IMG/VR virus record: IMGVR_UViG_3300002124_000001
Coordinates: 291 to 64,290 of that record
Strand: one strand, 5' to 3'
DNA from: a virus
Lineage: Duplodnaviria > Caudoviricetes
DNA: 64,000 nt
Shown here: positions 1 to 64,000 of the stretch, one piece after another
Position numbering within the stretch: the first letter of the stretch is position 1
Layout of the letters: every line of letters begins with the position of its first letter
The notes under the pieces: generated by a model
What the model saw: the letters and a program-made list of their open reading frames with translations, nothing else
Told to the model about the DNA's origin: nothing
Databases searched by the model: none
Program-made: the position numbers and the translations under genes

Positions 1-175
1 TGCCGACGGGCTCGCGCGATCTGCCGTGCGCCGACGTGCCGCTTACGGTTGCGCTCCCACGTCTCGGCCGCGTGCTTCTCAGCCGCGTCCACCCGCTGAC
101 GGCGTGTCGTGCCTGTCGCGATGTCGTAGGCGCGATCGAAGTAGTTCACGAGCCGTTCGGCGATGGGCTTGTCCA

Positions 176-322
176 TCACCAGACTCCACGCTCTGACGGC
201 ATCGGCTGTTCGTCCTCACGCTCGTGACGACTCAACCGCGACCCGCCGTAGATCGCCAGCGCACCGAGCACGGCCGCGAACCCGACGATGATGAGTCCCG
301 CCGTCACGATGATCCAGAACAT
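176..322 (-). CDS. small single-TM protein (48 aa)
   Basis: Read manually as MFWIIVTAGLIIVGFAAVLGALAIYGG...; start overlaps the upstream stop; below the ORF-track cutoff. Confidence 0.45.
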   Translation of the reverse strand: MFWIIVTAGLIIVGFAAVLGALAIYGGSRLSRHEREDEQPMPSERGVW

Positions 323-648
323 CACCGGCCTCCTGCGAACATGTCCGCGCCTTCAAGTTGCAACGCTGGGCCACGTCGACTGCGAGGCACCAACGCCAGC
401 GCCTGCGCGGGCTCGCAAGCCTCGAGCGGCGCTTGCCGGCGCTTCGCGATGAGCGCCTCGAGATCGGCATCGGTAAAGCGCCACTCCGCCCGTGTCCGAA
501 TCCCCTTGCTCCGTGGATCCCGCTCGCCGCGCGAACTCACATCGACCGCCGCGAGCTGCTTCGCCTTGATCAACTTGTCCACCGTGGAGCGCGACACCCC
601 GAGGACGGCCATGGCGTAGTCGATCGTGCGGAGCGGCTGAAGACTCAC
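322..648 (-). CDS. excisionase/MerR-like HTH DNA-binding protein
   Basis: LRTIDYAMAVLGVSRSTVDKLIKAKQLAAV...WRF fits the HTH_17/Xis-like pattern. Confidence 0.7.
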   Translation of the reverse strand: MSLQPLRTIDYAMAVLGVSRSTVDKLIKAKQLAAVDVSSRGERDPRSKGIRTRAEWRFTDADLEALIAKRRQAPLEACEPAQALALVPRSRRGPALQLEGADMFAGGR

Positions 649-782
649 TTGCGCCTCCAGCGAGAAAGCGAAAGACGCGCCTGAGCGATCAGCACCACGA
701 CGCCGAGGACGACGAACGATGCGAGCGCCACGATCGCGGCTGCTTGCGCGAGGGCGATCCCGTAGTCGCGCATCAGCCTCAC
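645..782 (-). CDS. small TM protein (45 aa)
   Basis: Hydrophobic stretch AAAIVALASFVVLGVVVLIA; GTGA overlaps at both ends. Confidence 0.45.
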   Translation of the reverse strand: MRLMRDYGIALAQAAAIVALASFVVLGVVVLIAQARLSLSRWRRK

Positions 783-1207
783 TCGCTCACCGCCATCAGG
801 TCACCGACCGCGTCGAGCAGCCGACGGATCGCGGCACGGCCGAAGCCGAACCGCGCGTTCATCGTTCGATGGAGAGCGATATGAAAACCGATCGGCAACC
901 GCAACATCTGCGCGAACGACGGTTGCTCTCGGTATTCCGGTGAGCGCCACTTCGACACCAGCGGCGCACCGACGCCGAGCAGGATGCCGACTTCCTTCGA
1001 GGAGATTCCCGCGAGCGTCAGCGCGCCGTCGAACAACTGCGCGCTGAGAATGTCCGCCTGATCCGCCGTGACGTCGCCGTCCGACGAAACAAAGTTTCGC
1101 AACTCGGCGGTCTGCGAAACCTTATTTCGCACGTCGGCAGTCTGCGAAACATTCGGTAGCAGACTCGGCGGGAGGTTCAACTGACGATCAGTGGACGATG
1201 ACTTCAC
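779..1207 (-). CDS. CII-like phage regulatory HTH protein
   Basis: HTH-like ISSKEVGILLGVGAPLVSKW; lies directly after the Cro-like gene. Confidence 0.5.
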   Translation of the reverse strand: MKSSSTDRQLNLPPSLLPNVSQTADVRNKVSQTAELRNFVSSDGDVTADQADILSAQLFDGALTLAGISSKEVGILLGVGAPLVSKWRSPEYREQPSFAQMLRLPIGFHIALHRTMNARFGFGRAAIRRLLDAVGDLMAVSE

Positions 1208-1425
1208 GGTGCCACCGCCCCATCGGCCTGCGGAACGAGATCGGCCACGGTGACATCAAGCGCGCGGGCGATCTTGCGCTTCATGTCGTCGTCAGGTTCA
1301 AAGTACGCCGTCTCCCACGTCGAGAACGTGGCCTGAGAGACGCCAACCTCCTGCGCCAACGTCATCTGCGAGATCCGACGCTCGGCCCTCAGCACCCGAA
1401 GGCGGTTCGTCTTCCAAGCACTCAT
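1204..1425 (-). CDS. XRE-family HTH regulator (Cro-like)
   Basis: LRVLRAERRISQMTLAQEVGVSQATFSTWE is a canonical XRE HTH; 73 aa, no peptidase domain. Confidence 0.9.
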   Translation of the reverse strand: MSAWKTNRLRVLRAERRISQMTLAQEVGVSQATFSTWETAYFEPDDDMKRKIARALDVTVADLVPQADGAVAP

Positions 1426-1462
1426 GTGTGATGAGTATCCACATTACATGAGTGCTTGTCAA
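1415..1462 (-). promoter_or_regulatory. sigma70 promoter of the Cro-like gene with a 12-bp inverted-repeat operator
   Basis: TTGACA (1462-1457), 17 bp, GATACT (1439-1434); CAAGCACTCATG (1415-1426) and CATGAGTGCTTG (1447-1458) are perfect inverted repeats 20 bp apart. Confidence 0.8.
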
Positions 1463-1495
1463 TAATGATTAATCAGGTTTGGTAAGTGGTTACAG

Positions 1496-1552
1496 GACTT
1501 AGGATCTGGTGGCCGTGAGGTCGTGCGGGTCCGACTCCCGCCTTTCGCACCA
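1496..1552 (+). other. attP-like core: 3' half of tRNA-Leu(TAG)
   Basis: Anticodon loop CT-TAG-GA, long variable arm GGCC-GTGA-GGTC, T-arm GCGGG-TCCGACT-CCCGC, then CTTTCGC-ACCA; no 5' half. Flanked by inverted GTAAGTGGTT / AACAACTTAC motifs. Confidence 0.8.
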
Positions 1553-1631
1553 ACAACTTACGAGTATTGGGTATCCCTAGCGTCTGGTGACTGCCGTAGG
1601 ACGATCCGTGGGAAGTGCTGAGATTTCCCAC

Positions 1632-1660
1632 TTGACATGGAACCTATCGCTTGGTATTAT
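1632..1660 (+). promoter_or_regulatory. strong sigma70 promoter of the rightward operon
   Basis: TTGACA-17 bp-TATTAT; inverted repeat GTGGGAA...TTCCCAC just upstream. Confidence 0.85.
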
Positions 1661-1686
1661 CGTCTCATCAGATAGGGAGAGACGAA

Positions 1687-1968
1687 ATGACCATGACAAT
1701 GACCACGGAGCAAATCGACATTGACATCGTCCATACGGGCTCCGACGAGCACGTACTGACGGCCTACGACCGCGACGGACACCCCATCTGCTCACTCTTG
1801 GCACCGGACCAAGACGTCGTCGGCGACATCGTGGAGGGGATCGATGGTGAGCGCACGGCCACGCTCGCGACCGTGACGATTCCGCTGTCTCGGCGCCATC
1901 GCACTGGGCGCCTTCACGCCGCGCTCTATCATGCCGCGGCAGCGGAATGGCCGATCGATGGCAAGTAA
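1687..1968 (+). CDS. hypothetical protein
   Basis: First ORF after the promoter; RBS GGGAGAG. Confidence 0.7.
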   Translation: MTMTMTTEQIDIDIVHTGSDEHVLTAYDRDGHPICSLLAPDQDVVGDIVEGIDGERTATLATVTIPLSRRHRTGRLHAALYHAAAAEWPIDGK

Positions 1969-2029
1969 GCACCGCGAGCAGAAAGCCGTGGACAACACGT
2001 ACGGCACCGGCAAGCTAGGGAGAGACGAA

Positions 2030-2251
2030 ATGACCATGACACAGACCGCCGCCTACCGCCCCTCAGACTTGGCCACCGCGACAGTCGACGCCCTCCGCGT
2101 CGAGGCTGGCAGTGCTGGCGACGGCGCGACCGTCCGCGACTGCGACGCGGTGCTCTACTGGCTCTCCAGTGGCGCCGCCGCAATGGGTGTCCGATGCCGC
2201 GCCGCCGTCAGGATCGCGCGCATCCTCACAGACGCGGCGGCCCATGAGTAA
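2030..2251 (+). CDS. hypothetical protein
   Basis: Shares the RBS/start block TAGGGAGAGACGAAATGACCATGACA with the previous gene. Confidence 0.65.
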   Translation: MTMTQTAAYRPSDLATATVDALRVEAGSAGDGATVRDCDAVLYWLSSGAAAMGVRCRAAVRIARILTDAAAHE

Positions 2252-2525
2252 GCACCCTGCCGCCGTCACCCTCGGGCGCCGCACAAGCGCCAAGAAAGCC
2301 ATCAGCAGCGCCCAGAACGGCCGCACGGGCGGTCGCCCACGCCTATACCGGCTCGCAATGGGCGATGAGGATGACGTCCTCCAACGCCGCCAAGGCGACC
2401 TGTGGCTGACGCTCCTCCCGCCCTATGAACGCGCGGCGAAAGCAGCCCTAGATCGTCTACGGACATCGCCCGCCAAAGTCGCCGCCGGCCGCAAGGGCGG
2501 CAGGCCCAAAGGGAGGCAGTCATGA
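2244..2525 (+). CDS. basic protein with two AK...GR.GGRP (AT-hook/KGG-like) motifs
   Basis: SAKKAISSAQNGRTGGRP and SPAKVAAGRKGGRP. Confidence 0.6.
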   Translation: MSKHPAAVTLGRRTSAKKAISSAQNGRTGGRPRLYRLAMGDEDDVLQRRQGDLWLTLLPPYERAAKAALDRLRTSPAKVAAGRKGGRPKGRQS

Positions 2526-2737
2526 ATACGTGCTACTGCGACCGGTGTTCGGAGCCCGACCCCATTTGCGAACACGGCGTCTCTACTCACGACGAGGACT
2601 GTCCTACGTGTGCGGCGGTGGCGGACGAGCTATGCGACGAGGAACTCGATCGGCTCCGTGCGGAACTGCGGGTGGTCGACACCCGCCGCAGGGCACTACG
2701 TGACCGGATCGAACATCTCACTGGGGTGCGACCATGA
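2522..2737 (+). CDS. Cys-rich hypothetical protein with C-terminal coiled coil
   Basis: CYCDRC...C..H...CPTC; ATGA overlaps. Confidence 0.6.
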   Translation: MNTCYCDRCSEPDPICEHGVSTHDEDCPTCAAVADELCDEELDRLRAELRVVDTRRRALRDRIEHLTGVRP

Positions 2738-3546
2738 GCCATATGAGCGAACGAGAGATTATGGTGGCAAACGGCGAGGCTTGTCCTTGTTGCCTGAGCG
2801 TGTACCCGGCGCCGACGGCGCATGCGGAAACCGTGACGTGTGGCACTTGCGAATTTGTCAACCAGTTTTCACCCCCAGCGTCCTCCGACGCGGATAACGT
2901 CACCGACAACCCGAAGTCGTGGATTGCGTGGAAGCGTCACGCCGAACGCTTGGTGGAAGAGAGGCGCCAGATCGGCATAGCGATGTTCGGGATGTGCGAT
3001 TGGCTACGCGCGCACGGGCATCAGCCGTTTCCAGGCGAGATACAGCGCTTGATCGCAGCGATTGTGATCGACACGAGCCCGTTATCTGGTGCCGAGATGG
3101 CCCGCTCGTATCAGTTGCTCGCAGAGGGCAAGTTGTCCGACGTGGCTTTGTCGCCAGCGGCCGGCGAGGCTCAGGACGCGAATGCGGTCCCAACGCTGCC
3201 CGACGCGGAAACCGCAGTGGCGGACGAGACGAGATGGCAGCCTATTGATATGACCGGCAAGACGTGCCATCGCGGCCACGAGTCGTATGTGGTCGGGTGT
3301 CGCTGGTGCGTGGCGCTCTGGAAGGCGGCGATTGAGGCGCAAACGGAGAGCCGTGACACTACCCGCCTCGCCGCTCTCTCCGAGTTCAACGGGGAGTTGA
3401 TCGCGCTGGTACGCGCTGCTGTGGCGGTTTTGGTGGAGCACGCGCCGCCTGACGGCTTGACCGACCATGACGCCATGAGTCGGATGTACGGCATTTTCGA
3501 TGGCCCTGAGTATCGCGCCCTCCTCGCCAAAGCGGAGACGCTATGA
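2734..3546 (+). CDS. mosaic hypothetical protein
   Basis: 270 aa, CPCC...CGTC and C..H..C..C motifs; ends RALLAKAETL. Confidence 0.6.
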   Translation: MSHMSEREIMVANGEACPCCLSVYPAPTAHAETVTCGTCEFVNQFSPPASSDADNVTDNPKSWIAWKRHAERLVEERRQIGIAMFGMCDWLRAHGHQPFPGEIQRLIAAIVIDTSPLSGAEMARSYQLLAEGKLSDVALSPAAGEAQDANAVPTLPDAETAVADETRWQPIDMTGKTCHRGHESYVVGCRWCVALWKAAIEAQTESRDTTRLAALSEFNGELIALVRAAVAVLVEHAPPDGLTDHDAMSRMYGIFDGPEYRALLAKAETL

Positions 3547-3785
3547 CCGACAACGAGACGGTGCGCGCGTTGGAGGACGATCCCGATGCGATGTACGACG
3601 AGATGCAACGGCGCGGGCGTGAACGTGACCTCGCGCACCGTCGCGTGCTCGAGCTGGAAACGATCAATGCCGAGTTGATCGCGGCGTTGAAGATGGCACT
3701 GGAGCCGTTCGACAACGACTCCACCGAACGCGAGCGCCGTCGACATATCGTGCGTGCCCTCCTCGCTAAAGCGGAGACCTTGTGA
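3543..3785 (+). CDS. hypothetical coiled-coil protein
   Basis: Also ends RALLAKAETL; ATGA/GTGA overlaps. Confidence 0.6.
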   Translation: MTDNETVRALEDDPDAMYDEMQRRGRERDLAHRRVLELETINAELIAALKMALEPFDNDSTERERRRHIVRALLAKAETL

Positions 3786-3994
3786 CTGAGCCCGGAACCC
3801 TCCAACGGCTCAAGCCGATCATCGACGACATGCAAGCCGCCAGCGATGCTATCGACGAATCGAGCGGCGGCTACGACTACAAGCCGCGGAATGGATGGTG
3901 GCGTGAGATGACTGGACCGAACAAGCCGTGCCGCACGCATCCGACACCGGTTCCGTGGTGTCAGTTCTGTCGTGACGCGGCGAAGAAGCGCTGA
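3782..3994 (+). CDS. hypothetical protein
   Basis: Coupled start; C..H...C..C motif. Confidence 0.5.
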   Translation: MTEPGTLQRLKPIIDDMQAASDAIDESSGGYDYKPRNGWWREMTGPNKPCRTHPTPVPWCQFCRDAAKKR

Positions 3995-4094
3995 GACATA
4001 AATTGTGCAGACCGCAACTCCAGTGAGCGTCAGTAAAGAACAGTGCGAGCCGTAAGCCGATGCGCACCCGCTCCGGCCCGTGACCCAGGAGTAA

Positions 4095-4397
4095 ATGATG
4101 GATACGACCACGCAGATTGCTTGGGTGATTGGTGGCCCGATTGGCCTCATCATGATCGGCTTGGTGATCAGTGAGTTGAGGCGTGGGCCGTCCACTTATG
4201 GCACCACCCAATGCTCGACCTGTGCGGACACGGGGCAATACTGTCTCGCCTGTCAGCAGGTCGCGATCCAAGCCTGCTACGACACGCACGTCGATCAGTT
4301 GCATCATTACGGGTGTCCCGACTGTGCGGCGTGGCCGATCCACATCCCGGCAGTCCGCGAGAGCCAGTGGGCACGCACCTTCCGCAGCCGTAAGTAG
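4095..4397 (+). CDS. membrane-anchored Cys-rich protein
   Basis: N-terminal TM segment, several CxxC motifs, RBS AGGGAG. Confidence 0.6.
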   Translation: MMDTTTQIAWVIGGPIGLIMIGLVISELRRGPSTYGTTQCSTCADTGQYCLACQQVAIQACYDTHVDQLHHYGCPDCAAWPIHIPAVRESQWARTFRSRK

Positions 4398-4408
4398 ATG
4401 ACTCGACG

Positions 4409-4479
4409 ACACTGACCGACTCGCACGGCCGCGCCCCGAAGTATTTCGGTTTCCCAGCACGACCGTACGAATCAATCAG
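4409..4479 (-). ncRNA. G.U-rich hairpin element, copy 1
   Basis: On the minus strand a 23-bp stem with 6 G.U pairs encloses UGGGAAA-CCGAA(AUAC)UUCGG-G; repeated at 5450-5521. Confidence 0.6.
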
Positions 4480-4510
4480 GCTTCACGACCAGGGAGTAGA
4501 ATCAGCACCA

Positions 4511-4801
4511 ATGAACGACGACGCGATCCTGCCAGACGACATCACCGTGAAGCACCTGACTGTGCCCAGCACCGACGCCGAATGGCTGCGCCAACAGAGC
4601 GTGGCGTATGCGAAACGGTTCTCGGTGAGACACGAGGCCGTCGACGCGACGCTGGGAGGAATCCTCGGCGACGAGCCAGACACACAGCGACGGATGGTGC
4701 GCGGCATCGCTCACTACTTCATCGACGACCTCGAAGTATCCCAGGACCAGTTTGAACGAGAGTGGGCTGCTCAGCCGGCGGCCGAGGCGGCGCAACCGTG
4801 A
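4511..4801 (+). CDS. acidic hypothetical protein
   Basis: 96 aa ORF between the two hairpin copies. Confidence 0.6.
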   Translation: MNDDAILPDDITVKHLTVPSTDAEWLRQQSVAYAKRFSVRHEAVDATLGGILGDEPDTQRRMVRGIAHYFIDDLEVSQDQFEREWAAQPAAEAAQP

Positions 4802-5103
4802 GCCGCGTTCCGTGCAAGCGATGCGGACTGATGATTGATCCGAAGGCGTACGGCAATGCCGGGGAGCGATGCCGGAACGTAGCCGCATGTGACCGCCGCG
4901 CCGACGCGCGGAAGCGACTACCCAAGATCGCAAGCGTCGAGCATGACGTTGACGGCTGGTGGGTGGTTCTTAACCCAGGCTGGATTATCCCGAACGACAA
5001 CACGCACGCGGCCGTCGAGGACCGGAAGGCTGATGCGCTCGCGACGGCGCGCCGCGCTGTTCCGTGCGACTGCGACGAGTGCCAAAGGTTGCTCGTCTCA
5101 TGA
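4798..5103 (+). CDS. Cys-rich hypothetical protein
   Basis: CKRC...C....C and CDCDEC; GTGA/ATGA overlaps. Confidence 0.6.
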   Translation: MSRVPCKRCGLMIDPKAYGNAGERCRNVAACDRRADARKRLPKIASVEHDVDGWWVVLNPGWIIPNDNTHAAVEDRKADALATARRAVPCDCDECQRLLVS

Positions 5104-5438
5104 GCGATTCATCAAAGGAAGCCGTGGCCCTCCGCGCGGCGGCTGTGGAATGGACGGATGGCGCACGCGGCCCAGTGCTGGACGCGCATGACAGTGCGGG
5201 CCTGCGCCGTGACAACAAGCTGAAGCGTGCCGCGGTACGCTTCAGCATGACAAAAAAGCGCGGCTACTCAGACGAGTTCCCGACGACCCGCGAGAAGCGG
5301 GTCTACTTCATGCTCGACAAGATCCCCCCAGCGCTGTGGATTCGCGTGAAGGCCAAGGCGAAGCGGGAAGGCGTCTCGCTGCGGACGTTGATTCTCGGTT
5401 GGTGCAAAGAGTGGGTCGAGCCGCCCACTAGCGCCTAA
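5100..5438 (+). CDS. Arc/RHH-like DNA-binding protein (possible internal start at 5247)
   Basis: MTKKRGYS...IPPALWIRVKAKAKREGVSLRTLILGW; paralogue at 44147-44326. Confidence 0.7.
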   Translation: MSDSSKEAVALRAAAVEWTDGARGPVLDAHDSAGLRRDNKLKRAAVRFSMTKKRGYSDEFPTTREKRVYFMLDKIPPALWIRVKAKAKREGVSLRTLILGWCKEWVEPPTSA

Positions 5439-5449
5439 ATCGTTCTTCT

Positions 5450-5521
5450 ACACTGACCGACTCGCACGGCCGCGCCCCGCAGAAATGCGGTTTCCCAGCA
5501 CGGACCGTACGAATCAATCAG
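5450..5521 (-). ncRNA. G.U-rich hairpin element, copy 2
   Basis: Same long stem with a 1-nt bulge; inner hairpin CCGCA/UGCGG replaces CCGAA/UUCGG (compensatory change). Confidence 0.6.
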
Positions 5522-5544
5522 ACTTGCCGTGCTACACTCCACTC

Positions 5545-5672
5545 GTCAGGCTGCGAATTGCGCGGAGGCCTTCGCGCACGTCGTTCGTCTAATAGCTAGG
5601 ACGCGGTTATAGCCGGAGGGCGCCCCCGGCGATCCCGATATGGCGGTGCAATTCCACCACGGCCAGCCTGAC
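5545..5672 (+). ncRNA. tRNA-like small RNA inside a GUCAGGCUG/CAGCCUGAC terminal stem (RNA 1)
   Basis: Extended -10 TG-C-TACACT at 5530-5538; D-arm GUCU/GGAC; T-arm GGCGG-UGCAAUU-CCACC; 5-bp acceptor GUCGU/ACGGC; hairpin where the anticodon loop should be. Confidence 0.6.
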
Positions 5673-5677
5673 AACTT

Positions 5678-5785
5678 TTACCACGCGCTATAGGCTCCTG
5701 ACAGCGCCCAGTAGATCGCCATCCCCAGCGCCAACGCGAGCACACAGTAGGCGATGACGCGATCCACCTGTGTCGGCGTGCTCAC
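5678..5785 (-). CDS. 35-aa TM peptide
   Basis: MSTPTQVDRVIAYCVLALALGMAIYWALSGAYSAW; read manually. Confidence 0.45.
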   Translation of the reverse strand: MSTPTQVDRVIAYCVLALALGMAIYWALSGAYSAW

Positions 5786-5955
5786 TGATGGGGGCACCAG
5801 TACGCATCGACCTCGTGATACCGCCAGCCGTCGTCACTGTGCGAGGTCTGCCGGAACACCTTCCGCTGCCAGATGATGATCGGCGGTGGCACCACGTCAC
5901 CCAACTCGAGCGTGGCCACGATGAACGTCTCGCCTCGGTGCAGCTTGACCGTCAT
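5782..5955 (-). CDS. 57-aa hypothetical protein
   Basis: MTVKLHRGETFIVATLELGDVVPPPIIIWQRKVF...; GTGA overlap with the TM peptide. Confidence 0.45.
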   Translation of the reverse strand: MTVKLHRGETFIVATLELGDVVPPPIIIWQRKVFRQTSHSDDGWRYHEVDAYWCPHQ

Positions 5956-5972
5956 GTGCTAGACTCCTTCTC

Positions 5973-6113
5973 GTCAGGCTGCGGCGTGGATGGACACGCG
6001 CCTCGGTGCAACCCCGGATGCTGGGCGTGGCCAAGAACCCGCCCGGAAGTGGCGCAGTGACTGCTCGGTCTTGGCCATGCAGTCGAGCCGGAATCAAGCC
6101 CGGCCAGCCTGAC
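5973..6113 (+). ncRNA. multi-hairpin small RNA with the same terminal stem (RNA 2)
   Basis: Extended -10 TG-C-TAGACT at 5957-5965; same 5' CUCGUCAGGCUGCG and 3' CGGCCAGCCUGACAACUU as RNA 1; 12-bp internal helix 6025-6036/6069-6080. Confidence 0.55.
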
Positions 6114-6158
6114 AACTTCATCCCCATTCGCCAGCCTCCGGTTTTTGAAATCTCGCCA

Positions 6159-6350
6159 TTAGCCCGCCTTCGCCTCGGCCGCCCGTTTCGCCTGCTGCTT
6201 CTCGACCACGCTCCACACGACGCCGATCACCGTCATCAGCCCACCAATCGCGGCCTGTAGGTCAGAGTCCGAGAGCGTGCCGTTGGTCACGAGCACCCCA
6301 CCGACGGTGGTCAGGATGTGCCGCACGATGCCAAGTACCATGGATCCCAT
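6159..6350 (-). CDS. small holin-like membrane protein, second copy
   Basis: Near-identical protein to the C-terminal part of 8039-8314; two TM segments and a basic tail. Confidence 0.7.
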   Translation of the reverse strand: MGSMVLGIVRHILTTVGGVLVTNGTLSDSDLQAAIGGLMTVIGVVWSVVEKQQAKRAAEAKAG

Positions 6351-6486
6351 CGTTGTCTGCACCTTTCTGTGAATCGCCTTGGCCGGCAGGACGACACGCT
6401 CCTCTACGCAACCAAGGTGATCGCGCTTTCCCAGCGAAGCGTTCCCACCCGCACCGGCCAACTCGTCCGTGCTAGGATTCGCTCAG

Positions 6487-6828
6487 ATGCCCATAGTTCT
6501 TGAAGAACAGCAGATTCAGCGCGCGACATCCTTGATGTTGTCGGACTGGCTGACGCATCACGCTGACTGTGAATCATTCTTTGAACGCACGTGCTCGTGT
6601 GGACTTCAGAACACACTCGCCGTATTGCTGGGCGACGAACCGTATACGATGATGGCCGTCAGAGGTGCCCACGTCGACATCCCGATCTATCGGGAGTTTT
6701 CTGCGAGGGTCCAAGATGCTGTTTCTCCAGTCAAACTCGAAGTCGTCGGCGTCCGTTACCTTGAGATAGGCCGCCCTCGTGTCGTTCGCTTCCAGGGGCG
6801 CCTCATCGTCTTGAGTCGAACCCAGTGA
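6487..6828 (+). CDS. hypothetical protein
   Basis: Preceded by extended -10 TG-C-TAGGAT (6470-6478). Confidence 0.55.
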   Translation: MPIVLEEQQIQRATSLMLSDWLTHHADCESFFERTCSCGLQNTLAVLLGDEPYTMMAVRGAHVDIPIYREFSARVQDAVSPVKLEVVGVRYLEIGRPRVVRFQGRLIVLSRTQ

Positions 6829-7145
6829 ACTACGATCATCTTCGAGTCCTCGATCAGTTGTCGCACAGCGAGTGGCGCTCACCGCAAGAGATCGCGCTTC
6901 GCCTGAGTCCAGGCGCGGCTACGTCATTCTGGTACGGCACTCTCGCCCATGTGCACGCCGCGCTGCGCTCGCTTGAGGAAGGCGAATACGCCGAGCGTCG
7001 TCAACGCGACATCTCTCCGGAGCGTCTCGCGAACCGTGGCGGACGTCCTGAAAGCGAATACCGACTCACCGAACCAGGGGTGCGCCGTCGCGTCGAAAAC
7101 GACCAGCGCGCGAGCCTTCCGAACGCCGTTCCTTCAGAGGCGTAG
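6825..7145 (+). CDS. winged-helix (PadR-like) protein
   Basis: VHAALRSLEEGEYAERR...GGRPESEYRLTEPG resembles a PadR wing. Confidence 0.6.
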   Translation: MNYDHLRVLDQLSHSEWRSPQEIALRLSPGAATSFWYGTLAHVHAALRSLEEGEYAERRQRDISPERLANRGGRPESEYRLTEPGVRRRVENDQRASLPNAVPSEA

Positions 7146-7148
7146 CCC

Positions 7149-7427
7149 ATGAACCGCCGTCAGTTTCTTACCACCGTCGCTGCTGCACCGCTGCTGAAAC
7201 TGTTGCCAGTGCCGACGGTGTCGCCTGTTACGCAAGACCTCGATGCAGCGTTTCGGCTCATGAGCACTCCATCCCCGATGCCCATCAGCCTGCCCTTGGC
7301 ACGCCCGGACATGGGTCTCTGGCGAACTCATCACAGCCGAGATAATGAACGCCTTCCACCGCGAGCACGTGATCGACATCAGTCTCGATTCGTCGCCACG
7401 CCGTTGACATCCACTTCCGGCCCCTGA
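7149..7427 (+). CDS. twin-arginine signal-like small protein
   Basis: MNRRQFLTTVAAAPLL. Confidence 0.45.
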   Translation: MNRRQFLTTVAAAPLLKLLPVPTVSPVTQDLDAAFRLMSTPSPMPISLPLARPDMGLWRTHHSRDNERLPPRARDRHQSRFVATPLTSTSGP

Positions 7428-8035
7428 AACCTCGTTCCCCCGCACGGATCGACGCCTGCGCGCTCGATCATCGTGGCGTGGACTTCTCGCTCGGTGCTGC
7501 GCCCCTGCATGTGTGATTCGGCCTGACCAGGATCGATCTCCATCGGCGCGAATTCCTCCGCGATCGACGCGAGGTAGTCTCTCCGGTGGGCAATCACATC
7601 CGGGTCGGTCGGCGGGTCCACTGGCGGCTCTGTCGGCGGCGGCAGCACCAACGCAGGCGGCGCAGGGGCCTCGCCATTGACGCCGAGTAGCCAAATGTAG
7701 TCGTGCAGGAACAGCCCAACCAGGCGCATCCCGTCGTCGTCTGGCGACCGCTGCGGCCCTTTGATGTGGACGGTCATCTCGCCGTAGTTCAGATCGTCGC
7801 GCGCTCGCGTGCGTTCGTCGCGCTTGAACTGCACCAGCACGTGCTCGTCCGAGGAACCATCGGCCCTGATGTGCGAGCCGCTGAACTTCCCCAGCGAGCG
7901 CGAGCGCGACTCCAGCCGCAAGCCGGGCGGGTCATCCACATCGCTGCGGATCCCGACCTCGTTATTCGTGATGACGATCTCACCCCATGGGCGCTTGATG
8001 CGGATGACCTCAGCAGCGTCGTCGATGACGGCCAT
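7379..8035 (-). CDS. hypothetical protein at the end of the lysis cassette
   Basis: 218 aa; starts 3 nt after the holin stop; Pro-rich linker. Confidence 0.65.
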   Translation of the reverse strand: MAVIDDAAEVIRIKRPWGEIVITNNEVGIRSDVDDPPGLRLESRSRSLGKFSGSHIRADGSSDEHVLVQFKRDERTRARDDLNYGEMTVHIKGPQRSPDDDGMRLVGLFLHDYIWLLGVNGEAPAPPALVLPPPTEPPVDPPTDPDVIAHRRDYLASIAEEFAPMEIDPGQAESHMQGRSTEREVHATMIERAGVDPCGGTRFQGPEVDVNGVATNRD

Positions 8036-8038
8036 GGC

Positions 8039-8314
8039 CTACGCCCCCGCCTTCGCCTCGGCCGCCCGCTTGGCCTGCTGCTTCTCCACGACGGACCACA
8101 CGACGCCGATGACGGTCATCAGCCCGCCAATCGCGGCTTGTAGGTCAGAGTCCGCAATCGTGCCGTTGGTCACGAGCACCCCGCCGATCGTGGTCAGGAT
8201 GTGTCGCACCACGCCTAACACCATGGATCCCATCGCCTTCTCCATTCCCTTGTGAATCGCCTTCGCCGGCAGGACGACCGGCGCGGCGACAATGCGTCCG
8301 AGCTTCTTCCACAT
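8039..8314 (-). CDS. holin-like membrane protein
   Basis: Two TM segments; directly follows the endolysin. Confidence 0.7.
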   Translation of the reverse strand: MWKKLGRIVAAPVVLPAKAIHKGMEKAMGSMVLGVVRHILTTIGGVLVTNGTIADSDLQAAIGGLMTVIGVVWSVVEKQQAKRAAEAKAGA

Positions 8315-8752
8315 TTAATGATCCGGCGGTTCCGCGCCGGTCCTCAACGCCTGACACAACCACGGCCCACGCCTCCCGACTTGCGTGAACCACTTCGAGT
8401 CTTCGAGATGCGCCGCCGCCGACTGACAATCATTCCGCGCCATCGCCGCGATCGTGCTGGTGAACTTCAGCAGCCTCGTAATGCCCAGGTTGAAGCAGAG
8501 ATCGACCCACACGCGCTGCCGCATGGGATCGAGCACCCCAAACCACGGAAAGGATTTCGCGCACTCCGCGAGACAGATTTCGATGTCGTGCTCAAGCAGC
8601 GTGTAGGCTTCGCCTTCCGTGATGCCGCGGTCCCTCAGGTTGCGTCCAACGCCGATCGTCGGAATACCCAGGGAGTCCTCGTAGACGGTGAGACGTAGCC
8701 CCTCGTGGCGGACGAGCTGATCGCGGAGTTTGGCGTAGTCCAAGGGGTTCAT
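8315..8752 (-). CDS. endolysin, T4-type/GH24-like lysozyme
   Basis: LVRHEGLRLTVYEDSLGIPTIGVGRNL (E-x8-D-x5-T triad); DSKWFTQVGRR. Confidence 0.92.
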   Translation of the reverse strand: MNPLDYAKLRDQLVRHEGLRLTVYEDSLGIPTIGVGRNLRDRGITEGEAYTLLEHDIEICLAECAKSFPWFGVLDPMRQRVWVDLCFNLGITRLLKFTSTIAAMARNDCQSAAAHLEDSKWFTQVGRRGPWLCQALRTGAEPPDH

Positions 8753-8997
8753 CAGCGCGGCCTCGTGGTGTCGTCAGCGCCCGTGCGATCCATCCGCCGA
8801 TGCAGCGCATCGATCACCGTGACGAGTTTGGTATTGGACGCGGTGTTGTCCTTGACCACCACGATCAAGACCTCCGATTGGCCTTTCCAGAGGTCGGTGT
8901 ACTGCTTCACGTCCTTCCGGTAAAAGAAGAACATGAAGGCCGCCAAGACTCCGCCGACCCCGAGCGTGGCGAACCACTTGAGGAATTCCGTATCCAC
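8752..8997 (-). CDS. BhlA-like holin candidate
   Basis: One N-terminal TM plus coiled coil; GTG start with RBS GAAGGGG. Confidence 0.6.
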   Translation of the reverse strand: MDTEFLKWFATLGVGGVLAAFMFFFYRKDVKQYTDLWKGQSEVLIVVVKDNTASNTKLVTVIDALHRRMDRTGADDTTRPR

Positions 8998-9170
8998 GAC
9001 GACCCCTTCGGTTCCCACAGGTGCGCATCCTTGCAGCAAATATTGCACGTGCGGTTGAAACGATGCGCCCGTTCAGGTTACTAGATCCCAGGCGGGCGCG
9101 TGGACTTATCCTCTGCGCGTCTTGCTAGGCTGGCGTGTTCTGCACCACAGGGCACGTCAGCCGCTCTGCC

Positions 9171-9500
9171 TTACTTCATGGTCCGGTCCACGATCTTTCG
9201 GATCTCGTCCATCGTGAACTGAATTTTGATTGTGGCGTTCGCTTGCTCCTGCGCCACCTTACGGAGTTCCCCGAGAATCTCCGTCTGATTTTGAAACAAT
9301 GGCAACACGAGCGTCTTCAACACCTCCGTGATCGACTCGCGCTGCTTGGCCTGCCAGTACTCCGGCGGCAGGTCGCCCGCCTTCTTCCCTTCCAGGCCGA
9401 GATCGCTCGTGCGCTTCTTCTCCAGGAAATCCAGAATCAACTTCAGGCAGCCCAACACGAACAGCCCGCCAGCGCCGACTTGGAGGATCCAATCACCCAT
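9171..9500 (-). CDS. TM plus coiled-coil protein (holin/antiholin-like)
   Basis: N-terminal TM segment; lies between tail and lysis genes. Confidence 0.5.
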   Translation of the reverse strand: MGDWILQVGAGGLFVLGCLKLILDFLEKKRTSDLGLEGKKAGDLPPEYWQAKQRESITEVLKTLVLPLFQNQTEILGELRKVAQEQANATIKIQFTMDEIRKIVDRTMK

Positions 9501-9512
9501 GTCGTCCTTTCC

Positions 9513-10055
9513 TTACGTCGGCGGCAACGGGCCGATCACTTCCAACCGCGTCGCCAAAGACGCCGTCGTTGAGCCGAAGATGAAACTGTTCGACGTCGCC
9601 GCGCCCGCCAAATCGAAATACCCAGCCGCGGTCATCACCGACATGCCGAAGACGCACATTGTCCGCCCCTCGAAGTTCGCGCCTGCCGTCTCCGCAAACG
9701 ATCGCCGAATGGCCGTCCCGGTCACACGCAACTGGAGCTCCACGGTCCCGTTGTTGGCTTGGTCCACGAAACTCTGCCCGATGGCGAGATAGAACCCGCC
9801 GCCGCCGCTCGGGATCACCACGCGCGGATTGTTCGTCACCAGATCGTGCATGGTCGCCGTGTCGACATCCTCGGCAGCCAGGTTGAGCGCGTCTGTTGCC
9901 GCCGCCACAACGGTCTGCGTGTTGTCGTGGTACGCCACGCACCGATTCGCCGGGGTCGCTCGCAGCGCGAGCGCGTTGTCTCGGACGTCGCTGTTCCAGA
10001 GCGAGGCCGTGGCGATAGCGCCGGCGATCGCAGTCGTCGGAGCTACCCAACTCAC
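9513..10055 (-). CDS. short tail fibre / receptor-binding protein (C1q-like head)
   Basis: MSWVAP...ATASLWNSDVRDN N-terminus and NPRVVIPSGGGGFYL pattern typical of such minor tail proteins. Confidence 0.6.
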   Translation of the reverse strand: MSWVAPTTAIAGAIATASLWNSDVRDNALALRATPANRCVAYHDNTQTVVAAATDALNLAAEDVDTATMHDLVTNNPRVVIPSGGGGFYLAIGQSFVDQANNGTVELQLRVTGTAIRRSFAETAGANFEGRTMCVFGMSVMTAAGYFDLAGAATSNSFIFGSTTASLATRLEVIGPLPPT

Positions 10056-10525
10056 TAGATCAACCCCTTCTCGTCAAGCACGTCGATCAATTTCGTGATG
10101 CCGCGATCGAGCTTCTCGGCGTTCTCCGCGCCGAGTTCCTCCACGGTTTCGGCCGGCATGTCCACAAGTCCGCGCCCGACCCATTTCGTCCGCTGCGCGG
10201 AACACAGCCAATGCTGGTGCTGCATCGGACGCTCAACCAGGACCGCCTCGATCTCCTTCCACTCAGCAGGGATCGCGATGTCTGCGAACGTCCGCAGGCA
10301 TCCTAGGCAAGACGCGAAGGTCCACTCCGGGTGAATCGCGATCCCGCTGTTGCAGTGCGGGCAGTCAGCGACCCACCGGCCGGCATTGACGTACGCCTGG
10401 AGCGTCCGCGCGTCGATGATGACCGACCGGCCAACCTTGCGCGCCCGTGCGATCACGAGGTTCCGCATGTCGTCCGCACTCGTCGGATGCCCTCGCAGCA
10501 CGTCTCTTGGTCCCAGGAGTTCCAT
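10055..10525 (-). CDS. tail-associated protein with CxxC...CxxC
   Basis: CPHC, CLGC; position in the tail operon. Confidence 0.5.
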   Translation of the reverse strand: MELLGPRDVLRGHPTSADDMRNLVIARARKVGRSVIIDARTLQAYVNAGRWVADCPHCNSGIAIHPEWTFASCLGCLRTFADIAIPAEWKEIEAVLVERPMQHQHWLCSAQRTKWVGRGLVDMPAETVEELGAENAEKLDRGITKLIDVLDEKGLI

Positions 10526-12801
10526 TAGAATCCAAACACCGTGGTCTCATCGAAGGTGGACTCGTCGAACACCCAGACACCCGTCGGCGCCGCCGGCGCC
10601 AAGGTGAAGGACGTCTTCACGATCCCGCCTGGCTCGTAGGTCCCGCTGACCTCATTGATGAAGTAGCCGACGTCGTTGTCGGTGCCTGGATCGTCCGTCG
10701 TGATCCCGGTGACGGTCTCGCTGATGCCAACCTTGTCCCCGGGTTCCCGCGCGAGCGCCTGAATCATCAGCGCGTCGCTGTTGTTCGCCAGCAGAGACAG
10801 CGACTTTGGAATTGGCCGCTGCGTGCCCAGGATGTTCAGGTAGAAACTCGCGATGTCTGCAGCCACCATCGTGCTGCTCTCGTACTGCATGTCTATCTGC
10901 ACCGTGCGAGGTCCGTACTTCCGCACGCTATCGGTATTCGGCGGGCTCGGCACGGTGACCGGCGTGTCGTGGTAGATCCCCTTGCCGCGAAGCTGGAAGG
11001 CGATCGCGGCGGACAAGCGGAGAAACCCGGTCGTGGATCCGGCATTTGTGATTTCGACCTTGAACGAGTTCCCTCCGAGCCAGCGACCGCCGTCTGTGTA
11101 GATGGACAGCGAGCTCGTCAGGTTTGCGCCGGTACCATCACTGCTCGACCAGAAGGCGTAGTCCGTGCCGGCGACTGGTTCGACCATCGCGGTCCCGCCG
11201 ACGCGCTGCGCTTCCTGGGATGGATCCCGATACCCGCCCTCGAGCACCAGTGTTTGCCCTGGGACGATCTGCACGCTCTGGTTACTGACCTCCAGCTCGT
11301 AGAGAACCGTCGTGGCCGCGGCATCGACCCGTCTCGGAGTGACGACCACCCGCACGATGTTCACGAGGCTGTTGAGGCTGTAGTCCACCTCGAGGCCGTG
11401 CATCGTGTTGGAGAAGGTGGCGTCCAGCGTCGTGGCGATCTGGCGATCCCCTCGGCCTTCCCACCGGAGCGTTCCGCCCTGCGTGGTGTCGCCCTTGATA
11501 TAGGCAAAGGCGCGCTCACTGCCAGTCACGCGCGTGATCTCGGTGAGGATGGACTCTTCCTCCCCTTGGGCTAGGTCGAGCGCAAACGGGAACGTGGAGC
11601 TGCCGACGCTGATGTCAACGGTCGCCGGCGAGCGCCCGTCGGTTTGATCTAGGACCACCTTGAGCACGGCATCTGACCGCTGGCTGATCTGGGCCTCAAG
11701 AGCCGACACCACCACGTTTGCGGCCACGTCCATCCAGTCGGCACAGGTGACCAGCGTGTAGCGTTCGCGGTACTGACCTGGGAGCGGACGAGCGGAAATC
11801 ATCCGGCCTCTGAACTTGTAGTACGTGACGCCGCCGTAGGTGATGGCGAATCGAACCGGTGCGCCGATCTCGAAGCCACTACGGCAGTTGGCGTGCCCTG
11901 GGGAGTAGTAGCCGAGTACGCCTCCGCTGCTCAACGTAGAGTTGTTCAGCGCGAAACTGAGTGTGCCAGGGCGGGCGACGTTGTCGAGGATCCCTGAGCC
12001 TGAGATGCCGTAGCGCCATTGGATCGGCTGCACGTCTCGTACGTCTGAGCTCACCGTCGTCCAGGACCGCGCCGCCTGCAGGCTGGCCGCCAGCGTGACG
12101 TTGCCTTCGCGTCCGACCATGACGTAGGCCAGCGTGCCGATGAACGGTCCTGAGCCGTCCGTCCATGCACCGATCCGAAGGTTGACGGCCGTGTATGCAG
12201 GCTCCGTGGTGCCTGTGGCGACGGTAGCGCCTGCCTGCACGCCGTCGATGAAAGTCCGCGCTTCCTGGGTGGCCGGATCGTAGAAGCAATGGATCAAGTG
12301 CCAGGCGTTGTCAGAGACGGACCCGCGCGTGAAGTTGAACAGTTCACTTCCGGCAACTTCGACCCGGAACCGGATCGCGCCACTCTGGAGAGAGACTGAG
12401 TAGCCATTGCCGGTGGCGTCCGTCACCATCTTCTGCACGATGGCGCGGTTCGTGGCGTCGTTCGTCGAGGTCTTCATCAAGAAGACGATGTCGATCGAAC
12501 CCGCCGCGAGACTGAGATTCAGACCCGACGTCAGTCCGTCATCCGCGACGACGATGTAGCCGTTGCCGTCGAAGGTGCAGCCAAGACCACCCTCGGCGAT
12601 GTCCAGCGTGATGCCTCGTGTGAATCCAGAGCCGGTGTACGTGCCGTGGTTGTTGTTGCCGGTGATCTCTCGCGCGCGATCGGACCCCAACTCGGAGAGC
12701 GGCCACACCCCCACCACGAAGGCCTCGTCGATCAGGGTTCGGCGGAAGCCTCCGCCGAGACCCATCTGCATGGTGAAGGACGTGGGGTAGACGGCGGCCA
12801 T
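10525..12801 (-). CDS. tail tip/hub protein with N-terminal LamG (concanavalin-like) domain
   Basis: Follows the tape measure gene; WPLSE...NNHGTY...VSDNAWHLI...FIDG LamG pattern. Confidence 0.75.
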   Translation of the reverse strand: MAAVYPTSFTMQMGLGGGFRRTLIDEAFVVGVWPLSELGSDRAREITGNNNHGTYTGSGFTRGITLDIAEGGLGCTFDGNGYIVVADDGLTSGLNLSLAAGSIDIVFLMKTSTNDATNRAIVQKMVTDATGNGYSVSLQSGAIRFRVEVAGSELFNFTRGSVSDNAWHLIHCFYDPATQEARTFIDGVQAGATVATGTTEPAYTAVNLRIGAWTDGSGPFIGTLAYVMVGREGNVTLAASLQAARSWTTVSSDVRDVQPIQWRYGISGSGILDNVARPGTLSFALNNSTLSSGGVLGYYSPGHANCRSGFEIGAPVRFAITYGGVTYYKFRGRMISARPLPGQYRERYTLVTCADWMDVAANVVVSALEAQISQRSDAVLKVVLDQTDGRSPATVDISVGSSTFPFALDLAQGEEESILTEITRVTGSERAFAYIKGDTTQGGTLRWEGRGDRQIATTLDATFSNTMHGLEVDYSLNSLVNIVRVVVTPRRVDAAATTVLYELEVSNQSVQIVPGQTLVLEGGYRDPSQEAQRVGGTAMVEPVAGTDYAFWSSSDGTGANLTSSLSIYTDGGRWLGGNSFKVEITNAGSTTGFLRLSAAIAFQLRGKGIYHDTPVTVPSPPNTDSVRKYGPRTVQIDMQYESSTMVAADIASFYLNILGTQRPIPKSLSLLANNSDALMIQALAREPGDKVGISETVTGITTDDPGTDNDVGYFINEVSGTYEPGGIVKTSFTLAPAAPTGVWVFDESTFDETTVFGF

Positions 12802-12804
12802 GGC

Positions 12805-14685
12805 TCAGGCGTGCGAGTTCCCTCGGCCGCGCGCGATCTGCACGGAGGCCGAAATCTGGAGTTGCATTTGATCCAGCATCCGCGCCAGATCCCCGCGAAG
12901 GCCACGAACCTCAGTTCCAAGTGAGGACTCATCACGGACTTGCTCGCGACTCAGTACACGTTCTCCACCGAGCAGCGTCGCCCGCACTTCACCGGTGCCA
13001 GGCACCATGCCGCCGCTGTGGAACTTCTCGCCGCCGATCAGGTTGATGATCGCGTCCTGCGCGGCGCCGAACTTCGCCATCGTGTCGGACTTCAAGAGGG
13101 CCACCGTGAGGCTCTCGGTCAGATCAGCGTCCATGCCAATCTGATTCATCAGGGTCTTCATCTCGTCCAAGCCGCCGTACTGCGCGATGAACTTGTCGCG
13201 GGCTGGGTTGACGAGGACCCCTTCTTCTCCGCCTCCGAACAGTTCCTTGAGACCCTGCCATGCTGAGCGCACTAGAGCGATGCCACTCATGACCGCGCTG
13301 ATCCATCCGGTGAAATCACCGCTGAGTCCACGGAGTACGCCCTGGACTACACCTCGCCCGTGCCGCGCGGCATCTTGGAAGTGCTGCATCGCGCTGGCGA
13401 AACGAGGACCCAGAATGTCCTCAAACGTGTCTCCGAATTGTCCGAACAGGTCTGAGATATTTGAGAACGTTCCCAGCCAACCCTCCAGCATGTCGGTCGT
13501 GGACCGCTCCGTGCTGGCCATCATGCTGTGCTCGTTCGCGGCCATGTCGTCGTGAACGGCATTCGTCCATTCAGCCCACGCGAACGTCTGCTTGTCCAAG
13601 TTCTGCATCGTCACGACGGTCATGCCATCAAGGGTCGCGTTGAACTCTGTCACCGTCATGGCGACGCTGGCGATCTGCTCGTCGACAGCTTCCCATCGAG
13701 CCTTCCAATCGATCATGGCGTGCGCGTTGTCGGCCATCGCGGCTTGTACGTCAGAGGACCATTTCTTCAGTGCGTCGGCATGCTTCAAAACCGCCTTTTC
13801 GGCGTCCTCATGGGTCTTAATGCTCGCCTTGACTTCGTCGTTGAGTTTCTCCGTGAGGATCTTGAGTTCGACCTGTTCCATCGACACGGCCTTACTTTGA
13901 AGACCCCACTTCTGGAAGTGATCCAACAGAAGGACTTGCGTCTGGATGAATGCCTCGCTCGACTCATTGAGACGCCTGGTCTCTCGATCTAATTCGACGA
14001 CGTTCTCGTTCATGAAGAAGGCCATCTTTGCAGCGTCAAACGCTTTCGCCGCCCACACCATGAGTGCGCGTTCGCCCTGGACAAGATCGTCGTTGAACTG
14101 CGCCATGAGATCGACTTCCTCTTGGTCGATGAATTTGGCGTTCTCGGCGAGCTTGCGGAGTTGGTCGTTCATCAACGGCGTCAGTTCGAGGAACTTCCTC
14201 CCGAACAACTCGTAGTTTGCGGCGTTGCGGAGATTTTCATCGGCAAGTGTGGATGACGCATCCGCCACGGCAAAGATTCGCTGCTCTGGGGAAAGAGCCA
14301 GCCAATCCTTTGTGTTGAGGTGGAGCATCTCCATGCCCTTTGTCGCGCTGGTATCCCCAGTGGACAAACGCACGGCCAGTTTGGCGAATGCCTCTGCCAA
14401 TACATCGACGGTCGTGCCGGCACCAATCGCGACGTAGTCAAACTTCTGTAGAGCCTCAACGCCGATTCCTGTCTGTTGAGACAGGTCTTTCATTCGGTCT
14501 GAAAAGTCGATGATCTTGTTCGCGAACGAGACTACGCTTTGGATGCTGAAGGCGACACCAAGAGCGGACGCGACCTTCCCGGCCACCCCAACCACGCTGT
14601 CCAACTTGCCGTGGATCTGCTCCACGTCTGTTTGCAGTTTCGCCGTGTTCGCAGCCACGTCCACAATCAGCGAGGCGATCGTCAC
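12805..14685 (-). CDS. tape measure protein (626 aa)
   Basis: GTG start overlapping the upstream stop; IASLIVDVAANTAKL N-terminus; Ala-rich helical body; KFHSGGMVPG C-terminal motif. Confidence 0.9.
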   Translation of the reverse strand: MTIASLIVDVAANTAKLQTDVEQIHGKLDSVVGVAGKVASALGVAFSIQSVVSFANKIIDFSDRMKDLSQQTGIGVEALQKFDYVAIGAGTTVDVLAEAFAKLAVRLSTGDTSATKGMEMLHLNTKDWLALSPEQRIFAVADASSTLADENLRNAANYELFGRKFLELTPLMNDQLRKLAENAKFIDQEEVDLMAQFNDDLVQGERALMVWAAKAFDAAKMAFFMNENVVELDRETRRLNESSEAFIQTQVLLLDHFQKWGLQSKAVSMEQVELKILTEKLNDEVKASIKTHEDAEKAVLKHADALKKWSSDVQAAMADNAHAMIDWKARWEAVDEQIASVAMTVTEFNATLDGMTVVTMQNLDKQTFAWAEWTNAVHDDMAANEHSMMASTERSTTDMLEGWLGTFSNISDLFGQFGDTFEDILGPRFASAMQHFQDAARHGRGVVQGVLRGLSGDFTGWISAVMSGIALVRSAWQGLKELFGGGEEGVLVNPARDKFIAQYGGLDEMKTLMNQIGMDADLTESLTVALLKSDTMAKFGAAQDAIINLIGGEKFHSGGMVPGTGEVRATLLGGERVLSREQVRDESSLGTEVRGLRGDLARMLDQMQLQISASVQIARGRGNSHA

Positions 14686-15200
14686 GCGTTCCTCATGCCA
14701 ATCGCCGCCGTGTCCGTCTCGATACCCTTGCCGGACACTCGACATCGATCGAGATACGGTTGCTTCTCTGCTTGCGCGGCCGGGATCATGAAGGGCTCGG
14801 CCGGCATATTCTTCGTGCCGAACTCGATGAAGTGCGCGCGACGAGACGGTCGGTCTACAAAAGTGCGCCCGCCCCTGCTCATCACGACGCCCTTGACTTT
14901 GAAGGTGCGCTTCGCCGCGATGTTCGAGACCGTGGTGGATCCCGATCCAATCCCGACACGCCCGCGTCCGTTGGTCTTCGTGTAGGACCAACCGACGTGG
15001 TTGTAGAGATTGCGGGTGACGATGGACGGGCTCGCTTGTAGACGTGCCTGCGCCCCGCGCGCGATCTCTCGCACGGTGGTTTCTGTGGCGTGTCCGAGGT
15101 TGTCTCGGACGATCTGCGGGAGCGCCTGGAACGCGGCTTTTGCTTCGCGGAGGCCCTTGACGTAACCGGCTAGTCCTGCCGTGCTATTCGGGGTCGCCAT
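14682..15200 (-). CDS. HK97 gp10-like tail/neck protein
   Basis: VKGLRE...AHFIEFGTKNMPAEPFMIPA. Confidence 0.85.
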   Translation of the reverse strand: MATPNSTAGLAGYVKGLREAKAAFQALPQIVRDNLGHATETTVREIARGAQARLQASPSIVTRNLYNHVGWSYTKTNGRGRVGIGSGSTTVSNIAAKRTFKVKGVVMSRGGRTFVDRPSRRAHFIEFGTKNMPAEPFMIPAAQAEKQPYLDRCRVSGKGIETDTAAIGMRNA

Positions 15201-15785
15201 CGTCCTCGTCCTCGTCCTCAGCTTCCTGGTCCGCTCGTGGATCGAAGACGATGCCGTCTCCCGATTCCGCGATGTCCTTCTCTCGCTGCCGCTCTCGCTC
15301 GTGGACGGTGAACAGCGCCATCCACTTCGTCAATTCCAGGGAGTTCATCCGCGCGATCATCTCGTCGCGCGGGACGTGCAACCGAAGCGCTAGCTCGAAG
15401 GTGAACCGCTCCCACCCGCTTCGGTTGAAGGCTTTCCCAGTTCTTCGATGTCCTTCTCGCCGATCCCGGAGAGCCGCTTCGCCACGTCGCAGAGGCGATC
15501 CGCGTCATCAGCCCGAAGGTCGCCGAGCCACTCGGCGTCACCGTCCGACAGCAGCCGCGTCCCGTCGTCGTTGATGAGGCACTGACACAGGAGGGTCGCC
15601 CGCACGTTCTCGGTGTTCACCTCTCGGCTCTTGCCTCTGCGCACAACGAGCGAGGTCTCCCACCGGTCCCGCTGGCGTCCGGTCATCCCCTGCAGGAGAT
15701 ACTCGTCCTCTCCGCACGTGACGGTCTCGCGCGGGGGCGCGGTCGCGGCGCGCTGCCTGAGTCCTTCTTTGGTGATGCGTGCCAT
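15184..15785 (-). CDS. tail assembly chaperone pair (G/GT-type) joined by -1 frameshift
   Basis: ORF 15390-15785 ends just after G-GGA-AAG (15438-15432); the -1 frame runs open into 15184. Confidence 0.85.
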
Positions 15786-15791
15786 ACGTCC

Positions 15792-16208
15792 TTACGGGGC
15801 GGAAATGGAATGCGCGCCCGCGATCGCAAACACGACCGGCGTCATGTGCCGCGCGCCGCGGGTCGCCGACATCACCGGGTGAGTCTTGACGAACACCGGA
15901 ATCGTCCACTGGGGATTCGTCGCAGAGGCCGCCGCCGAGGTCGGCTTCGCCACGATGTTGAAGGTCGTCCGCGCAGCCCATGCGGCTTGGAGAGTGGCGT
16001 AGACCTTGGCTGAGGCGTAGTCCTGATAGAACGTCGCGGTGACGTCGCTCAATTTCAGCGTGCCGGGCATCTCGTAGTCGTTGAGCTCGCTCATCGCGGC
16101 TGCCGCCTGGCCATTGGTCGTGGCGACCAGAGAGATCGACTCGACGTGGTCACTGAGATCGACGCCATTCACGGTCAAACTCGCGTCGTAAAGGATGTGC
16201 TTTGCCAA
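15792..16208 (-). CDS. major tail (tube) protein
   Basis: LTVNGVDLSDHVESISL...ATNPQWT; standard position. Confidence 0.8.
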   Translation of the reverse strand: MAKHILYDASLTVNGVDLSDHVESISLVATTNGQAAAAMSELNDYEMPGTLKLSDVTATFYQDYASAKVYATLQAAWAARTTFNIVAKPTSAAASATNPQWTIPVFVKTHPVMSATRGARHMTPVVFAIAGAHSISAP

Positions 16209-16212
16209 CGTC

Positions 16213-16443
16213 CTACTCCTTCAATCGTGGAATCTGCGTCACGGTGCGCGGCCCAGCCTGAGGATCCCCTGGCCCTGGCGCTGCGGGCGTGAGCGTGTGG
16301 AACCGGTCATCACCGCCGTCGCCTGGCGCTTGCGTGCCCGATGTTGTCTCGATCGCGCCCTTGATCGGTGAGCGTGGGTCGTCGTCCCCAGGACCCAGCG
16401 CCGGCGCCGTCGTTTCGAAGATGGCCGGGTCGGTCTCGCTCAC
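16213..16443 (-). CDS. small Pro/Gly/Asp-rich protein with 3 internal repeats
   Basis: ETTAPALGPGD / ETTSGTQAPGD / TLTPAAPGPGD. Confidence 0.5.
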   Translation of the reverse strand: MSETDPAIFETTAPALGPGDDDPRSPIKGAIETTSGTQAPGDGGDDRFHTLTPAAPGPGDPQAGPRTVTQIPRLKE

Positions 16444-16676
16444 ACTGGCACCTCAACAACCGTGCGGTATCCGCAGGCACCGCACTGCCAATCCTCCACG
16501 CCACCTGTCACCCCGAATGGAATCCGCGCCTCGTCCGGATGCGGGCATTCGGTCGGCGCCGGTTCCTTCGGAGGCGGCTCCATCTGGAGCTCGGCGACCA
16601 CGGCGATCCGTTCTTCAGCCAAGGCGATCCTCGTGAGGGCCGCGATCAGCTGCGCCTTGAACTGGTCATCGGTCAT
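16440..16676 (-). CDS. small zinc-ribbon protein
   Basis: CPH...CGAC; coupled overlaps. Confidence 0.5.
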   Translation of the reverse strand: MTDDQFKAQLIAALTRIALAEERIAVVAELQMEPPPKEPAPTECPHPDEARIPFGVTGGVEDWQCGACGYRTVVEVPV

Positions 16677-17119
16677 GACTCGTGGATCTCCGCCGTCCAC
16701 CGCTGCACCCCGTGGTACAGCAGGCTTTCCGGCTTGTCCGCGTCCGGCTCGTCGAACACTTCCTCGAACTCACAGGTCAGCGACCCTTCGACGTACGTGA
16801 ACGGAGCCACCGTCAGTGACACGCGCTCGAGCAGCTGCGCCACGCGGGAGAGAATCACGCGCGTCGCGTGCGGCCCCTTGGCGTCAGACCAGGCGTCGAT
16901 CTGCAGCGTCACCATGCTCCCGGCAACCTGCATGGCCCCGGCCTCGTTGGTGCGCCCCTGGCGACCGAGCACGAGGTAGGGATAGGCCGTCCTGGCCGCT
17001 TCCGAGAGATGCCCGAACACGCCCGTCACGAGACCGGTCAGTGTGACGTCCGCCTGCAGAATGATCCGAACGGCATCCACGAAGGTCTCGACCGGTGAGC
17101 CGGTAACTGGGTACGCCAC
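16673..17119 (-). CDS. tail completion/terminator protein (DUF3168-like)
   Basis: AYPYLVLG...LQIDAWS...YHGVQRW. Confidence 0.85.
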   Translation of the reverse strand: MAYPVTGSPVETFVDAVRIILQADVTLTGLVTGVFGHLSEAARTAYPYLVLGRQGRTNEAGAMQVAGSMVTLQIDAWSDAKGPHATRVILSRVAQLLERVSLTVAPFTYVEGSLTCEFEEVFDEPDADKPESLLYHGVQRWTAEIHES

Positions 17120-17481
17120 TACGCGGCCTCGCGGCAGAGAACGAGCACATCGTGACGCTTGCCTTCGACGTCCACCGGTGGCGTCACGATCTCCAGCGTG
17201 AGGTCGTCATCGCTGATCGACGTGGGGTGATACAGCAATCGCGCCCGGCCGCCATCGAGGTCCGCGCGAAACGCCCGCCACCAGCCGAACACGATTTCCC
17301 AGGTGACGCGCGGGTCGACCTGCCGAGCCCGCTCAAGATCGCGGCCGCTCAGCGCACGCGCTCGCGCCGACCACCGGTGATGACGGATGGCCCAGGTTTC
17401 CAAGAACCCGTCGTGGCCGTCAGGGACTTCCGTCCGCACCTGGACGCTGACCCGATCGCGGCGCTCTCCAGCTGGCACCAT
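17119..17481 (-). CDS. head closure / head-tail adaptor (SPP1 gp16-like)
   Basis: AGERRDRVSVQ; real start is internal to the 239-aa track ORF. Confidence 0.8.
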   Translation of the reverse strand: MVPAGERRDRVSVQVRTEVPDGHDGFLETWAIRHHRWSARARALSGRDLERARQVDPRVTWEIVFGWWRAFRADLDGGRARLLYHPTSISDDDLTLEIVTPPVDVEGKRHDVLVLCREAA

Positions 17482-17483
17482 GG

Positions 17484-17990
17484 CTAATCCGTGCCCACCA
17501 CGACGATGGAATAGTCGACTGACGTGCCGCCGGCGCTGTTCGTGAGGGTCAGCGTGTCGTCCGTGGTCGCGGTGACGGCTTTGCCCGTGGTCGGGCTGCC
17601 GAAGCAGAACCACTCCCCAGGCCCGAGCGCGATCCCGTCTCCATCCGCCATGAACAACGGGATCCCCGTCGTCGCCACGCGCGTGACCTGGACGTCGTTC
17701 GTATTCGCAGACGACGCCTTGATGTAGATGAACTTGATCCGGACGAACGTCAGGGTGACGCCGAAGGCATTCGTGAGGCCACCAGCGAAATCCAGGTTTT
17801 CCGTCGCGCTGGCCGTCAGCGTCCGCGTATCGCGCCACACCTGAGACGCGTTCCCGCTCGCCGTGCCGTTCGAGAGCGACAGCTTTTCCGTCACCAGGAG
17901 CGGATCGAGCGCGGTGCTGAGATCGAGCGCCGACAGCAGAAGCGTGTCGATCTTTAGCGTGACATCTGCGTGATCAACAACTCCGGACAT
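17484..17990 (-). CDS. putative virion structural protein
   Basis: Thr/Ala/Gly-rich beta-type sequence between the connector genes. Confidence 0.55.
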   Translation of the reverse strand: MSGVVDHADVTLKIDTLLLSALDLSTALDPLLVTEKLSLSNGTASGNASQVWRDTRTLTASATENLDFAGGLTNAFGVTLTFVRIKFIYIKASSANTNDVQVTRVATTGIPLFMADGDGIALGPGEWFCFGSPTTGKAVTATTDDTLTLTNSAGGTSVDYSIVVVGTD

Positions 17991-17999
17991 GCACGCTCC

Positions 18000-18599
18000 T
18001 CACTCAATCCCAGGGATCGGATACTTCGCCCAGCTGCGGTATCTCCAGTAGATCAGCCCTGCGCTCCCCTTGGGCTCGGCGTCTCCTCTCTCCACCAGCC
18101 CACGCGCATCCATCAACATGGCCTTCCGCAGCAAGATCGGGACATCCTCGGCTTCAGCACCGTAGCCACAGGTGAACCGGATCGTCACCGCGCCCATTTG
18201 CGGACGCGTCGAAGGCCACGAGACCCCGTAGGCTGGCGTGATCCTCCCTCTCCGACATCGGGGCTCTATCGGAGCCTCCACCGCCTGAACGAGATACTGA
18301 TCCGCGGCCCATGTCTGCAAAGTGCCGGCGGTGTCCACGTATTTGATGAACACAACCGTCAATAGCGGCGGCCGCGGCATCTCGATGACGTTCCAGCACG
18401 GAAACCCGTCCATGATGAGGTCTCTTGTGGCCGAGAGGAGCTGCCGTCGCGTCGCATCCTGGGCTCGTTGGTGTACCGCTGGGACGACGAATGTTTCTAA
18501 CCACTCGTCCTCGTCGTCGATCTCGACCCGAGACTGTGTCTTGATGTCCGTCGCCAACACCGCGGCGCCGTCGGGAGCGGTGACCAGCGTGAGCGGCAC
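18000..18599 (-). CDS. head-tail connector (gp6/phiE125 gp8-like)
   Basis: LTLVTAP...IKTQSRVE...VTIRFTCGYG...VPILLRKAML. Confidence 0.88.
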   Translation of the reverse strand: MPLTLVTAPDGAAVLATDIKTQSRVEIDDEDEWLETFVVPAVHQRAQDATRRQLLSATRDLIMDGFPCWNVIEMPRPPLLTVVFIKYVDTAGTLQTWAADQYLVQAVEAPIEPRCRRGRITPAYGVSWPSTRPQMGAVTIRFTCGYGAEAEDVPILLRKAMLMDARGLVERGDAEPKGSAGLIYWRYRSWAKYPIPGIE

Positions 18600-18611
18600 G
18601 GTGTCTGGGTC

Positions 18612-19127
18612 CTATTCGAGCGTCAGGGTGTCGATGGCGACCATCAGGCCATCCTCATCGACTACGTTGCCAGAACTCTCGCTGAGGTATTCCGCCGTAC
18701 GAGCAGCAATCACCGGATCGTCCCTTAGTAATCCGATGGCCTGGTTACATCGACCGCACAGTAGCCCGCGTATCCGCCCATCAGAGTGGTCATGGTCTAC
18801 AGCAAGCCTTTTACCGACCTCATCCTCACGGCGACATATGGCGCACACTCCGCCCTGGGCATTGAGTTGCGCGTCGTAACGCTCTGGAGTCGTCCCGTAT
18901 TTCTTCATCCACCACCTGCGCTGACGAACCTTCATGCAAGTGCGGCAATAGAGACAATGCCCGTTCGCGGTAGTGCGGTCCTTGCAGAAACCAGTCAGCG
19001 GCTTCGGCTCCTTACACGACGGGCACGTCTTGATCTGCCTCGTCCGCGCACCGCGATGACTGAGGCGCTGCCTCTGGACAGCGCTCATTCGCTCACGATG
19101 CTCAGGTGTCCGCTTATAAGATTTCAT
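18612..19127 (-). CDS. endonuclease VII-family (homing) endonuclease
   Basis: AQGGVCAICR...LAVDHDH...IRGLLCGRCNQAIG; ATG overlaps the upstream TGA. Confidence 0.9.
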   Translation of the reverse strand: MKSYKRTPEHRERMSAVQRQRLSHRGARTRQIKTCPSCKEPKPLTGFCKDRTTANGHCLYCRTCMKVRQRRWWMKKYGTTPERYDAQLNAQGGVCAICRREDEVGKRLAVDHDHSDGRIRGLLCGRCNQAIGLLRDDPVIAARTAEYLSESSGNVVDEDGLMVAIDTLTLE

Positions 19128-19750
19128 TCCAGCGTCAGCTGTTCTTCGTACCACGCGGCGCCCTGCGTGAACGTCTGGCCCACGAGCGACGAGACGACAT
19201 GCAGGCAGAGCGAACACTGCGGAGGCACGATCAGTCGGCCATTGACCTCGGCGCAAATGGCCCCATGTGGTACGACGCCGCCCGCGCCCTTCGTGAAGCC
19301 GCCGCCCCAAGGGAACCATCCGGAATCGATCACCGTCGTCCCAGCCGCGGCAATGACGGGGCCGCCATAGGACTTGCCGTTGGCGCCGCGCACCACGAAC
19401 GAGCCACTCGTGACCGCCGCCTTTGCCGCCGTCACCGCCGCCCAGCCAGTGAACGACTCGATCACGTTGGTCGATACGAGGTTGTGCCAGAAGAGGCGAT
19501 CGACGATGAGGCTCTTGCCTCCCGCGGCGTAGCCGTTGAAAATCTCGAAAGCGGCCGTCACGGTGGGACGCACCACCAGCCCGGCGACCGCCGCCGTGCT
19601 CATCGTGGCCCAGCCAATCCCGCGGCGCGTGACCTCAGTGTAGGGAGGCAAGCCGCCCGCCACGAGGATCTCGGCCACCTGGTTCAGCGCGACGGTGGCC
19701 TGCGCGTTGACGACCCCGTTGCGAATCCCGCCTTGGATAGCGTCTGCCAT
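19124..19750 (-). CDS. putative head-associated structural protein
   Basis: Position after the capsid gene; beta-rich composition. Confidence 0.55.
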   Translation of the reverse strand: MADAIQGGIRNGVVNAQATVALNQVAEILVAGGLPPYTEVTRRGIGWATMSTAAVAGLVVRPTVTAAFEIFNGYAAGGKSLIVDRLFWHNLVSTNVIESFTGWAAVTAAKAAVTSGSFVVRGANGKSYGGPVIAAAGTTVIDSGWFPWGGGFTKGAGGVVPHGAICAEVNGRLIVPPQCSLCLHVVSSLVGQTFTQGAAWYEEQLTLE

Positions 19751-19761
19751 GTGCTCTGCTC

Positions 19762-20226
19762 CTATGCCGAGACGATTTGCGCGCCCAGATCAAGTGGTAG
19801 ATACCAGATGTCCCAGCGTGTCGCGCCGGCCGTGGTCTCTGACGTCACGATCTGCAGCGTGCCCGATGGCAGGATGAACCCCTGGCCGGCCGCGCCCTGC
19901 GCATACCCAGAACTGATCGGAATCAGCGCCGTCCCATCACCTTCGACGTAGTAGAGGGTGCCGACTTCGTCGTCCCCGATCTGGACGTCGGTCGCGACGT
20001 CGATGGTCGCCCCAACCGTGGGATCCATCTGCACCTGGAGATCCGGCGTGGTGCCAGTGCCGACCAGTGTCGTCACTTCCCCGAGGAGCACGCGCACCAG
20101 CACGCGGCCACCAGAGATGACGAAGATGTCCTGTGTCGTGCTCGAAGGCAGCGTGGCTGCGGCCTTCGCGGCGTGGAAGCCGATCGCCATCGTCGTGAAG
20201 GCGTCGCGATTGACATTCGTATACAT
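19762..20226 (-). CDS. putative head-associated structural protein
   Basis: Position and composition. Confidence 0.55.
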   Translation of the reverse strand: MYTNVNRDAFTTMAIGFHAAKAAATLPSSTTQDIFVISGGRVLVRVLLGEVTTLVGTGTTPDLQVQMDPTVGATIDVATDVQIGDDEVGTLYYVEGDGTALIPISSGYAQGAAGQGFILPSGTLQIVTSETTAGATRWDIWYLPLDLGAQIVSA

Positions 20227-20255
20227 CGTCAGTCCTCGTCGAACGTGGCCAGCAG

Positions 20256-20711
20256 TTAGCTGATGTAGTCAGCCGTCAAGCCGTCGTACGTGTGGCGCTG
20301 ATGCTGCTCCACGGACAACACGCACTCGTCGGTGCTCGTCTGCAGCGTGATCTTGACGCCCCAGTACGCGGCCGTGGACGAGGCCGCGCGCAACTGCTCC
20401 GCGGTGGCTTCGAGCCAGACCGTGTCACCGACCGCATCGGGCGCTGAGCCGATCGCGTGCGAGACGACGTTCGCCGCGTTGGTCGTGCCAGCGGCGTTGT
20501 CGGCCACGAAGATCCGGAAGGTTGAGACCGTCCCGGTCCCGACGCTGCGCATCAGGCCCACGAGCACGCGCGCGACACCGGCCGAAAACGGCAGGCACTT
20601 CTCGGTCGCGGCCGGGTTGAGCGTCGCGACGATCTCAGATCCGCTGTCAGGATCGAAGTCCAGTAGGCGCCGGAGCGCACAGGTCATGAGTTTGTTCGCG
20701 GTGTAGGCCAT
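20256..20711 (-). CDS. putative capsid decoration protein
   Basis: Immediately after the major capsid gene. Confidence 0.55.
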   Translation of the reverse strand: MAYTANKLMTCALRRLLDFDPDSGSEIVATLNPAATEKCLPFSAGVARVLVGLMRSVGTGTVSTFRIFVADNAAGTTNAANVVSHAIGSAPDAVGDTVWLEATAEQLRAASSTAAYWGVKITLQTSTDECVLSVEQHQRHTYDGLTADYIS

Positions 20712-20729
20712 GATTCTGTCCTTCTCCTG

Positions 20730-22058
20730 TTACGCTCGAACGGCGAGAGTGACGACCGGCGAGAGAGTGGACCCGTTCTTTGGCGTCAGAGCAGAACGCC
20801 ACCACCACTGCCCGTCGTTCCGTCGGTAGAAGCGAAACCCGCGCTCGGCCGCCGCGAAGCGCACGTGGATCGACTCCGCGTACTGCTCGCTTTCGTAGGT
20901 GCCTTCGAGATACTCGGAGGGCACGAGCAGCATGAGGTCGCCCTCGGTCCCGATGGTCTTGGCGAATTCGGTGAAGAACAGCGGACGGCCGTCGAGCTTT
21001 TCGCCACCGTCGGTCGTGAAGTAGGGCACGGAGTTGCCGCCGGCGCCGATCACCTGCACGAGGCTCTTGAGTTGGGGCCGCGTGTTCTGATTGGCGAGCC
21101 AGATCGCGCTGTTGTACCGCCAGCTGCGCGCGGCCATCTTGTCGATGTTTTCCTTGACGATGGTGGCCGCGGCCTGTCCGGTTTCCTTCGCCACGGCGAT
21201 CTTGCAGCCCGCATTGAGCGCGCCCTGGCGCTCGCCGGTCCCCGTCCCGTTGATGCGCTCGTTCATCGCGTTCGCGACGAATTCAGTTCGCATGCCGGCC
21301 TGGATGATGGCCACGAAGGACTGCGGCGAATCGTTGATGATCCGCTCGCTCGCGAACGCCAACCCGAATTCCTCATTCGCCGTGAGGGTCACTTGCTCGA
21401 ACGTCATCCGGCTCGCCGTGCCGTCGACCGTTTCCGGCCGCCGCGTGACGGTGAATCCGCCGCTGACTGATGTCGCGTGGTTCTTGTCGACCCGGGCGTT
21501 GAAGGACACCGTCGGGGCCTGCATCGGTACCTGCGTCACCAAGCCGGCGAGTGGATCGTTCTCCGGCTCGACCGAGAGGATGCCCGGGGCCACGCCGTGC
21601 GGCACCAGGAACCCGCCGGCCGGGTCGCTGTAGGTGCCTTGCTCGTCCGATCCCTGCGTGGCCTGAAGCGGCGCCAAGCGGTGATCCATCTTGCGTCCGC
21701 GGCCCACATCCATGACGCACTTCAAGAAATCGCGGTGATCCTTGAAGCCGCGCTTGGGGTCGTCGTCCGCGTTGTGCTTGCCGGGGATGACCTTGGGCAG
21801 CCCTGCGGCGAGACGCGCGGCCTCGGCGGCCGCCGCGTCGGGATCCTTCGGGGCGGCCACCATGCGGCGCTCGGCGTCGTTGGCGGCCTCGGCCTCGGCG
21901 AGGAGTTCGCGATTCTGCGCCGCCTGCGCCTTCAGGCCGTCGAACGTCTTCCGCTCGTCGTCCGTCATCGGGCGCTTTTCGGTCGTGACCTTGTCGCTGA
22001 TCGCCCCCATCTCGTTCTTGAGGTCGGTCGCGCGCTGGCGCAGTAGTTTCAGGTCCAT
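20730..22058 (-). CDS. major capsid protein, HK97 fold, with N-terminal delta (scaffold) domain
   Basis: Coiled-coil N-terminus; GGFLVP; ERIINDS; G..LDGRPLFFTE. Confidence 0.95.
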   Translation of the reverse strand: MDLKLLRQRATDLKNEMGAISDKVTTEKRPMTDDERKTFDGLKAQAAQNRELLAEAEAANDAERRMVAAPKDPDAAAAEAARLAAGLPKVIPGKHNADDDPKRGFKDHRDFLKCVMDVGRGRKMDHRLAPLQATQGSDEQGTYSDPAGGFLVPHGVAPGILSVEPENDPLAGLVTQVPMQAPTVSFNARVDKNHATSVSGGFTVTRRPETVDGTASRMTFEQVTLTANEEFGLAFASERIINDSPQSFVAIIQAGMRTEFVANAMNERINGTGTGERQGALNAGCKIAVAKETGQAAATIVKENIDKMAARSWRYNSAIWLANQNTRPQLKSLVQVIGAGGNSVPYFTTDGGEKLDGRPLFFTEFAKTIGTEGDLMLLVPSEYLEGTYESEQYAESIHVRFAAAERGFRFYRRNDGQWWWRSALTPKNGSTLSPVVTLAVRA

Positions 22059-22242
22059 CTGTTCGCTCCTGGACAAGGCCCGAAAAAGGCAAATGCCCGG
22101 CACCGGTTCACCCCAACGCGCAGACGCGTCGCTGGGAAGGAACAGGCCCGGGCATTCGCTTGAAGCCGCGGAGACTGTGTCGTCACCCGGATGGACCGCT
22201 CATTTGAGCGGCAGGACCGGGCGACCAATCAATGAGATGAGA

Positions 22243-22410
22243 TTAGGGTCGGTCGGAATTACGGGGACACCGAAATCGTTTAACGCACCGACCCTCAAGT
22301 TCGGCGCCGAGCTCGTGTGCCACCTGATCGACCGGCACACCGCGGCGCTGCGCCTCAGCGTGGATGTGGTCCTCGTCAAGTGCGACGGCGAGGCGAAGCA
22401 GGACCGTCAT
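22243..22410 (-). CDS. 55-aa hypothetical protein
   Basis: MTVLLRLAVALDEDHIHAEAQRRGVPVDQVAHELG; ATGA overlap; read manually. Confidence 0.4.
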   Translation of the reverse strand: MTVLLRLAVALDEDHIHAEAQRRGVPVDQVAHELGAELEGRCVKRFRCPRNSDRP

Positions 22411-22628
22411 GCGCTCTTCTTCCAGGACGACAGCAATGCACGGAGGTCCGCGACGTCGAACACGATGCGTCTGATCCCGGGGATCTTGATCGGCTTCAGG
22501 TCCCCGCGGACGATGAGTTGACGGAGCAGGCGAGGGGAGATGCTGAGGAATTCCGCCGCTGATCCTTCAGAGAGGGCGGCTGGCTCAATTTGTGGTGTCG
22601 ATTGCGCTGAGGCTTCTCGTATAGTCAT
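22407..22628 (-). CDS. excisionase-like HTH protein
   Basis: LSEGSAAEFLSISPRLLRQLIVRGDLKPIKI...RIVF. Confidence 0.75.
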   Translation of the reverse strand: MTIREASAQSTPQIEPAALSEGSAAEFLSISPRLLRQLIVRGDLKPIKIPGIRRIVFDVADLRALLSSWKKSA

Positions 22629-22736
22629 GCCTCGACTGTACTAGGTGCAATAGTCGACCGCTAGACGAACGAATGTGTTTGGTTCGTTGGTCTAGCGAAT
22701 TACGGCACTGTCTCAGTGCCCGAATTACGTAATTCT

Positions 22737-22937
22737 TTACACCGACTGCCTGAAGATTTGGATCTCTGAAGACTCTGCTGCGGCTGATTCAACGGCTTCA
22801 CGAATGAACTCGGTTAGGTTCTTTCCGTTCAGGCGCGCGACTTCCATAAGGCGGAGCTTCTCTGCCTCGGAGGCCTTGAAGCCGAGCTTCTTTCGGCGGG
22901 CATCTAGGCGAGTAGGGCGGCCGCGGCGTTTCTCCAT
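22737..22937 (-). CDS. RHH/DUF1778-like DNA-binding protein with AT-hook
   Basis: RRGRP; FKASEAEKLRLMEVARLNGKNLTEFIREA. Confidence 0.7.
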   Translation of the reverse strand: MEKRRGRPTRLDARRKKLGFKASEAEKLRLMEVARLNGKNLTEFIREAVESAAAESSEIQIFRQSV

Positions 22938-23378
22938 CAGGCGCCAGCTTTCCCCAATGCCTTCGCGACATCAAAGGTGCTTCCTGACACAAACGCCTCT
23001 TTGCCATCTGACTGCACGATCATCGACACGCTCTTCGCCGCGCGCTCAATCCTTACGATATGGGCAGTGTTGACATACATCGGCGTCAGGTGAGATGGAT
23101 CTGGGGCCACCCATTGGCCTTGGTCGTCCGTCGAGAAGCTGGCCCAACATTCAAGGAACATCGGCTACTCCGCGAATCGCCAGCGCCGAAGGCTTCACCA
23201 GCGCCGCTTGGTACGTAACCAGCGCAGCACGGACGCGCTCTTCTGCGGCATGGCTCCGCTCGTGCGCTGCACGCATGGCTTGAGACGCACGGCTGTGTTC
23301 TTGGTCTGACGCCGCCTCGGCGACGGTCGCAGCGCCGTGTTCCCGTAGAGCGTCGTTCAGGTCGTCCAATTCCTGCAT
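22937..23378 (-). CDS. two small hypothetical proteins (23151-23378 and 22937-23161)
   Basis: Coupled ORFs between the protease and the regulators. Confidence 0.5.
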
Positions 23379-23381
23379 CGG

Positions 23382-24395
23382 CTACTCCACCATCTCCATA
23401 GCGATCGCCAGGGCATCGGCATCCGCCTGGGCCTGGGCCGTCGCCACGGCATCGACGGCCGCGGCGTCATTGTGCTCGTCGTCGACGAGGGCCTCTGCCG
23501 CGATCGTCGGCACGACTGCGTCCGCGCGCGCGCCGCCTGAGCGCCGCACCGGCGCCATCTTCGCGATCAGCTGGTCGAACGTCAGGATCCCGTCGACCAT
23601 CTTTCGATCGAGCGATTCCTTCGCGTCGTACATGCGTCCCTGTCCGAACTCCTTCTTCACCGTCGCGGCGCTGACGCCTCGACCCTTCGACACTGCGGCG
23701 ACGAACTCCGCATAGACCGCGTCTACTTGGCCTTGCAGGTGCGCGCGTGTCTCGTCGCTCATGGGCTCCCAAAAGTTACCCTCGAGCTTGTTGTCCCCGG
23801 CGCTGATCGGATTGATCTTGATCCCTTCCTTCGAGAGGTACTCGCTGTAGTCTGTTGTCAGCATGTACACCCCGATCGAGCCCGTCATTCCGCTCGGCGT
23901 CACGTAGAACTCGCTGGCCTGCGACCCGAGCCAGTACGCGGCTGAGGCCGATAGGGCATTGGCGTGCGCGATCACCGGCTTGGCCTTCCGGGCCGCGAAG
24001 ATCTCGGCCGCCAGTTCGGGGACGCCTTCCACGGTGCCACCCGGACTCGAGATGTCCAAGATCACGGCGCCGATCGTTTCGTCGTTGACGGCACGGCGCA
24101 GCATCCGGCTGACCGCCTGCGTCGATGTCCCGCCACTCGACATCTCGAAGGAATCCATGCGGTGCCCGATGACCCCAAGGATCGGGATCACGGCGATACT
24201 ACCGTCGACGCGCGGCGGTGATGTGCGCTCACCATCCGCGGCGGCGGCGACACGTGCCTCAATGTCGGCATCCGTCATCCGGCCGCCGGACGCGCGGAAC
24301 CGCATCAACTCTGCGAGGACCTGAAATTTATCAGGCAGAATCGCCCACGGTTGCTTCGACATGTGCGACAGGTATCGGTCGTAGGTATACGCCAT
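23382..24395 (-). CDS. head maturation protease, S49/SppA family
   Basis: ILDISSPGG, ASAAYWLGS, TGSIGV; start at MAYTYDRY. Confidence 0.92.
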   Translation of the reverse strand: MAYTYDRYLSHMSKQPWAILPDKFQVLAELMRFRASGGRMTDADIEARVAAAADGERTSPPRVDGSIAVIPILGVIGHRMDSFEMSSGGTSTQAVSRMLRRAVNDETIGAVILDISSPGGTVEGVPELAAEIFAARKAKPVIAHANALSASAAYWLGSQASEFYVTPSGMTGSIGVYMLTTDYSEYLSKEGIKINPISAGDNKLEGNFWEPMSDETRAHLQGQVDAVYAEFVAAVSKGRGVSAATVKKEFGQGRMYDAKESLDRKMVDGILTFDQLIAKMAPVRRSGGARADAVVPTIAAEALVDDEHNDAAAVDAVATAQAQADADALAIAMEMVE

Positions 24396-24399
24396 TGTC

Positions 24400-25992
24400 C
24401 TATGCTGCCTTTCGGTCCGTCTCGAGTGACAGAGCCACCAGTTCCTCGGCCTCTTCCCGTTCCCATGCCGCGTCCATGACCACGATGCCTTGGGCCTCGA
24501 GTTGTGACCCGTGCTGTGCGGCGTACGCCCGGGCCTTCCCCGTCTCCATCCGCATCGTTTCGGCCACGACTTGCGCATGCTCTGCGTAGAACTCGCGGAG
24601 GCTGGTTTGCCAGCCGGGCACGTCGTTGGCGTGCTTCTTTGCCAGTTTCTCGACGTTGTGACGCTCGCGTCGAAGCAGGCGCACGGCGTTATCGTGCGCC
24701 ATCAGCGTGGCCTTGACGGTGCGGCCGGTGCCGATCTGCTTCGCGTTCTGGCCGTTGTTCCCCTGCCCATCACGAGACGCGCCGGCGCGGTGATCGTCCC
24801 TGGAGAGCGTGTCTAGTTCCGCGTCCGCGTTCATCCCCTCGCGCCGGCGGACTTCACTCGGCCACATCCACCGATTCAGGATGGCTTTCGAGTAGTAGTC
24901 CGCCCGGCTCTTGAGGTCGCCGCGGAGCAGCGCCTCCATCAGGAACTCGCCGAAGTACGTGTCTTTGGCGATGACGAGATCGCGCTGGATGGCCTGCTCG
25001 ATCCCGACGACGATCGGCCGGAGACAGCCAGTCACGTATTCCAGGTTCGCTTGCTCGCGTGCCGCGTACGCCTGGGTTTGCTGTGACGCCTCGAGCTTGT
25101 GCCCGGGCATCTTGAACAGCCTCGCCACCTCGCGCACGCTGTAGTCTTTCAGACCGAGGAGCTGCGCCTTGTCCGGGTCCACGCCCAATTGCGAAATCGA
25201 GATGTCGTCCTCGATCACCAGGATGCCCCCCGCGTTCTCGACGCCGGAGGCGTAGCGCGTCAGGCTCGAGTGCAGCGCGGCTTCGTCTTCCTCGCCGAGC
25301 TCCCCGCCTTTGTGCGTAGCCACGAGTGCCGCGGTCGCGCCCTTCTCAAAAAACTTGGCCGTGAACCGCTCCTGCGCGATCGCCGATCCGAGGGCCTGTG
25401 CCCCGTAGGCGATCCGCGACAGCCCGGTCAACCCGTCGCTCGTCAACTCGCGGAGCACGAACATCTCAGCTTGCGTGAGCACCTTCGGCTGGCCTGAGAC
25501 GTCGAACTGGCCGAGGAGCCGATACCGGATCCGCCCGTTCGGGAGTCGCTCCTGAAGAATCCGATCAGGATGCCGCGGGATCAACTGATCGACCGCACCG
25601 CGAGGCCCGGGCACGATCTCAGCGAACGCCACATTGCGCAGCAGCACGTGGCCGATCATCGTGCTCCAGAACTCTTTTGAGGTCTGCCAACTGTTCGGCT
25701 GCCAGCGGAGCAGATACGCGATTGGGTGATTGCGCGCCCGTTCCTTGTCGCCGTCATCCCCGACGTACCGCATCAGTTGACACGGCATCGTCGCGATGTC
25801 GTCCGCGATCGTCGTCACCGCACAGTAGACCGCAGAGAGCGTCATCGCGAGTTCTGGCGAGACACGCATCCCGGCGCCGCGCAGCTGCATGATCCAGCCT
25901 TCGGGCGACACCCACATGTTCTCGCGCGACGTCACGCTGTGCGCCTGCATCCGCCCACCCGACACGGTCGTGATGCGCTGCAGAAGTCCCAT
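24400..25992 (-). CDS. portal protein, HK97 family
   Basis: SAVYCAVTTIADDIATMP; DGLTGLS; EVARLFKMP; LLRGDLKSR. Confidence 0.95.
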   Translation of the reverse strand: MGLLQRITTVSGGRMQAHSVTSRENMWVSPEGWIMQLRGAGMRVSPELAMTLSAVYCAVTTIADDIATMPCQLMRYVGDDGDKERARNHPIAYLLRWQPNSWQTSKEFWSTMIGHVLLRNVAFAEIVPGPRGAVDQLIPRHPDRILQERLPNGRIRYRLLGQFDVSGQPKVLTQAEMFVLRELTSDGLTGLSRIAYGAQALGSAIAQERFTAKFFEKGATAALVATHKGGELGEEDEAALHSSLTRYASGVENAGGILVIEDDISISQLGVDPDKAQLLGLKDYSVREVARLFKMPGHKLEASQQTQAYAAREQANLEYVTGCLRPIVVGIEQAIQRDLVIAKDTYFGEFLMEALLRGDLKSRADYYSKAILNRWMWPSEVRRREGMNADAELDTLSRDDHRAGASRDGQGNNGQNAKQIGTGRTVKATLMAHDNAVRLLRRERHNVEKLAKKHANDVPGWQTSLREFYAEHAQVVAETMRMETGKARAYAAQHGSQLEAQGIVVMDAAWEREEAEELVALSLETDRKAA

Positions 25993-26214
25993 CTACTCCG
26001 TCCGTGCCTTCTTGCGGCTGACCAGTGGTCGGTGAATGAACGGCCGCCGCGCAGGAAGGGCCATCCACACGAGAATCACCCCTGGTGCGAGATAGGCCCC
26101 TGGACGCCACGCCTCCCACAGGCCGACGGACATCAGCGCCAGGCCCACCAGGAGCACAAGCGTCTGCAGATCGATCTCAGACGTGATCGTGGCGATCAGT
26201 CGTTTCAGCATCAT
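25993..26214 (-). CDS. small two-TM protein
   Basis: Usual position between terL and portal. Confidence 0.65.
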   Translation of the reverse strand: MMLKRLIATITSEIDLQTLVLLVGLALMSVGLWEAWRPGAYLAPGVILVWMALPARRPFIHRPLVSRKKARTE

Positions 26215-28195
26215 TCCCCACTACCGGCACGAAGCCGGCCGGCGTCCACAGACGCGGCGCCTTTCGTTTCCCTCGCGGCGACGGCAGGCTCACGACCTGG
26301 CTCACCGCCATCACCGCGGCGATCGCGAGGTCGATCCGCTTCCCGCCTGATGGCTTCTCCAGCCACACGTTTTCGTAGCGGTCGTACTTGGGTTCCGCGT
26401 TCGCCACGCACCAGCCGAATACCGGATTGCCGTCGTGTTCGATCCGCCCCAGTCGAACCAGCGCATAAAACAACTTGATGAACTCGGACAGCTTCCGGCC
26501 CTGCCCGATTTCCACCACCTCGTATTTGCCTCGGTCGCGCAGGGCCACGGCCAACTCGGTCGCGTTGTAGGGGTCGTACCCGACGCGCTGCGGCTTGAAC
26601 CGCGGCCCGATCTCGTCGAGAAACTGCTCCTCGATCAGATGGTGGTCAATCACTGGCCCTGGTGTCGCCCGCAGCCACTTCTGCTCCGGAGATGGATTGG
26701 GTACAGGCCCTGTCCGTTCCCAGAGGTCGTACGGGATCTGTTCGTTCTTCACGCGCTCGATGAGCGTGTCCCGTGGAATCCATGCGAACGCCGAGAGCCT
26801 GATGCGGTAATTGACCGCCCATTTCTTCAGGGTGACACGACCGTTGTCGTTGTCCGGCGTTTCCACGACGTCCGCTCGAGCGTCCTTTGGGTCATCGAAT
26901 CGCTGTGCCGCGACACCGCCCGTAAGGTCCACTTTCATGGACATGTCGAAGGCGAACGCGCACGGCACACCGCTCGGCGGACGCTCGACGGTCGATCGAC
27001 AGGCCTCCCACTGGTCAAACGGAATCCATATCGAATGCCCCTGTGTCCAAACACAAAAGTTAAGCCGCTTCACGCGCGCGAGCATCGACGGCTGACTCAA
27101 CGCCTGCCTGACGACCCCTCGCATGTAGTCGAGGAGTGTCGGCAATTCAAGGAGCGCCGGGTTCACCTTCGGCCACACGCGCTCATCGGTCCAGGTGTCA
27201 CAGGTCGCGCACCCCTCGTTTGGCTGCGTCGCGCCGGCGGCCCGGCAGGTGTCGCATGGATCGAGTTGGCAGATGTACGCGAAGTACTCCTCGTCGACGA
27301 CAACGCCTTCGAGCACCTTCGTACCGTAGTCGTGCTTCGCCCAACACACCGAGGTCTTGTCGAAGCCGGCGTTCGTCAGATTGATGATGAGCGCGTCGAT
27401 CTGGCCTTTGATGCCGAGACGCATCTTTTCGGGAATGACCGGGCTCGGGTGTTCGTGGAGTTCCTCGATGAACGCCGTGAACACGCGCTTATTGTCGAGG
27501 CTGCGCCCCTCGGATGTCAGCGGCCGGAAGAACGAGTTCCGGTCAATCCACGCGAGGTTGTATTCCCCGGCGTCGAGTAGATCTCGCAGGTCGTCAGACC
27601 GCGCCACCATGCGTTTCGCGAACTGATACAGGTAGTTGGCCTGATCCGCGTTTACGCCGAGCGAGTAGATCTCCACCGCCGTGCGATTCTCTCCCACCAA
27701 CCGGTACACGCCGAAGGCGGCCGCCGCCGGCGTTTTTGTACTACCCTTCGCAGTCTCGAGATACGCCTCGACGAATCGCAAGCGGCCCGTGTCCGCATGC
27801 ACCCACCCAACGAGCGATCCGAACGTGAACTGCAGCCACCGCACGAGCGCGAACGGCAGCGGCTTCCCGTCCTCGTCGACGTCGTCCAACGTCAGGAACG
27901 TGTCGAAGAACTCGAGCATGCGCGCCACGCGCGCGGCGTCGAACACGTAGGCAAATCCAGGCGTCCTCTGCCGATCGAGGTCGCGGAGATGCCGCGCACA
28001 CGCCAGGCGCACTGCGCGCCCAGCGACAACGGCGCCGCTTTCCACGTCCCGCGCGTACTGCGTGACCGGATCAGCCTGCGGAGGTCGAGCCTTTCGTCGT
28101 GCGCCTACTGAGGAACGCCCCGAGTTTGCTCGTTTCCTTGCCGCGGCCGCCGGTCTTTGCGCGCGCCCTGGTGCCTTGACTGAGACAGAGGTCAT
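26177..28195 (-). CDS. terL: terminase large subunit (start uncertain)
   Basis: Walker A TAKGSTKT; Walker B FIEELHEH; nuclease FDMS...D and RIDLAIA. Confidence 0.95.
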   Translation of the reverse strand: MTSVSVKAPGRAQRPAAAARKRANSGRSSVGARRKARPPQADPVTQYARDVESGAVVAGRAVRLACARHLRDLDRQRTPGFAYVFDAARVARMLEFFDTFLTLDDVDEDGKPLPFALVRWLQFTFGSLVGWVHADTGRLRFVEAYLETAKGSTKTPAAAAFGVYRLVGENRTAVEIYSLGVNADQANYLYQFAKRMVARSDDLRDLLDAGEYNLAWIDRNSFFRPLTSEGRSLDNKRVFTAFIEELHEHPSPVIPEKMRLGIKGQIDALIINLTNAGFDKTSVCWAKHDYGTKVLEGVVVDEEYFAYICQLDPCDTCRAAGATQPNEGCATCDTWTDERVWPKVNPALLELPTLLDYMRGVVRQALSQPSMLARVKRLNFCVWTQGHSIWIPFDQWEACRSTVERPPSGVPCAFAFDMSMKVDLTGGVAAQRFDDPKDARADVVETPDNDNGRVTLKKWAVNYRIRLSAFAWIPRDTLIERVKNEQIPYDLWERTGPVPNPSPEQKWLRATPGPVIDHHLIEEQFLDEIGPRFKPQRVGYDPYNATELAVALRDRGKYEVVEIGQGRKLSEFIKLFYALVRLGRIEHDGNPVFGWCVANAEPKYDRYENVWLEKPSGGKRIDLAIAAVMAVSQVVSLPSPRGKRKAPRLWTPAGFVPVVGNDAETTDRHDHV

Positions 28196-28541
28196 TGATC
28201 GCCTTGCGGTATGTTTCCCATTGAATCCGTTCGCCTGTCTTGAACCGCCGCCACTCGTCGTGCGGAAGCCCTCTCTGCTTCGCCTTTCGCTCGTAGTCCT
28301 TCGCCGACCCAAACGCGATCGCCGCCACCGAAATCGAAGCGCGGTCAGAGAGTGACAATCGCTGCTCGCCTTCGAGCTCCTCGATCAGCCGATCCCACTC
28401 CTCCGACGCAGACCGCGAGAGCCCAGACGGCTTGATTGGAGCCCCAGGCACCGGCACAGGCTCGTCCTCTGGAATCGGGCGATGGCCTGGGTTCCCCTGT
28501 AACAGCCTCAACGCCGCTGGCTTCGGTCGCCGCCCAGCCAC
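28071..28541 (-). CDS. terS: terminase small subunit, P27 family
   Basis: MAGRRPKPAALRLLQGNPGHRPI...P..LS...EW...LCLSQGTRAR. Confidence 0.92.
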   Translation of the reverse strand: MAGRRPKPAALRLLQGNPGHRPIPEDEPVPVPGAPIKPSGLSRSASEEWDRLIEELEGEQRLSLSDRASISVAAIAFGSAKDYERKAKQRGLPHDEWRRFKTGERIQWETYRKAINDLCLSQGTRARAKTGGRGKETSKLGAFLSRRTTKGSTSAG

Positions 28542-28559
28542 TATAAATGCTCCAATCCG

Positions 28560-29006
28560 TTAAATCTCGCGAAAGACGTAGCCCGCGGCGTCTGGAGCAA
28601 CAAGGACGGCCTGAATCTGCCGCGCGATGGTCGCCGCTGCCACAGGGTCACGCACAATCACATACACACGCGCCTCGTAGAGCGTCACGTCGGCCAGCCA
28701 CGCCATTAGGGCATCACGCATGACGAGCATGGCCTTCATCGTTGGCCACGGCCAGGCACCTCGCGAGTGGTCGTCGGTCGCCCGCGGTCGCTCTTCACCA
28801 TCCAGGGATAGCACGCTGGCCAAACGGTCAAAGTCCCAGACAAGATCCCCCTCTCGCGCCTGCCTGCGACACCATGTGCTCTTCCCGCTGTTTGGTGGAC
28901 CAGTCACGACATACCGCTTCGGCGCATGTTCCACGCAGTACACATGAGCTGTCAGGCTAGGACAGCCGCCCGGGGCCGCACATGACCGCAGAAGAGTTGA
29001 CGCCAT
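28560..29006 (-). CDS. P-loop (AAA/kinase-like) protein with N-terminal Cys motif
   Basis: GPPNSGKST; VWDFD; N-terminal CAAPGGC...YCVEH. Confidence 0.75.
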   Translation of the reverse strand: MASTLLRSCAAPGGCPSLTAHVYCVEHAPKRYVVTGPPNSGKSTWCRRQAREGDLVWDFDRLASVLSLDGEERPRATDDHSRGAWPWPTMKAMLVMRDALMAWLADVTLYEARVYVIVRDPVAAATIARQIQAVLVAPDAAGYVFREI

Positions 29007-29054
29007 CTTCAGAACACCACTTCGCCTTTCGCTTTGTCACGACGCAGAAGATGC

Positions 29055-29130
29055 GCTGAAATTACTAAACGCGAAACTTCTATTTCGCGGGCGTCTGTTC
29101 CGCTGGCTGGCGCGGTCTGCGACGCGCTGT
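29055..29130 (-). other. candidate cos region
   Basis: Non-coding-like gap between packaging HNH and terS; GACCGCGCCAGCCAG...CGCGAAAT pattern and hairpin CGCGAAA/TTTCGCG. Confidence 0.5.
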
Positions 29131-29458
29131 CCTCCAAAGAAGACAAACCGGTATGCCCTGGGGTGCCGCTGGTTGGCCATAGGATGACCAAGGCGCCACG
29201 ATCTCGGCCTCTATCGCATATCGGTCCACTCGGATTCGCCTCACGTGTAGGGCAACCCAAGAGCCCGAGTGATTTACGCATTACGTAATCTTCGCTTTCG
29301 CCATCATCTTGTCTTTCGCCTCTACTTACAGGCGTCGCCAACTTCTTCCATCTGTTCGAGGCACGGCTCGTGAATTACCCACTCGGTCCCGTCGTCCTCA
29401 CGAAGCACAACGACCTTGTCACCGTCTTCAATCAGCAGCGCGCAGACGTAGCACGCCG

Positions 29459-29890
29459 TCACGCTGTCCGCCTCGCGAAGCCGCTGTCCTTGGTCGCCGT
29501 CTTCCGGGCATGACAGGAGACGCACAAGGCCTGGATGTTCCTGACGTCGAACTGCTTCTGCTCATCCAAGCTGCCGTCGGGTCGCATGAACGGGACGATG
29601 TGATCGAGCTCCATGTCCACGTCGTTCAGCCTGCCCTCCGCTGCGCATCGGCTGTCGTCGGTCTCCGGTGCGCCTGGCCAGCGAGATCCACACACAGGGG
29701 CCATATCGAACAGGGTGATCAGTTTGCGGATCCACCAAGCTCTGAAGCTGGCCCATCTGCGGGTGTAGCCGCGGGCGTGGCTGCTGCCTCTGGCCTGTTC
29801 TTGCTTCTTGGCCTGGAGAGGGCAGGGGCCGACATGGGCGCCTGCCTCACAGGAAGGGTTCAAGCAAGCGCGTTGAAGTGCTGATGGCAT
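29459..29890 (-). CDS. packaging-associated HNH endonuclease (gp74-like)
   Basis: LDHIVP...NIQALCVSCHARKT upstream of terS. Confidence 0.9.
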   Translation of the reverse strand: MPSALQRACLNPSCEAGAHVGPCPLQAKKQEQARGSSHARGYTRRWASFRAWWIRKLITLFDMAPVCGSRWPGAPETDDSRCAAEGRLNDVDMELDHIVPFMRPDGSLDEQKQFDVRNIQALCVSCHARKTATKDSGFARRTA

Positions 29891-30121
29891 TCAGTCTCGC
29901 TTCTGTGCACGCCAGCGTTCAAGCCACTGTCGCCGCGATGCCGTGCGTCGTGCCGCCGCCTCTCGCCGCGTGGCGCCGTCGTAGTGTCTGTCCGAATACG
30001 CACGCTGATTAGCTGCCCAGTCCTCGAACGAGCGCATGTCCCGGCGCACCCAAAGCGCCCAGCCAATGAACCCAACAGCCAGGGTCGACAGGCCGATGAG
30101 ATGCACGGTGAGTAGGCTCAC
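29891..30121 (-). CDS. small membrane protein
   Basis: TM segment LIGLSTLAVGFIGWALWV. Confidence 0.5.
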   Translation of the reverse strand: MSLLTVHLIGLSTLAVGFIGWALWVRRDMRSFEDWAANQRAYSDRHYDGATRREAAARRTASRRQWLERWRAQKRD

Positions 30122-30158
30122 AGCGTCCGTCCCACGATCTTGAAGCTCCGCACGTGCA

Positions 30159-30521
30159 TTACTTCTGACGAATCCCCAACTTGAAGTGCCGATTCTTGGT
30201 TTGGCTGGGCGACTCGTTTGTGGTGATCGTCTCGTCGATGCGATACACGGCACCGAGTGGCCCTCCGGTGAGTCGCAGCTGCGTCGTGCGTAAGGCTGCG
30301 TAGGTATGACCCTCTGAGTCCGTCCACGCCGGGAGAATGGATTCGCTGTCCTTGGCCAACGCCGGCGTCGCGCCGCCCCTCAACTGTGTGATCGCGAAGA
30401 CGTGCCCGCTGATCGTGGCGCTGCCTAAGAGGTTGTCCGTGTCCCAATCCATCGTGTAGACGAGGCTATCGTTCGGGTCTTGTGAGACAAACGCCCCGTC
30501 CCGAACGATCAGTAGAGACAT
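30159..30521 (-). CDS. small beta-sandwich virion/adaptor protein
   Basis: QDPNDSLVYTMDW...GAVYRIDETITT resembles the recurrent KDPxxxLDYxxDW phage family. Confidence 0.55.
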   Translation of the reverse strand: MSLLIVRDGAFVSQDPNDSLVYTMDWDTDNLLGSATISGHVFAITQLRGGATPALAKDSESILPAWTDSEGHTYAALRTTQLRLTGGPLGAVYRIDETITTNESPSQTKNRHFKLGIRQK

Positions 30522-32189
30522 CTACCGAATCCTCACGAGTGGATCTGGACGCACGCGGATGACTCCAACGTCGCCTCGCACGCGGATAATCACGTCCGCC
30601 GTGGCTGGTGCTCCGAGGATGCCGAGTTGTGGCTGGGCCACCCACCCGAAGCCCTTCGCGATCCGCATAGGCGCAGGGACGGGCCATGTGAACTGGTTCG
30701 CCGGGGATTCGTCCTCGTAGTAGGGCTTCCGGAAGTCCACCCACGTGCGCAGCTCAATCGCCGGCGGCTTCGCGAGGAACAGCGGCCACTCGGACTGCAC
30801 GCGCGGATCAGGCCCTGGCTCGAGTGTCGTCTGCTGGAGGTTGTTGATCCAGGTCTGTGTGGGATACCGACGTGGCTCCGGGTTCGGCCTGTCTGTCGGG
30901 ACGAACGGATCCTGCCCCACCGAGAGCGGCGACTCGAGTAGCGTTTGCGCCCAGGACTCAGTCGCGCGCGGTGCGGTCCTGGCCGGGATCGGCCACGCCG
31001 CTTGGCTGAACGGCTCGATGTCGACGTAGTAGAACGGCGTCTGAGACACCGTGATCCCGAGGTCCGCAACTCTCGTCCTGGCCGTGGGATTCGGGAAGTC
31101 CACCGGCATAAACGGCGTCGCCTGAGGCGCCAGCGTCGAATGCAGGAGGCTCGGCGCCCACGTCAGCAGCTCGATCGAGCGCGGCAGTCTCGGCGGTGTC
31201 GGCCAGTCCGCCAGCGACTGCGGCGTGTCGTCGACCACGTCCTCGATCGACAACTGCCGCCAATCGCTGAACTCAAGGAGCTCTGGCGACGGCTTCAGAC
31301 GTGGCGGCGTGGGCCAGTCGGTCTGGCTGAATGGCTGCGGAGGCTCGGCCAGCGAGAGGTTCCGCGTGCCCAGCCACGTAAGACGGTCGATTGACCGCTT
31401 CGGCTGGAGCGGATTGGGCCACGATGTCTGGATGAACGGCGCTGAATCATCGAAGACGAAGAACCCGATGTGCGAGAACCGCAGGCCGACGACCCGTCTC
31501 GGAATCGGGGCGAGCCACTGCGCTTGCGCAAACGGCCGATCTTCAGAGGCCGGCGCCAGTGTGGTTGTCAGTAGAACGGGGGCGGGCTCTGGCCTCGGCG
31601 TCCGCGAGACAGCGCGCGCGCGCGGCCACGCGTGCTGGGCGAAGGGGACGGGGTCGGGCTCCGGCTCCGGCGCCACCGCGTCGTCCGCCTTGGCGACCGT
31701 CGTGACACTGACGGCAAGACGCCATGGACGATACGGGTTCGGCCACTCGGTCTGACTGAATGGCTCCGGGGACAGAATCGTCGCGATGAGCGGGACGCCC
31801 GTGATCCCGGGCGTGACCACTCCCGGGCGCCGCGGGTTCACCCACGGCCAGGCTGCAAACGGAAACGGCGTCGGCTGCAGCGTGCTGGAGAACAGATTCG
31901 GCGGCGCCTGGAGATAGGGCGCCTTGACCGTGATTCTGGGGAGTGTCCAGTCCGCACGACCTGACGGGATCTCTGGGTCCGGCACAACCGGGGCGCTCTC
32001 GATACCAGGGACCGTCCCGACACTAGCGTGAATGACCGCCTTCGGCGCTGGGTTCGGCCACGCCTGCTGACGGATCGGCAGGACATCGGCCGAGCCGAGC
32101 GTCGTCAGGAGCAACGAGGAGGCAATCGTCAGCGCCGCCATCGGTGAGGATGGCCGCGCGCGAATGAGGATGTCTTGACGTGTCTCCAT
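30522..32189 (-). CDS. Pro-rich protein with about 14 PF.Q..WP.P repeats
   Basis: Repeats counted directly in the translation. Confidence 0.85.
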   Translation of the reverse strand: METRQDILIRARPSSPMAALTIASSLLLTTLGSADVLPIRQQAWPNPAPKAVIHASVGTVPGIESAPVVPDPEIPSGRADWTLPRITVKAPYLQAPPNLFSSTLQPTPFPFAAWPWVNPRRPGVVTPGITGVPLIATILSPEPFSQTEWPNPYRPWRLAVSVTTVAKADDAVAPEPEPDPVPFAQHAWPRARAVSRTPRPEPAPVLLTTTLAPASEDRPFAQAQWLAPIPRRVVGLRFSHIGFFVFDDSAPFIQTSWPNPLQPKRSIDRLTWLGTRNLSLAEPPQPFSQTDWPTPPRLKPSPELLEFSDWRQLSIEDVVDDTPQSLADWPTPPRLPRSIELLTWAPSLLHSTLAPQATPFMPVDFPNPTARTRVADLGITVSQTPFYYVDIEPFSQAAWPIPARTAPRATESWAQTLLESPLSVGQDPFVPTDRPNPEPRRYPTQTWINNLQQTTLEPGPDPRVQSEWPLFLAKPPAIELRTWVDFRKPYYEDESPANQFTWPVPAPMRIAKGFGWVAQPQLGILGAPATADVIIRVRGDVGVIRVRPDPLVRIR

Positions 32190-33553
32190 TACTTCACACG
32201 CTTGGCGTCAATTGTCGTGAAGAACGGGGGCGGGCTGGTCAGGATGCCGGTGTTCAAGAGGTTGGTCGGCTCAGACCGTGGCACGACCCGTCGAGCGGCG
32301 CGCGGCATGCCGAGATGCGCATCCGTCGTGGTTGGTGTGCCGCCGGCGGACTCACCGAACACGGCATAGCCGACCAGCGCCTGCGCGGGATCGGCATCGT
32401 CCATCAGGCACGTGAAGCCGTCCGCGCCCATCTCGGTGAGATCCATCAAGCCGACGACACCCGATCCGTCCACCTTGACGTAGACGGCATCGGTCTCGAT
32501 CGCCGTCGTGATCACGGTCGTCGCCGCCGCGTCCTGGTCGCGGATGCCCTGGGCCACGCGCGCGGCCGTCCCGGTCGCCGCGCCCATCGACCACGTGTCG
32601 TGGTCCTGCACCACGTCCTGTGTGCTCTCCGCGAGTGTGTGCGACACAAAGAGGACCGCCCGCGGCGTGAAGCCCAAGCTCGACACCGCAATCGGCGTCA
32701 CGGTGTCCGTCTGCGTCAGCACCGTGCCGACCTGGATGTTGCCGCCGAGTTTCAGCGCGAGGTAGTAATGCGAGCGCCCGAGCGAGCCAGCCTCGAGCCA
32801 GTTCAGTGTGACGCCATCCGCATCGAAGCTGACGAACTCCGCGCGATTACTCATCGCGTTGATAGCCGGGGCGACGTGCCCAGCCATCTCCAGGTCGTTG
32901 CTATACGCCGCCGTTTGAGTCGTAGTGGCGGCATCGTTCGAGCCGCCGGTGTAGCAAAACTGATTCGATGGACCGCTCACCATGCCGATCGTGAGGTCGG
33001 AGTCGGCCGAGAATGCAGGAGGGGCGCCCGTGGTCTTAATGCCGGAGAGCAGCAGGAAGTCCGGCTGGAACCCGACACCTGTGTAGGCCTCATTGCCCGT
33101 GGCCGCCGGCCCCGCGATCACGCCCGTCGTCGCGTTCGTCAGCGTGTCTCCGCCGAGCGCGAGGTAGCTCACACGGAGATCAGTCACGAACGCGTCGAGG
33201 ATCTCCAGCGTGAAGCCGTCGGCGTCGAACGACTGCAGGTCGGCCCAGCCGATCAGCGCACCGTCACCGGCCTCGGTGATGCACGCGTCGTCGCGATGTG
33301 ACACGTCCGCAATCGCCAGAGAGGCGGACCCGTGCACACTGCGGGTGCACTTGGAGACGTTGTTCGCCGGCCCAGTCGTCCAGCCCACACCGCGGAGGTG
33401 CGTGGCGTTCCCGGCCGTGTCCGTGCTCTCTGTCCGGCCTGACCACCAGAAGACGATCGCCTTCGGAAGGAACCCGACGCCCGTGATGGCGACCGTCGAC
33501 GCCGCGGCCCCGAGACCGATGTTGAAGTGGCCGACCTTCGCGGAGAGGGCCAT
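32189..33553 (-). CDS. putative virion structural protein with internal repeats
   Basis: Start MALSAKVG; three (I/Y/V)T/SG(V/L)GF.P blocks; C-terminal tail resembles the WPxP unit. Confidence 0.7.
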   Translation of the reverse strand: MALSAKVGHFNIGLGAAASTVAITGVGFLPKAIVFWWSGRTESTDTAGNATHLRGVGWTTGPANNVSKCTRSVHGSASLAIADVSHRDDACITEAGDGALIGWADLQSFDADGFTLEILDAFVTDLRVSYLALGGDTLTNATTGVIAGPAATGNEAYTGVGFQPDFLLLSGIKTTGAPPAFSADSDLTIGMVSGPSNQFCYTGGSNDAATTTQTAAYSNDLEMAGHVAPAINAMSNRAEFVSFDADGVTLNWLEAGSLGRSHYYLALKLGGNIQVGTVLTQTDTVTPIAVSSLGFTPRAVLFVSHTLAESTQDVVQDHDTWSMGAATGTAARVAQGIRDQDAAATTVITTAIETDAVYVKVDGSGVVGLMDLTEMGADGFTCLMDDADPAQALVGYAVFGESAGGTPTTTDAHLGMPRAARRVVPRSEPTNLLNTGILTSPPPFFTTIDAKRVK

Positions 33554-33554
33554 T

Positions 33555-36516
33555 CTAGGGCACCACCAGTGGATGCGGGTATGCGTAGGGCGTGTAGTAC
33601 AGCGTCCAGGTGTTCGGCGCCGTGCATTTGTACAGCACACCATCCGCACCAGAGGTATTCCACGAGCCTTGGTCGGTCGCCCAGTAGCCCACGCCGGTGA
33701 CACAGGTGGCCGACCGCGCGGCGAGCGTACCCACACCCACGCCGGTCTTGCCATCGAACGTGGTGTCCTCGTCGTAAAAATCTCGCTCCTCCTGAATGTC
33801 GCTCGTCTGCGGAGTCGCCGCGTGGAGGCTCCCGCCCTTCGTGTTCCCCCAGGCATACGCGCCGACGAGCGTATTCGTCCCGTCCGTGGCAACGGTAAAA
33901 ATGTGGCCCACTTGATCCAGGCACGGGTAGCCGCTCGGCCCGTCATTGCCATCCACGGGATTGGAGCCGTTACAAAATCCCCAGACGCCGCCGTTGTAGC
34001 TCCCGCCACTGCGCAGATTCCGCAGATGAAAGTCGCCGTGATTGCTGTCGATCACGTTGTCGAAGATCATCCACGCGCCGGAGCGCATGGTGATGGTCCG
34101 GGCACAGTCATCGCACGGCCCGAACGTGTTGCGATAGACCTCGAAGCTATGGGTGCCTCGGTAGTTGCCAGAGTCCGCGCCGTGCGTCCCTTGGGTCGCG
34201 CCGTTGATCGCGTTGAACCGCACCACAAACCGCGCCCCGCCGTAACCCTCCACCACACCATCGTGAGGAACTGGGCGGGTCACGAGGTTGTCCTCAAAGA
34301 AGATGTATTTAGATGACCCCGGCTCATAGGGTCTGGCGAATCCTGCGCTCTGCTGTGGGTTCGCCCCCATGACCGCCACGCTCTGCGAGTTGCCACCGTC
34401 CGCCTCGGTGGGTGAATCAAACGTGTTGTGATCGATGACGCCAGTCAGTTCGTGCTGCTGATTCCGCACGCCGATCCCACGGCTAACGTTGTTCGCGAAG
34501 TAAATATGGTCTACACGAAAGGCGTTTTCGGCATCCGCGGAGGCGGTGACTTGGACCGAGCCCGTGAGGGTGTCCTTCATCACCCCGGTCTGAATGATGG
34601 TCATGGCCGTGACGCGGGACAGGGCATTGCCATTCGCGACATTCAGGACAATCGCACCCGTACCAGAGACTGAGTCCGTGATGATGGTCGATCCAATACC
34701 CGCGCCTTGAATCGTGATGCCCTTACTCTTCGGCACACTTACGGATGTCGTCAACTCGCACTCACCCGACGGTACCACGACGGTCTGACCGTCAGTCGCC
34801 ATGCCGATCGCCAGATTGATGTCGCCCGCATTGCAGCTCGACGCGGGCACCTCGTCGTCCCCTCCTGGGTCGTCGCCGATGAACTCGTACGCGCCCAGAT
34901 CGGGCAGGCCGGAGCGGGCCGACCCGGCGGCATCGAGCGGTACCGTCACCGTCAGGTCCGCGCCCATATCGATCGGGGCCGCGCCGAAGACGAGCGTGTA
35001 GTCATGCGCCACCGCATCCGTGAAGTACGCCGCGCTGAAGGCGAGGTTCCCACTGGTCGTCGGGCCGATGTTGTTCCGGACGTCGGTCGTGCCGGCGGAG
35101 ATCGTCACGGCTCCGGAGGCCATGTCGATCGTGTTGTGGTACACCCGCCGCGTATACGCATCACTCGCCGAGTTGTTGATCAAGATCCCTGATCCGGTCG
35201 TCACGGTATGGATCACGTTGTTGTACGCGGTCGATCCGGTCCCGAGACGAATGCCGGTCTTCACCGAGGAGATCACGTTGTTGCGGATCACGTGCTGCGG
35301 GTCAAAGGCCAATGTCTGCACGCCACCGTTCGACTCCAGGACCTCGATCGCGCCCACGCTCGTGCCCACGGCCGCCGCAGTGTTCGTTCCGGTCAGGGTG
35401 TTGCCATCGATCGTGACGTTGTAGGTGCCGGCCTTCAGCTCGATCCCCTCGTGCGTCGTATCGAGGATCGTGTTGTTGCTCAGGGTGATGTCGTGTGAGT
35501 TGTCAAGAGGTCCCGCCGATCCCGTGCCGATGTAGAAGCCCTCGCCGTTCGACCCGTTCAGGCCGGTGCGCTGGACGGTGCTCCCACTGATCGTGATGAA
35601 CGAGCTGTTCTGCCGAACGTGGATCCCTTCCTGGCCCACGTCCTCGACCGTCACGCCAGAGATCGTGACGTGCGCCGCCGCGTCGATGAAGATGCCCTGA
35701 TTGAAGTCTCTGACGGTGATGCCCCTGAACGTGAAATAAGACGCGAGAATCCGGACCCGTGAGGATCCGATCCCGGGGCCGTCAATCGTGACCATGTCGG
35801 TCTCGAAGGGCTCGAGCACGGTGTCGGCGGAGGCATCGCCAGAGGCCGCCACTGGCACCACGACCGTCTCCGCATACGTCCCGCTCTTCACCTTGATCGT
35901 CGATCGCGCGGTGACATGATCCACCGCGTACTGAATCGTGCACCAGGGCGCCGCCTCAGATCCTCCTGTGGGCACGTCGGCGCAGGCTACCGACCCGCCT
36001 TCGACGTACGCGATCTGTGTCCGCACGATCGTGATCACGTCGAGACCGGTCGTCTGGCCGGCATTCGTACACGTGAACGTGATCACATTGGTGCCCACCG
36101 TCAACGGCACCGTCGCGGTCCACGGCAACGGTTGACCGCTACCAATGTTCGTCACGCTGCCGCTCCCACCGAGGCTGTTGCTCCACGCGCAGCCGGTGAC
36201 GGAGAGCGCGCTGGCTCCAGTCCCAGCCACGTCGACCGAACTGACTTGCCCCGCGTCGTAGGTATCGGCCGAGGTCGGGCTCGTGATCGTGGTCGTCACA
36301 ATCGACGGCAGGCGCACGATCACTTGACGCGAGACGAGCGCAGGACGACTGGCGATCAGGTCATCAGGGGATGTATCGATCGCGCGAGGGAGATCAAAAA
36401 CGGCGTGATGCCCAATCGGCAGTGATGGGCTCGTCCGAACACGCTGCACCCGAGGCGCACACGCGGAGACGAGCACCGCCACGACGACGAGACACCACGC
36501 CTTAAGTGATCGCCAT
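33555..36516 (-). CDS. large protein: lipoprotein-like signal, Ig-like domain, two right-handed beta-helix (pectin-lyase-like) domains; start ambiguous
   Basis: VVAVLVSAC lipobox; PWCTIQYAV...TIKVKSGTY; GEGFYIG, EGIELK repeats; no in-frame ATG before the signal. Confidence 0.75.
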
Positions 36517-37107
36517 TCAGGCTTTCTTGGCTCGGTTCTCTGCGTACCACGCCCGCGCGCGCCGTCGAATTTTGGCGAGGTTCTTTTTCCCGTATTCGCT
36601 CTGCCGTTCTGCAATGGCCTCGCGGTTTCGCTGGTAGTAAGCCTTCTTGGTTGCCACTCGCTTCGCCTTGTGATCCGGAGTCTCAGCGGCCAGTACGGCT
36701 CTTCCTCGGAGAAGCGCGCATTGACGACACCTTCGGCCGCGCTTGTCGAAGTACGTATTCTTCGCGTCGTACGGGTGGCCCTTCGGACAATGGGTCGCGA
36801 GCGCAAACTTTCCGTTGCGCATGTTGTCCAAATGACTCCCCACGCGAAGATTTGCGCGGCGATTGTCCAGAGTCTCGTGGTTGACGTGGTCAACTTCCTT
36901 GCCCTTTGGTGCGCCAGTTATCAGCCGGTGCATGTAGAGCGTCGTTCGTTTACCTTCAGCGGTTGTTCCAGACGCTGCCGCATAGCAGTGTCCGAACTTG
37001 TTTTCCATTGCGTTCCATCGATACGCCGCGACTAACGGATAGTCATCGGCATCGATTAACGCTTCCTTTTTTCCGCGAGAGATCGGGATCCGCATCGTCT
37101 TCTGCAT
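36517..37107 (-). CDS. HNH homing endonuclease
   Basis: LYMHRLI...VDHVNHETLDNRRANLR; THCPKGHPY...NT C-terminal motif. Confidence 0.9.
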   Translation of the reverse strand: MQKTMRIPISRGKKEALIDADDYPLVAAYRWNAMENKFGHCYAAASGTTAEGKRTTLYMHRLITGAPKGKEVDHVNHETLDNRRANLRVGSHLDNMRNGKFALATHCPKGHPYDAKNTYFDKRGRRCRQCALLRGRAVLAAETPDHKAKRVATKKAYYQRNREAIAERQSEYGKKNLAKIRRRARAWYAENRAKKA

Positions 37108-37153
37108 ACGCAGATGATAACGCGGATCCCTTCATCGGAATCACACTAACTCG

Positions 37154-37648
37154 TCACAATGTTTCAACTACCAACGTGGACATCAGCGCGCCAGGCGTGC
37201 CGCCCGTGTACGCGTTGAGCGACAGCTCCCCGAGGGAGGCCGTGTTCCCGAGCGAGCTGACGATCTCGTCCGGGCCGTTCACCCACCGCACGATCCCGCC
37301 AAAGGCGTTGAACGAGAGCGCCAGGAGAATCCCCAGTGTGGCCGACCGCTGCGGCTTGGTCGTGGAGATCTGGTAGTTCACGGGAGGCGCGGCGAGTGCC
37401 GCCGTCGACGGGTCAAGCGCCGCGAAGCGCCCGGCCGTCAGGGTCGCCCCAACGGTGGACGTGCGTCCGAGAACCATGTAGGTCGGTGAGCTGGCACCGG
37501 CCTGTCCGCCGAGGTAGACCTCGCGGAGCTCGATGCGTTGAGTGGAGCTGCCACCCTGGAGGGTGTGGTGACCGGAGTCGGTCATGTTGACGGTGTCGGC
37601 AACGGCCGTGGGGGTATACGTGGGAAAGGGAGCGGACCATCGAGCCAT
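37154..37648 (-). CDS. putative abundant structural protein heading the extra late module
   Basis: Strong RBS GAGGAG, structured ~175-nt leader, Thr/Ala/Gly-rich. Confidence 0.6.
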   Translation of the reverse strand: MARWSAPFPTYTPTAVADTVNMTDSGHHTLQGGSSTQRIELREVYLGGQAGASSPTYMVLGRTSTVGATLTAGRFAALDPSTAALAAPPVNYQISTTKPQRSATLGILLALSFNAFGGIVRWVNGPDEIVSSLGNTASLGELSLNAYTGGTPGALMSTLVVETL

Positions 37649-38282
37649 GTGTGTGTCTCCTCGTCAAAACTGTCCAGATGAACAGGGTTGGCAGGAGCAC
37701 AGATGGCATTTGCTGGCGGTGCCTCTCGGCATGGCCAACAGCGGTCTATGCAGCGGACCCCACGACGGGCTGCAAACGACTGTGTTACCGCTCGCGCGTC
37801 AGCCAGGCCGCGCGAGCACCAGTCCTACGACGTAGCTTTTTCAGACTCCTTACATTGCGCGTCGAGCCATTTATCCACATCCGTCAAGGCGCCGCGCACG
37901 TGTCGGACGATCGCCACGAGCAGCGCCTTGGTTGCCGGAGTCATGCTCTGAACCGCCGACGTACCAGCACATACAGAGCGCCCAGCGCCAAAGCAATCGT
38001 CGCCTCTCGCCATCCTCCCGTCGCCACCATGGCGACAAAGATAAGCGCCGCCAACATCATGAAGAACCAGCCCCAACGCGCCCGCGCGCTCATGCTCGGA
38101 CCAGTTCCTCGTGAGGCAGATACGCATCGCACTTGAGATGACGCATGAGCGCACCTAGTAACGTCTTCGTCGCGATCGTCATTTTACCGGACGACTGACG
38201 ACACTCACGAGCTTGAGTCGATCGTTCAACGACTTCATAAAGTCGGTGACAACGCCATTCGGCACGCTGCCAAGTTCAGCCA

Positions 38283-38480
38283 CTACGCCTTCTCCAGTAA
38301 CGTCGCCTTCACCCGCTTCTGCGTGTCCCCGAAGTTCACGACCGCGCTGTGTGTGTCCATCTGCGGATGCTCGACCGAGCGCGGATGCTCGATGACGAGC
38401 TGCTCGATGATTCCCGTGACGCCGTCGAGTGTGACCTCGTCGCCCTGATTGATTTCTTTGCCGTGCTTGTCCTTCGCCAT
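38283..38480 (-). CDS. small SH3/KOW-like hypothetical protein
   Basis: DKHGKEINQGDEVTL. Confidence 0.5.
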   Translation of the reverse strand: MAKDKHGKEINQGDEVTLDGVTGIIEQLVIEHPRSVEHPQMDTHSAVVNFGDTQKRVKATLLEKA

Positions 38481-38644
38481 GCGTTGCTCCTATGCGTCGG
38501 TCATCGGATGGGCCGAGGCGATCTTCTCGACGAGTTCTTCAACATCCTCAGGCTGGCGATAGTCCGGGTTGCCGCAGTACCGCCGCTCGGGGTCATACGC
38601 CCCACCGAGCCATTCGATGATGATGGCGCGTATCTGGTCCTTGT

Positions 38645-39025
38645 TCATAGTAGGTCCGTCAGCACAATGTCCGGATTCGCCTCCGGATGATCTGGCTGTC
38701 CGATGTGCCTCTCGATGATCGCGTGCGCACGATCAAGACGCTTCAGGAACGGCACGCACTCACCGGTCCTCGCGAGGATCTCTGCGCAGCCATCACACAC
38801 AAAGTGGTCGCATTTTAGGCAAACGGCCCGAGCGCGAACTCTCCCCGGATTCAAGATGACGCCGCGCTGGCAGTGCGAACACTGCTGGATGTCGCGCTCG
38901 AGGAGTTGTCCGGCGCCTACCGCGATCGCCCCTGGAATGTGCGCCACCTGCTCTGGTGTGAGCCCTGGGCTGTCCCGGTGATCGATTTCAAGGAACCCTG
39001 AGCCGTGCGAGATCGAACGCTTCAT
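38645..39025 (-). CDS. Cys-rich zinc-finger protein
   Basis: CSHC...CLKC...CDGC. Confidence 0.65.
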   Translation of the reverse strand: MKRSISHGSGFLEIDHRDSPGLTPEQVAHIPGAIAVGAGQLLERDIQQCSHCQRGVILNPGRVRARAVCLKCDHFVCDGCAEILARTGECVPFLKRLDRAHAIIERHIGQPDHPEANPDIVLTDLL

Positions 39026-39321
39026 ATCATCTGCCAGAGGTCTAGGTTCGCCGGTGCAGGCGCGGCCACGAGTGCCAACGGCGCAGGCTGCGCGGCGTCC
39101 AGAGCGGCGATCAACTCCTCAGGCGTGTTGATGACCGGCGTCGCATCCCCGCGCGGCACGTCCGATCCAGGAAACGCGGCGCTGTAGACCACGCGCTCGA
39201 CGTCCGCCCCTTCGCGCTTCTCGATGCCCTGGCACACGGGACAGCCGTTGGCCTCGTCCCAGTCGTGCGCCCACACCCATTCGCGATTGCAGTTCCGGCA
39301 GATCCAGCGGCGCTGTTCCAT
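39022..39321 (-). CDS. zinc-ribbon protein
   Basis: CRNC...CPVC; start MEQRRWIC. Confidence 0.55.
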   Translation of the reverse strand: MEQRRWICRNCNREWVWAHDWDEANGCPVCQGIEKREGADVERVVYSAAFPGSDVPRGDATPVINTPEELIAALDAAQPAPLALVAAPAPANLDLWQMI

Positions 39322-39518
39322 CAGGCGGCTCGCAACGACTGAGCCGCGCGCCGAGACACGCGCCGCAAGTCGACGACCTTCATCATCGGCAAGTCCTTCG
39401 CGATCCGTCGCAGCGCGTGATCGTTGTCCCGGGCCCACAACTGCAGGCCGATGCAATACGGCGTGCCCCGCTCCATGAGCATCGCCGTGAACGTCATCCG
39501 CTGACCCGGCATGGCTGG

Positions 39519-40268
39519 TTACGGGACGGTGATGCGCCCGCGGCTCGGCGCGGCAGGGACCGTGGCCGCAGCCTGCACCGTGATCGCCGGCAGGGTCAGC
39601 CGTGTCGCGCTGGGGCCGACCGCGTTGACCGCGTCGACCTCGTACGTCACCGCTCCCGCCGCGGATTCCGTGCGCTGAAACGTGTAGTACCTGAGCCCCT
39701 CCGCGTTGGCCGTGGCGCCCGCCGTCACGGGGACACCAGGCAGGAGCGGGCCGTTCCGGTAGACGCGCCAGCTCGTCACCGGGCTCGTGCCGGTCGCGTC
39801 CGTGCCGGAGTGACAGAAGCCCACGGTGACACTCTGGCCGGCCGTCATCGTCCCCGGCGACACCGGCGTACTGTCGCACTCGTGCGCCGCCTGCCGCGCA
39901 AACGCGGGCGAGAACGCCGACCACACGGATCGGCCCGTGACGTCCTGCCGCTGCAAGGCCACCCGATAGCCCGACCCAGGCGGCACCTGGACCAGCGATA
40001 AACTCACTTCGCAATCGAAATTTGAATCGGCTGGATTGTTGAACCGCACCTCGACGGTCCCGCTCTTCGGGCCGAGCACGCAGGGACACACCAGTTTCGG
40101 CCGATCGCACGGCGTCGATCCCGCCTTAAAGGTCACCGGGGGCACCACCGCGTCCGCCCACTCGGCCGCGCTGACCGATGGACCGAAGATCGCCCCGATA
40201 TACGTATCTTGCGCGTACGTCGGCACAGCCAAGCAGAGCAGTACTAGGGTCGTGAACAGTGTCCGCAT
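39519..40268 (-). CDS. secreted protein with two FN3/Ig-like domains
   Basis: Sec signal MRTLFTTLVLLCLAVPTYA-Q; YRVALQ...WSAFS and WRVYRNG...YEVDAVNAVG. Confidence 0.75.
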   Translation of the reverse strand: MRTLFTTLVLLCLAVPTYAQDTYIGAIFGPSVSAAEWADAVVPPVTFKAGSTPCDRPKLVCPCVLGPKSGTVEVRFNNPADSNFDCEVSLSLVQVPPGSGYRVALQRQDVTGRSVWSAFSPAFARQAAHECDSTPVSPGTMTAGQSVTVGFCHSGTDATGTSPVTSWRVYRNGPLLPGVPVTAGATANAEGLRYYTFQRTESAAGAVTYEVDAVNAVGPSATRLTLPAITVQAAATVPAAPSRGRITVP

Positions 40269-40366
40269 AGCACTCCGAGATTCAGTTGTGGTGAAGAAAA
40301 CTAAGGAGAGTGTGTGGCTACTTGATCGTGCGCGCGGACGTATTTTCCGTGGGTTGGCTGTATTGG

Positions 40367-41035
40367 CTAGGCTGGCGAAGTTTGGCGTTCTGGCGTGACC
40401 TTCGGCCAATGCTTCTCGGTGTACGTGGTGAAGTCGTCAGGATCGATTCGATATACGACTCGTCCACTGGACCGTTCAAGGCGGCGCGCTGAGAGACGGC
40501 CGTCCTTGATCTCTCCACGGATGAACTCTCCGGAAACATTCAGAACCTTCGCGCAGTCGTCTGGGCTGAGATGCTTCACTTCTCCCTCCTGGACATCGTC
40601 TTGAGTGGGCCACGCTTGTGCGTGCTGGTCTATGTAGGCTCTGATTTCAGGGCAGTCGTGAAACCACTCTGCCCGATAACGTTGCGTCACGAACCTCGCG
40701 TGGAGAGCATCCTCCAGCGCGTCTGCGGCCTTCATGCCGCGCTCGGCTTGGAAGCCTAACGGTTTCACCTCGCGTGGGTTTGAACTCTTGATCTGTCGGT
40801 GACGAGCGCAGACGTTTGAAGACACGCCGATCTTGATGAAGCCGTCGCACTCAAAAAAGTAGACGCCAGACAACGGGCCAAGGTCAGCCGCGTCAGTCTC
40901 GGCATCAACGCTCTTCTGCAGGCGTCGGTCTAGGACGTATTCGGCGTGGCATTCCTTGCACCATCGCTGACCAGCCGCCCGCCGTGGCCTTTCACCGCAC
41001 TTCCCGCAGTCGCGCGGACTGAGTTGCTGACTCAT
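40367..41035 (-). CDS. zinc finger + T5orf172/MUG113 (GIY-YIG-like) nuclease + HTH fusion
   Basis: CGKC..CKEC; VYFFE...IKIGVS...E..LH..F...R...EWF; LSPDDCAKVLNVS. Confidence 0.75.
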   Translation of the reverse strand: MSQQLSPRDCGKCGERPRRAAGQRWCKECHAEYVLDRRLQKSVDAETDAADLGPLSGVYFFECDGFIKIGVSSNVCARHRQIKSSNPREVKPLGFQAERGMKAADALEDALHARFVTQRYRAEWFHDCPEIRAYIDQHAQAWPTQDDVQEGEVKHLSPDDCAKVLNVSGEFIRGEIKDGRLSARRLERSSGRVVYRIDPDDFTTYTEKHWPKVTPERQTSPA

Positions 41036-41038
41036 GGC

Positions 41039-42364
41039 TCAGTCCTTGTACGGATCGAATTCGTCGCCACCAGCCATCACCACGATGCGCGGCTGTAACG
41101 TGTGCGCGATCTCGATGGTGTTCGCGTGCGCGTCCAGCACGGACCGCAACGGCCGATAGACTGGCGGGGCTTCATCGGCTCCAGCACCGCGTAGCACGAC
41201 GCCACGCTCAACCAGTTTCGCTTTTTCGGCGGTGAAGTCTACGAGGCCGTTGGCCAGGCGCTCCATCCACGTCCGCTTGTTGGTTCGACTTCCACACTTC
41301 GGACACTTCGGATTGCTGCCGTCTGCCCCGCGTGCCGTGTTGTGCACCGGCAATAAGCCGTCGCAGTCTCGCTGGCCGCAGCACCACGCCTTGATCCACT
41401 TCTGCTTGCCTGCGGCCTGCGTGCGGCTCATGACTCGGCCGGCCCCGTGGACCGTCGAGTAGAGCGCCAGGGCTGACTCCTCGCTTTCCACGCCGCGCAG
41501 AATCACCGAGATGTCGCCCATGGACCCGCCGACGAACCCCCACTGACCAGGAAACGCGGGCGTCGCTCCCTTGCGAACTACCCACAGTGTCTCCCCGAGA
41601 TGTGTCTCACGCCACGCGAAATTGTGGTGATTGTGAACGGACCACTGAGAATCAGCACCGAGAATCTCCAGCGTCTTCGCCACAACGGCTTCGCGGCCGG
41701 CATAGGCGAACTCTCCGGCGATCGTCATCGCCTCGATGTAGTCCTGTCCGCTGGGCGCGCTGATGTCTAGCAGGAGCGGCGGCGCGTCCATCTCTCCTTC
41801 GCCCTTGCCGTCGTCGAACGCGCGCCCCTGCGCGATGTTCATAAACCCGGTCGCCGTCTTGTGCCCGAACCCGCGAGAGCCGAAGTGGCACGCCACCCAG
41901 AGCACGCCGGCCTCGTCCTCGAGCACGTCTACGTAGTGGTTCCCGCTCCCCACCGTCCCGAGTTGGTTCTGGGCCATCTGCACCATGTGGCGCTGTGATG
42001 ACACTGGAGATTTCTGAATGCGATCGAACACCGGTGAATCGATCGGCTCGTTGTTCTTCCGTCCCACGCCGAAACTGATACGGCGCTGGATCTCGTCCGC
42101 GAGTCGTTCCATCTCCGCGTGCGGAATGTCGGCCGCTATTAGATTCGTCTGCACGGCCATGTTCCCGCAGGCGATGTCATAGCCGACCCCGGACGGAGAG
42201 ACGAATCGGCGGTAGCCGACGACTCCACCGATGGGCATGGAGTATCCAACATGCCCGTCGGCGCAGAGCACACCGATCGCGCCATCCTCGGCCGCCACGC
42301 ACCGCTCCAACTGCTGCTTGGTCCGATCATCATGCTCGCCGTAAATCTTCATCGATTTTCTCAT
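41039..42364 (-). CDS. rtcB: RtcB family RNA 3'-phosphate/5'-OH ligase
   Basis: ADGHVGYSMPIGG, VGYDIACG, GTVGSGNHY, HNHHN, RKGATP, HGAGR.MSR, DEAP..Y. Confidence 0.95.
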   Translation of the reverse strand: MRKSMKIYGEHDDRTKQQLERCVAAEDGAIGVLCADGHVGYSMPIGGVVGYRRFVSPSGVGYDIACGNMAVQTNLIAADIPHAEMERLADEIQRRISFGVGRKNNEPIDSPVFDRIQKSPVSSQRHMVQMAQNQLGTVGSGNHYVDVLEDEAGVLWVACHFGSRGFGHKTATGFMNIAQGRAFDDGKGEGEMDAPPLLLDISAPSGQDYIEAMTIAGEFAYAGREAVVAKTLEILGADSQWSVHNHHNFAWRETHLGETLWVVRKGATPAFPGQWGFVGGSMGDISVILRGVESEESALALYSTVHGAGRVMSRTQAAGKQKWIKAWCCGQRDCDGLLPVHNTARGADGSNPKCPKCGSRTNKRTWMERLANGLVDFTAEKAKLVERGVVLRGAGADEAPPVYRPLRSVLDAHANTIEIAHTLQPRIVVMAGGDEFDPYKD

Positions 42365-43197
42365 CGCCGCACCCGCGTGAAGACGTGATCGCGTCGATCG
42401 TGATCCGCGCGACCACTCCCGCACACACCGCACGGCATCTCGCCTTCCTTGAGTTCGCGATTCAGTGGCGCACTCGGCATCGTCGGAGGCCTCGGCTGTC
42501 GATCGAACACCGGCCCGGCGAGGATCCGCCTGATCGCGTCCGAGAGATTGCCAGGGACTCGTGGCATGGTCAGTTCTCCTACCGAGGACGGCAGGCGTAA
42601 AACTTGATCTCGGTGCCGCTCGGCACGGCGATCACGGCGTGCCCCAACGCGCGGGCCGTCTTCACAGCCGAGAAGTTTCCTGGCTCGCTCGTGAAGTCCG
42701 ACGAGCCGATATGGACTCCGCCGACGTAGTCCTGCGACCACCGGTTATTGTTGCTGGACTCGATGCGCTCAAGTTCTTCGACGCGCTTCTTCAGACGACG
42801 CGCCTCGCGCTGCGAGATCTTCATGCTGCAATCCTCAGGCTCTTCAGGAACCGTTTGTCGCGCACCGTCGGATACCACCAACTCGGAAACTGCACGGCCT
42901 CAGCCTGATTGGACGTGAACGTCTCGCCGCCGCATTTGAAGCAGGTCATGAGCCCCGGCTCACGCGCCACGATAAACGTCCCCAGCGTCCGAGGGGATCC
43001 GCAGGCGAGGCAAAAGATCTGGCGCGTCGGGATGATCACGGCTTCTCCCTCGTGTCGATCTGCTCTCGAGGGCCATGCCCGCTCAAGGGCCTGCCGGATC
43101 CGGACGGCCTCCTGATGGGTCCGGTCGAGTTCAAAGAAGATACCCAGGGTCAGAATCATCAAGACCACCAGCGCGACGATCACGCGGTCGTTGTCGC

Positions 43198-43926
43198 TCA
43201 TGAACGGGCCTCTGGGAACTCGTCCCATGTGCGGCCGTCGAGGATGCGCCCGCCAGACTTCGGCGTCGCGCCGCCCCACTGCTTGAACAAGAACGGAACA
43301 CCGGCAGCGACACACTGATCCCGGACGGAGCGCACCCACTCGACGTTGGGAGGCCGGCGGCGCGGCCCGCTCTCGAACCCCGCGATTACCCAATCGATCC
43401 CCGTGAGGTCAAGCACGCCCAAATCGCCGAGCAATGGTTCAATCGAGACGAACCGCAGACCGCTCGGGCAGGCACGAAGCAGATCCAGCCTGAACTTGAA
43501 CGCCGCGTTCTCCAGACTGACCCCGTGCCAGATGTGCCGGGACGGAATCCGCGAGTCGTAGCGCCACGACAGGTACTTCAGCATCCGCTCAGGGCGCTTC
43601 GTTAGAAGTTGATACGTGTGCCAATGCGCACGCTGCTCCATTGTGTGATAGACCTCGTGGAGGAACCGATCAGGCACGTCGTCATGAAACAGATCGCTGA
43701 GGCTGTCGACGAAGATCCGCTGCGGCTTCTTCCACCGCTGCGGCCAGGTGAGGCGGTTCTCGTGGATGATGAGCGGAATGTGACCCTTGACGAACTTGCG
43801 ACCGTTCATTCTAAATGGCGGCGTCCGCTCGATATAGCACCGGGCACACGCCGGGCTCACCTTCGTGCAACCCGTTGTCGGATTCCACGTCGCGTCCGTC
43901 CATTCGATCGCGCTATTCTCGCTCAT
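43198..43926 (-). CDS. phage Gp37/Gp68 (DUF5131) protein
   Basis: SAIEWTDATWNPTTGCTKVSPACARCY; SLSDLFH; LLTKRPER; FVSIEPLLG; PFLFKQWGG. Confidence 0.92.
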   Translation of the reverse strand: MSENSAIEWTDATWNPTTGCTKVSPACARCYIERTPPFRMNGRKFVKGHIPLIIHENRLTWPQRWKKPQRIFVDSLSDLFHDDVPDRFLHEVYHTMEQRAHWHTYQLLTKRPERMLKYLSWRYDSRIPSRHIWHGVSLENAAFKFRLDLLRACPSGLRFVSIEPLLGDLGVLDLTGIDWVIAGFESGPRRRPPNVEWVRSVRDQCVAAGVPFLFKQWGGATPKSGGRILDGRTWDEFPEARS

Positions 43927-43932
43927 CGTCTG

Positions 43933-44136
43933 TTACTCCCGCATTCCAGAATCCACCACCGGCCGCCGCTTGCTCTTCAATCCGCCGATCCGCCCCGCCC
44001 TTGCCGCTTCCTCCGACGTCCAGACGTGCGCCGTGCCGTGAGCATGCGCGGCTCGTCCGCCTTGACTGGCGATTGCTTTCCTGCGTTCTGGCGTCATGGA
44101 GGCGAAGCCTTGCTTGCCTTTGGGTTTGGGGATCAT
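43933..44136 (-). CDS. KGG-repeat stress-induced protein
   Basis: GFASMTPERRKAIASQGGRAAH..GTAHVWTSEEAARAGRIGG. Confidence 0.85.
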   Translation of the reverse strand: MIPKPKGKQGFASMTPERRKAIASQGGRAAHAHGTAHVWTSEEAARAGRIGGLKSKRRPVVDSGMRE

Positions 44137-44146
44137 GCGGAAACCT

Positions 44147-44326
44147 TCACTTGTCAACCCATTCTTTCCAGAGCGTCAACGTCAAGGCTCGAAGACTGAC
44201 ACCTTGCTGCTTCGCTTTCGCAGCTACACGTTCGTAGAGGGTTGGCGGGATGCGGTCCACCTCGAACCGCACCCGTCGTTCCGTCTGTGGGGTGAACTCG
44301 CGGGAATAGCCACGCTTTTTTGTCAT
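44147..44326 (-). CDS. Arc/RHH-like repressor
   Basis: RVRFEVDRIPPTLYERVAAKAKQQGVSLRALTL; paralogue of 5247-5438. Confidence 0.75.
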   Translation of the reverse strand: MTKKRGYSREFTPQTERRVRFEVDRIPPTLYERVAAKAKQQGVSLRALTLTLWKEWVDK

Positions 44327-44346
44327 GCGCGCGAGTGTACCGGTAT

Positions 44347-44652
44347 TCACGCGAACACCACTCCAGTCCGCCTTGGCTCGCCTGCGTGCTGCGCACCCGC
44401 CGGCCACCAGCCCTCAGGCACGAGAGGCTTCTTCCCGTTGTCGTAGGCTTTGTCAGCCGTCATCCAAATCTGGACAGTTGCATGTGTGTCTTGAGCATCG
44501 GCGAGCGCCAGCGCCCGAGCCAACCCGATCGGCCTCGGCGTAATGCGCGCCCATGTGTGCTGAGGGAACTCGAGTAGCCCTTGGCACGGGCCGTCGCGCG
44601 TGATGAGACGGCGGCCGTGGTGGTGGATGGCGACCTCGTACATCGCCATCAC
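44347..44652 (-). CDS. hypothetical protein (101 aa)
   Basis: GTGA overlap with the upstream gene. Confidence 0.6.
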   Translation of the reverse strand: MMAMYEVAIHHHGRRLITRDGPCQGLLEFPQHTWARITPRPIGLARALALADAQDTHATVQIWMTADKAYDNGKKPLVPEGWWPAGAQHAGEPRRTGVVFA

Positions 44653-45068
44653 AGCGCCGCCTTTCGCGCCTGCCGCTTTGCCGCCTTCGCGCGCCGCGTC
44701 TCCATGCCCTTCGCGCGCATCTCCGGCGTGAACACGACCTGTCGCCCAGACGCACGCAGGGACTCCGCGAGCCGCTTCCCATGACGCCGCCGAATCATCG
44801 TGCTCACGGCGTCCTGCTGTCGCAGCAGCGTCGTCATCACCTTGGGCGGCAGCATAAATCGCGCTGAGCCATCCGCGTTGACCTGCGTGATGAACACCGT
44901 ATTCCCCTCGTCCCACTTCACGGTCTGCACCATGAAGCTCGTTACGTTCCCGTAAAAGTCCATCGCCTGCACGACCGCCGGCTGTGTGTGCGCTCCGTCC
45001 GGTAATCCAGTCAGCCGCGAGAGCGCCTTATCAAAGGCGTCTGTTGGGAGATTCGCGTTGCTGTCCAT
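44649..45068 (-). CDS. hypothetical protein (139 aa)
   Basis: RBS GGAGGTG after a consensus promoter; basic C-terminal helix. Confidence 0.75.
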   Translation of the reverse strand: MDSNANLPTDAFDKALSRLTGLPDGAHTQPAVVQAMDFYGNVTSFMVQTVKWDEGNTVFITQVNADGSARFMLPPKVMTTLLRQQDAVSTMIRRRHGKRLAESLRASGRQVVFTPEMRAKGMETRRAKAAKRQARKAAL

Positions 45069-45086
45069 TTCTCACCTCCAGGCGCC

Positions 45087-45126
45087 ATCTTACACTTTAC
45101 CGGTATTGTTGTCAAGTTTACCGGTA
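45087..45126 (-). promoter_or_regulatory. sigma70 promoter with two TACCGGTA operators
   Basis: TTGACA (45115-45110), 17 bp, TAAGAT (45092-45087); palindromes at 45098-45105 and 45119-45126; third copy at 44338-44345. Confidence 0.85.
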
Positions 45127-45247
45127 TTCGACGCCGCTCCAGACTTCCATTGCGGTACTCAGGTGCGCCCCGTACTCTGAATCTCCCCCGCGCGTGGCCA
45201 ACTCTTCCTCATCTCGGGAGGCTGTGATCGTCTTCACGAAGAAGCCC

Positions 45248-45748
45248 TCATGCGGCGTTCCGCTTCTGAAGTTGCTGCGGCCACGTCCAGACGTCATAGC
45301 CCGGCGCGATGTCTGGCCCGTAGAGCAGGAGCACGCAATCCTTCGGATAGCCCGCCTTCTCGCCGACGAATGTGATCCGCCCGTTCAGTAGAAGGACACA
45401 AGCTTTTCCGTGGACCCAATCGCGCCACCAGTTCGATCCGACGCCTGCCGGCACGAGGACAGCGATCCGCGCGCCCTGGCGGGATTGCTCGAACGCTCGG
45501 CGGACCCACGGCTCGAGACGAGCGAACGGCGGGTTGAGCCAGAGGTAGCCATCGAACTGCGTCCAATCGGATGTCAGAGCGTCGTGAGCTAGATCAAAGA
45601 ACCAGGACGAAACCGTGTTCTCCTTCGACGCCGCGAGGTCTGCGCCGAATGACTTAATTCCGAGCCTCGACTTCACCGCCGCGAGGAACCCCTTCGGTGT
45701 CTGGTAGTCCTGCTTGCTGCGTCCTGGCTTCTGCTTCGGTGGGGTCAT
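45248..45748 (-). CDS. phage DNA N6-adenine methyltransferase (Dam-like)
   Basis: YQTP, DLAAS, WLNPPF, VLVPA...W. Confidence 0.88.
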
Positions 45749-46806
45749 GAAACAGCCTCTTGAGCGAACAGCGGAGCCGCGCTTCCGATTCGGACGCGTG
45801 CTAGTTCCGCATACGCTGGATTCAATTCGATGCCGACGAAGGACCGGCCGAGCCTCAGCGCGACCGCGCCAGTGGTCCCTGAGCCGCAAAACGGATCGAG
45901 GACCAGATCGCCAACCCGTGAACCGGCTTTGATGCACCGCTCCGGGAGGGCTTCAGGGAATGTCGCAAAGTGCGCGTCTGGGTAATTCGCCGCGGTAAAT
46001 GTCCACACCGAACGCGCGTTGCTGCCAACCGCCATTTGTTCGGCTTTAGACATCTCATCCCACCGCCGATTGAAGCCTTCGTGACGCCGACCATGTCCAC
46101 GCTGCTTGTCGCGCAACCGCGCCACGATCCGCGACTTTACCGCTGAGGCATCCTGCGCGCCTGTGCCGGTGAAGTCTTTCCTGGCCGTGCCGTCGTAGCC
46201 TTGTTCAACCTCTTTCAGTGTGCTCTCAGCCGTCGGATTCTTGATCGCTCCGGCGTCGTAGTAGTACCGCTCAGACTTAGTCAGCAGAAAGACGTATTCA
46301 TGTGCCTTTGTGGGCCTGTCAGTCACGCGCTCTGGCATGGGGTTCGGCTTTGACCACACGACGTCTGACCGCAGATACCAGCCCGCCGAGCGCAGCGCGA
46401 ACGCTACCATCCACGGAATCCCAATAAGGTCTTTGGGTTTGATACCTTCAATGCCATGCCATCGTCGCCTGACTGCCTTCCACGATGCCGGTGTGCCATC
46501 GTGCTCCAGCGTGTGCTTCCCGGTGTTGGCGCCGCCGCCTCCCCACTTGTCGCTGTTGCAGTACGTGTCGCCAAGGTTCAGCCACAGCACTCCGTCAGAT
46601 TTCAGAACTCGATGCACTTCTCCACAAACACTAACCAGTGCTTCAACGAACGCCTCTGGTGTTGGCTCGAGACCAATCTGGGACGTGTGCCCGTAGTCGC
46701 GAAGCCCCCAGTACGGAGGGCTAGAGACGGCGCATTGGACTGAGACATCCGGCAACAGCCGCAGTTGCTCACGAACGTCTCCGACCATGAGCCTCCACGT
46801 GCTCAC
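45745..46806 (-). CDS. DNA amino-methyltransferase, beta class (N4-C/N6-A)
   Basis: [12 protein letters not shown]; WSKPNPMPE; HFATFP..L; DPFCGSGTT. Confidence 0.93.
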
Positions 46807-47375
46807 GCTTTCCCCCAGCACGCCGCACACGATCGATCCGGATGCGTCGAGTAGACCGTCCGACGGCAGCAGAGCCAGCTCAGAAGCACTGCTCCAGCCT
46901 GAAGATCGTCATATGACTTTGGGTTGTTCCTGCGAGTCATAGGTAGCGCCAGTCTGCTCGGCGTTTCCGCGTCAACATGTTCACGAACGTGCGATACATC
47001 TCTCGGCTTTCCTTCTGATAGTCCACTGTGTAATACCCGGCCATGTCGTAGAAGGCGTCTCGAATCCAGTGTCGCTGCGCCACCGTGAATCTCGCCCTCT
47101 TGACGTGGCTGTTTCGACGCACCATTACCCCTGCTCCTGAAAGAGCCCACACGTCGGCCACGCCCGTTTCCACGCCAGCGGACGCGACCGCCGACGCTCC
47201 GGCTGTGGCGCCTTCAGGCAGATCCGATACGAGATCGTGCTCCGGCTCGCATGCGGGAAGGCCCGAGAGACACACCACGCGCACGATCCGCACGTCGCCT
47301 CCACTGGACCGACCCCGTGGATCTCCCGCATCAGCACCGACGAATCCGGGTTGGTCGCGCTCATGACTCACTCGA

Positions 47376-47957
47376 TCAGTGCGTCGCTGGGGCTTCGTCG
47401 GCGCCCTCCACCGGCTGGCGTTTCTTCGGCTTCGGCGTCTTGGCCTCCGTCGGTTCGTCGAACAACTTCGGCCCTCGACGCATCGCCGCCGCGAACTGCT
47501 CCAGGTCGCGCTTGTAGAGTCCGTGTCGCTCCACGATCTCCGCGAACTCTTCGATGTCATGCTTCCGCATCCGGTAGCAGATGCGCCCGAGTTCATCCTC
47601 AACGGGTTCGTCGTCTTCTCCGAGCACGACTTCGGCGTGACACAGTTCGTGATCGATGAGCGCCCGCCGCTGCGCGTCGGTGGCCGTCGGCTCCGTCCAG
47701 AACTCGCGGTTCAGCAGAATGACGAAGTCGAAGTCCGCGAGTTGGCGATCAAGGTCCGAGGCTTTCTTGCACTTCCCCAACACCACGCGGCCGTCGGTGT
47801 CGGCCTTCCACCCCTTGTGCCACGCCAACGCGATCTTGGCGTCTCTCAGGTGGCTGTGATGCGCATGCACGAGGTCGTCCACGATCCGGTGCATCCCGGC
47901 GTACTGGCTGTCTTCTTCCGTGATGAGGCGATACGCGACTTTCTTTGGCTTGGGCAT
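47376..47957 (-). CDS. putative phage metallopeptidase
   Basis: ALIDHELCH (HExxH); RKHDIEEF.EIVERHG. Confidence 0.8.
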   Translation of the reverse strand: MPKPKKVAYRLITEEDSQYAGMHRIVDDLVHAHHSHLRDAKIALAWHKGWKADTDGRVVLGKCKKASDLDRQLADFDFVILLNREFWTEPTATDAQRRALIDHELCHAEVVLGEDDEPVEDELGRICYRMRKHDIEEFAEIVERHGLYKRDLEQFAAAMRRGPKLFDEPTEAKTPKPKKRQPVEGADEAPATH

Positions 47958-47966
47958 GATGTCCTT

Positions 47967-48428
47967 TCAGTTGCTGAACAGATTCGTAGGCTCTGCGATG
48001 GCCGGCGCCTGATGTGGATTGAACGGCTGGATCCGCACGTCGATCCCCGGCTGGTAGCCCCACCACTTCGTCACGCGCAGGTCCACTACGGCGTTGTCGT
48101 CTTCGATGAAGCGCAACGCGACGAGCCGATCCTCGAGCGTTTTTGTGACGTTGCTGCAATCCGGACGCGACGTCATCGGGATCCTGCCTCCGGCGCGGAC
48201 GCGCTTCGAGTGACTCGCCAGCCACGGCCAGACGAACTGCAGCGTGAGCACGATCGGACCTTCGATCGGCGCCGACGGTTGATGCTGGAGCAGCAACGAA
48301 TCAAGCGTGGCCTTCGCGGCGACGAGCTCCGGCTTGTCGGCCAAACTGGAGAACTTCCCGCGCTTCACGATCCGCTTCGCGTGATGCGAGGTCTTCGGTG
48401 GCACGCAGGAGACGTGGAAGGCGATCAC
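47967..48428 (-). CDS. rusA: Holliday junction resolvase RusA family
   Basis: RPDCSNVTKTLED...DDNAVV. Confidence 0.85.
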   Translation of the reverse strand: MIAFHVSCVPPKTSHHAKRIVKRGKFSSLADKPELVAAKATLDSLLLQHQPSAPIEGPIVLTLQFVWPWLASHSKRVRAGGRIPMTSRPDCSNVTKTLEDRLVALRFIEDDNAVVDLRVTKWWGYQPGIDVRIQPFNPHQAPAIAEPTNLFSN

Positions 48429-48982
48429 TGGGGAGGCTCCGGTGTGTGACTTGGAAGAATCTTCGCAAGCAACGACGCGTCCTTAGAGGCGTAGCGCACA
48501 GGTTTGCCGTGCTGCTCTGCGTACGCGATTTCATTGCGCGTGGATTCACCGATATAGCCTCCGATGTCGAGCACGAGGACTTCATCGGAGAGATCGATCT
48601 TTCTCAGATGATGCGCGTCGCGCTGCTCCTTTGTTCCGGTGACCTCAGCGAAGTGACTCCGCACACCACAGAACCACAGTGGCAACAACGTGCAGCCCAG
48701 GACGATGTTGCCTTCGAGCTCCAGCACCCACGTGGCCGTGGCGAACTGCTCGATGAACCTGGTTGAGCCGCAGAGGCAGACGATTCGATATGGAGGAGGG
48801 ACATACGGATCGAGTTCCTTCGGCGCGTGCTCGCCGTACTCCTCCTTCACACGGGCTGGATCGTAGAAGAGGCGCGCAATCGGTCGCATCAAGCAGTCGC
48901 CACGCACGCACCCTCTCGACGCTGACTCAGCGAGTGGCCATCCGCAGATCGCGCAGCGGTTGTTGTCGAGTTGATTAGCCAT
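48425..48982 (-). CDS. nucleoside deoxyribosyltransferase-like (DUF4406-like) Rossmann protein with N-terminal Cys domain
   Basis: VCLCGSTRF...HLRKIDLSDEVLVLDIGGYIGEST..EI.YA. Confidence 0.7.
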   Translation of the reverse strand: MANQLDNNRCAICGWPLAESASRGCVRGDCLMRPIARLFYDPARVKEEYGEHAPKELDPYVPPPYRIVCLCGSTRFIEQFATATWVLELEGNIVLGCTLLPLWFCGVRSHFAEVTGTKEQRDAHHLRKIDLSDEVLVLDIGGYIGESTRNEIAYAEQHGKPVRYASKDASLLAKILPSHTPEPPQ

Positions 48983-49680
48983 CAGAGCGTTCCGTTCTTC
49001 GCCTCCGCGCCCAACGTGAACCCATTCGGCCGAGGCTGGAGCGCGAGGGTCCTCGATCGCTGTAGTGGCGATGGCGAGTCAAAGAGCAGTTCTTCAGGCC
49101 ATCCCTTAAGTACTCGCCACCGAAGCGTATGGAGTTTCGTCCCGCTCGATTCTGACCACTCGGCCAATGTCTTCGTAACTCCGCGAATCGTCACCCTGTG
49201 GCTTGACCGCTTGTTGCGCCCCTGCTCCTTTGAAGTCGTCCACCGGCAATTGGAAGGCTCATAATTGCCGCTGTTGTCGATACGCTCAATCTCTAATGAA
49301 CTGTCGAACGTGGGACCCATGTCTTCAGCAAAGGCTTGGAACGACAACCAGCGATCACAGACGGTGATGCCGCGACCTCCGTAGTCTGGATATGATGGGT
49401 GGCTAACGCAAAAACAGCGGCTCTTTATGCCATCCCATCGCTTGTACAGTGACGTGTGTGATGCCCCGTGAGTCGTCGAACGAACGCTGACTAATTCGCG
49501 CTGGAGGCAACCGCAACTTCGAGTCAACCCGCGCACGAGTGATGGTCCGACGATCAGTTTTGTACCACCGCATTCGCAACGGCACCGCCACAGAACATAC
49601 CCATAGGCGGATCTGCCTTCAGCGCAAACCACAACCAACCGCCCGAAGACGCGACCAACTAGGTCCGTATGTGCCATCAC
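48982..49680 (-). CDS. HNH homing endonuclease
   Basis: WRCRCECG...SCGC...YGGRGITVC.RW..F...IERIDNSGNYEPSNCRW. Confidence 0.9.
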   Translation of the reverse strand: MMAHTDLVGRVFGRLVVVCAEGRSAYGYVLWRCRCECGGTKLIVGPSLVRGLTRSCGCLQRELVSVRSTTHGASHTSLYKRWDGIKSRCFCVSHPSYPDYGGRGITVCDRWLSFQAFAEDMGPTFDSSLEIERIDNSGNYEPSNCRWTTSKEQGRNKRSSHRVTIRGVTKTLAEWSESSGTKLHTLRWRVLKGWPEELLFDSPSPLQRSRTLALQPRPNGFTLGAEAKNGTL

Positions 49681-51354
49681 GACACCGTTCCGTTCTTGAC
49701 AGCAACGCCGAATTGAACCCCTGACACGCCTGATTCTGGTAATAACTGCGACTTGCAGTGAGCATCCGCCAGCTTCGTGAACCCGTCGCGATCCCGCACC
49801 GACAGCCAGAACGAGGATTCTTGAGGCTTGGCCTTCGCGGCGAGTGGCCCTTTCTTCTGTGTGGTGAACTCGTCGTCTCTCACGGGTGCCTCCGTCTCGT
49901 GGACGTCGCCAGAGACTCAGATAGCGTTACTTCATACACAACAAAGTGCTCCGCGTTGGCACCATCTACACCTGCCGGATGCCTGACTCGCCACACGCGC
50001 TGCGCCTCTACGGCCTCGTCCCAGATCGCATCGTGTGTTTGTGTGTCCGAAATGACAGCCGGTGTCGGCGGAAACGTCGCGTGATACTCCATGCAGGCGG
50101 CACGAAATGTGTCGGCGTCAGCCCGCTCGGTAAATGCGCGAATGGGATCTGACACCTCGTGGTCAATAGTCGCCATCACAAGAAACACGACTCCCTTCAC
50201 CGCTGCCTCCGTCTCGCCGTCTCCCCCAACCTCACGAGATCCGTCCGCGTCCCTCGCCGCACCGATCCCTCCACCTGTTGAGGATCCGGCGTCTGTCGAT
50301 CCATCTGCCGGAACTTCATCAGCACGTCCTGAAACACATGCGGCGCCAACGAGAGCACGACTTCTCTGGTGATCCCCTCGTGCTGCACCAGGACCGTCAG
50401 TACCGCTCGGCCGTCCAGTTGCTCCTTGAGGACAAGGTGATCCAGGGTGACCTTCATCCTTCCACCTTCGACCTTGTGGCGACGTGCGGTGACTCCAGAG
50501 CGGCATGGATGATCATCTGGGTCTGCACCGTGCATAACTCGCACAACTGGACCCGCCAATGCTGCAACTCGCCGATGTGAATCTCGGCCGTCTTGATCGT
50601 CCACGCTGATTTCACTTCCCGACACCGTTGGCAGATTGCCGTCACGCGACATCCCTTCCGGCCGCGTTCATGCCGCATCTCCAGACGCCCGGCGCTGCTC
50701 CCACAACTTCCATCCACGCGCCTTGACGTACTCCACTCCTGACTGCGTATAGCGCCTCTCCAGTGAACTGTTCACGGTCGGCCAGTCCACAAAGTCTGGC
50801 TCCTCGTCACGTTGGATAGCACGAATGCCCTCCGCGTAGATCGCCGCGATCGTGTCTCGCGTCGAGCCCGTGCGAGCGATTTCAGCCATCAGCCTCTCGG
50901 TGCGCGTCACGCGACATCCCCGGCCGTCGCGCTCAGGGCCTCGATCGCGTGCTTCAACGTGCACTTCTTTGAATGCCCGTGCATCTGTGAGGCGTGACAC
51001 ATCGGGCAGACGTAATACGTCTCAGAGCCTTGCCACTCAATCCGAAGCAACAGCGTCAACATTTCGTCCGGCGTCATGCGTCAACTCCCGCTTGCTTCTT
51101 GAAATCCGCCGCTACCTTCACCGCGACATTCCGCAACGGTGCAAAGGGCTGAGACGTGGGAATCAATTTCGCCACCGGCAACGACGGCTGAGGAATCCAC
51201 GCCTCCGGTGAATCATCCGAATCAGACTGAGGCCACACGCAGACCACTTGCATCGCCTCCCAACAAGAGAGGCAGCGCCAGAATCCCGTCTGCGGGAGCT
51301 TGATCGTGCCTGGCTCGCGACGGCAGGATCCGCAGCGAGGGCCGAGATACTTCG

Positions 51355-52437
51355 TCACGAGGCCACCTTCACCGGATACTTCGCCGGGTTGCGGTTCTTG
51401 GCCTCGCACATTTGCCGGTGAGAGCAGCGATCGACGTGCTGGCAGGACCATGAGGCCATCGGCGCCGGCTTTGTCACCATTGGTGCCCGCGCGCCACCGC
51501 AGTTATCGACGGCGCGGTTTAACCAATTCACGAGAAACTTCTCCATACCTTGGGAGGTTTTTCGGCGGCCGAGATTGGCTAGTACCCACGCCAGTGCGCT
51601 CCTACATTCCTGAGGAACGTCGAGCATCGGATACAACTCGTCCCACGCTTTCACTTGAGCCGATGCCAATGGCCAGATTGGGACGTCTTTGCCAACGATA
51701 GGGAATTCCAGGAACGGCTTCGGCTCGGAGTCGCGCAGCGGCTCCGGGCTCCTCACTTGTTCCCTTTCCAAAACCAATTCCCGTTCCTTTTCCTGTTCCC
51801 CTTCCTTGTCAGGACCCTGTTGACGTGGGTCTGTCACCCCGTTAACGGTGTGTCCGAAGTCTCCAGGCCAGTCGAATCCGACTTCGTCCGGGAGCTTCGC
51901 GCCTTTCTTCGCATTGCACTTCTTGCAAGCCGTCACGAGATTCCGTTCGTCGTGACTGCCGCCCCGCGCCAACGGAATCACGTGATCGATACAGCGCGAC
52001 CGAGCGTCCGTTCCCATGTCTTTTTTGCAGTAGACACATGTGAACGAGTCACGCTGGTAAATGCGCTGTCGAACCGTTTCGTTCGGCGCTCTCCCGAGTT
52101 GGTCGGTCTCTCCGTTTGGACCCTCGATCTGAGACGGAGCCTCGTCGCGGTTCACGAGTTGATGCCTAGCCCACGTTGGAATCGAGATGGCCTTCAATCC
52201 GTTCGTCTGATACCGGACGATTAATCCAGCACGAACGAGTTCGTCGAGGCCCTCATTGACATCGACCTGGTCGTAGGGAAACAACTCGGCCTTGATTCGC
52301 ATCGGCCGGTCTTCGAGTCGACCAGAGCGATCCGCAACCGTCCAGAGGCCTGTGAATAACAGCCGCCACTGGTACGGAAGCGAGCCAACTTGCTCGTTCT
52401 TGAAGAAGTCCGGCTTGATTGTGCGAATTCGGGCCAA
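51355..52437 (-). CDS. replication initiator with in-frame HNH domain
   Basis: ARIRTIKPDFF N-terminus; CVYC...IDHVIPLARGGSHDERNLVTACKKCNAKK; C-terminal KFLVNWLNR. Confidence 0.85.
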   Translation of the reverse strand: MARIRTIKPDFFKNEQVGSLPYQWRLLFTGLWTVADRSGRLEDRPMRIKAELFPYDQVDVNEGLDELVRAGLIVRYQTNGLKAISIPTWARHQLVNRDEAPSQIEGPNGETDQLGRAPNETVRQRIYQRDSFTCVYCKKDMGTDARSRCIDHVIPLARGGSHDERNLVTACKKCNAKKGAKLPDEVGFDWPGDFGHTVNGVTDPRQQGPDKEGEQEKERELVLEREQVRSPEPLRDSEPKPFLEFPIVGKDVPIWPLASAQVKAWDELYPMLDVPQECRSALAWVLANLGRRKTSQGMEKFLVNWLNRAVDNCGGARAPMVTKPAPMASWSCQHVDRCSHRQMCEAKNRNPAKYPVKVAS

Positions 52438-52508
52438 ATGCACCCCACCCTTTCCGGATCCCGATCCGGACGTCCCTGTGTTCCGTGGTGTCGAAAACTA
52501 AACCTGAC

Positions 52509-52949
52509 TTACAGCGTGACTTCGTCCGGATCGTCCGCGAGGTCATCCACTTCACAATCGATCATCTCACCAGGCGCCAGCGCGCGATCTGGAGGCATCT
52601 GCACGTTCATCAACGGCCGCGCCTGCATCTTCTCGACGGCCAGCAAGGCCGCCTCTTTCGTGCACGGCGTGATCGTGTAGATCGACCCTGAGCCGACCAG
52701 TTTCGAAAACCCAGCGACCGCGCCTTCCTTCACCGTCGATCCTGCCGGCGCGTACGTGCCGTCGATGTACTCCGGTCGGACTGTGACGCGCTCTCGCTCG
52801 TCTAGCGCCGGCACGTCGATCCGAAACAGCACGGCCGCGCCGTACGCCTCGGTTGTGACGAAGCCGACGTACCGCTGATGCCCCATCACGTCCACGATCG
52901 CCCAACCTTCAAAGTGCGCTTGCTGCTGTTCTGACATCGACCCCTCCAA
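52509..52949 (-). CDS. conserved phage hypothetical protein
   Basis: FEGWAIVDVMGH...RIDVP. Confidence 0.6.
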   Translation of the reverse strand: MEGSMSEQQQAHFEGWAIVDVMGHQRYVGFVTTEAYGAAVLFRIDVPALDERERVTVRPEYIDGTYAPAGSTVKEGAVAGFSKLVGSGSIYTITPCTKEAALLAVEKMQARPLMNVQMPPDRALAPGEMIDCEVDDLADDPDEVTL

Positions 52950-53128
52950 CTACTTCAAAAACATCACGTCGACCTGCACCATCTGCCAGCCAGGCCAGTC
53001 GATCGGGTGCGATAACTTCACGCCGTCGATCGGTTTAGGCGGAGGATTCAAGCGCGAGAGCATGCGATGAAACGACCGCGTCAGTTCAGCATCGCGCGCC
53101 GGATTCTTCTGCCGCCTGATTCGCTCTC

Positions 53129-53365
53129 TCACCAACGCCGCCGATCGCGTTCCCGAAACCGATCCGACGGCAACATCGCCTCTTGGTCGTCCGCGCGCGT
53201 CCTGCCAGCTTCTCCGTCGCTGTTCCGCGTCCCCTTGCATTTTGGATACGCCTTGCATCCAAAGAACCGCTGCGGTTGCTGGTCAATCTCGTTTGGCCGT
53301 GGCTTCCTTTGGCGCGATACCATCGGACCGCCGCAATCTGGGCACTCGACGCTTTCTGGTTTCAC
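53129..53365 (-). CDS. topoisomerase-type C4 zinc-finger protein
   Basis: CPDCGGPMV...FFGCKAYPKCKGT. Confidence 0.85.
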   Translation of the reverse strand: MKPESVECPDCGGPMVSRQRKPRPNEIDQQPQRFFGCKAYPKCKGTRNSDGEAGRTRADDQEAMLPSDRFRERDRRRW

Positions 53366-53898
53366 ACGAGCACCGCTGTTCTTCTGGGGCGATACTTGCC
53401 GCGCGGACGCTGGTTATTCCGTTGAGTCGACAAGTCGGCCCACCTGACGTTTCCTGGCTCATAGCCCTTGTTGTTGTCGAGTCTGTCGAGCGAGAACGAC
53501 GGCAACGGTTTAGGGCCGACGGCAGCCAGGAACGCCTCAAACGACGAGTCCCATTCAGCGCAAACAGAAATGCCACGATCAAAGTACAAGTGTCGTTTCG
53601 GCCAACTCGGGAGACAGCGCCGCCGCATGGCATTCCATGCGACGTACTCAGCCGACCTCTGGTTATTCGCGGTGTGCCGATGCGTAGCCTTCAGGTGCTT
53701 CTTTGCGATCTCGCGGGAGATCTCTCGCCGCAGGCAGCCGCACGAGCGCGTATCGCCATTCAGAACGTCGGACGCTGCTTTTACGACGACGGACCCACAT
53801 GAACAGAGGCACTTCACCAGCGTCTTCCGATTGGTGTTCACCTCAAGCACCGTGAGACGTCCGAACACATCGCCGCGCGACACCACTAGGCGCCTCAT
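53362..53898 (-). CDS. HNH homing endonuclease
   Basis: CLCSCG...SCGC...SLDRLDNNKGYEPGNVRWA. Confidence 0.9.
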   Translation of the reverse strand: MRRLVVSRGDVFGRLTVLEVNTNRKTLVKCLCSCGSVVVKAASDVLNGDTRSCGCLRREISREIAKKHLKATHRHTANNQRSAEYVAWNAMRRRCLPSWPKRHLYFDRGISVCAEWDSSFEAFLAAVGPKPLPSFSLDRLDNNKGYEPGNVRWADLSTQRNNQRPRGKYRPRRTAVLV

Positions 53899-53932
53899 TT
53901 AGTCCTCCAAGTCGGACAGGTCACGTCAGGCT

Positions 53933-54220
53933 TCATCGCGTCACCCGATACACAGCGCATCCGTCCCGCCGCGTCTCCGTCTTCACGACCCGGCCCTGCT
54001 TCTCGAGCGCATGCACCCGAGCACAGACCGACGCGCGCCCGATCCGCAACGCCGCGCTGATTTCCTTCTGCGTGGCTCCGTAGGCACCACAGCGTTGTAT
54101 CCACTCGTAGACATCCAGCCCCTGAGGACCGACGAACCGCACCGCCTGCAGCGCCGCGTCTCTCGACGTGGAGGAGCCGCTTTGAAACGGCAGCTCGTAG
54201 TTGGCGTCGAGGTACGGCAC
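53933..54220 (-). CDS. winged-helix DNA-binding protein
   Basis: GATQKEISAALRIGRASVCARVHALEKQGRV. Confidence 0.7.
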   Translation of the reverse strand: MPYLDANYELPFQSGSSTSRDAALQAVRFVGPQGLDVYEWIQRCGAYGATQKEISAALRIGRASVCARVHALEKQGRVVKTETRRDGCAVYRVTR

Positions 54221-54223
54221 CGG

Positions 54224-54487
54224 TCAGTCCTTCTCTCGCTCGGCCAACATCGCGTCAGCAACCTGATACAGCCGATGCGCCATGTTCTCGAACTCTTCAA
54301 CACTTGATGGCCGTAGTCCTGGGTCGCCCATGAGTCCGATGAGCGCCTGCCCGGCGAACCAATCCCGGAGCTTCATGCCGCCGAAGCCGTACTCGGAAGC
54401 CGCCACCGCTTCTTTGTAGCCGTCGCGGTCTTCTGAAATCACGAACGGCTCTGGAAACGCTGCGCCACCGTCAGGCTTCGCCATCAC
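54224..54487 (-). CDS. conserved phage hypothetical protein
   Basis: DGGAAFP...GMKLRDWFAGQAL. Confidence 0.7.
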   Translation of the reverse strand: MMAKPDGGAAFPEPFVISEDRDGYKEAVAASEYGFGGMKLRDWFAGQALIGLMGDPGLRPSSVEEFENMAHRLYQVADAMLAEREKD

Positions 54488-55522
54488 CGCTCCTCCTTCG
54501 ACCAGTCGAGCGCCTGCTGCTGCATCACTTCTTTCCGTGCCGGACGCGATACTTCGGAAGTCCAGTCAGGCAGTCCGCGACGGCCTTGCCGTTGACGATG
54601 CACTCGTCGCAGTAGTCGTCGAAGGACTGGCCTTGTTCGTCCTGTTCCTCTGGTCCTTGAGGGTCGAGAACGCGCAACTGAAGTTTGAGGTACCGCTGCT
54701 GCGTAATCAGCTGCTTGCACGCCGAGCAGACACGAGCCATGGTCATGAGCGCTCCTCCGCCGGCACGGCGTCATACGGCACCACCGCCGGGAACATCCCG
54801 GTCTGAAGATCGCGGCGCAACCCATCCACGCGCAGGAGTGCCGCCTGCATCGTCGGAAACTTCGCCAACTCCCCGTCGCTGAGCCGGTAGTACGAATCGC
54901 CGTCCTCGGAGCTGATCCGGATCGCGAAGCCGTTGGGGGAGCGCTTCAGGGCCATCAGAGGTCTCGGCCTTTGAAGTGTTCAGGGTTGCGGGCGAAGAAC
55001 GGCTGCTCGTACATCCAGCCGTCCGAGTAGCACATGAAACGTGACCAGATTCGATTCAGCGGCCCGCCGACTTCACCGAGAAACCGTCCCGCGAAACTGC
55101 TCGGATGAATCTCATCTGGGTCGTTGCGGAACACGCGCTCGGTCGGATACTTCGCGCGGCACAACTCGACAACGGCACGACGCGCGGCATTGAACACTTG
55201 AGGGTCGAGCGCCACGCGCACATCGCTGTCGGTGGGTCGCTCGGGCAACATCGCCTCAATGGCCTGCACGCCCACATCAAGGTTGTCGCGCGAGATGGCC
55301 GCGTTCTCGTTGTCCCACTGCGAGCCGTCCGAGGCGATCCACACCGTCTTTGCCGTCGCCATCAGTCCTCCTGCGCCTCGTCCTTGATCTCTTCGAGCTT
55401 CGCGCGCGTGTAGGACTCATCCCGTTCCGTCAGCACGCCGCCGAGTGTCGCGACGTCCTTGACGATCTCCACCGGCAACTGCACGACGTTGACGACCGTA
55501 CGAACGATCTGCCCGAAGAGTT

Positions 55523-55942
55523 TCATGCGACCGCCTTCTCTGCCCGCAGCCTGAACGGCTCCTTAGATGGCTTCACGAGATTTCGGTTCCACGAAAACCG
55601 ACAGGTCCGAGCGTCAGTCCCGATCACCAGCAGCACGTTGCCGGTCAGGAATTCATGGATGTGCCGAGACACGAGGATGATTCGCTTGGGGTCCGTCACC
55701 CACTCCGGCTTGAGATTCCGCCCCTTGATGTGGTGATGCTCGCGCAGCGTCTTCGGATTACGACTGTTCGGCGTCAGCGTGACGCCGGTCACTTGGCACT
55801 TGTTGTCTTCGCGCGCGTTCACCTTCCGGTACGCCGCCAATAGTTTGGCGTCCGCAGCGCGATCGATCCGGTGCTTGTCTAGCACGCGCGGGACCATTCG
55901 GTCCTTGGCAAACGCGAAGTACGGGAAGTCGAGATTGGCCAA
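55523..55942 (-). CDS. NinG/HNH-like protein
   Basis: RED..CQVTG...HHHIKGR...HIHEF. Confidence 0.5.
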   Translation of the reverse strand: MANLDFPYFAFAKDRMVPRVLDKHRIDRAADAKLLAAYRKVNAREDNKCQVTGVTLTPNSRNPKTLREHHHIKGRNLKPEWVTDPKRIILVSRHIHEFLTGNVLLVIGTDARTCRFSWNRNLVKPSKEPFRLRAEKAVA

Positions 55943-56446
55943 CGCTACGCCTCGCGTCCTTCGGCTTTGGAGGCGATGGCCGCGTTCACGCGAGCCGTGC
56001 GCCCGTTCCGTTCATTAGCCACTGCCACAGCCCCGGCCAATCCGGCTGCTGCGCGGTCCGCCTGACGCACGCTCATCGTGATGCCTTGCCATTCGTCGTC
56101 TTCGATGTTGATGAACTGCTCTCCTGTTTTGCGATGCGTCGTCAAGAGCACGCGCATCCCGTCCGGAAGCTCTGGGCCGATGCGCTCACTTGCCCACTTT
56201 GAGTTATGCCGGACGATGCGCGGTTGACCTGGGACGTGCGTGGCCATATCTACTCGTCCTCATTCCCTGAGACGCTGAGACGCTCCCGCATCGCACCCTT
56301 GGAATAGGAGCGATCTGCAATTGGGATCTCCGCGAGGGTGACGCGTCGATACGTCCGCCCCTCCTGCGCTTCACACCGATCACACACGTCGTCGTCCGTT
56401 TCGGATTGGAACGGTCGATCACAGAAAAAGCAGCGACACGAGAGCA

Positions 56447-56941
56447 TCAGGCGTGCTCCTCTTCCCACTCCGGAACGTCATCCGCCCATGGGTCTTGACC
56501 GTCAGGCGTTCCGCTCTGTCCACCTGAGAGCACCGCTGACGGCGTGTGCTTACCCTCACTGATCCGCTTTGACCAGCCCCTAGCCCTGGCTGCATCCGCG
56601 CGCTTGAACTCAGCGACCGGCTTACCCTTCGGCGTGAGTTCTCCGCTGGCCTCCGCTTTGCCAGCGAAGTAATCGAGCGTCTCGGCCGCCATCTCGAGCA
56701 GTTCCGCCGGGCACTCGGAGAAGCGGTAGCCCTTGAATCGCTGATCGCCGGTCCAATCGCGGGGGAGAAAACGGAGCACTGGGTCTCCCCACTTCCCATC
56801 GAGGTCTCGATCGCTGGCGACGGCCTTCGGCTGCGAGGCACGCACCTTCGCCTCACGCTGCTGCATCACGGCAAGCATCGTCTTCAGCGTGGCGTCGATC
56901 GACTGCAGCACGAGCAGCGCCTGATCGGCCGTGGCAGACAT
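56447..56941 (-). CDS. hypothetical protein with Gly-rich linker and acidic aromatic tail
   Basis: Ends GGQSGTPDGQDPWADDVPEWEEEHA. Confidence 0.6.
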   Translation of the reverse strand: MSATADQALLVLQSIDATLKTMLAVMQQREAKVRASQPKAVASDRDLDGKWGDPVLRFLPRDWTGDQRFKGYRFSECPAELLEMAAETLDYFAGKAEASGELTPKGKPVAEFKRADAARARGWSKRISEGKHTPSAVLSGGQSGTPDGQDPWADDVPEWEEEHA

Positions 56942-57594
56942 TAGACCGACACCACGCTTTCGATCTGATTGCGATTCAGATACCGCTGACGCTTCCTGTC
57001 CCTCTCGCAGGCACGACATGCGCGCTGTCCGCTGGAGTACACCGACACGTTTTCTGGCGTCATCTGATGCAGCTTTTTGCGGCACATCGTGGATACCGGG
57101 ACGACGCGGCGGCGCCGATTCAACGCCTGTTCACGCTTCGTCGCCCACCGGCAATTGTCGGGCTCGTAGTTGCCGTCGTTTTTGATTCGATCTATGGAGT
57201 GTCTCGGCGACGGGCGCCTCCCCATGTCAGCCAGAAAGTTCTCGAACGATGCCCAGCGAGCGCACACCGTAATTCCGCGACCACCATAGTCCTTGTAGCC
57301 TGGCTGGTTGGGGTTGGTGCAGCGAGTCCGCATCTGAGACCATGCGCGCCACTCAGGCGCGATCGCGCCACTCTTCGCCTGTCCGTGAATGAAATTTGCT
57401 GTTCCCTTCATCTCGTCGCGAAGACATCCACACGACGCCGTCTCGCCTCGCTGAACTGACAACGCTCGAATGGGTTTGGTGGTGCCACAGTCGCACTTAC
57501 AGACGAGCCATCGACTTCCGGCGTACCATTCTCCGGACAGAACCAGAAGCCGACCGAAACGCTCCCCAATGGGAATCGTCGCCCGTGGTCTCAT
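56941..57594 (-). CDS. HNH homing endonuclease
   Basis: HSIDRIKNDGNYEPDNCRWAT; C-terminal C..LH...N motif. Confidence 0.9.
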   Translation of the reverse strand: MRPRATIPIGERFGRLLVLSGEWYAGSRWLVCKCDCGTTKPIRALSVQRGETASCGCLRDEMKGTANFIHGQAKSGAIAPEWRAWSQMRTRCTNPNQPGYKDYGGRGITVCARWASFENFLADMGRRPSPRHSIDRIKNDGNYEPDNCRWATKREQALNRRRRVVPVSTMCRKKLHQMTPENVSVYSSGQRACRACERDRKRQRYLNRNQIESVVSV

Positions 57595-58898
57595 GCGGCG
57601 CCCTCCTCGGCGACAGTGCCGTCAACGATCAGGACCGTCATGAGTCCGTCGCCTTTTGCGCCGACGATCCGCTCCAGCCAAATCTGCATGCCTGCCTCTT
57701 CCGCAAACTGCGCCAGAAGCGCGAGATTCGTCTCGTCAAGGTCATTCCCCCCTCTGACAAGGCAAACTTTCAGCTTCGGATTGAGCGCGGCGCCGATCGC
57801 CACGGACACGCGCGTCCGGATGGCCGTGGACGCCTGCTCGAACGGCAGGCCCTGCCACGTCACGCCGTTGTCGTCGAGGCCAAGACCTTCCACTGGGAAC
57901 GTGGCGGAGGTCAGGCGCTCCACCTTCTCGGCGTCGCAGCGCGTGATCATCGCGGTCAGCGCGTCGGCCTTGGCCTGCTGCTCGTCGCGCGAGGTTTCGA
58001 GTTCTGCCCTGGCCTTGTTCTGAGACACCTTCTGATTGCGCGCCTCGATCGTGGAGATCTGCGCACGGAGCGCGGCGCGATCTGGTACGGCTTTCTTGGC
58101 TGCGATGACGGCCGACGCCTTGGCCTTCTCCTCGTCCTCGGACATCGCGAGCGCCATGGACGCCTCTTCAGACTCCGCCTCAGCGGCTTCGAGAGCGGCT
58201 TGCGCCTCCTGAAGGGTCTTCGCTGCGAGCCCCACGCGACGCTCTGCGGCCGTCCTGACTGACCGCGCAGACGAGAGCGCCATGTCCGCCTTGGCCGCGG
58301 CATCAGCGAGTGAGTCGGCATCAGCCAGCGACGTCGAGAGCGCATCGAACGTCTCAACCTCAACCCCCGCGTCTGCATGCTTCGGCGCTTTCTCGATCGC
58401 ACCCTTCAGGCGCGTGACGTCTCGGTTGACGATCGTCCGCTCGTCGAACGCCTCTTTACGCTTCTCTTCGAGGTCGCTGGTATTGATCTTGGCGATTGCC
58501 CTCAACGTCACCGCCTGCTTCGGCGGATCTGCCAGGCTGAACGCCAGCGGGTCAAACGTGAGCTTGCTGTAGAGACCGTTGAGCAGCGCCTGAGGGGAGG
58601 GATACTCCGCCCCGTCCCGGCTGGTGACGGTCAACGCACTCCCACCGGATTGCGTGAACGTACGGGTGACGATCATGTCCCCCAGGTCCACGATGACCTT
58701 GCCCTTCGGCTGCCCTCGACGGACGGGCGCCGGCGGGATCGTCTTCTCTCCACCGAGCGCCATCTCGATCGCGTCGAAGCAGGAGGACTTCCCTGCTTCG
58801 TTCTGGCCGGCCACGATGACGAGCGAGGATCCGTCCGGACGAATCGATACGGCGCTGAGCCTCTGGATGTTTTCGCAGGTGAGCTGGAGGATGTGCAT
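57591..58898 (-). CDS. SMC/Rad50-like AAA ATPase with coiled coil
   Basis: GQNEAGKSS; long coiled coil; LPFEQAS; degenerate Walker B/D-loop VRGGNDLD. Confidence 0.88.
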   Translation of the reverse strand: MHILQLTCENIQRLSAVSIRPDGSSLVIVAGQNEAGKSSCFDAIEMALGGEKTIPPAPVRRGQPKGKVIVDLGDMIVTRTFTQSGGSALTVTSRDGAEYPSPQALLNGLYSKLTFDPLAFSLADPPKQAVTLRAIAKINTSDLEEKRKEAFDERTIVNRDVTRLKGAIEKAPKHADAGVEVETFDALSTSLADADSLADAAAKADMALSSARSVRTAAERRVGLAAKTLQEAQAALEAAEAESEEASMALAMSEDEEKAKASAVIAAKKAVPDRAALRAQISTIEARNQKVSQNKARAELETSRDEQQAKADALTAMITRCDAEKVERLTSATFPVEGLGLDDNGVTWQGLPFEQASTAIRTRVSVAIGAALNPKLKVCLVRGGNDLDETNLALLAQFAEEAGMQIWLERIVGAKGDGLMTVLIVDGTVAEEGAA

Positions 58899-59215
58899 CA
58901 GGCCGCCACCTTCTTTGGGTACCGACGCCGACGCCGGTTGTTAGCTTGTTGCTTCTGTGTTGCCCAACGGACGTTGCCGGGCTCGTAGTTTCCGTTGTTG
59001 TCAGGCCACAGTAGATGTGCACGCGACTGCTCGCGCATGAAGCACCCGCATGACTTCGACCGACCCGTTCGAATGCTGTTCATCAAGACCGTGCGCGCCT
59101 GCCCGCACTCGCAGACAACGTCTGCGCGAGTTGGCCCGCCATCGGTTGGAGAAAAAGAGCGGACGACCGACCAGCGTCCGAATCGTGTGCCAGCCGAACA
59201 GATCAATGCCGGCAT
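58898..59215 (-). pseudogene. internally deleted HNH endonuclease
   Basis: N-terminal CECG/SCGC joined directly to DNNGNYEPGNVRWAT; the middle block present in three paralogues is missing. Confidence 0.75.
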
Positions 59216-60657
59216 TACTCGATTTCCTCCCTCGCGTACAAGCCGTGGATTACGTCCGGGTAGACGAGCCGCGCGAGCTTCGATCCAGCCCTAGCCACAC
59301 AGAGATCGGCTGGGTTACGCCCCCATCCGCTCTTTGCCCATGCTTTGTCGTCGCCCGGGAAAGCGGCTTTGCCCTCATCTATGGTGTAGGTGAGCGTCAT
59401 CGGTGGATCGTCGCCGCGCTGTGTTTCAAATGTAGCCTTCGTGGCCATCCGCTCAGTGCAGCGAAAGTACTTAGCTTTCCCGCTTTGAATCACCAGAGCG
59501 CGAATTACATCAGCCGCAAGGGTTGGCCGGCCTTCGATGATGTGAAAGGCGCGAAGCGACGCCATCGCCTGCATTCCGACTTCGCGTCCAGCCATCAACG
59601 TCGAGAGGATCGCAGCAGCCGTCCCGTACGCCGAGAACAGGCGGCTCGAAAACATGTCCGTCGCAAGCGCCCTGGCGTCGCGCATGCTCCGAGGCTCAAG
59701 CTGCATCTCCCACTCAACCGGCGCTGGCGCGATGGCGTCCGACTCACGCACGGCGATTGCCGTTGCGGGTTCCCCGGCTGGTGATGCCTGTGCTGCAGTG
59801 ACCACAGGGGCGGCTGAGGCTTCAGGCTGGGGTTCGTCGCGATCCTCGACCACGAACTCGGCTTCCTTCGCCACGCGCGTCCCGGCCAATTCGTCGAGCG
59901 GCAGCGGCACATCCGTGCGGAGCGTGATCAGCGATCGGGTCGTCTCGAGTTCCGGCTTGAAGACGCGCAGCGAGGCGGAGATCGCCGGCTTCACGCCCAG
60001 CGCCGCGCCACCAACGTCGCCCAGTTCTTGGTAGAGGTTGTCGAGCGTCTGGAACTTGGCGAGCAGCTCCGCGGCGTTCTTCGGCCCGATGCCTTTGGCG
60101 CCGGCGATGTTGTCCGACGTGTCCCCGACCAAACTTAGGAAGTCGCGCATCTGATCCGGCCTCACACCGAACTTGGCGCCGACACCCTCCGCGTCCAGAA
60201 TCAACCCGTCCGCAGCGCGCTGCATCCGCACCCGTGGCCCAACCAACTGCAGGAGGTCTTTGTCCGCAGAGACGATCAGAACCGTGAGTTCCTTTGGTGA
60301 GTCCGGTCCGGTGATGTGCGCCACCGCCGAGGCGATCAGGTCGTCCGCCTCGAACGTCGGCGCCGACCACACCGGGAACCCGTCGGCTCGAAGCTGCTCC
60401 TTCGCCAGATCAATCTGGTGGTGCAGCGCCGCTTCAGAGGGCGGACGGTTCCCTTTGTACGTGGCCGCGATGTCCTTGCGGAACGAGCGTCCGGCATCGC
60501 AACAGATCGCCACTGAGGGATGCCCATTGGCCAGCGACCGCACCCGCGCGACGATCGCCTGGCTCGGCTTGTTGGGATCTGGGTCCGACTGCGAGACGTG
60601 CCAGATGGGGTACGCCAGGCTGCTTAGGTCCACTAGAACGACTTCATTGACGCTCAT
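59215..60657 (-). CDS. 5'-3' exonuclease (FEN/PolI-type) fused to a RecT-like annealing domain
   Basis: LVDLSS, YKGNR, FEADDLIA, SADKDLLQL, LVGDTSDNIAGAKGIGPK; linker; then SLRAFHIIEGRPTL...TYTIDEGK...ARLVYPDVIHGLY. Confidence 0.8.
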   Translation of the reverse strand: MSVNEVVLVDLSSLAYPIWHVSQSDPDPNKPSQAIVARVRSLANGHPSVAICCDAGRSFRKDIAATYKGNRPPSEAALHHQIDLAKEQLRADGFPVWSAPTFEADDLIASAVAHITGPDSPKELTVLIVSADKDLLQLVGPRVRMQRAADGLILDAEGVGAKFGVRPDQMRDFLSLVGDTSDNIAGAKGIGPKNAAELLAKFQTLDNLYQELGDVGGAALGVKPAISASLRVFKPELETTRSLITLRTDVPLPLDELAGTRVAKEAEFVVEDRDEPQPEASAAPVVTAAQASPAGEPATAIAVRESDAIAPAPVEWEMQLEPRSMRDARALATDMFSSRLFSAYGTAAAILSTLMAGREVGMQAMASLRAFHIIEGRPTLAADVIRALVIQSGKAKYFRCTERMATKATFETQRGDDPPMTLTYTIDEGKAAFPGDDKAWAKSGWGRNPADLCVARAGSKLARLVYPDVIHGLYAREEIE

Positions 60658-61247
60658 GCCACATGCCTCCACTGAATGCCGCGCTTGATGTTGGAGACGG
60701 TGTGGACGGAGCATCCGAATCTTCGAGCCACAGTGACGCCAGATTCACCGGACTGAAGAGCAGACTTGATCTGAGAAACTACGGCTTCGGTGAGCTTCGC
60801 CAGAGGATGCAGGGAACCAACCATCTTCAGGTTGGCGGCTCGCCACGCACCAATATTGAACTTCAGAGGATCGCAGAACGTCCGTTTCCGACGCCCCTTT
60901 TGGATCATGTCGGCGGTGTTGTCAGCGGACGTTCCGAGGAATAAGTGGAACGGACTGACACAGATCGGGTTATCGCAGCGATGGCAGACCAGCAGCCCGT
61001 CTGGAATGAACCGACGCCTGAAGAGCGCCCACGCCACGCGATGCGCTCTGTGCATCTTCCCAGCAGCCTTAAACAGACCGTAGCCGTGCGGATCCTTTGT
61101 GCCGTTCCAGGGCCAACATTGATACGGCCTCTGCGCGAACTTACCCAGAAACCGACTCACATCGGCTACTGACAGCGCCACGCCATTGAGCACGAGACGC
61201 GGACCTGCGCGGTTGCCTTCACTCTGCCCGTTTGCTACGATGTCCAT
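60654..61247 (-). CDS. HNH homing endonuclease with C-terminal HTH
   Basis: CWPWNG...YG...AHRVAW...VCHRCDNPICV.P.HL.LGT..DN. Confidence 0.92.
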   Translation of the reverse strand: MDIVANGQSEGNRAGPRLVLNGVALSVADVSRFLGKFAQRPYQCWPWNGTKDPHGYGLFKAAGKMHRAHRVAWALFRRRFIPDGLLVCHRCDNPICVSPFHLFLGTSADNTADMIQKGRRKRTFCDPLKFNIGAWRAANLKMVGSLHPLAKLTEAVVSQIKSALQSGESGVTVARRFGCSVHTVSNIKRGIQWRHVA

Positions 61248-61270
61248 TACCTAATCGGTCCTTTCATCTG

Positions 61271-61300
61271 GAGCCCGGGTGCAACCGGGCTCTTCGTCTT
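61271..61300. terminator. 8-bp hairpin, terminator-like
   Basis: GAGCCCGG-GTGCAA-CCGGGCTC; T-rich tail on the + strand only. Confidence 0.4.
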
Positions 61301-61768
61301 TCAGCCCTGCCCGATTCCGAACTGCTCCCAGAGCCCTTGCGGTGAGAAGTCGATCCCGCAGCGCGTCATCCCGAACTCACGACACACCGTCTTGTAGTGC
61401 TCGAAGTCAGGATCCGGGAGCTTGGCCGTTGATGCCTGCTCGACCTCGCGCTCGAACTTCACTTCGCCTGTTTCGTGGTCCGCGATCACAAGCCGCTCAC
61501 TCGGCAAGAATTCAGCCTTGAACAACCGGTGTATCTCGTTCAACGTCTGCTGGCTGTAGAGCGCGACCGGACGCACGACGTACCCCCAATATTCACGGTT
61601 GGCTTTCGAGGACCGGCACGCGATCAACCGCTGGACGTCAATCTCCACTTGCTCTCCGTCCTCCAAACGCAGACGACGGAGATGGGCATTGAAGGCCATC
61701 TGGTCCACGAACACGAGACGCTTCAAGTCCTCGTTCCATGAGGCCACGGCGGTCACGTGCGTGCTCAC
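61301..61768 (-). CDS. NinB/Orf-like recombination accessory protein
   Basis: RSSKANREYWG...IHRLFK..FL...STAKL...F..Y. Confidence 0.7.
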   Translation of the reverse strand: MSTHVTAVASWNEDLKRLVFVDQMAFNAHLRRLRLEDGEQVEIDVQRLIACRSSKANREYWGYVVRPVALYSQQTLNEIHRLFKAEFLPSERLVIADHETGEVKFEREVEQASTAKLPDPDFEHYKTVCREFGMTRCGIDFSPQGLWEQFGIGQG

Positions 61769-62067
61769 GCCTGCGTCTCCTGGAGAGGGGCCGGCTCCTG
61801 ACATTCGGCTTTGGCGATCAGTGGACGCGCAGCAATGAACGCGTGTCGTGCGCCAGCCCGTCCAACCTGCGCCGCCTTGCGCACCTTGAACCCCGCCGCC
61901 CTGAGCGCGTCGAGGTCGCGATACACCGTGCGCGGACAGGCCCCGAGGCCCACAGCCAACTCGCGCACGTACGCCTGGCTGAACGGCCGCGTGTGCCCAT
62001 CGACCCGCCGAATCAACCGCGCTAACCGAATCGCGATGCTGTTGCGCCCGTAGCCTGGAGTCGCCAT
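61765..62067 (-). CDS. HTH DNA-binding protein
   Basis: ELAVGLGACPRTVYRDLDALRAAG. Confidence 0.75.
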   Translation of the reverse strand: MATPGYGRNSIAIRLARLIRRVDGHTRPFSQAYVRELAVGLGACPRTVYRDLDALRAAGFKVRKAAQVGRAGARHAFIAARPLIAKAECQEPAPLQETQA

Positions 62068-62333
62068 CTACGTCGTCGCCTCCGCAGCGAACAGCGCCCG
62101 CGCCACGTGATCCGGACGGTGCGCGTCGATCCACGCCAGCGCCTGACGGGACGTCGCTGCCCACATCGCCACCATCACGGCGTCTCCGTAACCCCCTGCG
62201 TCCTTTTTGAGGAACCGCGCGGCAAGATGGCCTTCGGGTATCGCGTCTGACGCGAGGGCGGCCAAGATCGCATCGGCCTCTTCGGGCATCAAGGCGTGGC
62301 TGATCAAGCGAGCGCGGAGGGCGTCGCGGAAGG

Positions 62334-62741
62334 TCACTGCGCCGCCGCCGATCGGATCTCGTAGTGCGCCACGTCGTCAGGAAGGAGAGACGGCCTCAGT
62401 TCAACGACTCTCTTCTTCGCAGGATCGAAGAGCCAGCCTGTGCACGACACCGCGTAGTGCCAATTCGCGCCGCGCCAATGTGGAATCCTCAGGAGCGCCG
62501 GCCGAAGACTGCGCGCGATCCCAGGATTGCGCCCTCCCATCTCGAGACCGTGCGCCGCGAGAAGCCTCCGCATCTCGCCGACGTTCGTGCGATCGTCTTT
62601 GCGGCGTTGCCGTGACGGCGTCAGCCTCACGGTCGGCACCAGGGCCAGCACGCGCGCGACAGGCACGTCAGCCAGCATCGCGACACAGGTCGGCCCGCAA
62701 CTGGTCCGTGACGGCTGACGCTGGTGACGGAGCTTCTTCAC
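62334..62741 (-). CDS. C39-like cysteine peptidase domain protein
   Basis: QRQ...SCGPTCVAML; WHYAV; WLFDP. Confidence 0.7.
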   Translation of the reverse strand: MKKLRHQRQPSRTSCGPTCVAMLADVPVARVLALVPTVRLTPSRQRRKDDRTNVGEMRRLLAAHGLEMGGRNPGIARSLRPALLRIPHWRGANWHYAVSCTGWLFDPAKKRVVELRPSLLPDDVAHYEIRSAAAQ

Positions 62742-63006
62742 TTCGTCTCCGATGTCCCAGTCGACAGCTTGTCGAGGATCGCCATAAAACACGCCGTCCG
62801 TCCCTCCGCCAACGGCAACGTCTCCATCGCCGCGACTTCCTCGGTCGTCATGTAGTTCTCTGGATGCTCACGGAAGTCCTTCTCCCACGTGTCGAACGCT
62901 GCTGTGAATTCCGACTCCATCCAACGCATTTACTTGTCCTTCCAGGTGAACGCCAGAATCCTCGCCCGTTGCTCCTGCTCGAATCGGTGATGCACAGAAT
63001 GTGAAT

Positions 63007-63096
63007 AAGCCATACCTTGCCTCGCCTCGCCATACCATGCCCTGCCGCGCCACGCCTTACCTCGCCTGACCTCACCCTGCCACGCCGTGTCGAGCC
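63007..63096 (-). repeat. array of 18 GGYNN pentamers
   Basis: GGCTC GACAC GGCGT GGCAG GGTGA GGTCA GGCGA GGTAA GGCGT GGCGC GGCAG GGCAT GGTAT GGCGA GGCGA GGCAA GGTAT GGCTT. Confidence 0.9.
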
Positions 63097-63614
63097 TTGT
63101 CCTTCTCTTCCTTCCCGGAGAACGCCAACACATTCGCGACCCGCTCTCTTTCGAATCGGTGATGCACCACCCGGAGGCGCGAGCGGATCGCGTTGGCGGA
63201 GATGTCTCCGAGCTCGGCGCGTTCCAGCCGTCGGTATTCGCGATTCCGCTTCGCGATCTGAAACGGGTGCTGCTCGCTTTCGACCCAGTTCAAAAATCTC
63301 GTCAGCAGTGTCAGCATCAGGCGTTCCAAAACAAGAAGACCAACGAGGCGACCGTGACGCCACACACGAAGCCGAAGCCGACGCCCGTCCGAAATGCATC
63401 AGCGTGTGTGACTCCGCCCGCCATCACCACAACCCCATGACGGCCGCCACGACCAAGCCAACCGAGATGCCCAAGCAGAAGGCCCCGAACGCTTCAGCGT
63501 CCTTCCGTGTCGCAGCCATTCAGCGCCACCAGATCCGTCGAGGCTTCGAGCGCTCCGCCCACAACGCGAGCAGCAGCGCGCCAGCGAGAATGAGTCGACC
63601 GAGGATCTCGTCCA

Positions 63615-64000
63615 TCAGGCCGTCGCCGCCGTCGCAATCGCAGCCTCGATCACCGACCAGGGGATTTGCTTCGCGTCAAATAGGGCGATGAACTGCTCCG
63701 CCCGAGGACGGAGCAACATCGGCACGTCCACCAAATCCCGCGCATCGAAGGCATGCGCCATCGGGCAGTTCGACCACGAGTGACATTCCCAGTGCGTCTC
63801 GAAACTCTCCAGGGACTTTCCGGCGGCCGTCAGCAGCGCTGGGACAGTGACCGCGAAGTACTCCTCCAGCGTCTCGCCAGTGGGCAGGCGGACGTTCTTC
63901 GCCGATCTGAGGTCCGCCGATCTGAGGTCCGCCGATCTGAGGTCCGCCGATCTGAGGTCCGCCGATCTGAGGTCCGCCGATCTGAGGTCCGCCGATCTGA
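63615..64000 (-). CDS. pentapeptide-repeat protein (partial; N-terminus outside the window)
   Basis: Perfect 15-bp tandem GCCGATCTGAGGTCC, about 6.7 copies from 63901, encoding (ADLRS)n; then CHSWSNCPMAHAF domain. Confidence 0.85.
   Translation of the reverse strand, partial: RSADLRSADLRSADLRSADLRSADLRSADLRSAKNVRLPTGETLEEYFAVTVPALLTAAGKSLESFETHWECHSWSNCPMAHAFDARDLVDVPMLLRPRAEQFIALFDAKQIPWSVIEAAIATAATA

Follow-up and report, generated by a model that had tools for sequence, protein, structure and literature searches.

We found that a sequence of 71 to 72 nt, present twice in the window (i.e. the whole 64,000-nt stretch of phage DNA analyzed here), is a genuine and strongly strand-specific structured repeat without a known family. 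The two copies are spaced by 1041 bp, and each starts 11 nt past the stop codon of a plus-strand gene, namely TAG at 4395-4397 for copy 1 and TAA at 5436-5438 for copy 2; an earlier note had described them in this arrangement, and both the repeat listing and the sequence bear it out. Read as minus-strand RNA, copies 1 and 2 fold at -47.5 and -47.3 kcal/mol, respectively (z of -6.9 and -7.0), and none of 200 shuffled sequences was as stable. The corresponding values for plus-strand RNA are only -22.8 and -28.2 kcal/mol (z of -1.8 and -3.3), a difference that confirms the previously claimed specificity of the structure for the strand antisense to the plus-strand operon. When the whole window was scanned with a sliding window of 80 nt, the two sites turned out to be the most strand-asymmetric places in the genome, with asymmetries of -24.9 and about -19 kcal/mol vs. 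a genome mean of -1.7 (sd 5.6), while they ranked 4th and 7th in stability.

Each copy contains 29 pairs, all of them standard, which make up a lower stem of 24 pairs and an upper stem of 5 bp with a 4-nt apical loop. In both copies the two stems are separated by a six-base bulge, GGGAAA, located on the 5' side only. The full pairing reported in the earlier note therefore stands, but its count of 23 bp with six U.G pairs has to be raised to 24 and seven. Similarly, the UGGGAAA that it described as a fixed internal loop is indeed a fixed element, but the U pairs with a G, so that what is left is the one-sided 6-nt bulge. The seven pairs that are not of the Watson-Crick type are all U.G in minus-strand RNA, with the U always in the 5' arm, and all become C.A mismatches on the plus strand. 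As seven wobble pairs are cheap in RNA and costly in DNA, the element suits RNA better; folded as DNA, it reaches -20 to -23 kcal/mol (z of about -4.7).

The copies differ from each other by one compensatory pair, two bases of the apical loop and one extra bulged C, which sits in the 5' arm of copy 2. The compensatory change replaces A-U by C-G in the upper stem. Covariation of this inner stem had been claimed before and is real, but it was overstated, as it comes down to a single base pair between two copies. That the differences spare the structure, another of the previous claims, holds throughout: despite the substitutions all pairs remain standard in both copies, and a simulation gave a probability of about 0.02 that four random substitutions would keep them so. 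Since the differences are confined to structure-neutral places, we counted them in favor of an RNA hairpin. The GGGAAA bulge and its adjoining pairs are identical between the copies. Outside the repeat the resemblance ends, as nothing is common to the right flanks, i.e. the sequences that precede the hairpin on the minus strand, and the flanks are unrelated and free of any target duplication.

The virus record, of which the window comprises bases 291-64290, is 64,290 bp long, has direct terminal repeats and is rated complete. It stems from a soil metagenome assembly, and the same phage was found at low depth in a second soil run. Its recognizable genes are those of a tailed phage, i.e. a large terminase, a portal protein, an S49 protease, an HK97-type capsid protein and a tape-measure protein, together with lysozyme, two Pam3-type holins, RtcB, two DNA methylases, a FEN-type exonuclease and several HNH and T5orf172 genes. 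DNA similarity to GenBank phages was not detected, and the portal protein is at most about 35% identical to those of known GenBank phages.

The layout of the genome was derived from third-position GC content and ORF maps (Table 1). Nearly all genes, including those for structural proteins and lysis, are on the minus strand, and the only sizeable plus-strand operon converges on them. The plus-strand promoter to the left of this operon would drive it across both hairpin sites. None of the operon products had a match in Pfam or PHROG searches. Copy 2 is placed at the convergent junction because the minus-strand block ends at 5678 and the plus-strand operon at 5438, and in the minus-strand direction it follows the last ORF of that strand at a distance of about 160 nt. 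Between the two is another structured repeat element, which has the same ends as a second such element at 5973-6113, and which minus-strand read-through RNA would have to cross ahead of copy 2.

Table 1. Features around the two hairpin copies, with positions in the window.
Feature	Position	Strand	Remarks
Minus-strand genes	176-1425	-	Include an XRE-like HTH protein (read from sequence) and an HTH_17 protein
Near-consensus sigma-70 promoter	about 1434-1462	-	Divergent from that of the plus-strand operon; consensus scan
Near-consensus sigma-70 promoter	1632-1660	+	TTGACA-17-TATTAT with TG; consensus scan
Plus-strand operon	1687-5438	+	Only sizeable one; converges on the minus-strand block
ORFan directly upstream of copy 1	4095-4397	+	100 aa, one hydrophobic segment, Cys-rich
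Hairpin copy 1	4409-4479	-	71 nt; within the plus-strand operon, flanked by genes 4095-4397 and 4511-4801
Cassette gene 1	4511-4801	+	96 aa, acidic, ORFan
Cassette gene 2	4798-5103	+	101 aa, Cys-rich, ORFan; start overlaps the gene 1 stop (GTGA)
Cassette gene 3	5100-5438	+	112 aa; C-terminal part from 5247 has homologues
Hairpin copy 2	5450-5521	-	72 nt; convergent junction, past the last plus-strand gene
Structured repeat element	5545-5673		Between copy 2 and the last minus-strand ORF
Last ORF of the minus-strand block	5678-5797	-	39 aa or shorter, one hydrophobic helix
57-aa ORF	5782-5955	-	Between the holin paralogue and the last minus-strand ORF
Holin paralogue	6159-6461	-	Ahead of the 57-aa ORF
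Small plus-strand island	6469-7145	+	Interrupts the 3' end of the minus-strand block
218-aa protein gene	7379-8035	-	Near the 3' end of the minus-strand block
Long minus-strand block	from the right end (about 64000) down to 5678	-	
3' end of the minus-strand block		-	In sequence: lysozyme, holin, 218-aa protein, plus-strand island, holin paralogue, 57-aa ORF, 39-aa hydrophobic ORF

As a tentative reading, to which we give somewhat less than an even chance, the element would be a polar RNA hairpin at which late read-through RNA is stopped or processed while early transcription can proceed, and which was probably duplicated when the cassette arrived. A polymerase that continues past the last minus-strand gene, which ends at 5678, would enter the converging early operon in antisense, and the resulting RNA would form the 29-bp hairpin of roughly -47 kcal/mol. 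This hairpin could then mark the 3' end of the late RNA, either by making the polymerase stop or pause without a U-tract, or by offering host RNase III a long double-stranded RNA (24 bp, bulge, 5 bp) whose cleavage would leave a protected 3' end; of the two, RNase III would be the more obvious candidate. By either route, the amount of RNA antisense to the early genes would be limited. On the plus strand the U.G pairs would turn into C.A and the hairpin would largely melt, so that the early operon could be read across copy 1, and probably copy 2, unblocked, making the element a one-way valve. The second copy would be a matter of history, i.e. the cassette (4480-5449) may have been gained by recombination within the hairpin, with the slightly diverged copy of a related phage as partner. 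Such an event would leave one hairpin on each side of the cassette, as is the case with the PeSL elements of T4-type phages.

The genome layout agrees with the late read-through RNA that the earlier note had listed among its candidates, as copy 2 lies just past a minus-strand block ending in lysis genes. No canonical terminator was identified on either strand at the junction (5440-5780) by the consensus scan, and a minus-strand block that ends facing a plus-strand operon without such a terminator was counted in favor of a barrier to late read-through. The hairpins themselves did not appear in the consensus terminator scan either. No run of U follows the minus-strand stem in either copy, and there is no U-tract on either strand, although the genome does use one elsewhere, where a canonical long hairpin is followed by five U (at about 22082-22159); this makes classical intrinsic termination at the repeat doubtful. 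With regard to processing, the paired length of the element is that of RNase III sites (around two helical turns or more, in which wobble pairs and bulges are tolerated), given 24 bp and 5 bp stacked across the one-sided bulge. The complete phage genome encodes neither an RNA polymerase nor a sigma factor, so it is the host polymerase that would meet the hairpin. An RNase III gene is also lacking from the complete genome, and host RNases would most likely meet the hairpin too.

Several known systems share traits with such a barrier. Retroregulation by lambda sib requires two alternative promoters and targets the mRNA of an upstream gene encoded by the same strand. By analogy, phage RNase III sites including sib may be compared to the present element as long, imperfect double-stranded hairpins beyond the end of a gene block, which would form only on transcripts reading through from one direction and have sufficient paired length for RNase III, but there is no sequence similarity and no Rfam family in common. 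Intrinsic terminators at convergent phage gene pairs, e.g. T50 of phage LUZ7 (PMC10204088), likewise place a strong hairpin between converging transcription units. These are, however, canonical terminators with U- and A-tracts and often bidirectional, whereas the repeat has no U-tract and owes its single direction to wobble pairs. The barrier model leaves unexplained why all seven wobble U are in one and the same arm.

Between the hairpin copies are three translationally coupled genes, and this cassette is part of an operon rich in ORFans. The gene directly upstream of copy 1 found only itself among 1.84 billion representatives, and a 270-aa gene further upstream (2734-3546) also matched only itself. 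For the C-terminal part of cassette gene 3, on the other hand, 77 homologues were retrieved, many of them 90-100% identical at the amino acid level, from otherwise unrelated phage contigs. Some of these are labelled CopG/RHH or HicB-like in their source records, and a paralogue of the gene with 62% identity is found at 44147-44407. Neither the hairpin nor the other two cassette genes were present in any of 21 contexts of this gene, so the hairpin is not part of the unit that travels with gene 3. Two other direct repeats in the plus-strand operon, D15 (1670-1704 and 2013-2047) and D14 (3514-3550 and 3753-3789), each bracket one gene, which makes a repeat-mediated gain of cassettes plausible there; judged from the sequence, the acquisition of gene units in this manner seems to be a habit of the region. 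Copy 1 is situated 1 kb into the early operon, a position at which the need for a barrier is less evident and which thus speaks against the barrier model.

This cassette structure could also mean that the element is nothing but a recombination linker, i.e. a boundary of the PeSL or moron type through which ORFan cassettes are gained and lost by homologous recombination, that is at most a weak attenuator of the plus-strand operon, and whose strand asymmetry has no function. Such an explanation, which we hold to be unlikely, draws on the two direct copies flanking three genes in an ORFan-rich early operon just past stop codons, on the single-gene repeats D14 and D15, and on the -10-like hexamers that follow each copy at 11-17 nt (TAGAAT at 4497-4502, 8 nt upstream of the cassette gene 1 ATG, and TACACT with TG at 5530-5538). 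It also has a precedent in the PeSL (promoter-early stem-loop) repeats, which flank ORFans in T4-type phages and recombine (PMC2839356, PMC4122927). An attenuator of the plus-strand operon should, however, pair best on the plus strand, whereas every mismatch in the present element destabilizes the plus-strand fold and leaves that of the minus strand intact, and the copy differences keep the minus-strand fold. The contigs of the two soil DNA runs, the second of which matches 4207-4568 exactly, contain the cassette-bearing form only; a joint across the cassette, as expected of a cassette-less form, was not seen in them, which in contigs alone says little either way.

The likeness to PeSLs is nevertheless considerable. 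Both are intergenic stem-loop repeats of 50-100 bp that flank ORFans in a plastic early region, both are situated between a stop codon and the start signals of the next gene, and both provide homology for the gain and loss of cassettes. They differ in that the stem-loop of a PeSL is a terminator on the coding strand, while the stable fold of our element is on the opposite strand, and in that a PeSL is joined to a strong sigma-70 promoter, where here just a -10-like hexamer follows. The consensus scan detected no promoter at either copy, the hexamers being outside the repeat, at unequal distances from it and without a -35. In addition, there are only two copies in this genome, and no recombinant or mini-circle was seen.

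Another explanation that accepts an RNA structure assigns it a specific partner. The GGGAAA bulge may bind a phage or host protein, or the RNA may be a cis-antisense regulator of neighboring genes, e.g. of the gene at 4511, the ribosome-binding site of which is 13 nt from copy 1; it would then not be a general barrier. The identity of the bulge and its adjoining pairs in both copies points in this direction, as do the recurrence of the UGGGA junction in the L010 hairpin described below and a structure that is more elaborate than a terminator requires. We nonetheless consider such a partner improbable, as the conservation of the bulge comes from two copies only and no RNA-binding protein was recognized near the element with Pfam and PHROG. 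Moreover, the copies have unrelated right flanks and no minus-strand promoter in common. Given this lack of common sequence ahead of the minus-strand hairpin, a promoter-driven form of the antisense regulator suggested in the earlier note is unlikely.

A function in single-stranded DNA, i.e. as a cassette recombination site of the attC or IS200/IS605 type, or as a signal for priming or primosome assembly, was considered as well. Similar to the bottom strand of an integron attC site, the repeat is located past a cassette stop codon and folds on one strand only, the one that does not encode the cassette genes; it also brackets a cassette, and its DNA fold still has a z of about -4.7. However, the ends of the repeat on the plus strand (CTGACC... 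and ...AATCAG) do not conform to the inverse core sites RYYYAAC/GTTRRRY of attC, there are no R/L core sites and no integron integrase, and the G.T-rich pairing suits RNA over DNA, with seven G.T mismatches that halve the stability of the DNA fold and are nearly neutral in RNA. The complete genome lacks a tyrosine recombinase (PF00589), for which all control genomes gave a match, as well as a Y1 HUH transposase (PF01797) and a reverse transcriptase. The Y1 HUH TnpA of IS200/IS605 elements is accordingly not present between the hairpins, and the cassette genes match neither Pfam nor PHROG. Given that there is no enzyme, no attC core, no target duplication at the flanks and a weak DNA fold, a site of this kind, as put forward in the earlier note on account of recombination, is possible but unsupported, and we regard it as very unlikely.

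The search for further copies bears on whether the repeat could be a selfish miniature palindromic element of the REP, ERIC or Correia kind, inserted twice and with side effects on RNA at most. A 71-nt intergenic unit with 24-nt inverted arms and sharp borders would suit such an element, and the transcripts of Correia elements form hairpins cleavable by RNase III (PMC2649163). The analogy with Correia, ERIC and REP sequences would extend to co-transcribed hairpins of small intergenic inverted repeats that RNase III may bind or cut and that can alter the expression of neighbors. These are, however, high-copy chromosomal elements with target duplications. Here, only two copies were found, in the same orientation and 1 kb apart in a phage, and no target-site duplication accompanies them. 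R1, a covariance model derived from both copies, identified no third one in the genome, and neither arm occurs elsewhere in it with up to 3 mismatches, i.e. there are no half-copies. The best additional R1 match (952-1035, 18.7 bits) was dismissed as chance, as it is inside a gene and has neither bulge nor upper stem; chance matches of R1 in coding DNA reach 17-19 bits.

Outside the genome, a strict DNA pattern scan of viral contigs gave no match. The metagenome pattern scan yielded three loci (two distinct sequences), in which a 29-nt core alone is present, inside ORFs, and which we judged to be chance. The same scan of the genome collection yielded 11 loci, none of which has the fold (0/11). 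The few matches from these scans are GC-rich, short and located in ORFs, i.e. coincidental. Accordingly, the many dispersed copies and target-site duplications typical of miniature palindromic repeats were found neither in the phage genome nor, among what were chance matches only, in the viral, metagenome and genome collections scanned, and a selfish element has, in our estimate, a very small probability. The Rfam search, with 0 matches at gathering thresholds in the whole window, upheld the previous statement that the hairpin belongs to no named RNA family. The best match below threshold (E<5) was to a miRNA-precursor model, at 21.8 bits vs. a threshold of 83 and with an E of 0.22, and was judged meaningless. 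A neutral product of chance takes whatever probability these explanations leave over. Retron msd, DGR, CRISPR-repeat mimic, put/nut antitermination and CsrA-sponge were also considered and rejected, for want of partner genes, because of an unsuitable copy number or position, or for lack of sequence resemblance.

Taken as a whole, the element is best filed, as a variant, in the known class of intergenic hairpin repeats by which phages insulate and exchange gene cassettes. Should the polar RNA hairpin be real, the U.G/C.A difference between strands would give a compact genome a simple means of making hairpins one-directional, and a barrier to antisense read-through could sit inside an operon harmlessly. 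Beyond the T4-type phages, a regulatory stem-loop would then for a second time, and independently, serve as a homology patch for shuffling ORFan cassettes, and the element would be a ready-made monodirectional insulator part. A further possibility, which we think rather doubtful, is a dedicated polar insulator of transcription and RNA, in which the placement of all wobble pairs on one arm would present a strong structure to polymerase or RNases coming from the late side, and almost none to early transcription in the other direction. It would double as a portable linker for the exchange of early-operon cassettes between phages, possibly read by a factor that recognizes the GGGAAA bulge. At present the weight of all this is modest, coming from one uncultured phage and two copies.

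Relatives of the phage could not be found by scanning viral contigs with the 218-aa protein, the 270-aa protein or the portal protein singly, but were reached via the 218-aa protein and tail proteins. In these, the late operon meets a short converging operon beside an HTH region, and in the lineage of L006 and L044 the junction carries genes for tRNA-Asn and tRNA-Thr on the strand of the early operon. R1 detected no copy of the repeat in either of two complete relatives, of 46 and 44 kb, or in two other related contigs; the scan showed it to be absent from L006/L044, L046, L047, L048 and L049. The element is hence not conserved at the late-operon end of the group.

Lastly, a candidate was found in L010, a related phage contig with a tail protein 59% identical to that of our phage and a homologue of the 218-aa protein at 57% identity. 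Directly after the last late gene of L010, and ahead of a converging gene, there is a branched hairpin (6376-6461) that is specific to the late strand, folding at -58.5 vs. -46.3 kcal/mol. Its R1 score of 20.9 bits (E of about 1e-3) exceeds the noise ceiling of the model by just about 2 bits. Features in common with the element in the window are the bases that form the foot of the stem, a C bulged out of the 5' arm and the UGGGA junction on the 5' side; the inner stem also starts and ends alike, and the 3' trailer is similar. In the first nine pairs from the base, paired manually, there are two double and three wobble-compatible single changes, and none that breaks a pair. From these sequence features the L010 hairpin may be homologous to our element, a possibility that we put only slightly above even because of the bit scores that chance R1 matches reach. 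Being a late-strand hairpin after the last late gene, it was counted in favor of a barrier at the end of the late operon; if the homology is true, this end, on the late strand, would be the ancestral site of the element.

The last gene of the three-gene cassette between the two copies of the 71/72-nt minus-strand hairpin (5100-5438, core 5247-5438) encodes a small protein for which 77 homologues were found in phage contigs that are otherwise unrelated and come from many samples. Many of these are 90-100% identical to it, and some are called CopG/RHH or HicB-like in the sources. A paralogue with 62% identity is encoded in the same genome at 44147-44407, and each of the two genes terminates a short operon of ORFans. 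Such a pattern is the one expected if the protein is an Aca-like regulator that acts on an anti-defence locus.

Other repeated and structured features were also identified and are listed in the table. Each of the two direct repeats in the plus-strand operon encloses a single gene of that operon. One of them spans a ribosome-binding site together with the start MTMT, and the other a common C-terminal RALLAKAETL plus the overlapping start codon of the next gene.

Repeats and structured features of the window and of a related phage contig (L010)
Feature	Position	Strand	Location or property
Short direct repeat	1670-1704 / 2013-2047		plus-strand operon; 91% identical
Short direct repeat	3514-3550 / 3753-3789		plus-strand operon; 84% identical
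Structured element pair	5545-5673 and 5973-6113		
Two adjacent hairpins	9091-9162	plus	-45.9 vs -30.1 kcal/mol
Long hairpin	about 22082-22159	minus	-50.2 kcal/mol, z -5.1
Branched hairpin	L010:6376-6461	late-strand-specific	3' of last late gene

The branched hairpin of L010 resembles the 71/72-nt hairpin of the window in its stem base, bulged C, UGGGA junction and trailer, and is a possible distant homologue of it. Within the window, the two adjacent hairpins fold well on the plus strand only and occupy the gap separating the minus-strand genes 8752-9048 and 9171-9500. They are another structure, besides the 71/72-nt hairpin, that is specific for the strand opposite to the neighboring genes. 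The long hairpin, found at the start of the capsid gene or just upstream, is very stable and followed by five U, i.e. a canonical terminator or attenuator amid the structural genes.

The paired structured elements at the end of the late block have about 30 nt in common at either end, forming a 9-bp closing stem, and differ in their cores. On the plus strand both are preceded by the motif GTGCTAsACT, which on the minus strand reads as a GGAG ribosome-binding site and in one case precedes the ATG of an ORF (5782-5955). A plus-strand, tRNA-related origin is favored for these elements, because genes for tRNA-Asn and tRNA-Thr are found at the equivalent junction in a related phage (contigs L006/L044). 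The late block has a patchwork structure at this end (6159-8314). Here, the holin gene occurs in two copies (8039-8314 and 6159-6461, 86% identity over 233 nt), with a gene for a 218-aa protein and a plus-strand island (6469-7145) between them. Third-position GC is lower in this island, whose second gene appears to encode a winged-helix protein.

Lastly, the two complete relatives, G001 and G003, both with direct terminal repeats, measure 46 and 44 kb versus 64 kb for the phage studied here, so that its additional genes amount to roughly 18-20 kb. Close to its right genome end, at 63885-63989, a 15-nt unit is present in seven tandem copies.

Follow-up and report, generated by a model that had tools for sequence, protein, structure and literature searches.

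A soil phage with two putative plus-strand small RNA genes, one assigned to a phage RNA family laid out like the upper half of a tRNA

The stretch of DNA analysed here (the window, 64,000 nt in length with a GC content of 62.6%) covers nearly all of a 64,290-bp IMG/VR virus record with direct terminal repeats, and probably carries two autonomous small RNA genes on its plus strand. The second of these, RNA 2, belongs to a family of phage and prophage RNAs resembling the top half of a tRNA, for which a function as decoy or adaptor is proposed. The stretch is contained in a single soil DNA sequencing run (n = 1), and no RNA runs are listed with it. The features discussed below are the following, with positions given in the window:

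1651-5438, plus strand: operon with a terminator-like repeat at its end
5529-5538, plus strand: extended -10 box of RNA 1, GTGCTACACT, with the start predicted at or next to G5545
5545-5672, plus strand: RNA 1, with a closing stem of 5545-5553 paired with 5664-5672 and a GCGCG..CGCGC hairpin
5584-5601 and about 5641-5657, plus strand: D-like arm and T-like arm of a weak cloverleaf-like interior of RNA 1
5782-5955, minus strand: 57-aa gene with a GC3 profile, last in the late/lysis operon, between RNA 1 and RNA 2
5956-5965, plus strand: extended -10 box of RNA 2, GTGCTAGACT, abutting the start codon of the 57-aa gene (5953-5955, minus strand)
5973-6113, plus strand: RNA 2, aligned with 30 relatives, with a closing stem of 5973-5981 paired with 6105-6113, the inner 7 bp of which are acceptor-like
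5984-5999, plus strand: D-like hairpin of RNA 2, GCGUG-GAUGGA-CACGC; the GAUGGA loop is found in 28 of 31 members and the stem covaries at three of five pairs
6001-6086, plus strand: hypervariable insert ('cargo'), which in RNA 2 includes a 12-bp helix
6087-6104, plus strand: T-like hairpin of RNA 2, GCCGG-AAUCAAGC-CCGGC, with no gap before the 3' strand of the closing stem
6159-6461, minus strand: holin paralogue, late operon
8039-8314, minus strand: holin, late operon
8315-8752, minus strand: endolysin, late operon
Minus strand, long: late operon with terminase, portal, capsid and tail genes, endolysin, holin, holin paralogue and the 57-aa gene

The gene map was built from GC3 and checked with Pfam and PHROGs. 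RNA 2 is situated between the holin paralogue and the 57-aa gene, and RNA 1 lies past the 57-aa gene, where the plus-strand operon and the late operon converge. For the 57-aa protein an AlphaFold model was obtained with a pLDDT of 66.6, too weak for a structure search. Both holins (6159-6461 and 8039-8314, minus strand) belong to the Pam3 gp28 family and are 86% identical at the DNA level over 233 nt, the extra copy being located in an accessory island beside RNA 2. A 53-nt repeat is present at 4409-4461 and 5450-5502 (92% identity), each time after a plus-strand gene. As its hairpin differs between the two copies by compensatory changes (CCGAAGTATTTCGG versus CCGCAGAAATGCGG), this repeat is probably a terminator module.

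RNA 1 and RNA 2 share a common frame. A TGCTAnACT extended -10 box is present in both elements, 6-7 nt ahead of GTCAGGCUG, and they have the same 5' block, CTCGTCAGGCTGCG, and the same 3' block, CGGCCAGCCTGACAACTT, giving a perfect and identical 9-bp closing stem around unrelated interiors. The window contains the paired flanking motifs twice, while none of 100 shuffles contained the pair. In the minimum-energy folds of both RNAs the 9-bp stem is followed by a 5-bp GCGYG hairpin, and both RNAs fold better than their shuffled sequences, with z-scores of -2.5 and -3.0. Reading of the sequence together with these folds thus agreed with the earlier, sequence-only reading, which had described the shared box, flanking blocks, stem and hairpin. 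Boxes of the type TGCTA[C/G]nnT are found five times in the window, all on the plus strand; four of them are intergenic and the fifth overlaps the start of a minus-strand gene. A TGCTA-type box at 6470 (GTGCTAGGAT) is located 8 nt ahead of the ATG of a 113-aa plus-strand gene, which looks like the arrangement of a leaderless mRNA. This gene and a 106-aa gene following it (6469-7145, plus strand) run antisense to the late operon, and no Pfam match was found for either. In L037, a contig described below, the same type of box precedes a small gene in the same arrangement. The distance of 8 nt between box and ATG at 6470 and in L037 places the predicted starts of RNA 1, RNA 2 and the copy on contig L007 at or next to the first G of the stem.

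No relatives came from searches that used the shared stem as anchor. The stem pattern matched one viral contig and 26 metagenome contigs, all by chance within coding sequence and with neither the promoter nor the inner motifs; combined with the promoter it matched no viral contig, and the stem pattern gave no match in genomes. The reason for this failure is that the stem is what varies within the family. No relatives were obtained by blastn against cultured phages, and no close relatives by neighbour-protein searches in IMG/VR, while no further RNA copies turned up around homologues of two proteins encoded nearby, of 242 and 124 aa. The 57-aa protein has few homologues, and among their contexts the RNA element was found only in L007, a soil contig with a third stem-sharing copy directly upstream of the homologue. 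This copy has the stem, the box spacing (with the TGCTAGACT box) and the two inner hairpins of RNA 2, together with a different and shorter centre. A close relative, L037, allowed a direct comparison: between L007 (5883-5999) and L037 (346-435) the flanks are about 90% identical, and the RNA element is cleanly swapped for a gene encoding a 29-aa hydrophobic peptide. Since L037 and the other homologue contexts are without the element, it is an optional module.

A second pattern, consisting of the two inner hairpins of RNA 2 and L007 with the stem left out, was found in 19 IMG/VR contigs and five bacterial genomes, i.e. a Comamonas, two Acetobacter, a Komagataeibacter and a Bryobacterales MAG. 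With R1, a covariance model built from 22 members, second copies were detected in two of these five genomes, and copies were present in 8 of 151 Acetobacteraceae genomes sampled and in 2 of 151 sampled from the family to which Comamonas sp. PR12 belongs. The total amounted to 31 distinct copies. The copy in L007 scores 73.1 bits against R1. RNA 2 scores 89.8 bits, a match by construction as RNA 2 is among the 22 model-building sequences; its independent tie to the family is the inner hairpins in common. The hosts of the phages and prophages carrying the family are Alpha- and Betaproteobacteria and Acidobacteria, and the sporadic spread fits prophage carriage. The contexts and orientations of the members are unrelated (the terminase-portal gap, or positions beside RecT, RNR, integrase or NusG-like genes), and no recurrent gene family was found beside the RNA across the family loci. 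In one contig, L053, a second, partial copy (5940-6017) with a variant first hairpin, GGAAGGGGAC, follows the first and is truncated where the contig ends; tandem arrays thus exist outside the window phage as well. No model of Rfam 15 matched the family, nor did a literature search for its invariant sequences give a match. Judged from these searches, the family of RNA 2 is widespread in phages and prophages and absent from Rfam 15.

The consensus of the family reads as a variable closing stem, a CG linker, the hairpin GCGUG-GAUGGA-CACGC, a G, 42-90 variable nt, the hairpin GCCGG-UAUCAAGC-CCGGC, the 3' strand of the stem and usually an A. The insert of 42-90 nt is not conserved in sequence across members, which have neither its length nor its fold in common. 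In the alignment of 31 sequences 92.7% of cells are paired, and the covariation score is 0.365, compared with 0.114 for shuffles (none of 500 reached the observed score) and at most 0.136 for slid partners. Changes on both sides were seen at 12 of 19 pairs in all, including eight of nine pairs of the closing stem and three of five of the D-like stem. Of the closing stem, the inner seven pairs (columns 8-14) form in 27-31 of the 31 sequences and the outer two in about half of them. Covariation thus supports all three helices of the family. That the flanking stem would be the signature of such a family, as had been proposed, did not hold, the stem varying among members and being identical only in RNA 1, RNA 2 and L007. 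The accompanying notion of a scaffold plus cargo is a fair description of the family of RNA 2, with its near-invariant hairpins, covarying closing stem and hypervariable insert, the conserved scaffold being the two inner hairpins.

In its layout the family follows a tRNA: a 7-bp acceptor-like stem, lengthened to 9 bp in RNA 2, stacks on a T-like hairpin of 5 bp, and together they make up a 12-bp acceptor/T stack. A 2-nt linker leads to a D-like hairpin with GG in its loop. The T-like loop reads NAUCAAGY (8 nt) in 29 of 31 members and UUUCGAGU in L083, and the first pair of its stem covaries. This last loop contains UCRA, as T-loops do, and only L083 has the canonical T-loop letters. After the stem, 19 of the 31 members have an A and one of the 31 has a 3' CCA, and no conserved anticodon stem-loop is present across the family. 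As far as alignment and covariation can indicate, the family copies the upper half of a tRNA, with the hypervariable insert in place of the anticodon arm. The tRNA likeness claimed earlier is thus present, chiefly in the family of RNA 2 with its 7-bp/5-bp T-like stack and D-like arm, and it is weak in RNA 1.

For RNA 2 itself, the 12-bp helix, the GGUGCAACC loop and the last hairpin of the sequence-only reading are all there, and the last hairpin is invariant in the family. No intrinsic terminator was found after the stem in RNA 2 or L007. RNA 2 and the start of the 57-aa gene share a 12-nt direct repeat, CGCCTCGGTGCA (5931-5942 and 5999-6010), a result that none of 300 shuffles reached. It falls in codons 5-8 of the 57-aa gene and would permit pairing between RNA and mRNA. 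Antisense targeting of neighbour genes was nevertheless rejected, as no such repeat exists in RNA 1 or L007 and the local complementarity of the family inserts does not exceed chance; full-length duplex energies were uninformative.

The interior of RNA 1 has its own GC hairpin, a stretch resembling the D-arm of tRNA-Glu and a T-like hairpin with a C-A mismatch. The letters of the D-arm and of the T-arm with its UGCAAUU loop, on the basis of which RNA 1 had been called a tRNA mimic, are indeed present. However, ARAGORN at default settings called no tRNA in RNA 1 or RNA 2, and Rfam gave no family match for either at the gathering score or at E <= 10. At an 80% threshold ARAGORN returned a poor cloverleaf in RNA 1 (5578-5668) and an equally poor one on the opposite strand. 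Against model R1, RNA 1 scored 10.8 bits (E = 1.4 over the whole window) and aligned through its closing stem only, both inner hairpins being unlike the GAUGGA and UAUCAAGC hairpins of the family. A pattern search specific to RNA 1 gave no match in viral contigs. A shared GGUGCAA T-loop motif was considered and dropped, as GGTGCAA occurs 7 times in the window with 7.07 expected by chance. RNA 1 is thus not a detectable member of the family of RNA 2 and is at best weakly tRNA-like. We read it as a probable paralogous gene on the same promoter-and-stem chassis whose interior has been replaced.

The strand was assigned from the family as a whole. Sense promoters of the sigma70 type recur at a fitting distance in many members. 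They have the form TTGTAC-17/18-GATTCT in copies from Acetobacteraceae and TTGACA-17-TATGTT or TATGTG in L053 and L064, and the window phage and L007 have TGCTAGACT. Sense-strand pairs include 15 G-U against 6 A-C, and same-strand tRNA genes lie within 250 nt at 7 of 29 loci, in one case 2 nt downstream. The sense sigma70 promoters, the same-strand tRNA neighbours and the G-U excess together fix the plus strand; with the missing GC3 bias they bear out the earlier claim of promoter-driven non-coding RNA genes on this strand. From the loci compared, these genes appear to be autonomous, with no neighbouring gene required.

A function on the minus strand, in which the elements would be folded parts of the late mRNA (a leader of the 57-aa gene, a processing site or a 3' stabiliser), is considered unlikely. 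Both elements are inside or at the end of the minus-strand late operon, and RNA 2 and the L007 copy lie directly upstream of the same small gene. For the three stem-sharing copies (RNA 1, RNA 2 and L007) folding energies pick no strand; L007 folds slightly better on the minus strand and has two A-C positions that would be G-U there. The unrelated contexts and orientations of the family are at odds with such a function, however, as are the sense promoters and the sense-strand G-U excess; moreover, RNA 1 has no downstream minus-strand gene and the small-gene homologues are mostly without the element. That the elements encode small peptides on the minus strand is scarcely credible, even though minus-strand open frames cross all three stem-sharing copies (MGMKLSGWPGLIPA... 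in the window and MRVSGWPDLIPA... in L007), the lengths of the RNA 2 and L007 elements are divisible by 3 and a true 29-aa gene occupies the same site in L037. The GC3 bias of real genes is missing from these frames, GC by codon position being flat at 0.65/0.63/0.71 and 0.64/0.64/0.67, compared with 0.60/0.41/0.86 in the neighbour genes; the frame is not kept in RNA 1, and the insert lengths of the family vary freely. Elements acting at the DNA level, whether mobile repeats of the MITE kind or sites of recombination or integration bearing terminal inverted repeats, would account for the location of many copies next to tRNA genes and no more than about 1 kb from the end of a prophage or contig, and for the presence of the element in L007 where its relative has the 29-aa gene. 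Such an explanation is distinctly unlikely given that pairing is kept by compensatory and G-U changes while the sequence of the stem drifts, where sites of a transposase or recombinase would keep their sequence and not the pairing, and that the invariant letters sit in hairpin loops. In addition, no target-site duplication was seen at the swap site between L007 and L037, no recombinase is consistently linked and copies occur amid virion gene blocks. Integron attC sites were rejected by eye, the orientation of the core sites being wrong.

Among known RNAs, real but aberrant tRNAs that still decode, with an intron or an odd anticodon arm, would explain the tRNA-like topology with its 12-bp acceptor/T stack, the A that mostly follows the stem and the nearby tRNA genes. 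This is nevertheless very unlikely, because ARAGORN called none of the 31 members with or without introns, the members lack a conserved anticodon stem-loop, their inserts differ in both length and fold, and a search with the Rfam tRNA model was negative at E <= 10. With phage tRNAs (RF00005) the family has in common a 7-bp terminal stem on a 5-bp hairpin that abuts the 3' strand, the 2-nt linker, the hairpin with a GG loop and mostly an A after the stem, and members are scattered singly in phages, often beside true tRNAs and with their own promoters. Unlike them it has a hypervariable insert of 42-90 nt instead of the anticodon arm, a D-like arm of 5 bp with a 6-nt loop, a T-like loop of 8 nt (UAUCAAGC) rather than the canonical 7-nt UUCRANY, and no encoded CCA. 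tmRNA, too, has an acceptor stem made of its two ends, a T-arm adjoining the 3' strand and, where a tRNA would have its anticodon arm, a large insert unlike tRNA; its length of about 360 nt, pseudoknots, tag reading frame, G3-U70 pair and CCA end have no counterpart in the family, and an ARAGORN search for tmRNA was negative for the window RNAs and the 31 members. Phages also encode antisense RNAs that are matured by RNase P, such as c4 of P1 and P7 and the CI RNA of P4 (Rfam RF01695), small RNAs with a constant scaffold and variable loops whose ends mimic a tRNA acceptor for processing. The family resembles these RNAs in being small, phage-encoded and composed of a constant scaffold and a variable part with tRNA-acceptor-like ends, but no Rfam match was obtained and the complementarity of its inserts to neighbour genes does not go beyond chance. 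Retron msr-msd RNA was rejected, as no RVT_1 match was found in the complete 64,290-bp phage record. Bacterial Y RNAs of the YrlA or Yrn1 type, with Ro60/Rsr partners, are highly improbable. Their ends pair in a stem and they contain a tRNA-like module (PMC4201824), and YrlA and Yrn1 of D. radiodurans are likewise non-coding RNAs of about 100-130 nt with paired ends and D-/T-like arms that also occur in phages (PMC4201824). Y RNAs are, however, defined by binding of Ro60/Rsr and encoded beside rsr (PMC4201824), and a TROVE search was negative for the phage, in agreement with the earlier statement that it has no Ro60 gene; it was also negative for four of five carrier genomes, the fifth giving one weak, distant match. 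In YrlA, which has a GNCGAA(N)G motif, the T arm precedes the D arm (PMC4201824), whereas in the family of RNA 2 the D-like arm comes before the T-like arm and the motif is lacking; reading of the sequence did not find it in RNA 1 or RNA 2, and no Y RNA of Rfam matched.

In the preferred explanation of two autonomous small RNA genes, RNA 1 and RNA 2 would be transcribed independently on the plus strand from host-type extended -10 promoters, with the first base of the closing stem, or a base adjoining it, as the start. They would probably be matured like tRNAs, by RNase P and 3' trimming. The RNAs could then occupy a factor of host or phage origin that recognises the elbow of tRNAs and their acceptor/T-arm helix, or recruit it to the insert. 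Such a role as decoy or adaptor, not in decoding, is suggested by shape alone. Mimicry of anticodon-nuclease substrates is unlikely because the family is without an anticodon arm. A bolder version, which we regard as doubtful, sees a programmable phage 'adaptor' RNA in which the constant tRNA top half docks on a host factor specific for the tRNA elbow and acceptor end, and the swappable insert sets the specificity. Candidate factors would be RNase P, the CCA-adding enzyme, EF-Tu or a defence toxin acting on tRNA acceptor ends by modification or cleavage, and the insert could serve as bait, guide or second binding site. If this were true, phages could keep promoter and stem as a fixed chassis and swap the insert, or even, as in RNA 1, the entire interior, in response to different defences of their hosts.

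Phage non-coding RNAs are poorly charted, and here what seemed an oddity of one soil phage proved to be one copy of a structured, covarying RNA family. A tRNA top half without anticodon points to the tRNA-handling machinery rather than to decoding, and interactions with this machinery are an active area, tRNAs being the target of many anti-phage systems. Komagataeibacter oboediens LMG 18849, Acetobacter lovaniensis DSM 4491 and Comamonas sp. PR12 are carriers that are listed as isolates; if these can be obtained and grown, the family RNA would be open to experiment.

Some further observations were made in the window. The phage encodes an RtcB-type RNA ligase (41039-42433, minus strand, Pfam E = 3e-64), and a DUF5131 protein is encoded near it (43198-43926). 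A link of RtcB with the RNA was rejected, as RtcB was not found in ten other phage contigs carrying the family. The C-terminal half of the 124-aa protein (5064-5438, plus strand) is 93-97% identical in dozens of soil metagenome contigs and conserved far above its surroundings, and in one contig (L045) a homologue of this protein adjoins an integrase and an att site with a tRNA fragment. At 61265-61300 on the plus strand a perfect hairpin of 8 bp, with GUGCAA in the loop and a U-rich tail, is located just upstream of a minus-strand gene start at 61247; this gene is absent from the GC3-based gene map. Near the genome end (63885-63989) the 15-bp unit CGCCGATCTGAGGTC is repeated seven times in tandem, and this array could represent iterons or be related to packaging.

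What the first reader, a model, noticed from the sequence alone, without database searches (positions are those of the whole stretch)
57591..60657. Single-polypeptide 5'-3' exonuclease + RecT-like annealase, next to an SMC-like ATPase with no SbcD partner
Seen: one uninterrupted 480-codon ORF. About 290 aa of FEN/PolI-type exonuclease with intact acidic motifs and H3TH, an Ala/Pro/Glu linker, then about 165 aa with the G...M..L..FHIIEGRP and AR..YPDVI.GLY..EE pattern of RecT/Red-beta-like proteins. Known: Red and RecET use separate exonuclease and annealase proteins that must interact, and their exonucleases are of the lambda-exo or RecE type, not FEN type. Inference: a one-component resection-and-annealing recombinase of possible recombineering value, perhaps working with the ATPase. 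The annealase call is by eye.
Basis: partly seen in the sequence, partly recalled or inferred. Interest (0 to 1): 0.8.

Follow-up and report, generated by a model that had tools for sequence, protein, structure and literature searches.

The report
Phage FEN nuclease fused to annealase
A soil phage makes one protein that joins a Pol I-type 5' DNA nuclease to the DNA-annealing core of a RecT/Red-beta recombinase; the layout is common in metagenomes, I found no published description, and it is biochemically untested, so it is a candidate compact genome-engineering tool.

Summary
Window 59215-60657 (-) is one uninterrupted 480-codon gene in a complete 64,290-bp phage genome with direct terminal repeats. 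Residues 6-255 are a Pol I/FEN 5' nuclease with all catalytic carboxylates. A roughly 65-aa Ala/Pro/Glu linker follows. Residues about 323-480 are a RecT/Red-beta-fold annealase core that ends at the stop codon, with no C-terminal partner-binding domain.

The annealase call made by eye is now supported by PHROG matches, a profile match to Red-beta, HHalign, and an AF2 model whose best fold matches are Red-beta and RecT. The fusion is no artefact: 119 of the best 120 homologues cover at least 96% of its length, and a second assembly of the stretch is identical.

"One-component" overstates it. Relatives carry a tightly coupled module: SMC-like ATPase, fusion, a small orphan protein with an acidic tail (true SSB in distant relatives), then a NinB/Orf-like protein. 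This window holds the same four genes, permuted and separated by HNH endonuclease genes.

Relatives of the ATPase sit beside RecE-like exonucleases and RecT-like proteins in cultured phages. No SbcD, SSB, lambda-Exo-type nuclease or DNA polymerase I (Pol A) family gene is present.

I found no published description. This scan met the same architecture earlier on other DNA. Function is inferred, not shown.

The parts
59215..60657 (-). FEN::RecT-core fusion gene (480 aa plus stop)
   Evidence: Open frame. Start overlaps the upstream stop as ATGA, with a GGAGG ribosome-binding site. Full-length homologues at 53-63% identity. Identical in a second assembly.
59893..60642 (-). Pol I/FEN-type 5' nuclease domain (residues 6-255 of the 480-aa protein)
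   Evidence: PF02739 E 1.5e-26 and PF01367 E 5e-22, both over the curated cut-offs. Aligns to the Taq Pol I 5' nuclease, E 2.8e-27. D10, E103, D105, D106, D132, D134, D179 and D182 are invariant and D54 nearly invariant in 53 homologues.
59692..59892 (-). Ala/Pro/Glu-rich linker (residues about 256-322)
   Evidence: Composition A16, E8, P8 of 65 residues. The gap between the two domain matches has a median of 64 aa and varies widely in 119 fused representatives. pLDDT is low at the start of the C-terminal model.
59218..59691 (-). RecT/Red-beta-fold annealase core (residues about 323-480) ending at the stop codon
   Evidence: phrog_4171 3.7e-10 and phrog_561 1.3e-08. Profile A1 matches Red-beta 7UJL at E 2.6e-4. 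22 of 28 family members match Pfam RecT. AF2 pLDDT 90.7. Foldseek top hits are 7UJL and 7UB2, both probability 1.00. VIA Z 8.1, rmsd 3.8, 134 aa aligned to 7UJL. HHalign 98.5% to Gordonia phage RecT-like gp57.
58898..59215 (-). Decayed HNH homing-endonuclease fragment (105 aa) between the fusion and the ATPase
   Evidence: phrog_374 8e-19 in two stretches. Aligns to residues 3-61 and 139-166 of the 217-aa paralogue, so the middle is missing.
57591..58898 (-). SMC/Rad50-like ABC ATPase (435 aa; AAA_23, phrog_1499)
   Evidence: AAA_23 E 5.3e-10 and phrog_1499 E 4.2e-80. Profile matches the Rad50, SMC5/6 and RecF head regions. Walker A is invariant, but Walker B Asp-Glu is replaced by R-[N/D/G]. 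Homologues sit directly upstream of the fusion in relatives.
56941..57594 (-). Intact HNH endonuclease (217 aa) between the ATPase and the small protein
   Evidence: phrog_374 E 6.4e-59.
56447..56944 (-). Small orphan helical protein (165 aa) with a disordered acidic, aromatic-rich tail; conserved partner gene of the fusion
   Evidence: 52% identical to the 145-147-aa genes directly downstream of the fusion in L088 and L089. 406 homologues, none with a Pfam domain. No Pfam or PHROG match. AF2 pLDDT 88.9, helical. Conserved W-acidic-G-F type tail in the family alignment.
60654..61247 (-). HNH endonuclease (197 aa, HNH_3 plus HTH) between the NinB-like gene and the fusion
   Evidence: PF13392 E 7.9e-09; phrog_1872 and phrog_59.
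61301..61807 (-). NinB/Orf-like recombination mediator (about 168 aa from an internal ATG of the 287-codon ORF 61301-62164)
   Evidence: phrog_72 E 2.2e-07. Homologous to the 158-aa gene two places downstream of the fusion in L088 (E 1.7e-10), which itself matches phrog_72 at 3.6e-17.

Best explanation
The gene encodes a phage recombinase in which the two activities of a Red/RecET-type system are joined in one chain.

Proposed steps:
1. The N-terminal Pol I/FEN 5' nuclease chews the 5' strand of a DNA end or nick.
2. A flexible linker of about 65 aa tethers a C-terminal RecT/Red-beta-type core, which coats the exposed 3' single strand.
3. That core anneals the strand to complementary single-stranded DNA, such as the other terminal repeat, a sister genome or a replication fork.
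4. The covalent link stands in for the C-terminal domain through which free RecT and Red-beta hold their exonuclease. That domain is absent here.

The fusion works within a conserved module: an SMC/Rad50-like ATPase (probably a DNA-end binder or tether), a small acidic-tail protein in the position that SSB holds in distant relatives, and a NinB/Orf-like mediator.

Shown: the open frame, both domain identities, intact nuclease residues, the fold, family-wide conservation of the fusion, and the synteny. Inferred: nuclease polarity and substrate, annealing, the hand-off in cis, and the roles of the partners.
For: The FEN domain is complete.
- Both Pfam domains score over their cut-offs.
- It aligns to the Taq 5' nuclease.
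- The acidic residues are invariant in 53 homologues.

The C-terminal domain is an annealase core.
- It matches PHROG RecT-like families.
- Its family profile matches Red-beta, and 22 of 28 relatives match Pfam RecT.
- The best fold matches are Red-beta and RecT, followed by RAD52, Sak and Mgm101.
- HHalign gives 98.5% to the RecT-like gp57 of Gordonia phage TillyBobJoe, which follows a RecE-like exonuclease.
- A stand-alone relative in Thermobifida phage P1312 follows an exonuclease VIII gene.

The fusion is conserved.
- 119 of the best 120 homologues cover at least 96% of the query.
- 119 of the 150 best representatives of the C-terminal domain carry the FEN domain.
- The core ends a median of 3 residues before the stop codon.
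- A split form, a FEN gene followed by a RecT-like gene, exists in L249.

The module is conserved.
- ATPase, fusion, small protein and NinB-like gene follow one another with overlapping stops and starts in L088, L089 and a JGI contig.
- The same four genes are in this window.

The ATPase family is linked to recombination modules.
- Its relatives sit beside an exonuclease and a RecT-like gene in Arthrobacter phage Sonali and Gordonia phage TillyBobJoe, and near a RecT-family annealase in Caulobacter phage Sansa.
- The commonest downstream PHROG families in 79 viral loci are recombination exonucleases and RecT-like proteins.

The phage has no other candidate exonuclease or annealase partner, and no Pol A-family polymerase that a FEN could serve. 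It has terminal repeats and many HNH endonucleases, both of which create substrates for annealing repair. T7 gene 6 exonuclease is a precedent for a FEN-family nuclease proposed to act in recombination (PMC4124056).
Against: - No biochemistry exists for any member of this family.
- Pfam's RecT model does not match this protein itself, even at E 10.
- Sequence identity to solved annealases is only 10-16%.
- Pol I-type 5' nucleases prefer flaps and nicks, so long-range resection of duplex ends is not guaranteed.
- C-terminally truncated Red-beta anneals but does not recombine (abstract of PMC5052646). A core without that domain may therefore need partners.
- Among 19 full-length fusion loci in IMG/VR, only 1 has the ATPase within 7 kb, so the ATPase is not obligatory.
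- The ATPase lacks a canonical Walker B Asp-Glu.
Confidence: 0.65

Rival explanations
1. The annealase core does the recombination. The FEN domain is not the resection nuclease. It trims 5' flaps, or removes displaced 5' ends and RNA primers, at the joints the annealase makes. It would then be a post-annealing processing enzyme held at the site, while host nucleases or another route supply the single strand.
For: The domain is of Pol I/FEN type, a family whose best-known reaction is structure-specific 5' flap cleavage (established knowledge). T7 gene 6 protein has both activities (PMC4124056). Annealing at forks or between repeats leaves flaps that must be removed.
Against: The phage has no other exonuclease of a type known to feed an annealase. 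In stand-alone relatives the same annealase subfamily sits directly after RecE/exoVIII-type resection nucleases, so the FEN domain occupies the resection partner's place.
Confidence: 0.2
2. The protein is mainly a replication or DNA-degradation nuclease, comparable to T5 D15 or T7 gp6 in primer removal or host DNA breakdown. The RecT-like part would serve only as a single-strand-binding or oligomerising anchor, with no recombination role.
For: FEN-family phage nucleases have such roles (PMC4124056). This protein falls below Pfam's RecT model.
Against: No Pol A-family polymerase gene was found in the phage. The gene sits with a NinB/Orf-like mediator and an ATPase family that accompanies exonuclease and RecT modules. 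The C-terminal fold matches whole annealase cores, not a generic single-strand binder.
Confidence: 0.08
3. This rival concerns the ATPase only. The SMC-like ATPase would be unrelated to the recombinase, for example part of a defence or counter-defence system like the ABC ATPases of retron, PARIS or Gabija-type systems, and merely lies nearby.
For: The profile also touches the retron PtuA ATPase heads. Only 1 of 19 IMG/VR fusion loci carries the ATPase. Walker B is atypical.
Against: Stop and start overlap between the ATPase and fusion genes in three independent contigs. The two stay linked in this window despite a changed gene order. There is synteny with exonuclease and RecT genes in cultured phages, and exonuclease and RecT families dominate the downstream genes in 79 loci.
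Confidence: 0.25
4. The fusion is an assembly or sequencing artefact, with a missed stop or frameshift between two genes.
For: A split form exists on one short contig, L249.
Against: Well over a hundred full-length homologues come from many samples and sources, and 19 full-length loci are in IMG/VR. A second assembly at depth 156 is identical.
Confidence: 0.01

Closest known systems
Lambda Red (Exo + Beta) and Rac RecE/RecT two-component recombinases
   Same: A 5'-3' nuclease is paired with a RecT/Red-beta-fold annealase in one operon. An Orf/NinB-type mediator lies nearby, as in lambda.
   Different: The nuclease is Pol I/FEN type, not PD-(D/E)XK. The two activities are covalently joined. The annealase lacks the C-terminal domain that binds the exonuclease. 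An SMC-like ATPase and an orphan acidic-tail protein belong to the module.
T7 gene 6 exonuclease with gp2.5
   Same: A FEN-family 5'-3' duplex exonuclease is proposed to act in recombination in a phage with terminal repeats (PMC4124056; the gp2.5 annealing role is from my own knowledge).
   Different: In T7 these are separate proteins. The annealing partner there is an OB-fold SSB-like protein, not a RecT/Red-beta fold.
Actinophage ATPase / RecE-like exonuclease / RecT-like modules (Gordonia phage TillyBobJoe gp53/56/57; Arthrobacter phage Sonali gp43/46/47/48)
   Same: The ATPases are homologous (37-39% identity). The RecT-like subfamily is homologous (HHalign 98.5%). The operon logic is the same, with SSB following in Sonali.
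   Different: There the exonuclease is a separate RecE-like protein. The RecT-like protein has about 125 further C-terminal residues.
SbcC/Rad50 (for the ATPase)
   Same: N-terminal Walker A head of the AAA_23 type with a long helical insertion. The profile matches Rad50, SMC5/6 and RecF heads.
   Different: It has only 435 aa and no CxxC zinc hook in the sequence. There is no Mre11/SbcD partner in the genome. Walker B Asp-Glu is replaced.

Membership tests
Pol I / FEN 5' nuclease (PF02739 + PF01367) | Both Pfam domains score above their curated cut-offs | tested here: met
   93.5 bits against a cut-off of 34.3, and 78.6 against 40. 96.7 bits in the whole-genome search.
Pol I / FEN 5' nuclease (PF02739 + PF01367) | Conserved metal-binding carboxylates | tested here: met
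   They align with the Taq 5' nuclease motifs LVDG, DA, EADD, DKD and GDxSDN. D10, E103, D105, D106, D132, D134, D179 and D182 are invariant in 53 homologues, and D54 is nearly so.
Pol I / FEN 5' nuclease (PF02739 + PF01367) | H3TH DNA-binding motif | tested here: met
   PF01367 matches positions 1-85 of 97. G186 and G191 of GAKGIGPK are invariant.
Pol I / FEN 5' nuclease (PF02739 + PF01367) | 5'-3' exonuclease or flap endonuclease activity | not testable with these tools
   Needs enzyme assays.
RecT/Red-beta annealase superfamily | Match to the Pfam RecT model (PF03837) | tested here: not met
   No match for this protein, nor in the genome at E 10. 22 of 28 close family members do match at E up to 1, best 6.5e-09, and some full-length homologues carry precomputed PF03837 hits.
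RecT/Red-beta annealase superfamily | Profile-level sequence relation to characterised or annotated members | tested here: met
   phrog_4171 and phrog_561. Family profile against Red-beta 7UJL, E 2.6e-4. HHalign 98.5%, E 3.4e-15, to Gordonia phage RecT-like gp57.
RecT/Red-beta annealase superfamily | Fold of the DNA-binding core | tested here: met
   Model pLDDT 90.7. Foldseek ranks 1 and 2 are 7UJL and 7UB2, probability 1.00. VIA Z 8.1, rmsd 3.8, 134 of 161 residues of 7UJL aligned.
RecT/Red-beta annealase superfamily | C-terminal domain that binds the partner exonuclease or SSB | tested here: not met
   The core aligned to Red-beta 3-169 ends 8 residues before the stop. The median is 3 residues after the core in 119 fused representatives.
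RecT/Red-beta annealase superfamily | Single-strand annealing activity and oligomeric filaments or rings on DNA | not testable with these tools
   Needs biochemistry or cryo-EM.
Two-component exonuclease-annealase recombinases (Red, RecET) | Separate PD-(D/E)XK exonuclease (lambda Exo/YqaJ or RecE type) | tested here: not met
   No YqaJ match in the genome. The only nuclease partner is the fused FEN domain.
SbcC/Rad50 (ATPase neighbour) | Walker A head of SMC/Rad50 type | tested here: met
   GxNxxGKS is invariant. AAA_23. Rad50 and SMC heads by profile.
SbcC/Rad50 (ATPase neighbour) | Walker B Asp-Glu | tested here: not met
   After the four hydrophobic residues stands R (44 of 49), then N, D or G.
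SbcC/Rad50 (ATPase neighbour) | Mre11/SbcD phosphoesterase partner | tested here: not met
   No Metallophos match in the complete phage genome, while the control rang in 14 of 14 genomes.
SSB (small downstream protein) | OB-fold SSB domain (PF00436) | tested here: not met
   No Pfam or PHROG match. The model is helical. No PF00436 match anywhere in the genome. The gene in the same position in distant relatives L019 and L020 is true SSB, about 1e-30.
NinB/Orf recombination mediator | Match to family profiles | tested here: inconclusive
   phrog_72 at 2.2e-07 for the window protein and 3.6e-17 for its homologue in L088. Pfam NinB gives only 0.046 in L088 and nothing in the window.

The most novel reading that the evidence does not exclude
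The four genes would form a self-contained recombination machine of a kind not yet described.
- A FEN::RecT-core fusion does resection and annealing in cis, without the usual C-terminal docking domain.
- An orphan helical protein with an SSB-like acidic tail replaces SSB, either as the single-strand handler or as a decoy or adaptor for host SSB-binding factors.
- An SMC-like ATPase with a non-canonical Walker B holds the DNA ends.

Because its partners travel with it, the module could work across hosts and give a compact, portable recombineering system.
Probability: 0.3. Interest if true: 0.8.

Novelty: new variant of a known kind. Interest (0 to 1): 0.6.

Why it matters
Phage exonuclease-annealase pairs are the basis of recombineering. 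Their use in new hosts is limited by specific protein contacts: exonuclease with annealase, and annealase with host SSB.

A natural, widespread family solves the first contact by covalent fusion. It uses a different nuclease family and carries its own SSB-position protein. It would show which contacts are really needed, and it offers a compact candidate tool.

It also extends the known partners of RecT-fold annealases to FEN nucleases. It points to an abundant, unstudied viral SMC-like ATPase family as a general accessory of phage annealing recombination.

Tried and rejected
- Complex prediction of the fusion (A2) with the small protein (A3): no answer, score 0.07 against a mark of 0.32. This is no evidence either way.
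- The scan of genome contigs with A2 returned only cellular Pol I 5' nuclease domains, so it named no host.
- No RNA holder was listed among the sequencing runs. The only DNA holder may be the source sample.
- A single-sequence search of the C-terminal domain against PDB sequences found nothing real. The family profile was needed.
- Megablast of 52000-64000 against cultured phages gave no match. No cultured phage record covers 80% of the fusion.
- Salinibacter phages hold the RecT-like domain and a FEN domain, but not side by side.
- The RecT-family protein of Caulobacter phage Sansa shows no similarity to this subfamily by HHalign.
- Fold searches for the small protein found no clear relative. 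Foldseek gave nothing at E <= 0.001. The wide VIA search peaked at Z 5.8, on generic helical hairpins.
- A pattern search for SSB-like C-terminal tails in window ORFs printed nothing, because this phage's tail carries extra residues after DDVPEW.
- Literature searches for a described FEN-RecT fusion found none (PMC2896510 read). The Iyer, Koonin and Aravind 2002 classification paper is not held, so a prior mention there cannot be excluded.


Full report
**The observation**

The window is bases 291-64290 of a 64,290-bp IMG/VR virus record with direct terminal repeats, rated complete. On the minus strand, 59215-60714 is an open frame of 499 codons.

The ATG at 60657 gives 480 aa. It overlaps the stop of the upstream gene as ATGA and has GGAGG 8 nt upstream.

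A Logan contig of a soil metagenome run, probably the source sample but a separate assembly, is identical over 59100-60800 at depth 156, with no indel.

**The N-terminal domain**

Pfam finds 5_3_exonuc_N (E 1.5e-26) and 5_3_exonuc (E 5e-22), both well over their cut-offs. The closest solved sequences are the 5' nuclease of Taq polymerase (E 2.8e-27) and E. coli Xni.

The metal-binding acids align with the LVDG, DA, EADD, DKD and GDxSDN motifs of Taq. In an alignment of 53 full-length homologues, D10, E103, D105, D106, D132, D134, D179 and D182 are invariant and D54 nearly so. So are K68 and R71, and the glycines of the H3TH motif. The nuclease looks active. It is the only such gene in the phage.

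**The C-terminal domain**

Pfam is silent for this protein (also in the genome at E 10). Four independent lines still place it in the RecT/Red-beta superfamily.
1. PHROG families named 'RecT-like ssDNA annealing protein' match residues 342-499 of the 499-aa frame (3.7e-10 and 1.3e-08).
2. Of 28 family members aligned in A1, 22 match Pfam RecT, best 6.5e-09. The profile of A1 finds the Red-beta N-terminal domain 7UJL among all PDB sequences (E 2.6e-4). It aligns the W..P..ML...A....ARL...G.Y..E segment, with R in LARL opposite Red-beta R161.
3. An AF2 model (pLDDT 90.7) has 7UJL and the Listeria phage RecT 7UB2 as its first and second Foldseek matches, both at probability 1.00. VIA-align gives Z 8.1, rmsd 3.8, over 134 residues of 7UJL. 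That stands above a field of RAD52, Sak, Mgm101, RecT and look-alike dsRBD hits at Z 5-6.6.
4. HHalign of A1 against gp57 of Gordonia phage TillyBobJoe, annotated RecT-like, gives 98.5% and E 3.4e-15.

Cultured-phage relatives at 25-34% identity are mostly annotated RecT-like. Where I looked, they follow a RecE/exonuclease VIII-type gene: Thermobifida P1312, Arthrobacter phage Sonali and TillyBobJoe.

The core ends at the stop codon. The part aligned to Red-beta 3-169 leaves 8 residues. Across 119 fused representatives the median is 3 residues after the core. The C-terminal domain of free RecT and Red-beta is therefore absent. TillyBobJoe gp57 has about 125 residues beyond the aligned core.

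**The fusion is a family, not an accident**

- A search of 5.8 billion proteins gave 1,436 hits. Of the best 120, 119 cover at least 96% of the query at 51-63% identity (the exception, P0055, has a 36%-coverage local alignment). They come from JGI, ENA, Logan and NCBI sources, often on 38-56-kb contigs.
- The C-terminal domain alone has 11,408 cluster representatives at E <= 0.001. Of the best 150, 119 also carry the FEN domain and 31 do not.
- IMG/VR yielded 19 loci with the whole fusion, down to 31% identity.
- The linker varies, with a median of 64 aa.
- One short NCBI contig (L249) has a FEN gene ending 20 nt before a separate RecT-like gene. That is either a split form or a frameshift.

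**The surroundings**

In three independent relatives, the genes follow each other with overlapping stops and starts. These are L088 (a 56-kb NCBI contig that also has an integrase), a 40-kb JGI contig, and L089 (soil). The order is:
- AAA_23 ATPase (433-435 aa);
- fusion;
- a 145-148-aa protein without any Pfam family;
- then further small genes.

The second downstream gene of L088 is NinB/Orf-like (phrog_72, 3.6e-17).

The window has all four genes. The small protein is at 56447-56944 and is 52% identical to those of L088 and L089. The NinB-like gene is at 61301-61807 (E 1.7e-10 to the L088 gene; phrog_72 at 2.2e-07).

The order here is NinB-like, fusion, ATPase, small protein. An HNH endonuclease gene or fragment sits at each of the three junctions, and every junction overlaps as ATGA, TAATG or TGATG. 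Linkage that survives rearrangement argues that the four genes work together.

**The ATPase**

It matches AAA_23 and, over its full length, phrog_1499 of unknown function. By profile it matches the Walker A heads of Rad50, SMC5/6, RecF and retron PtuA. It belongs to large viral clusters of 420-450-aa proteins.
- Walker A is invariant. Where Walker B Asp-Glu should stand, the family has R followed by N, D or G.
- There is no CxxC hook in the sequence.
- The phage has no Metallophos gene.

Its tie to recombination rests on context.
- The coupled gene pairs described above.
- At least 11 of the closest ATPase homologues share a contig length with a fusion homologue (a proxy, verified for three).
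- Homologues in Sonali, TillyBobJoe and Caulobacter phage Sansa lie two to three genes upstream of an exonuclease and/or a RecT-type gene.
- In 79 IMG/VR loci, I scanned the two largest ORFs within 3 kb downstream of the ATPase. The commonest PHROG families were RecE-like exonuclease (12), exonuclease VIII (7), exonuclease phrog_149 (7) and RecT-like (6).

It is not obligatory for the fusion. Only 1 of the 19 IMG/VR fusion loci has it.

**The small protein**

It has 406 homologues, none with a Pfam domain or a name. The model is confident and helical (pLDDT 88.9) with a disordered tail. No clear fold relative was found.

The family tail has a conserved Trp followed by acidic residues. It often ends in Gly-Phe or Asp-Val-Pro-Phe-like sequences, which recalls the SSB C-terminal tail. 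In distant fusion loci (L019, L020), the gene in this position is a true SSB ending in DDLPF or DDIPF. This phage has no SSB.

An earlier follow-up note of this scan (e1-3260816) reported a small protein with an SSB-like tail next to such a fusion on other DNA. I confirmed the pattern independently here.

**The phage**

It is siphovirus-like, with terminase, portal, protease, major head and tape-measure genes. It also has DNA methyltransferases, an RtcB ligase and at least six HNH genes.

None of the following were found: DNA polymerase A family, YqaJ/lambda-Exo family, SSB, or tyrosine integrase.

A FEN that serves a phage polymerase is therefore unlikely. Terminal repeats and homing-endonuclease breaks are ready substrates for resection and annealing.

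**Mechanism**

Most likely (about 0.65), the FEN domain removes the 5' strand at an end or nick. The tethered core then coats the 3' strand as it emerges and anneals it to a complementary single strand. The covalent link replaces the missing docking domain.

The ATPase probably binds or bridges ends. The small protein takes the place of SSB, or connects to host SSB clients. The NinB-like protein mediates loading. All of this is inference from homology and context.

The main rival (about 0.2) keeps the annealase but makes the FEN a flap trimmer acting after annealing. The abstract of PMC5052646 states that Red-beta without its C-terminal domain still anneals but cannot recombine. That is a caution against calling the fusion self-sufficient.

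**Comparison and novelty**

It works like Red/RecET but fails two defining features of that kind: a separate PD-(D/E)XK exonuclease, and the annealase docking domain.

I found no paper describing a natural FEN-RecT fusion. The library is incomplete and the 2002 classification paper is not held.

This scan noted the same architecture on three other genomes, and two follow-ups reached a similar verdict.

I rate it a new variant of a known kind: well supported as an architecture, untested as a function.

Noticed in passing
window 48982-61247: At least six HNH endonuclease genes or fragments are scattered through the early region: 48982-49680, 51355-52443, 53362-53898, 56941-57594, 58898-59215 and 60654-61247. 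Three of them sit exactly at the junctions of the recombination genes. The 105-aa copy is a paralogue that has lost residues about 62-138.
   Followed up: partly
window 56447-62164 compared with L088, L089: The gene order of the module is permuted relative to relatives. Here it is NinB-like, fusion, ATPase, small protein. There it is ATPase, fusion, small protein, NinB-like. HNH genes lie at the breakpoints, which suggests rearrangement driven by homing endonucleases.
   Followed up: partly
window 57591-58898: The ATPase family has R-[N/D/G] where Walker B Asp-Glu is expected. This phage's copy also has Val at position 425, where 46 of 49 homologues have Glu in a conserved I-E-D-G motif.
   Followed up: partly
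window 61808-62164: The first 119 codons of the 287-codon ORF are Arg/Gly-rich and have no homologue. The NinB-like gene probably starts at the internal ATG at 61807.
   Followed up: partly
window 56419-57085: Two overlapping frames are open here. The frame with homologues starts at the ATG at 56944. The 145-aa frame at 56419-56856 is Arg/Ser-rich and matches nothing.
   Followed up: yes
L086 (Gordonia phage TillyBobJoe gene 53) and several Arthrobacter phages: Homologues of the ATPase are annotated 'MRE11 double-strand break endo/exonuclease' in GenBank records. They are Walker A ATPases, not phosphoesterases, so this is probably a propagated misannotation.
   Followed up: no
L003 (Thermobifida phage P1312 gene 078); L085 (Arthrobacter phage Sonali gene 47): Genes annotated as hypothetical proteins, lying directly after an exonuclease gene, belong to this RecT-like subfamily.
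   Followed up: partly
window 41039-42433: An RtcB-type RNA ligase gene (phrog_1075, 2e-67) is present in a phage for which ARAGORN finds no tRNA gene.
   Followed up: no
L249: A 1.5-kb NCBI contig has a FEN gene ending 20 nt before a separate 235-aa RecT-like gene. It is either a split version of the fusion or a frameshifted copy.
   Followed up: partly
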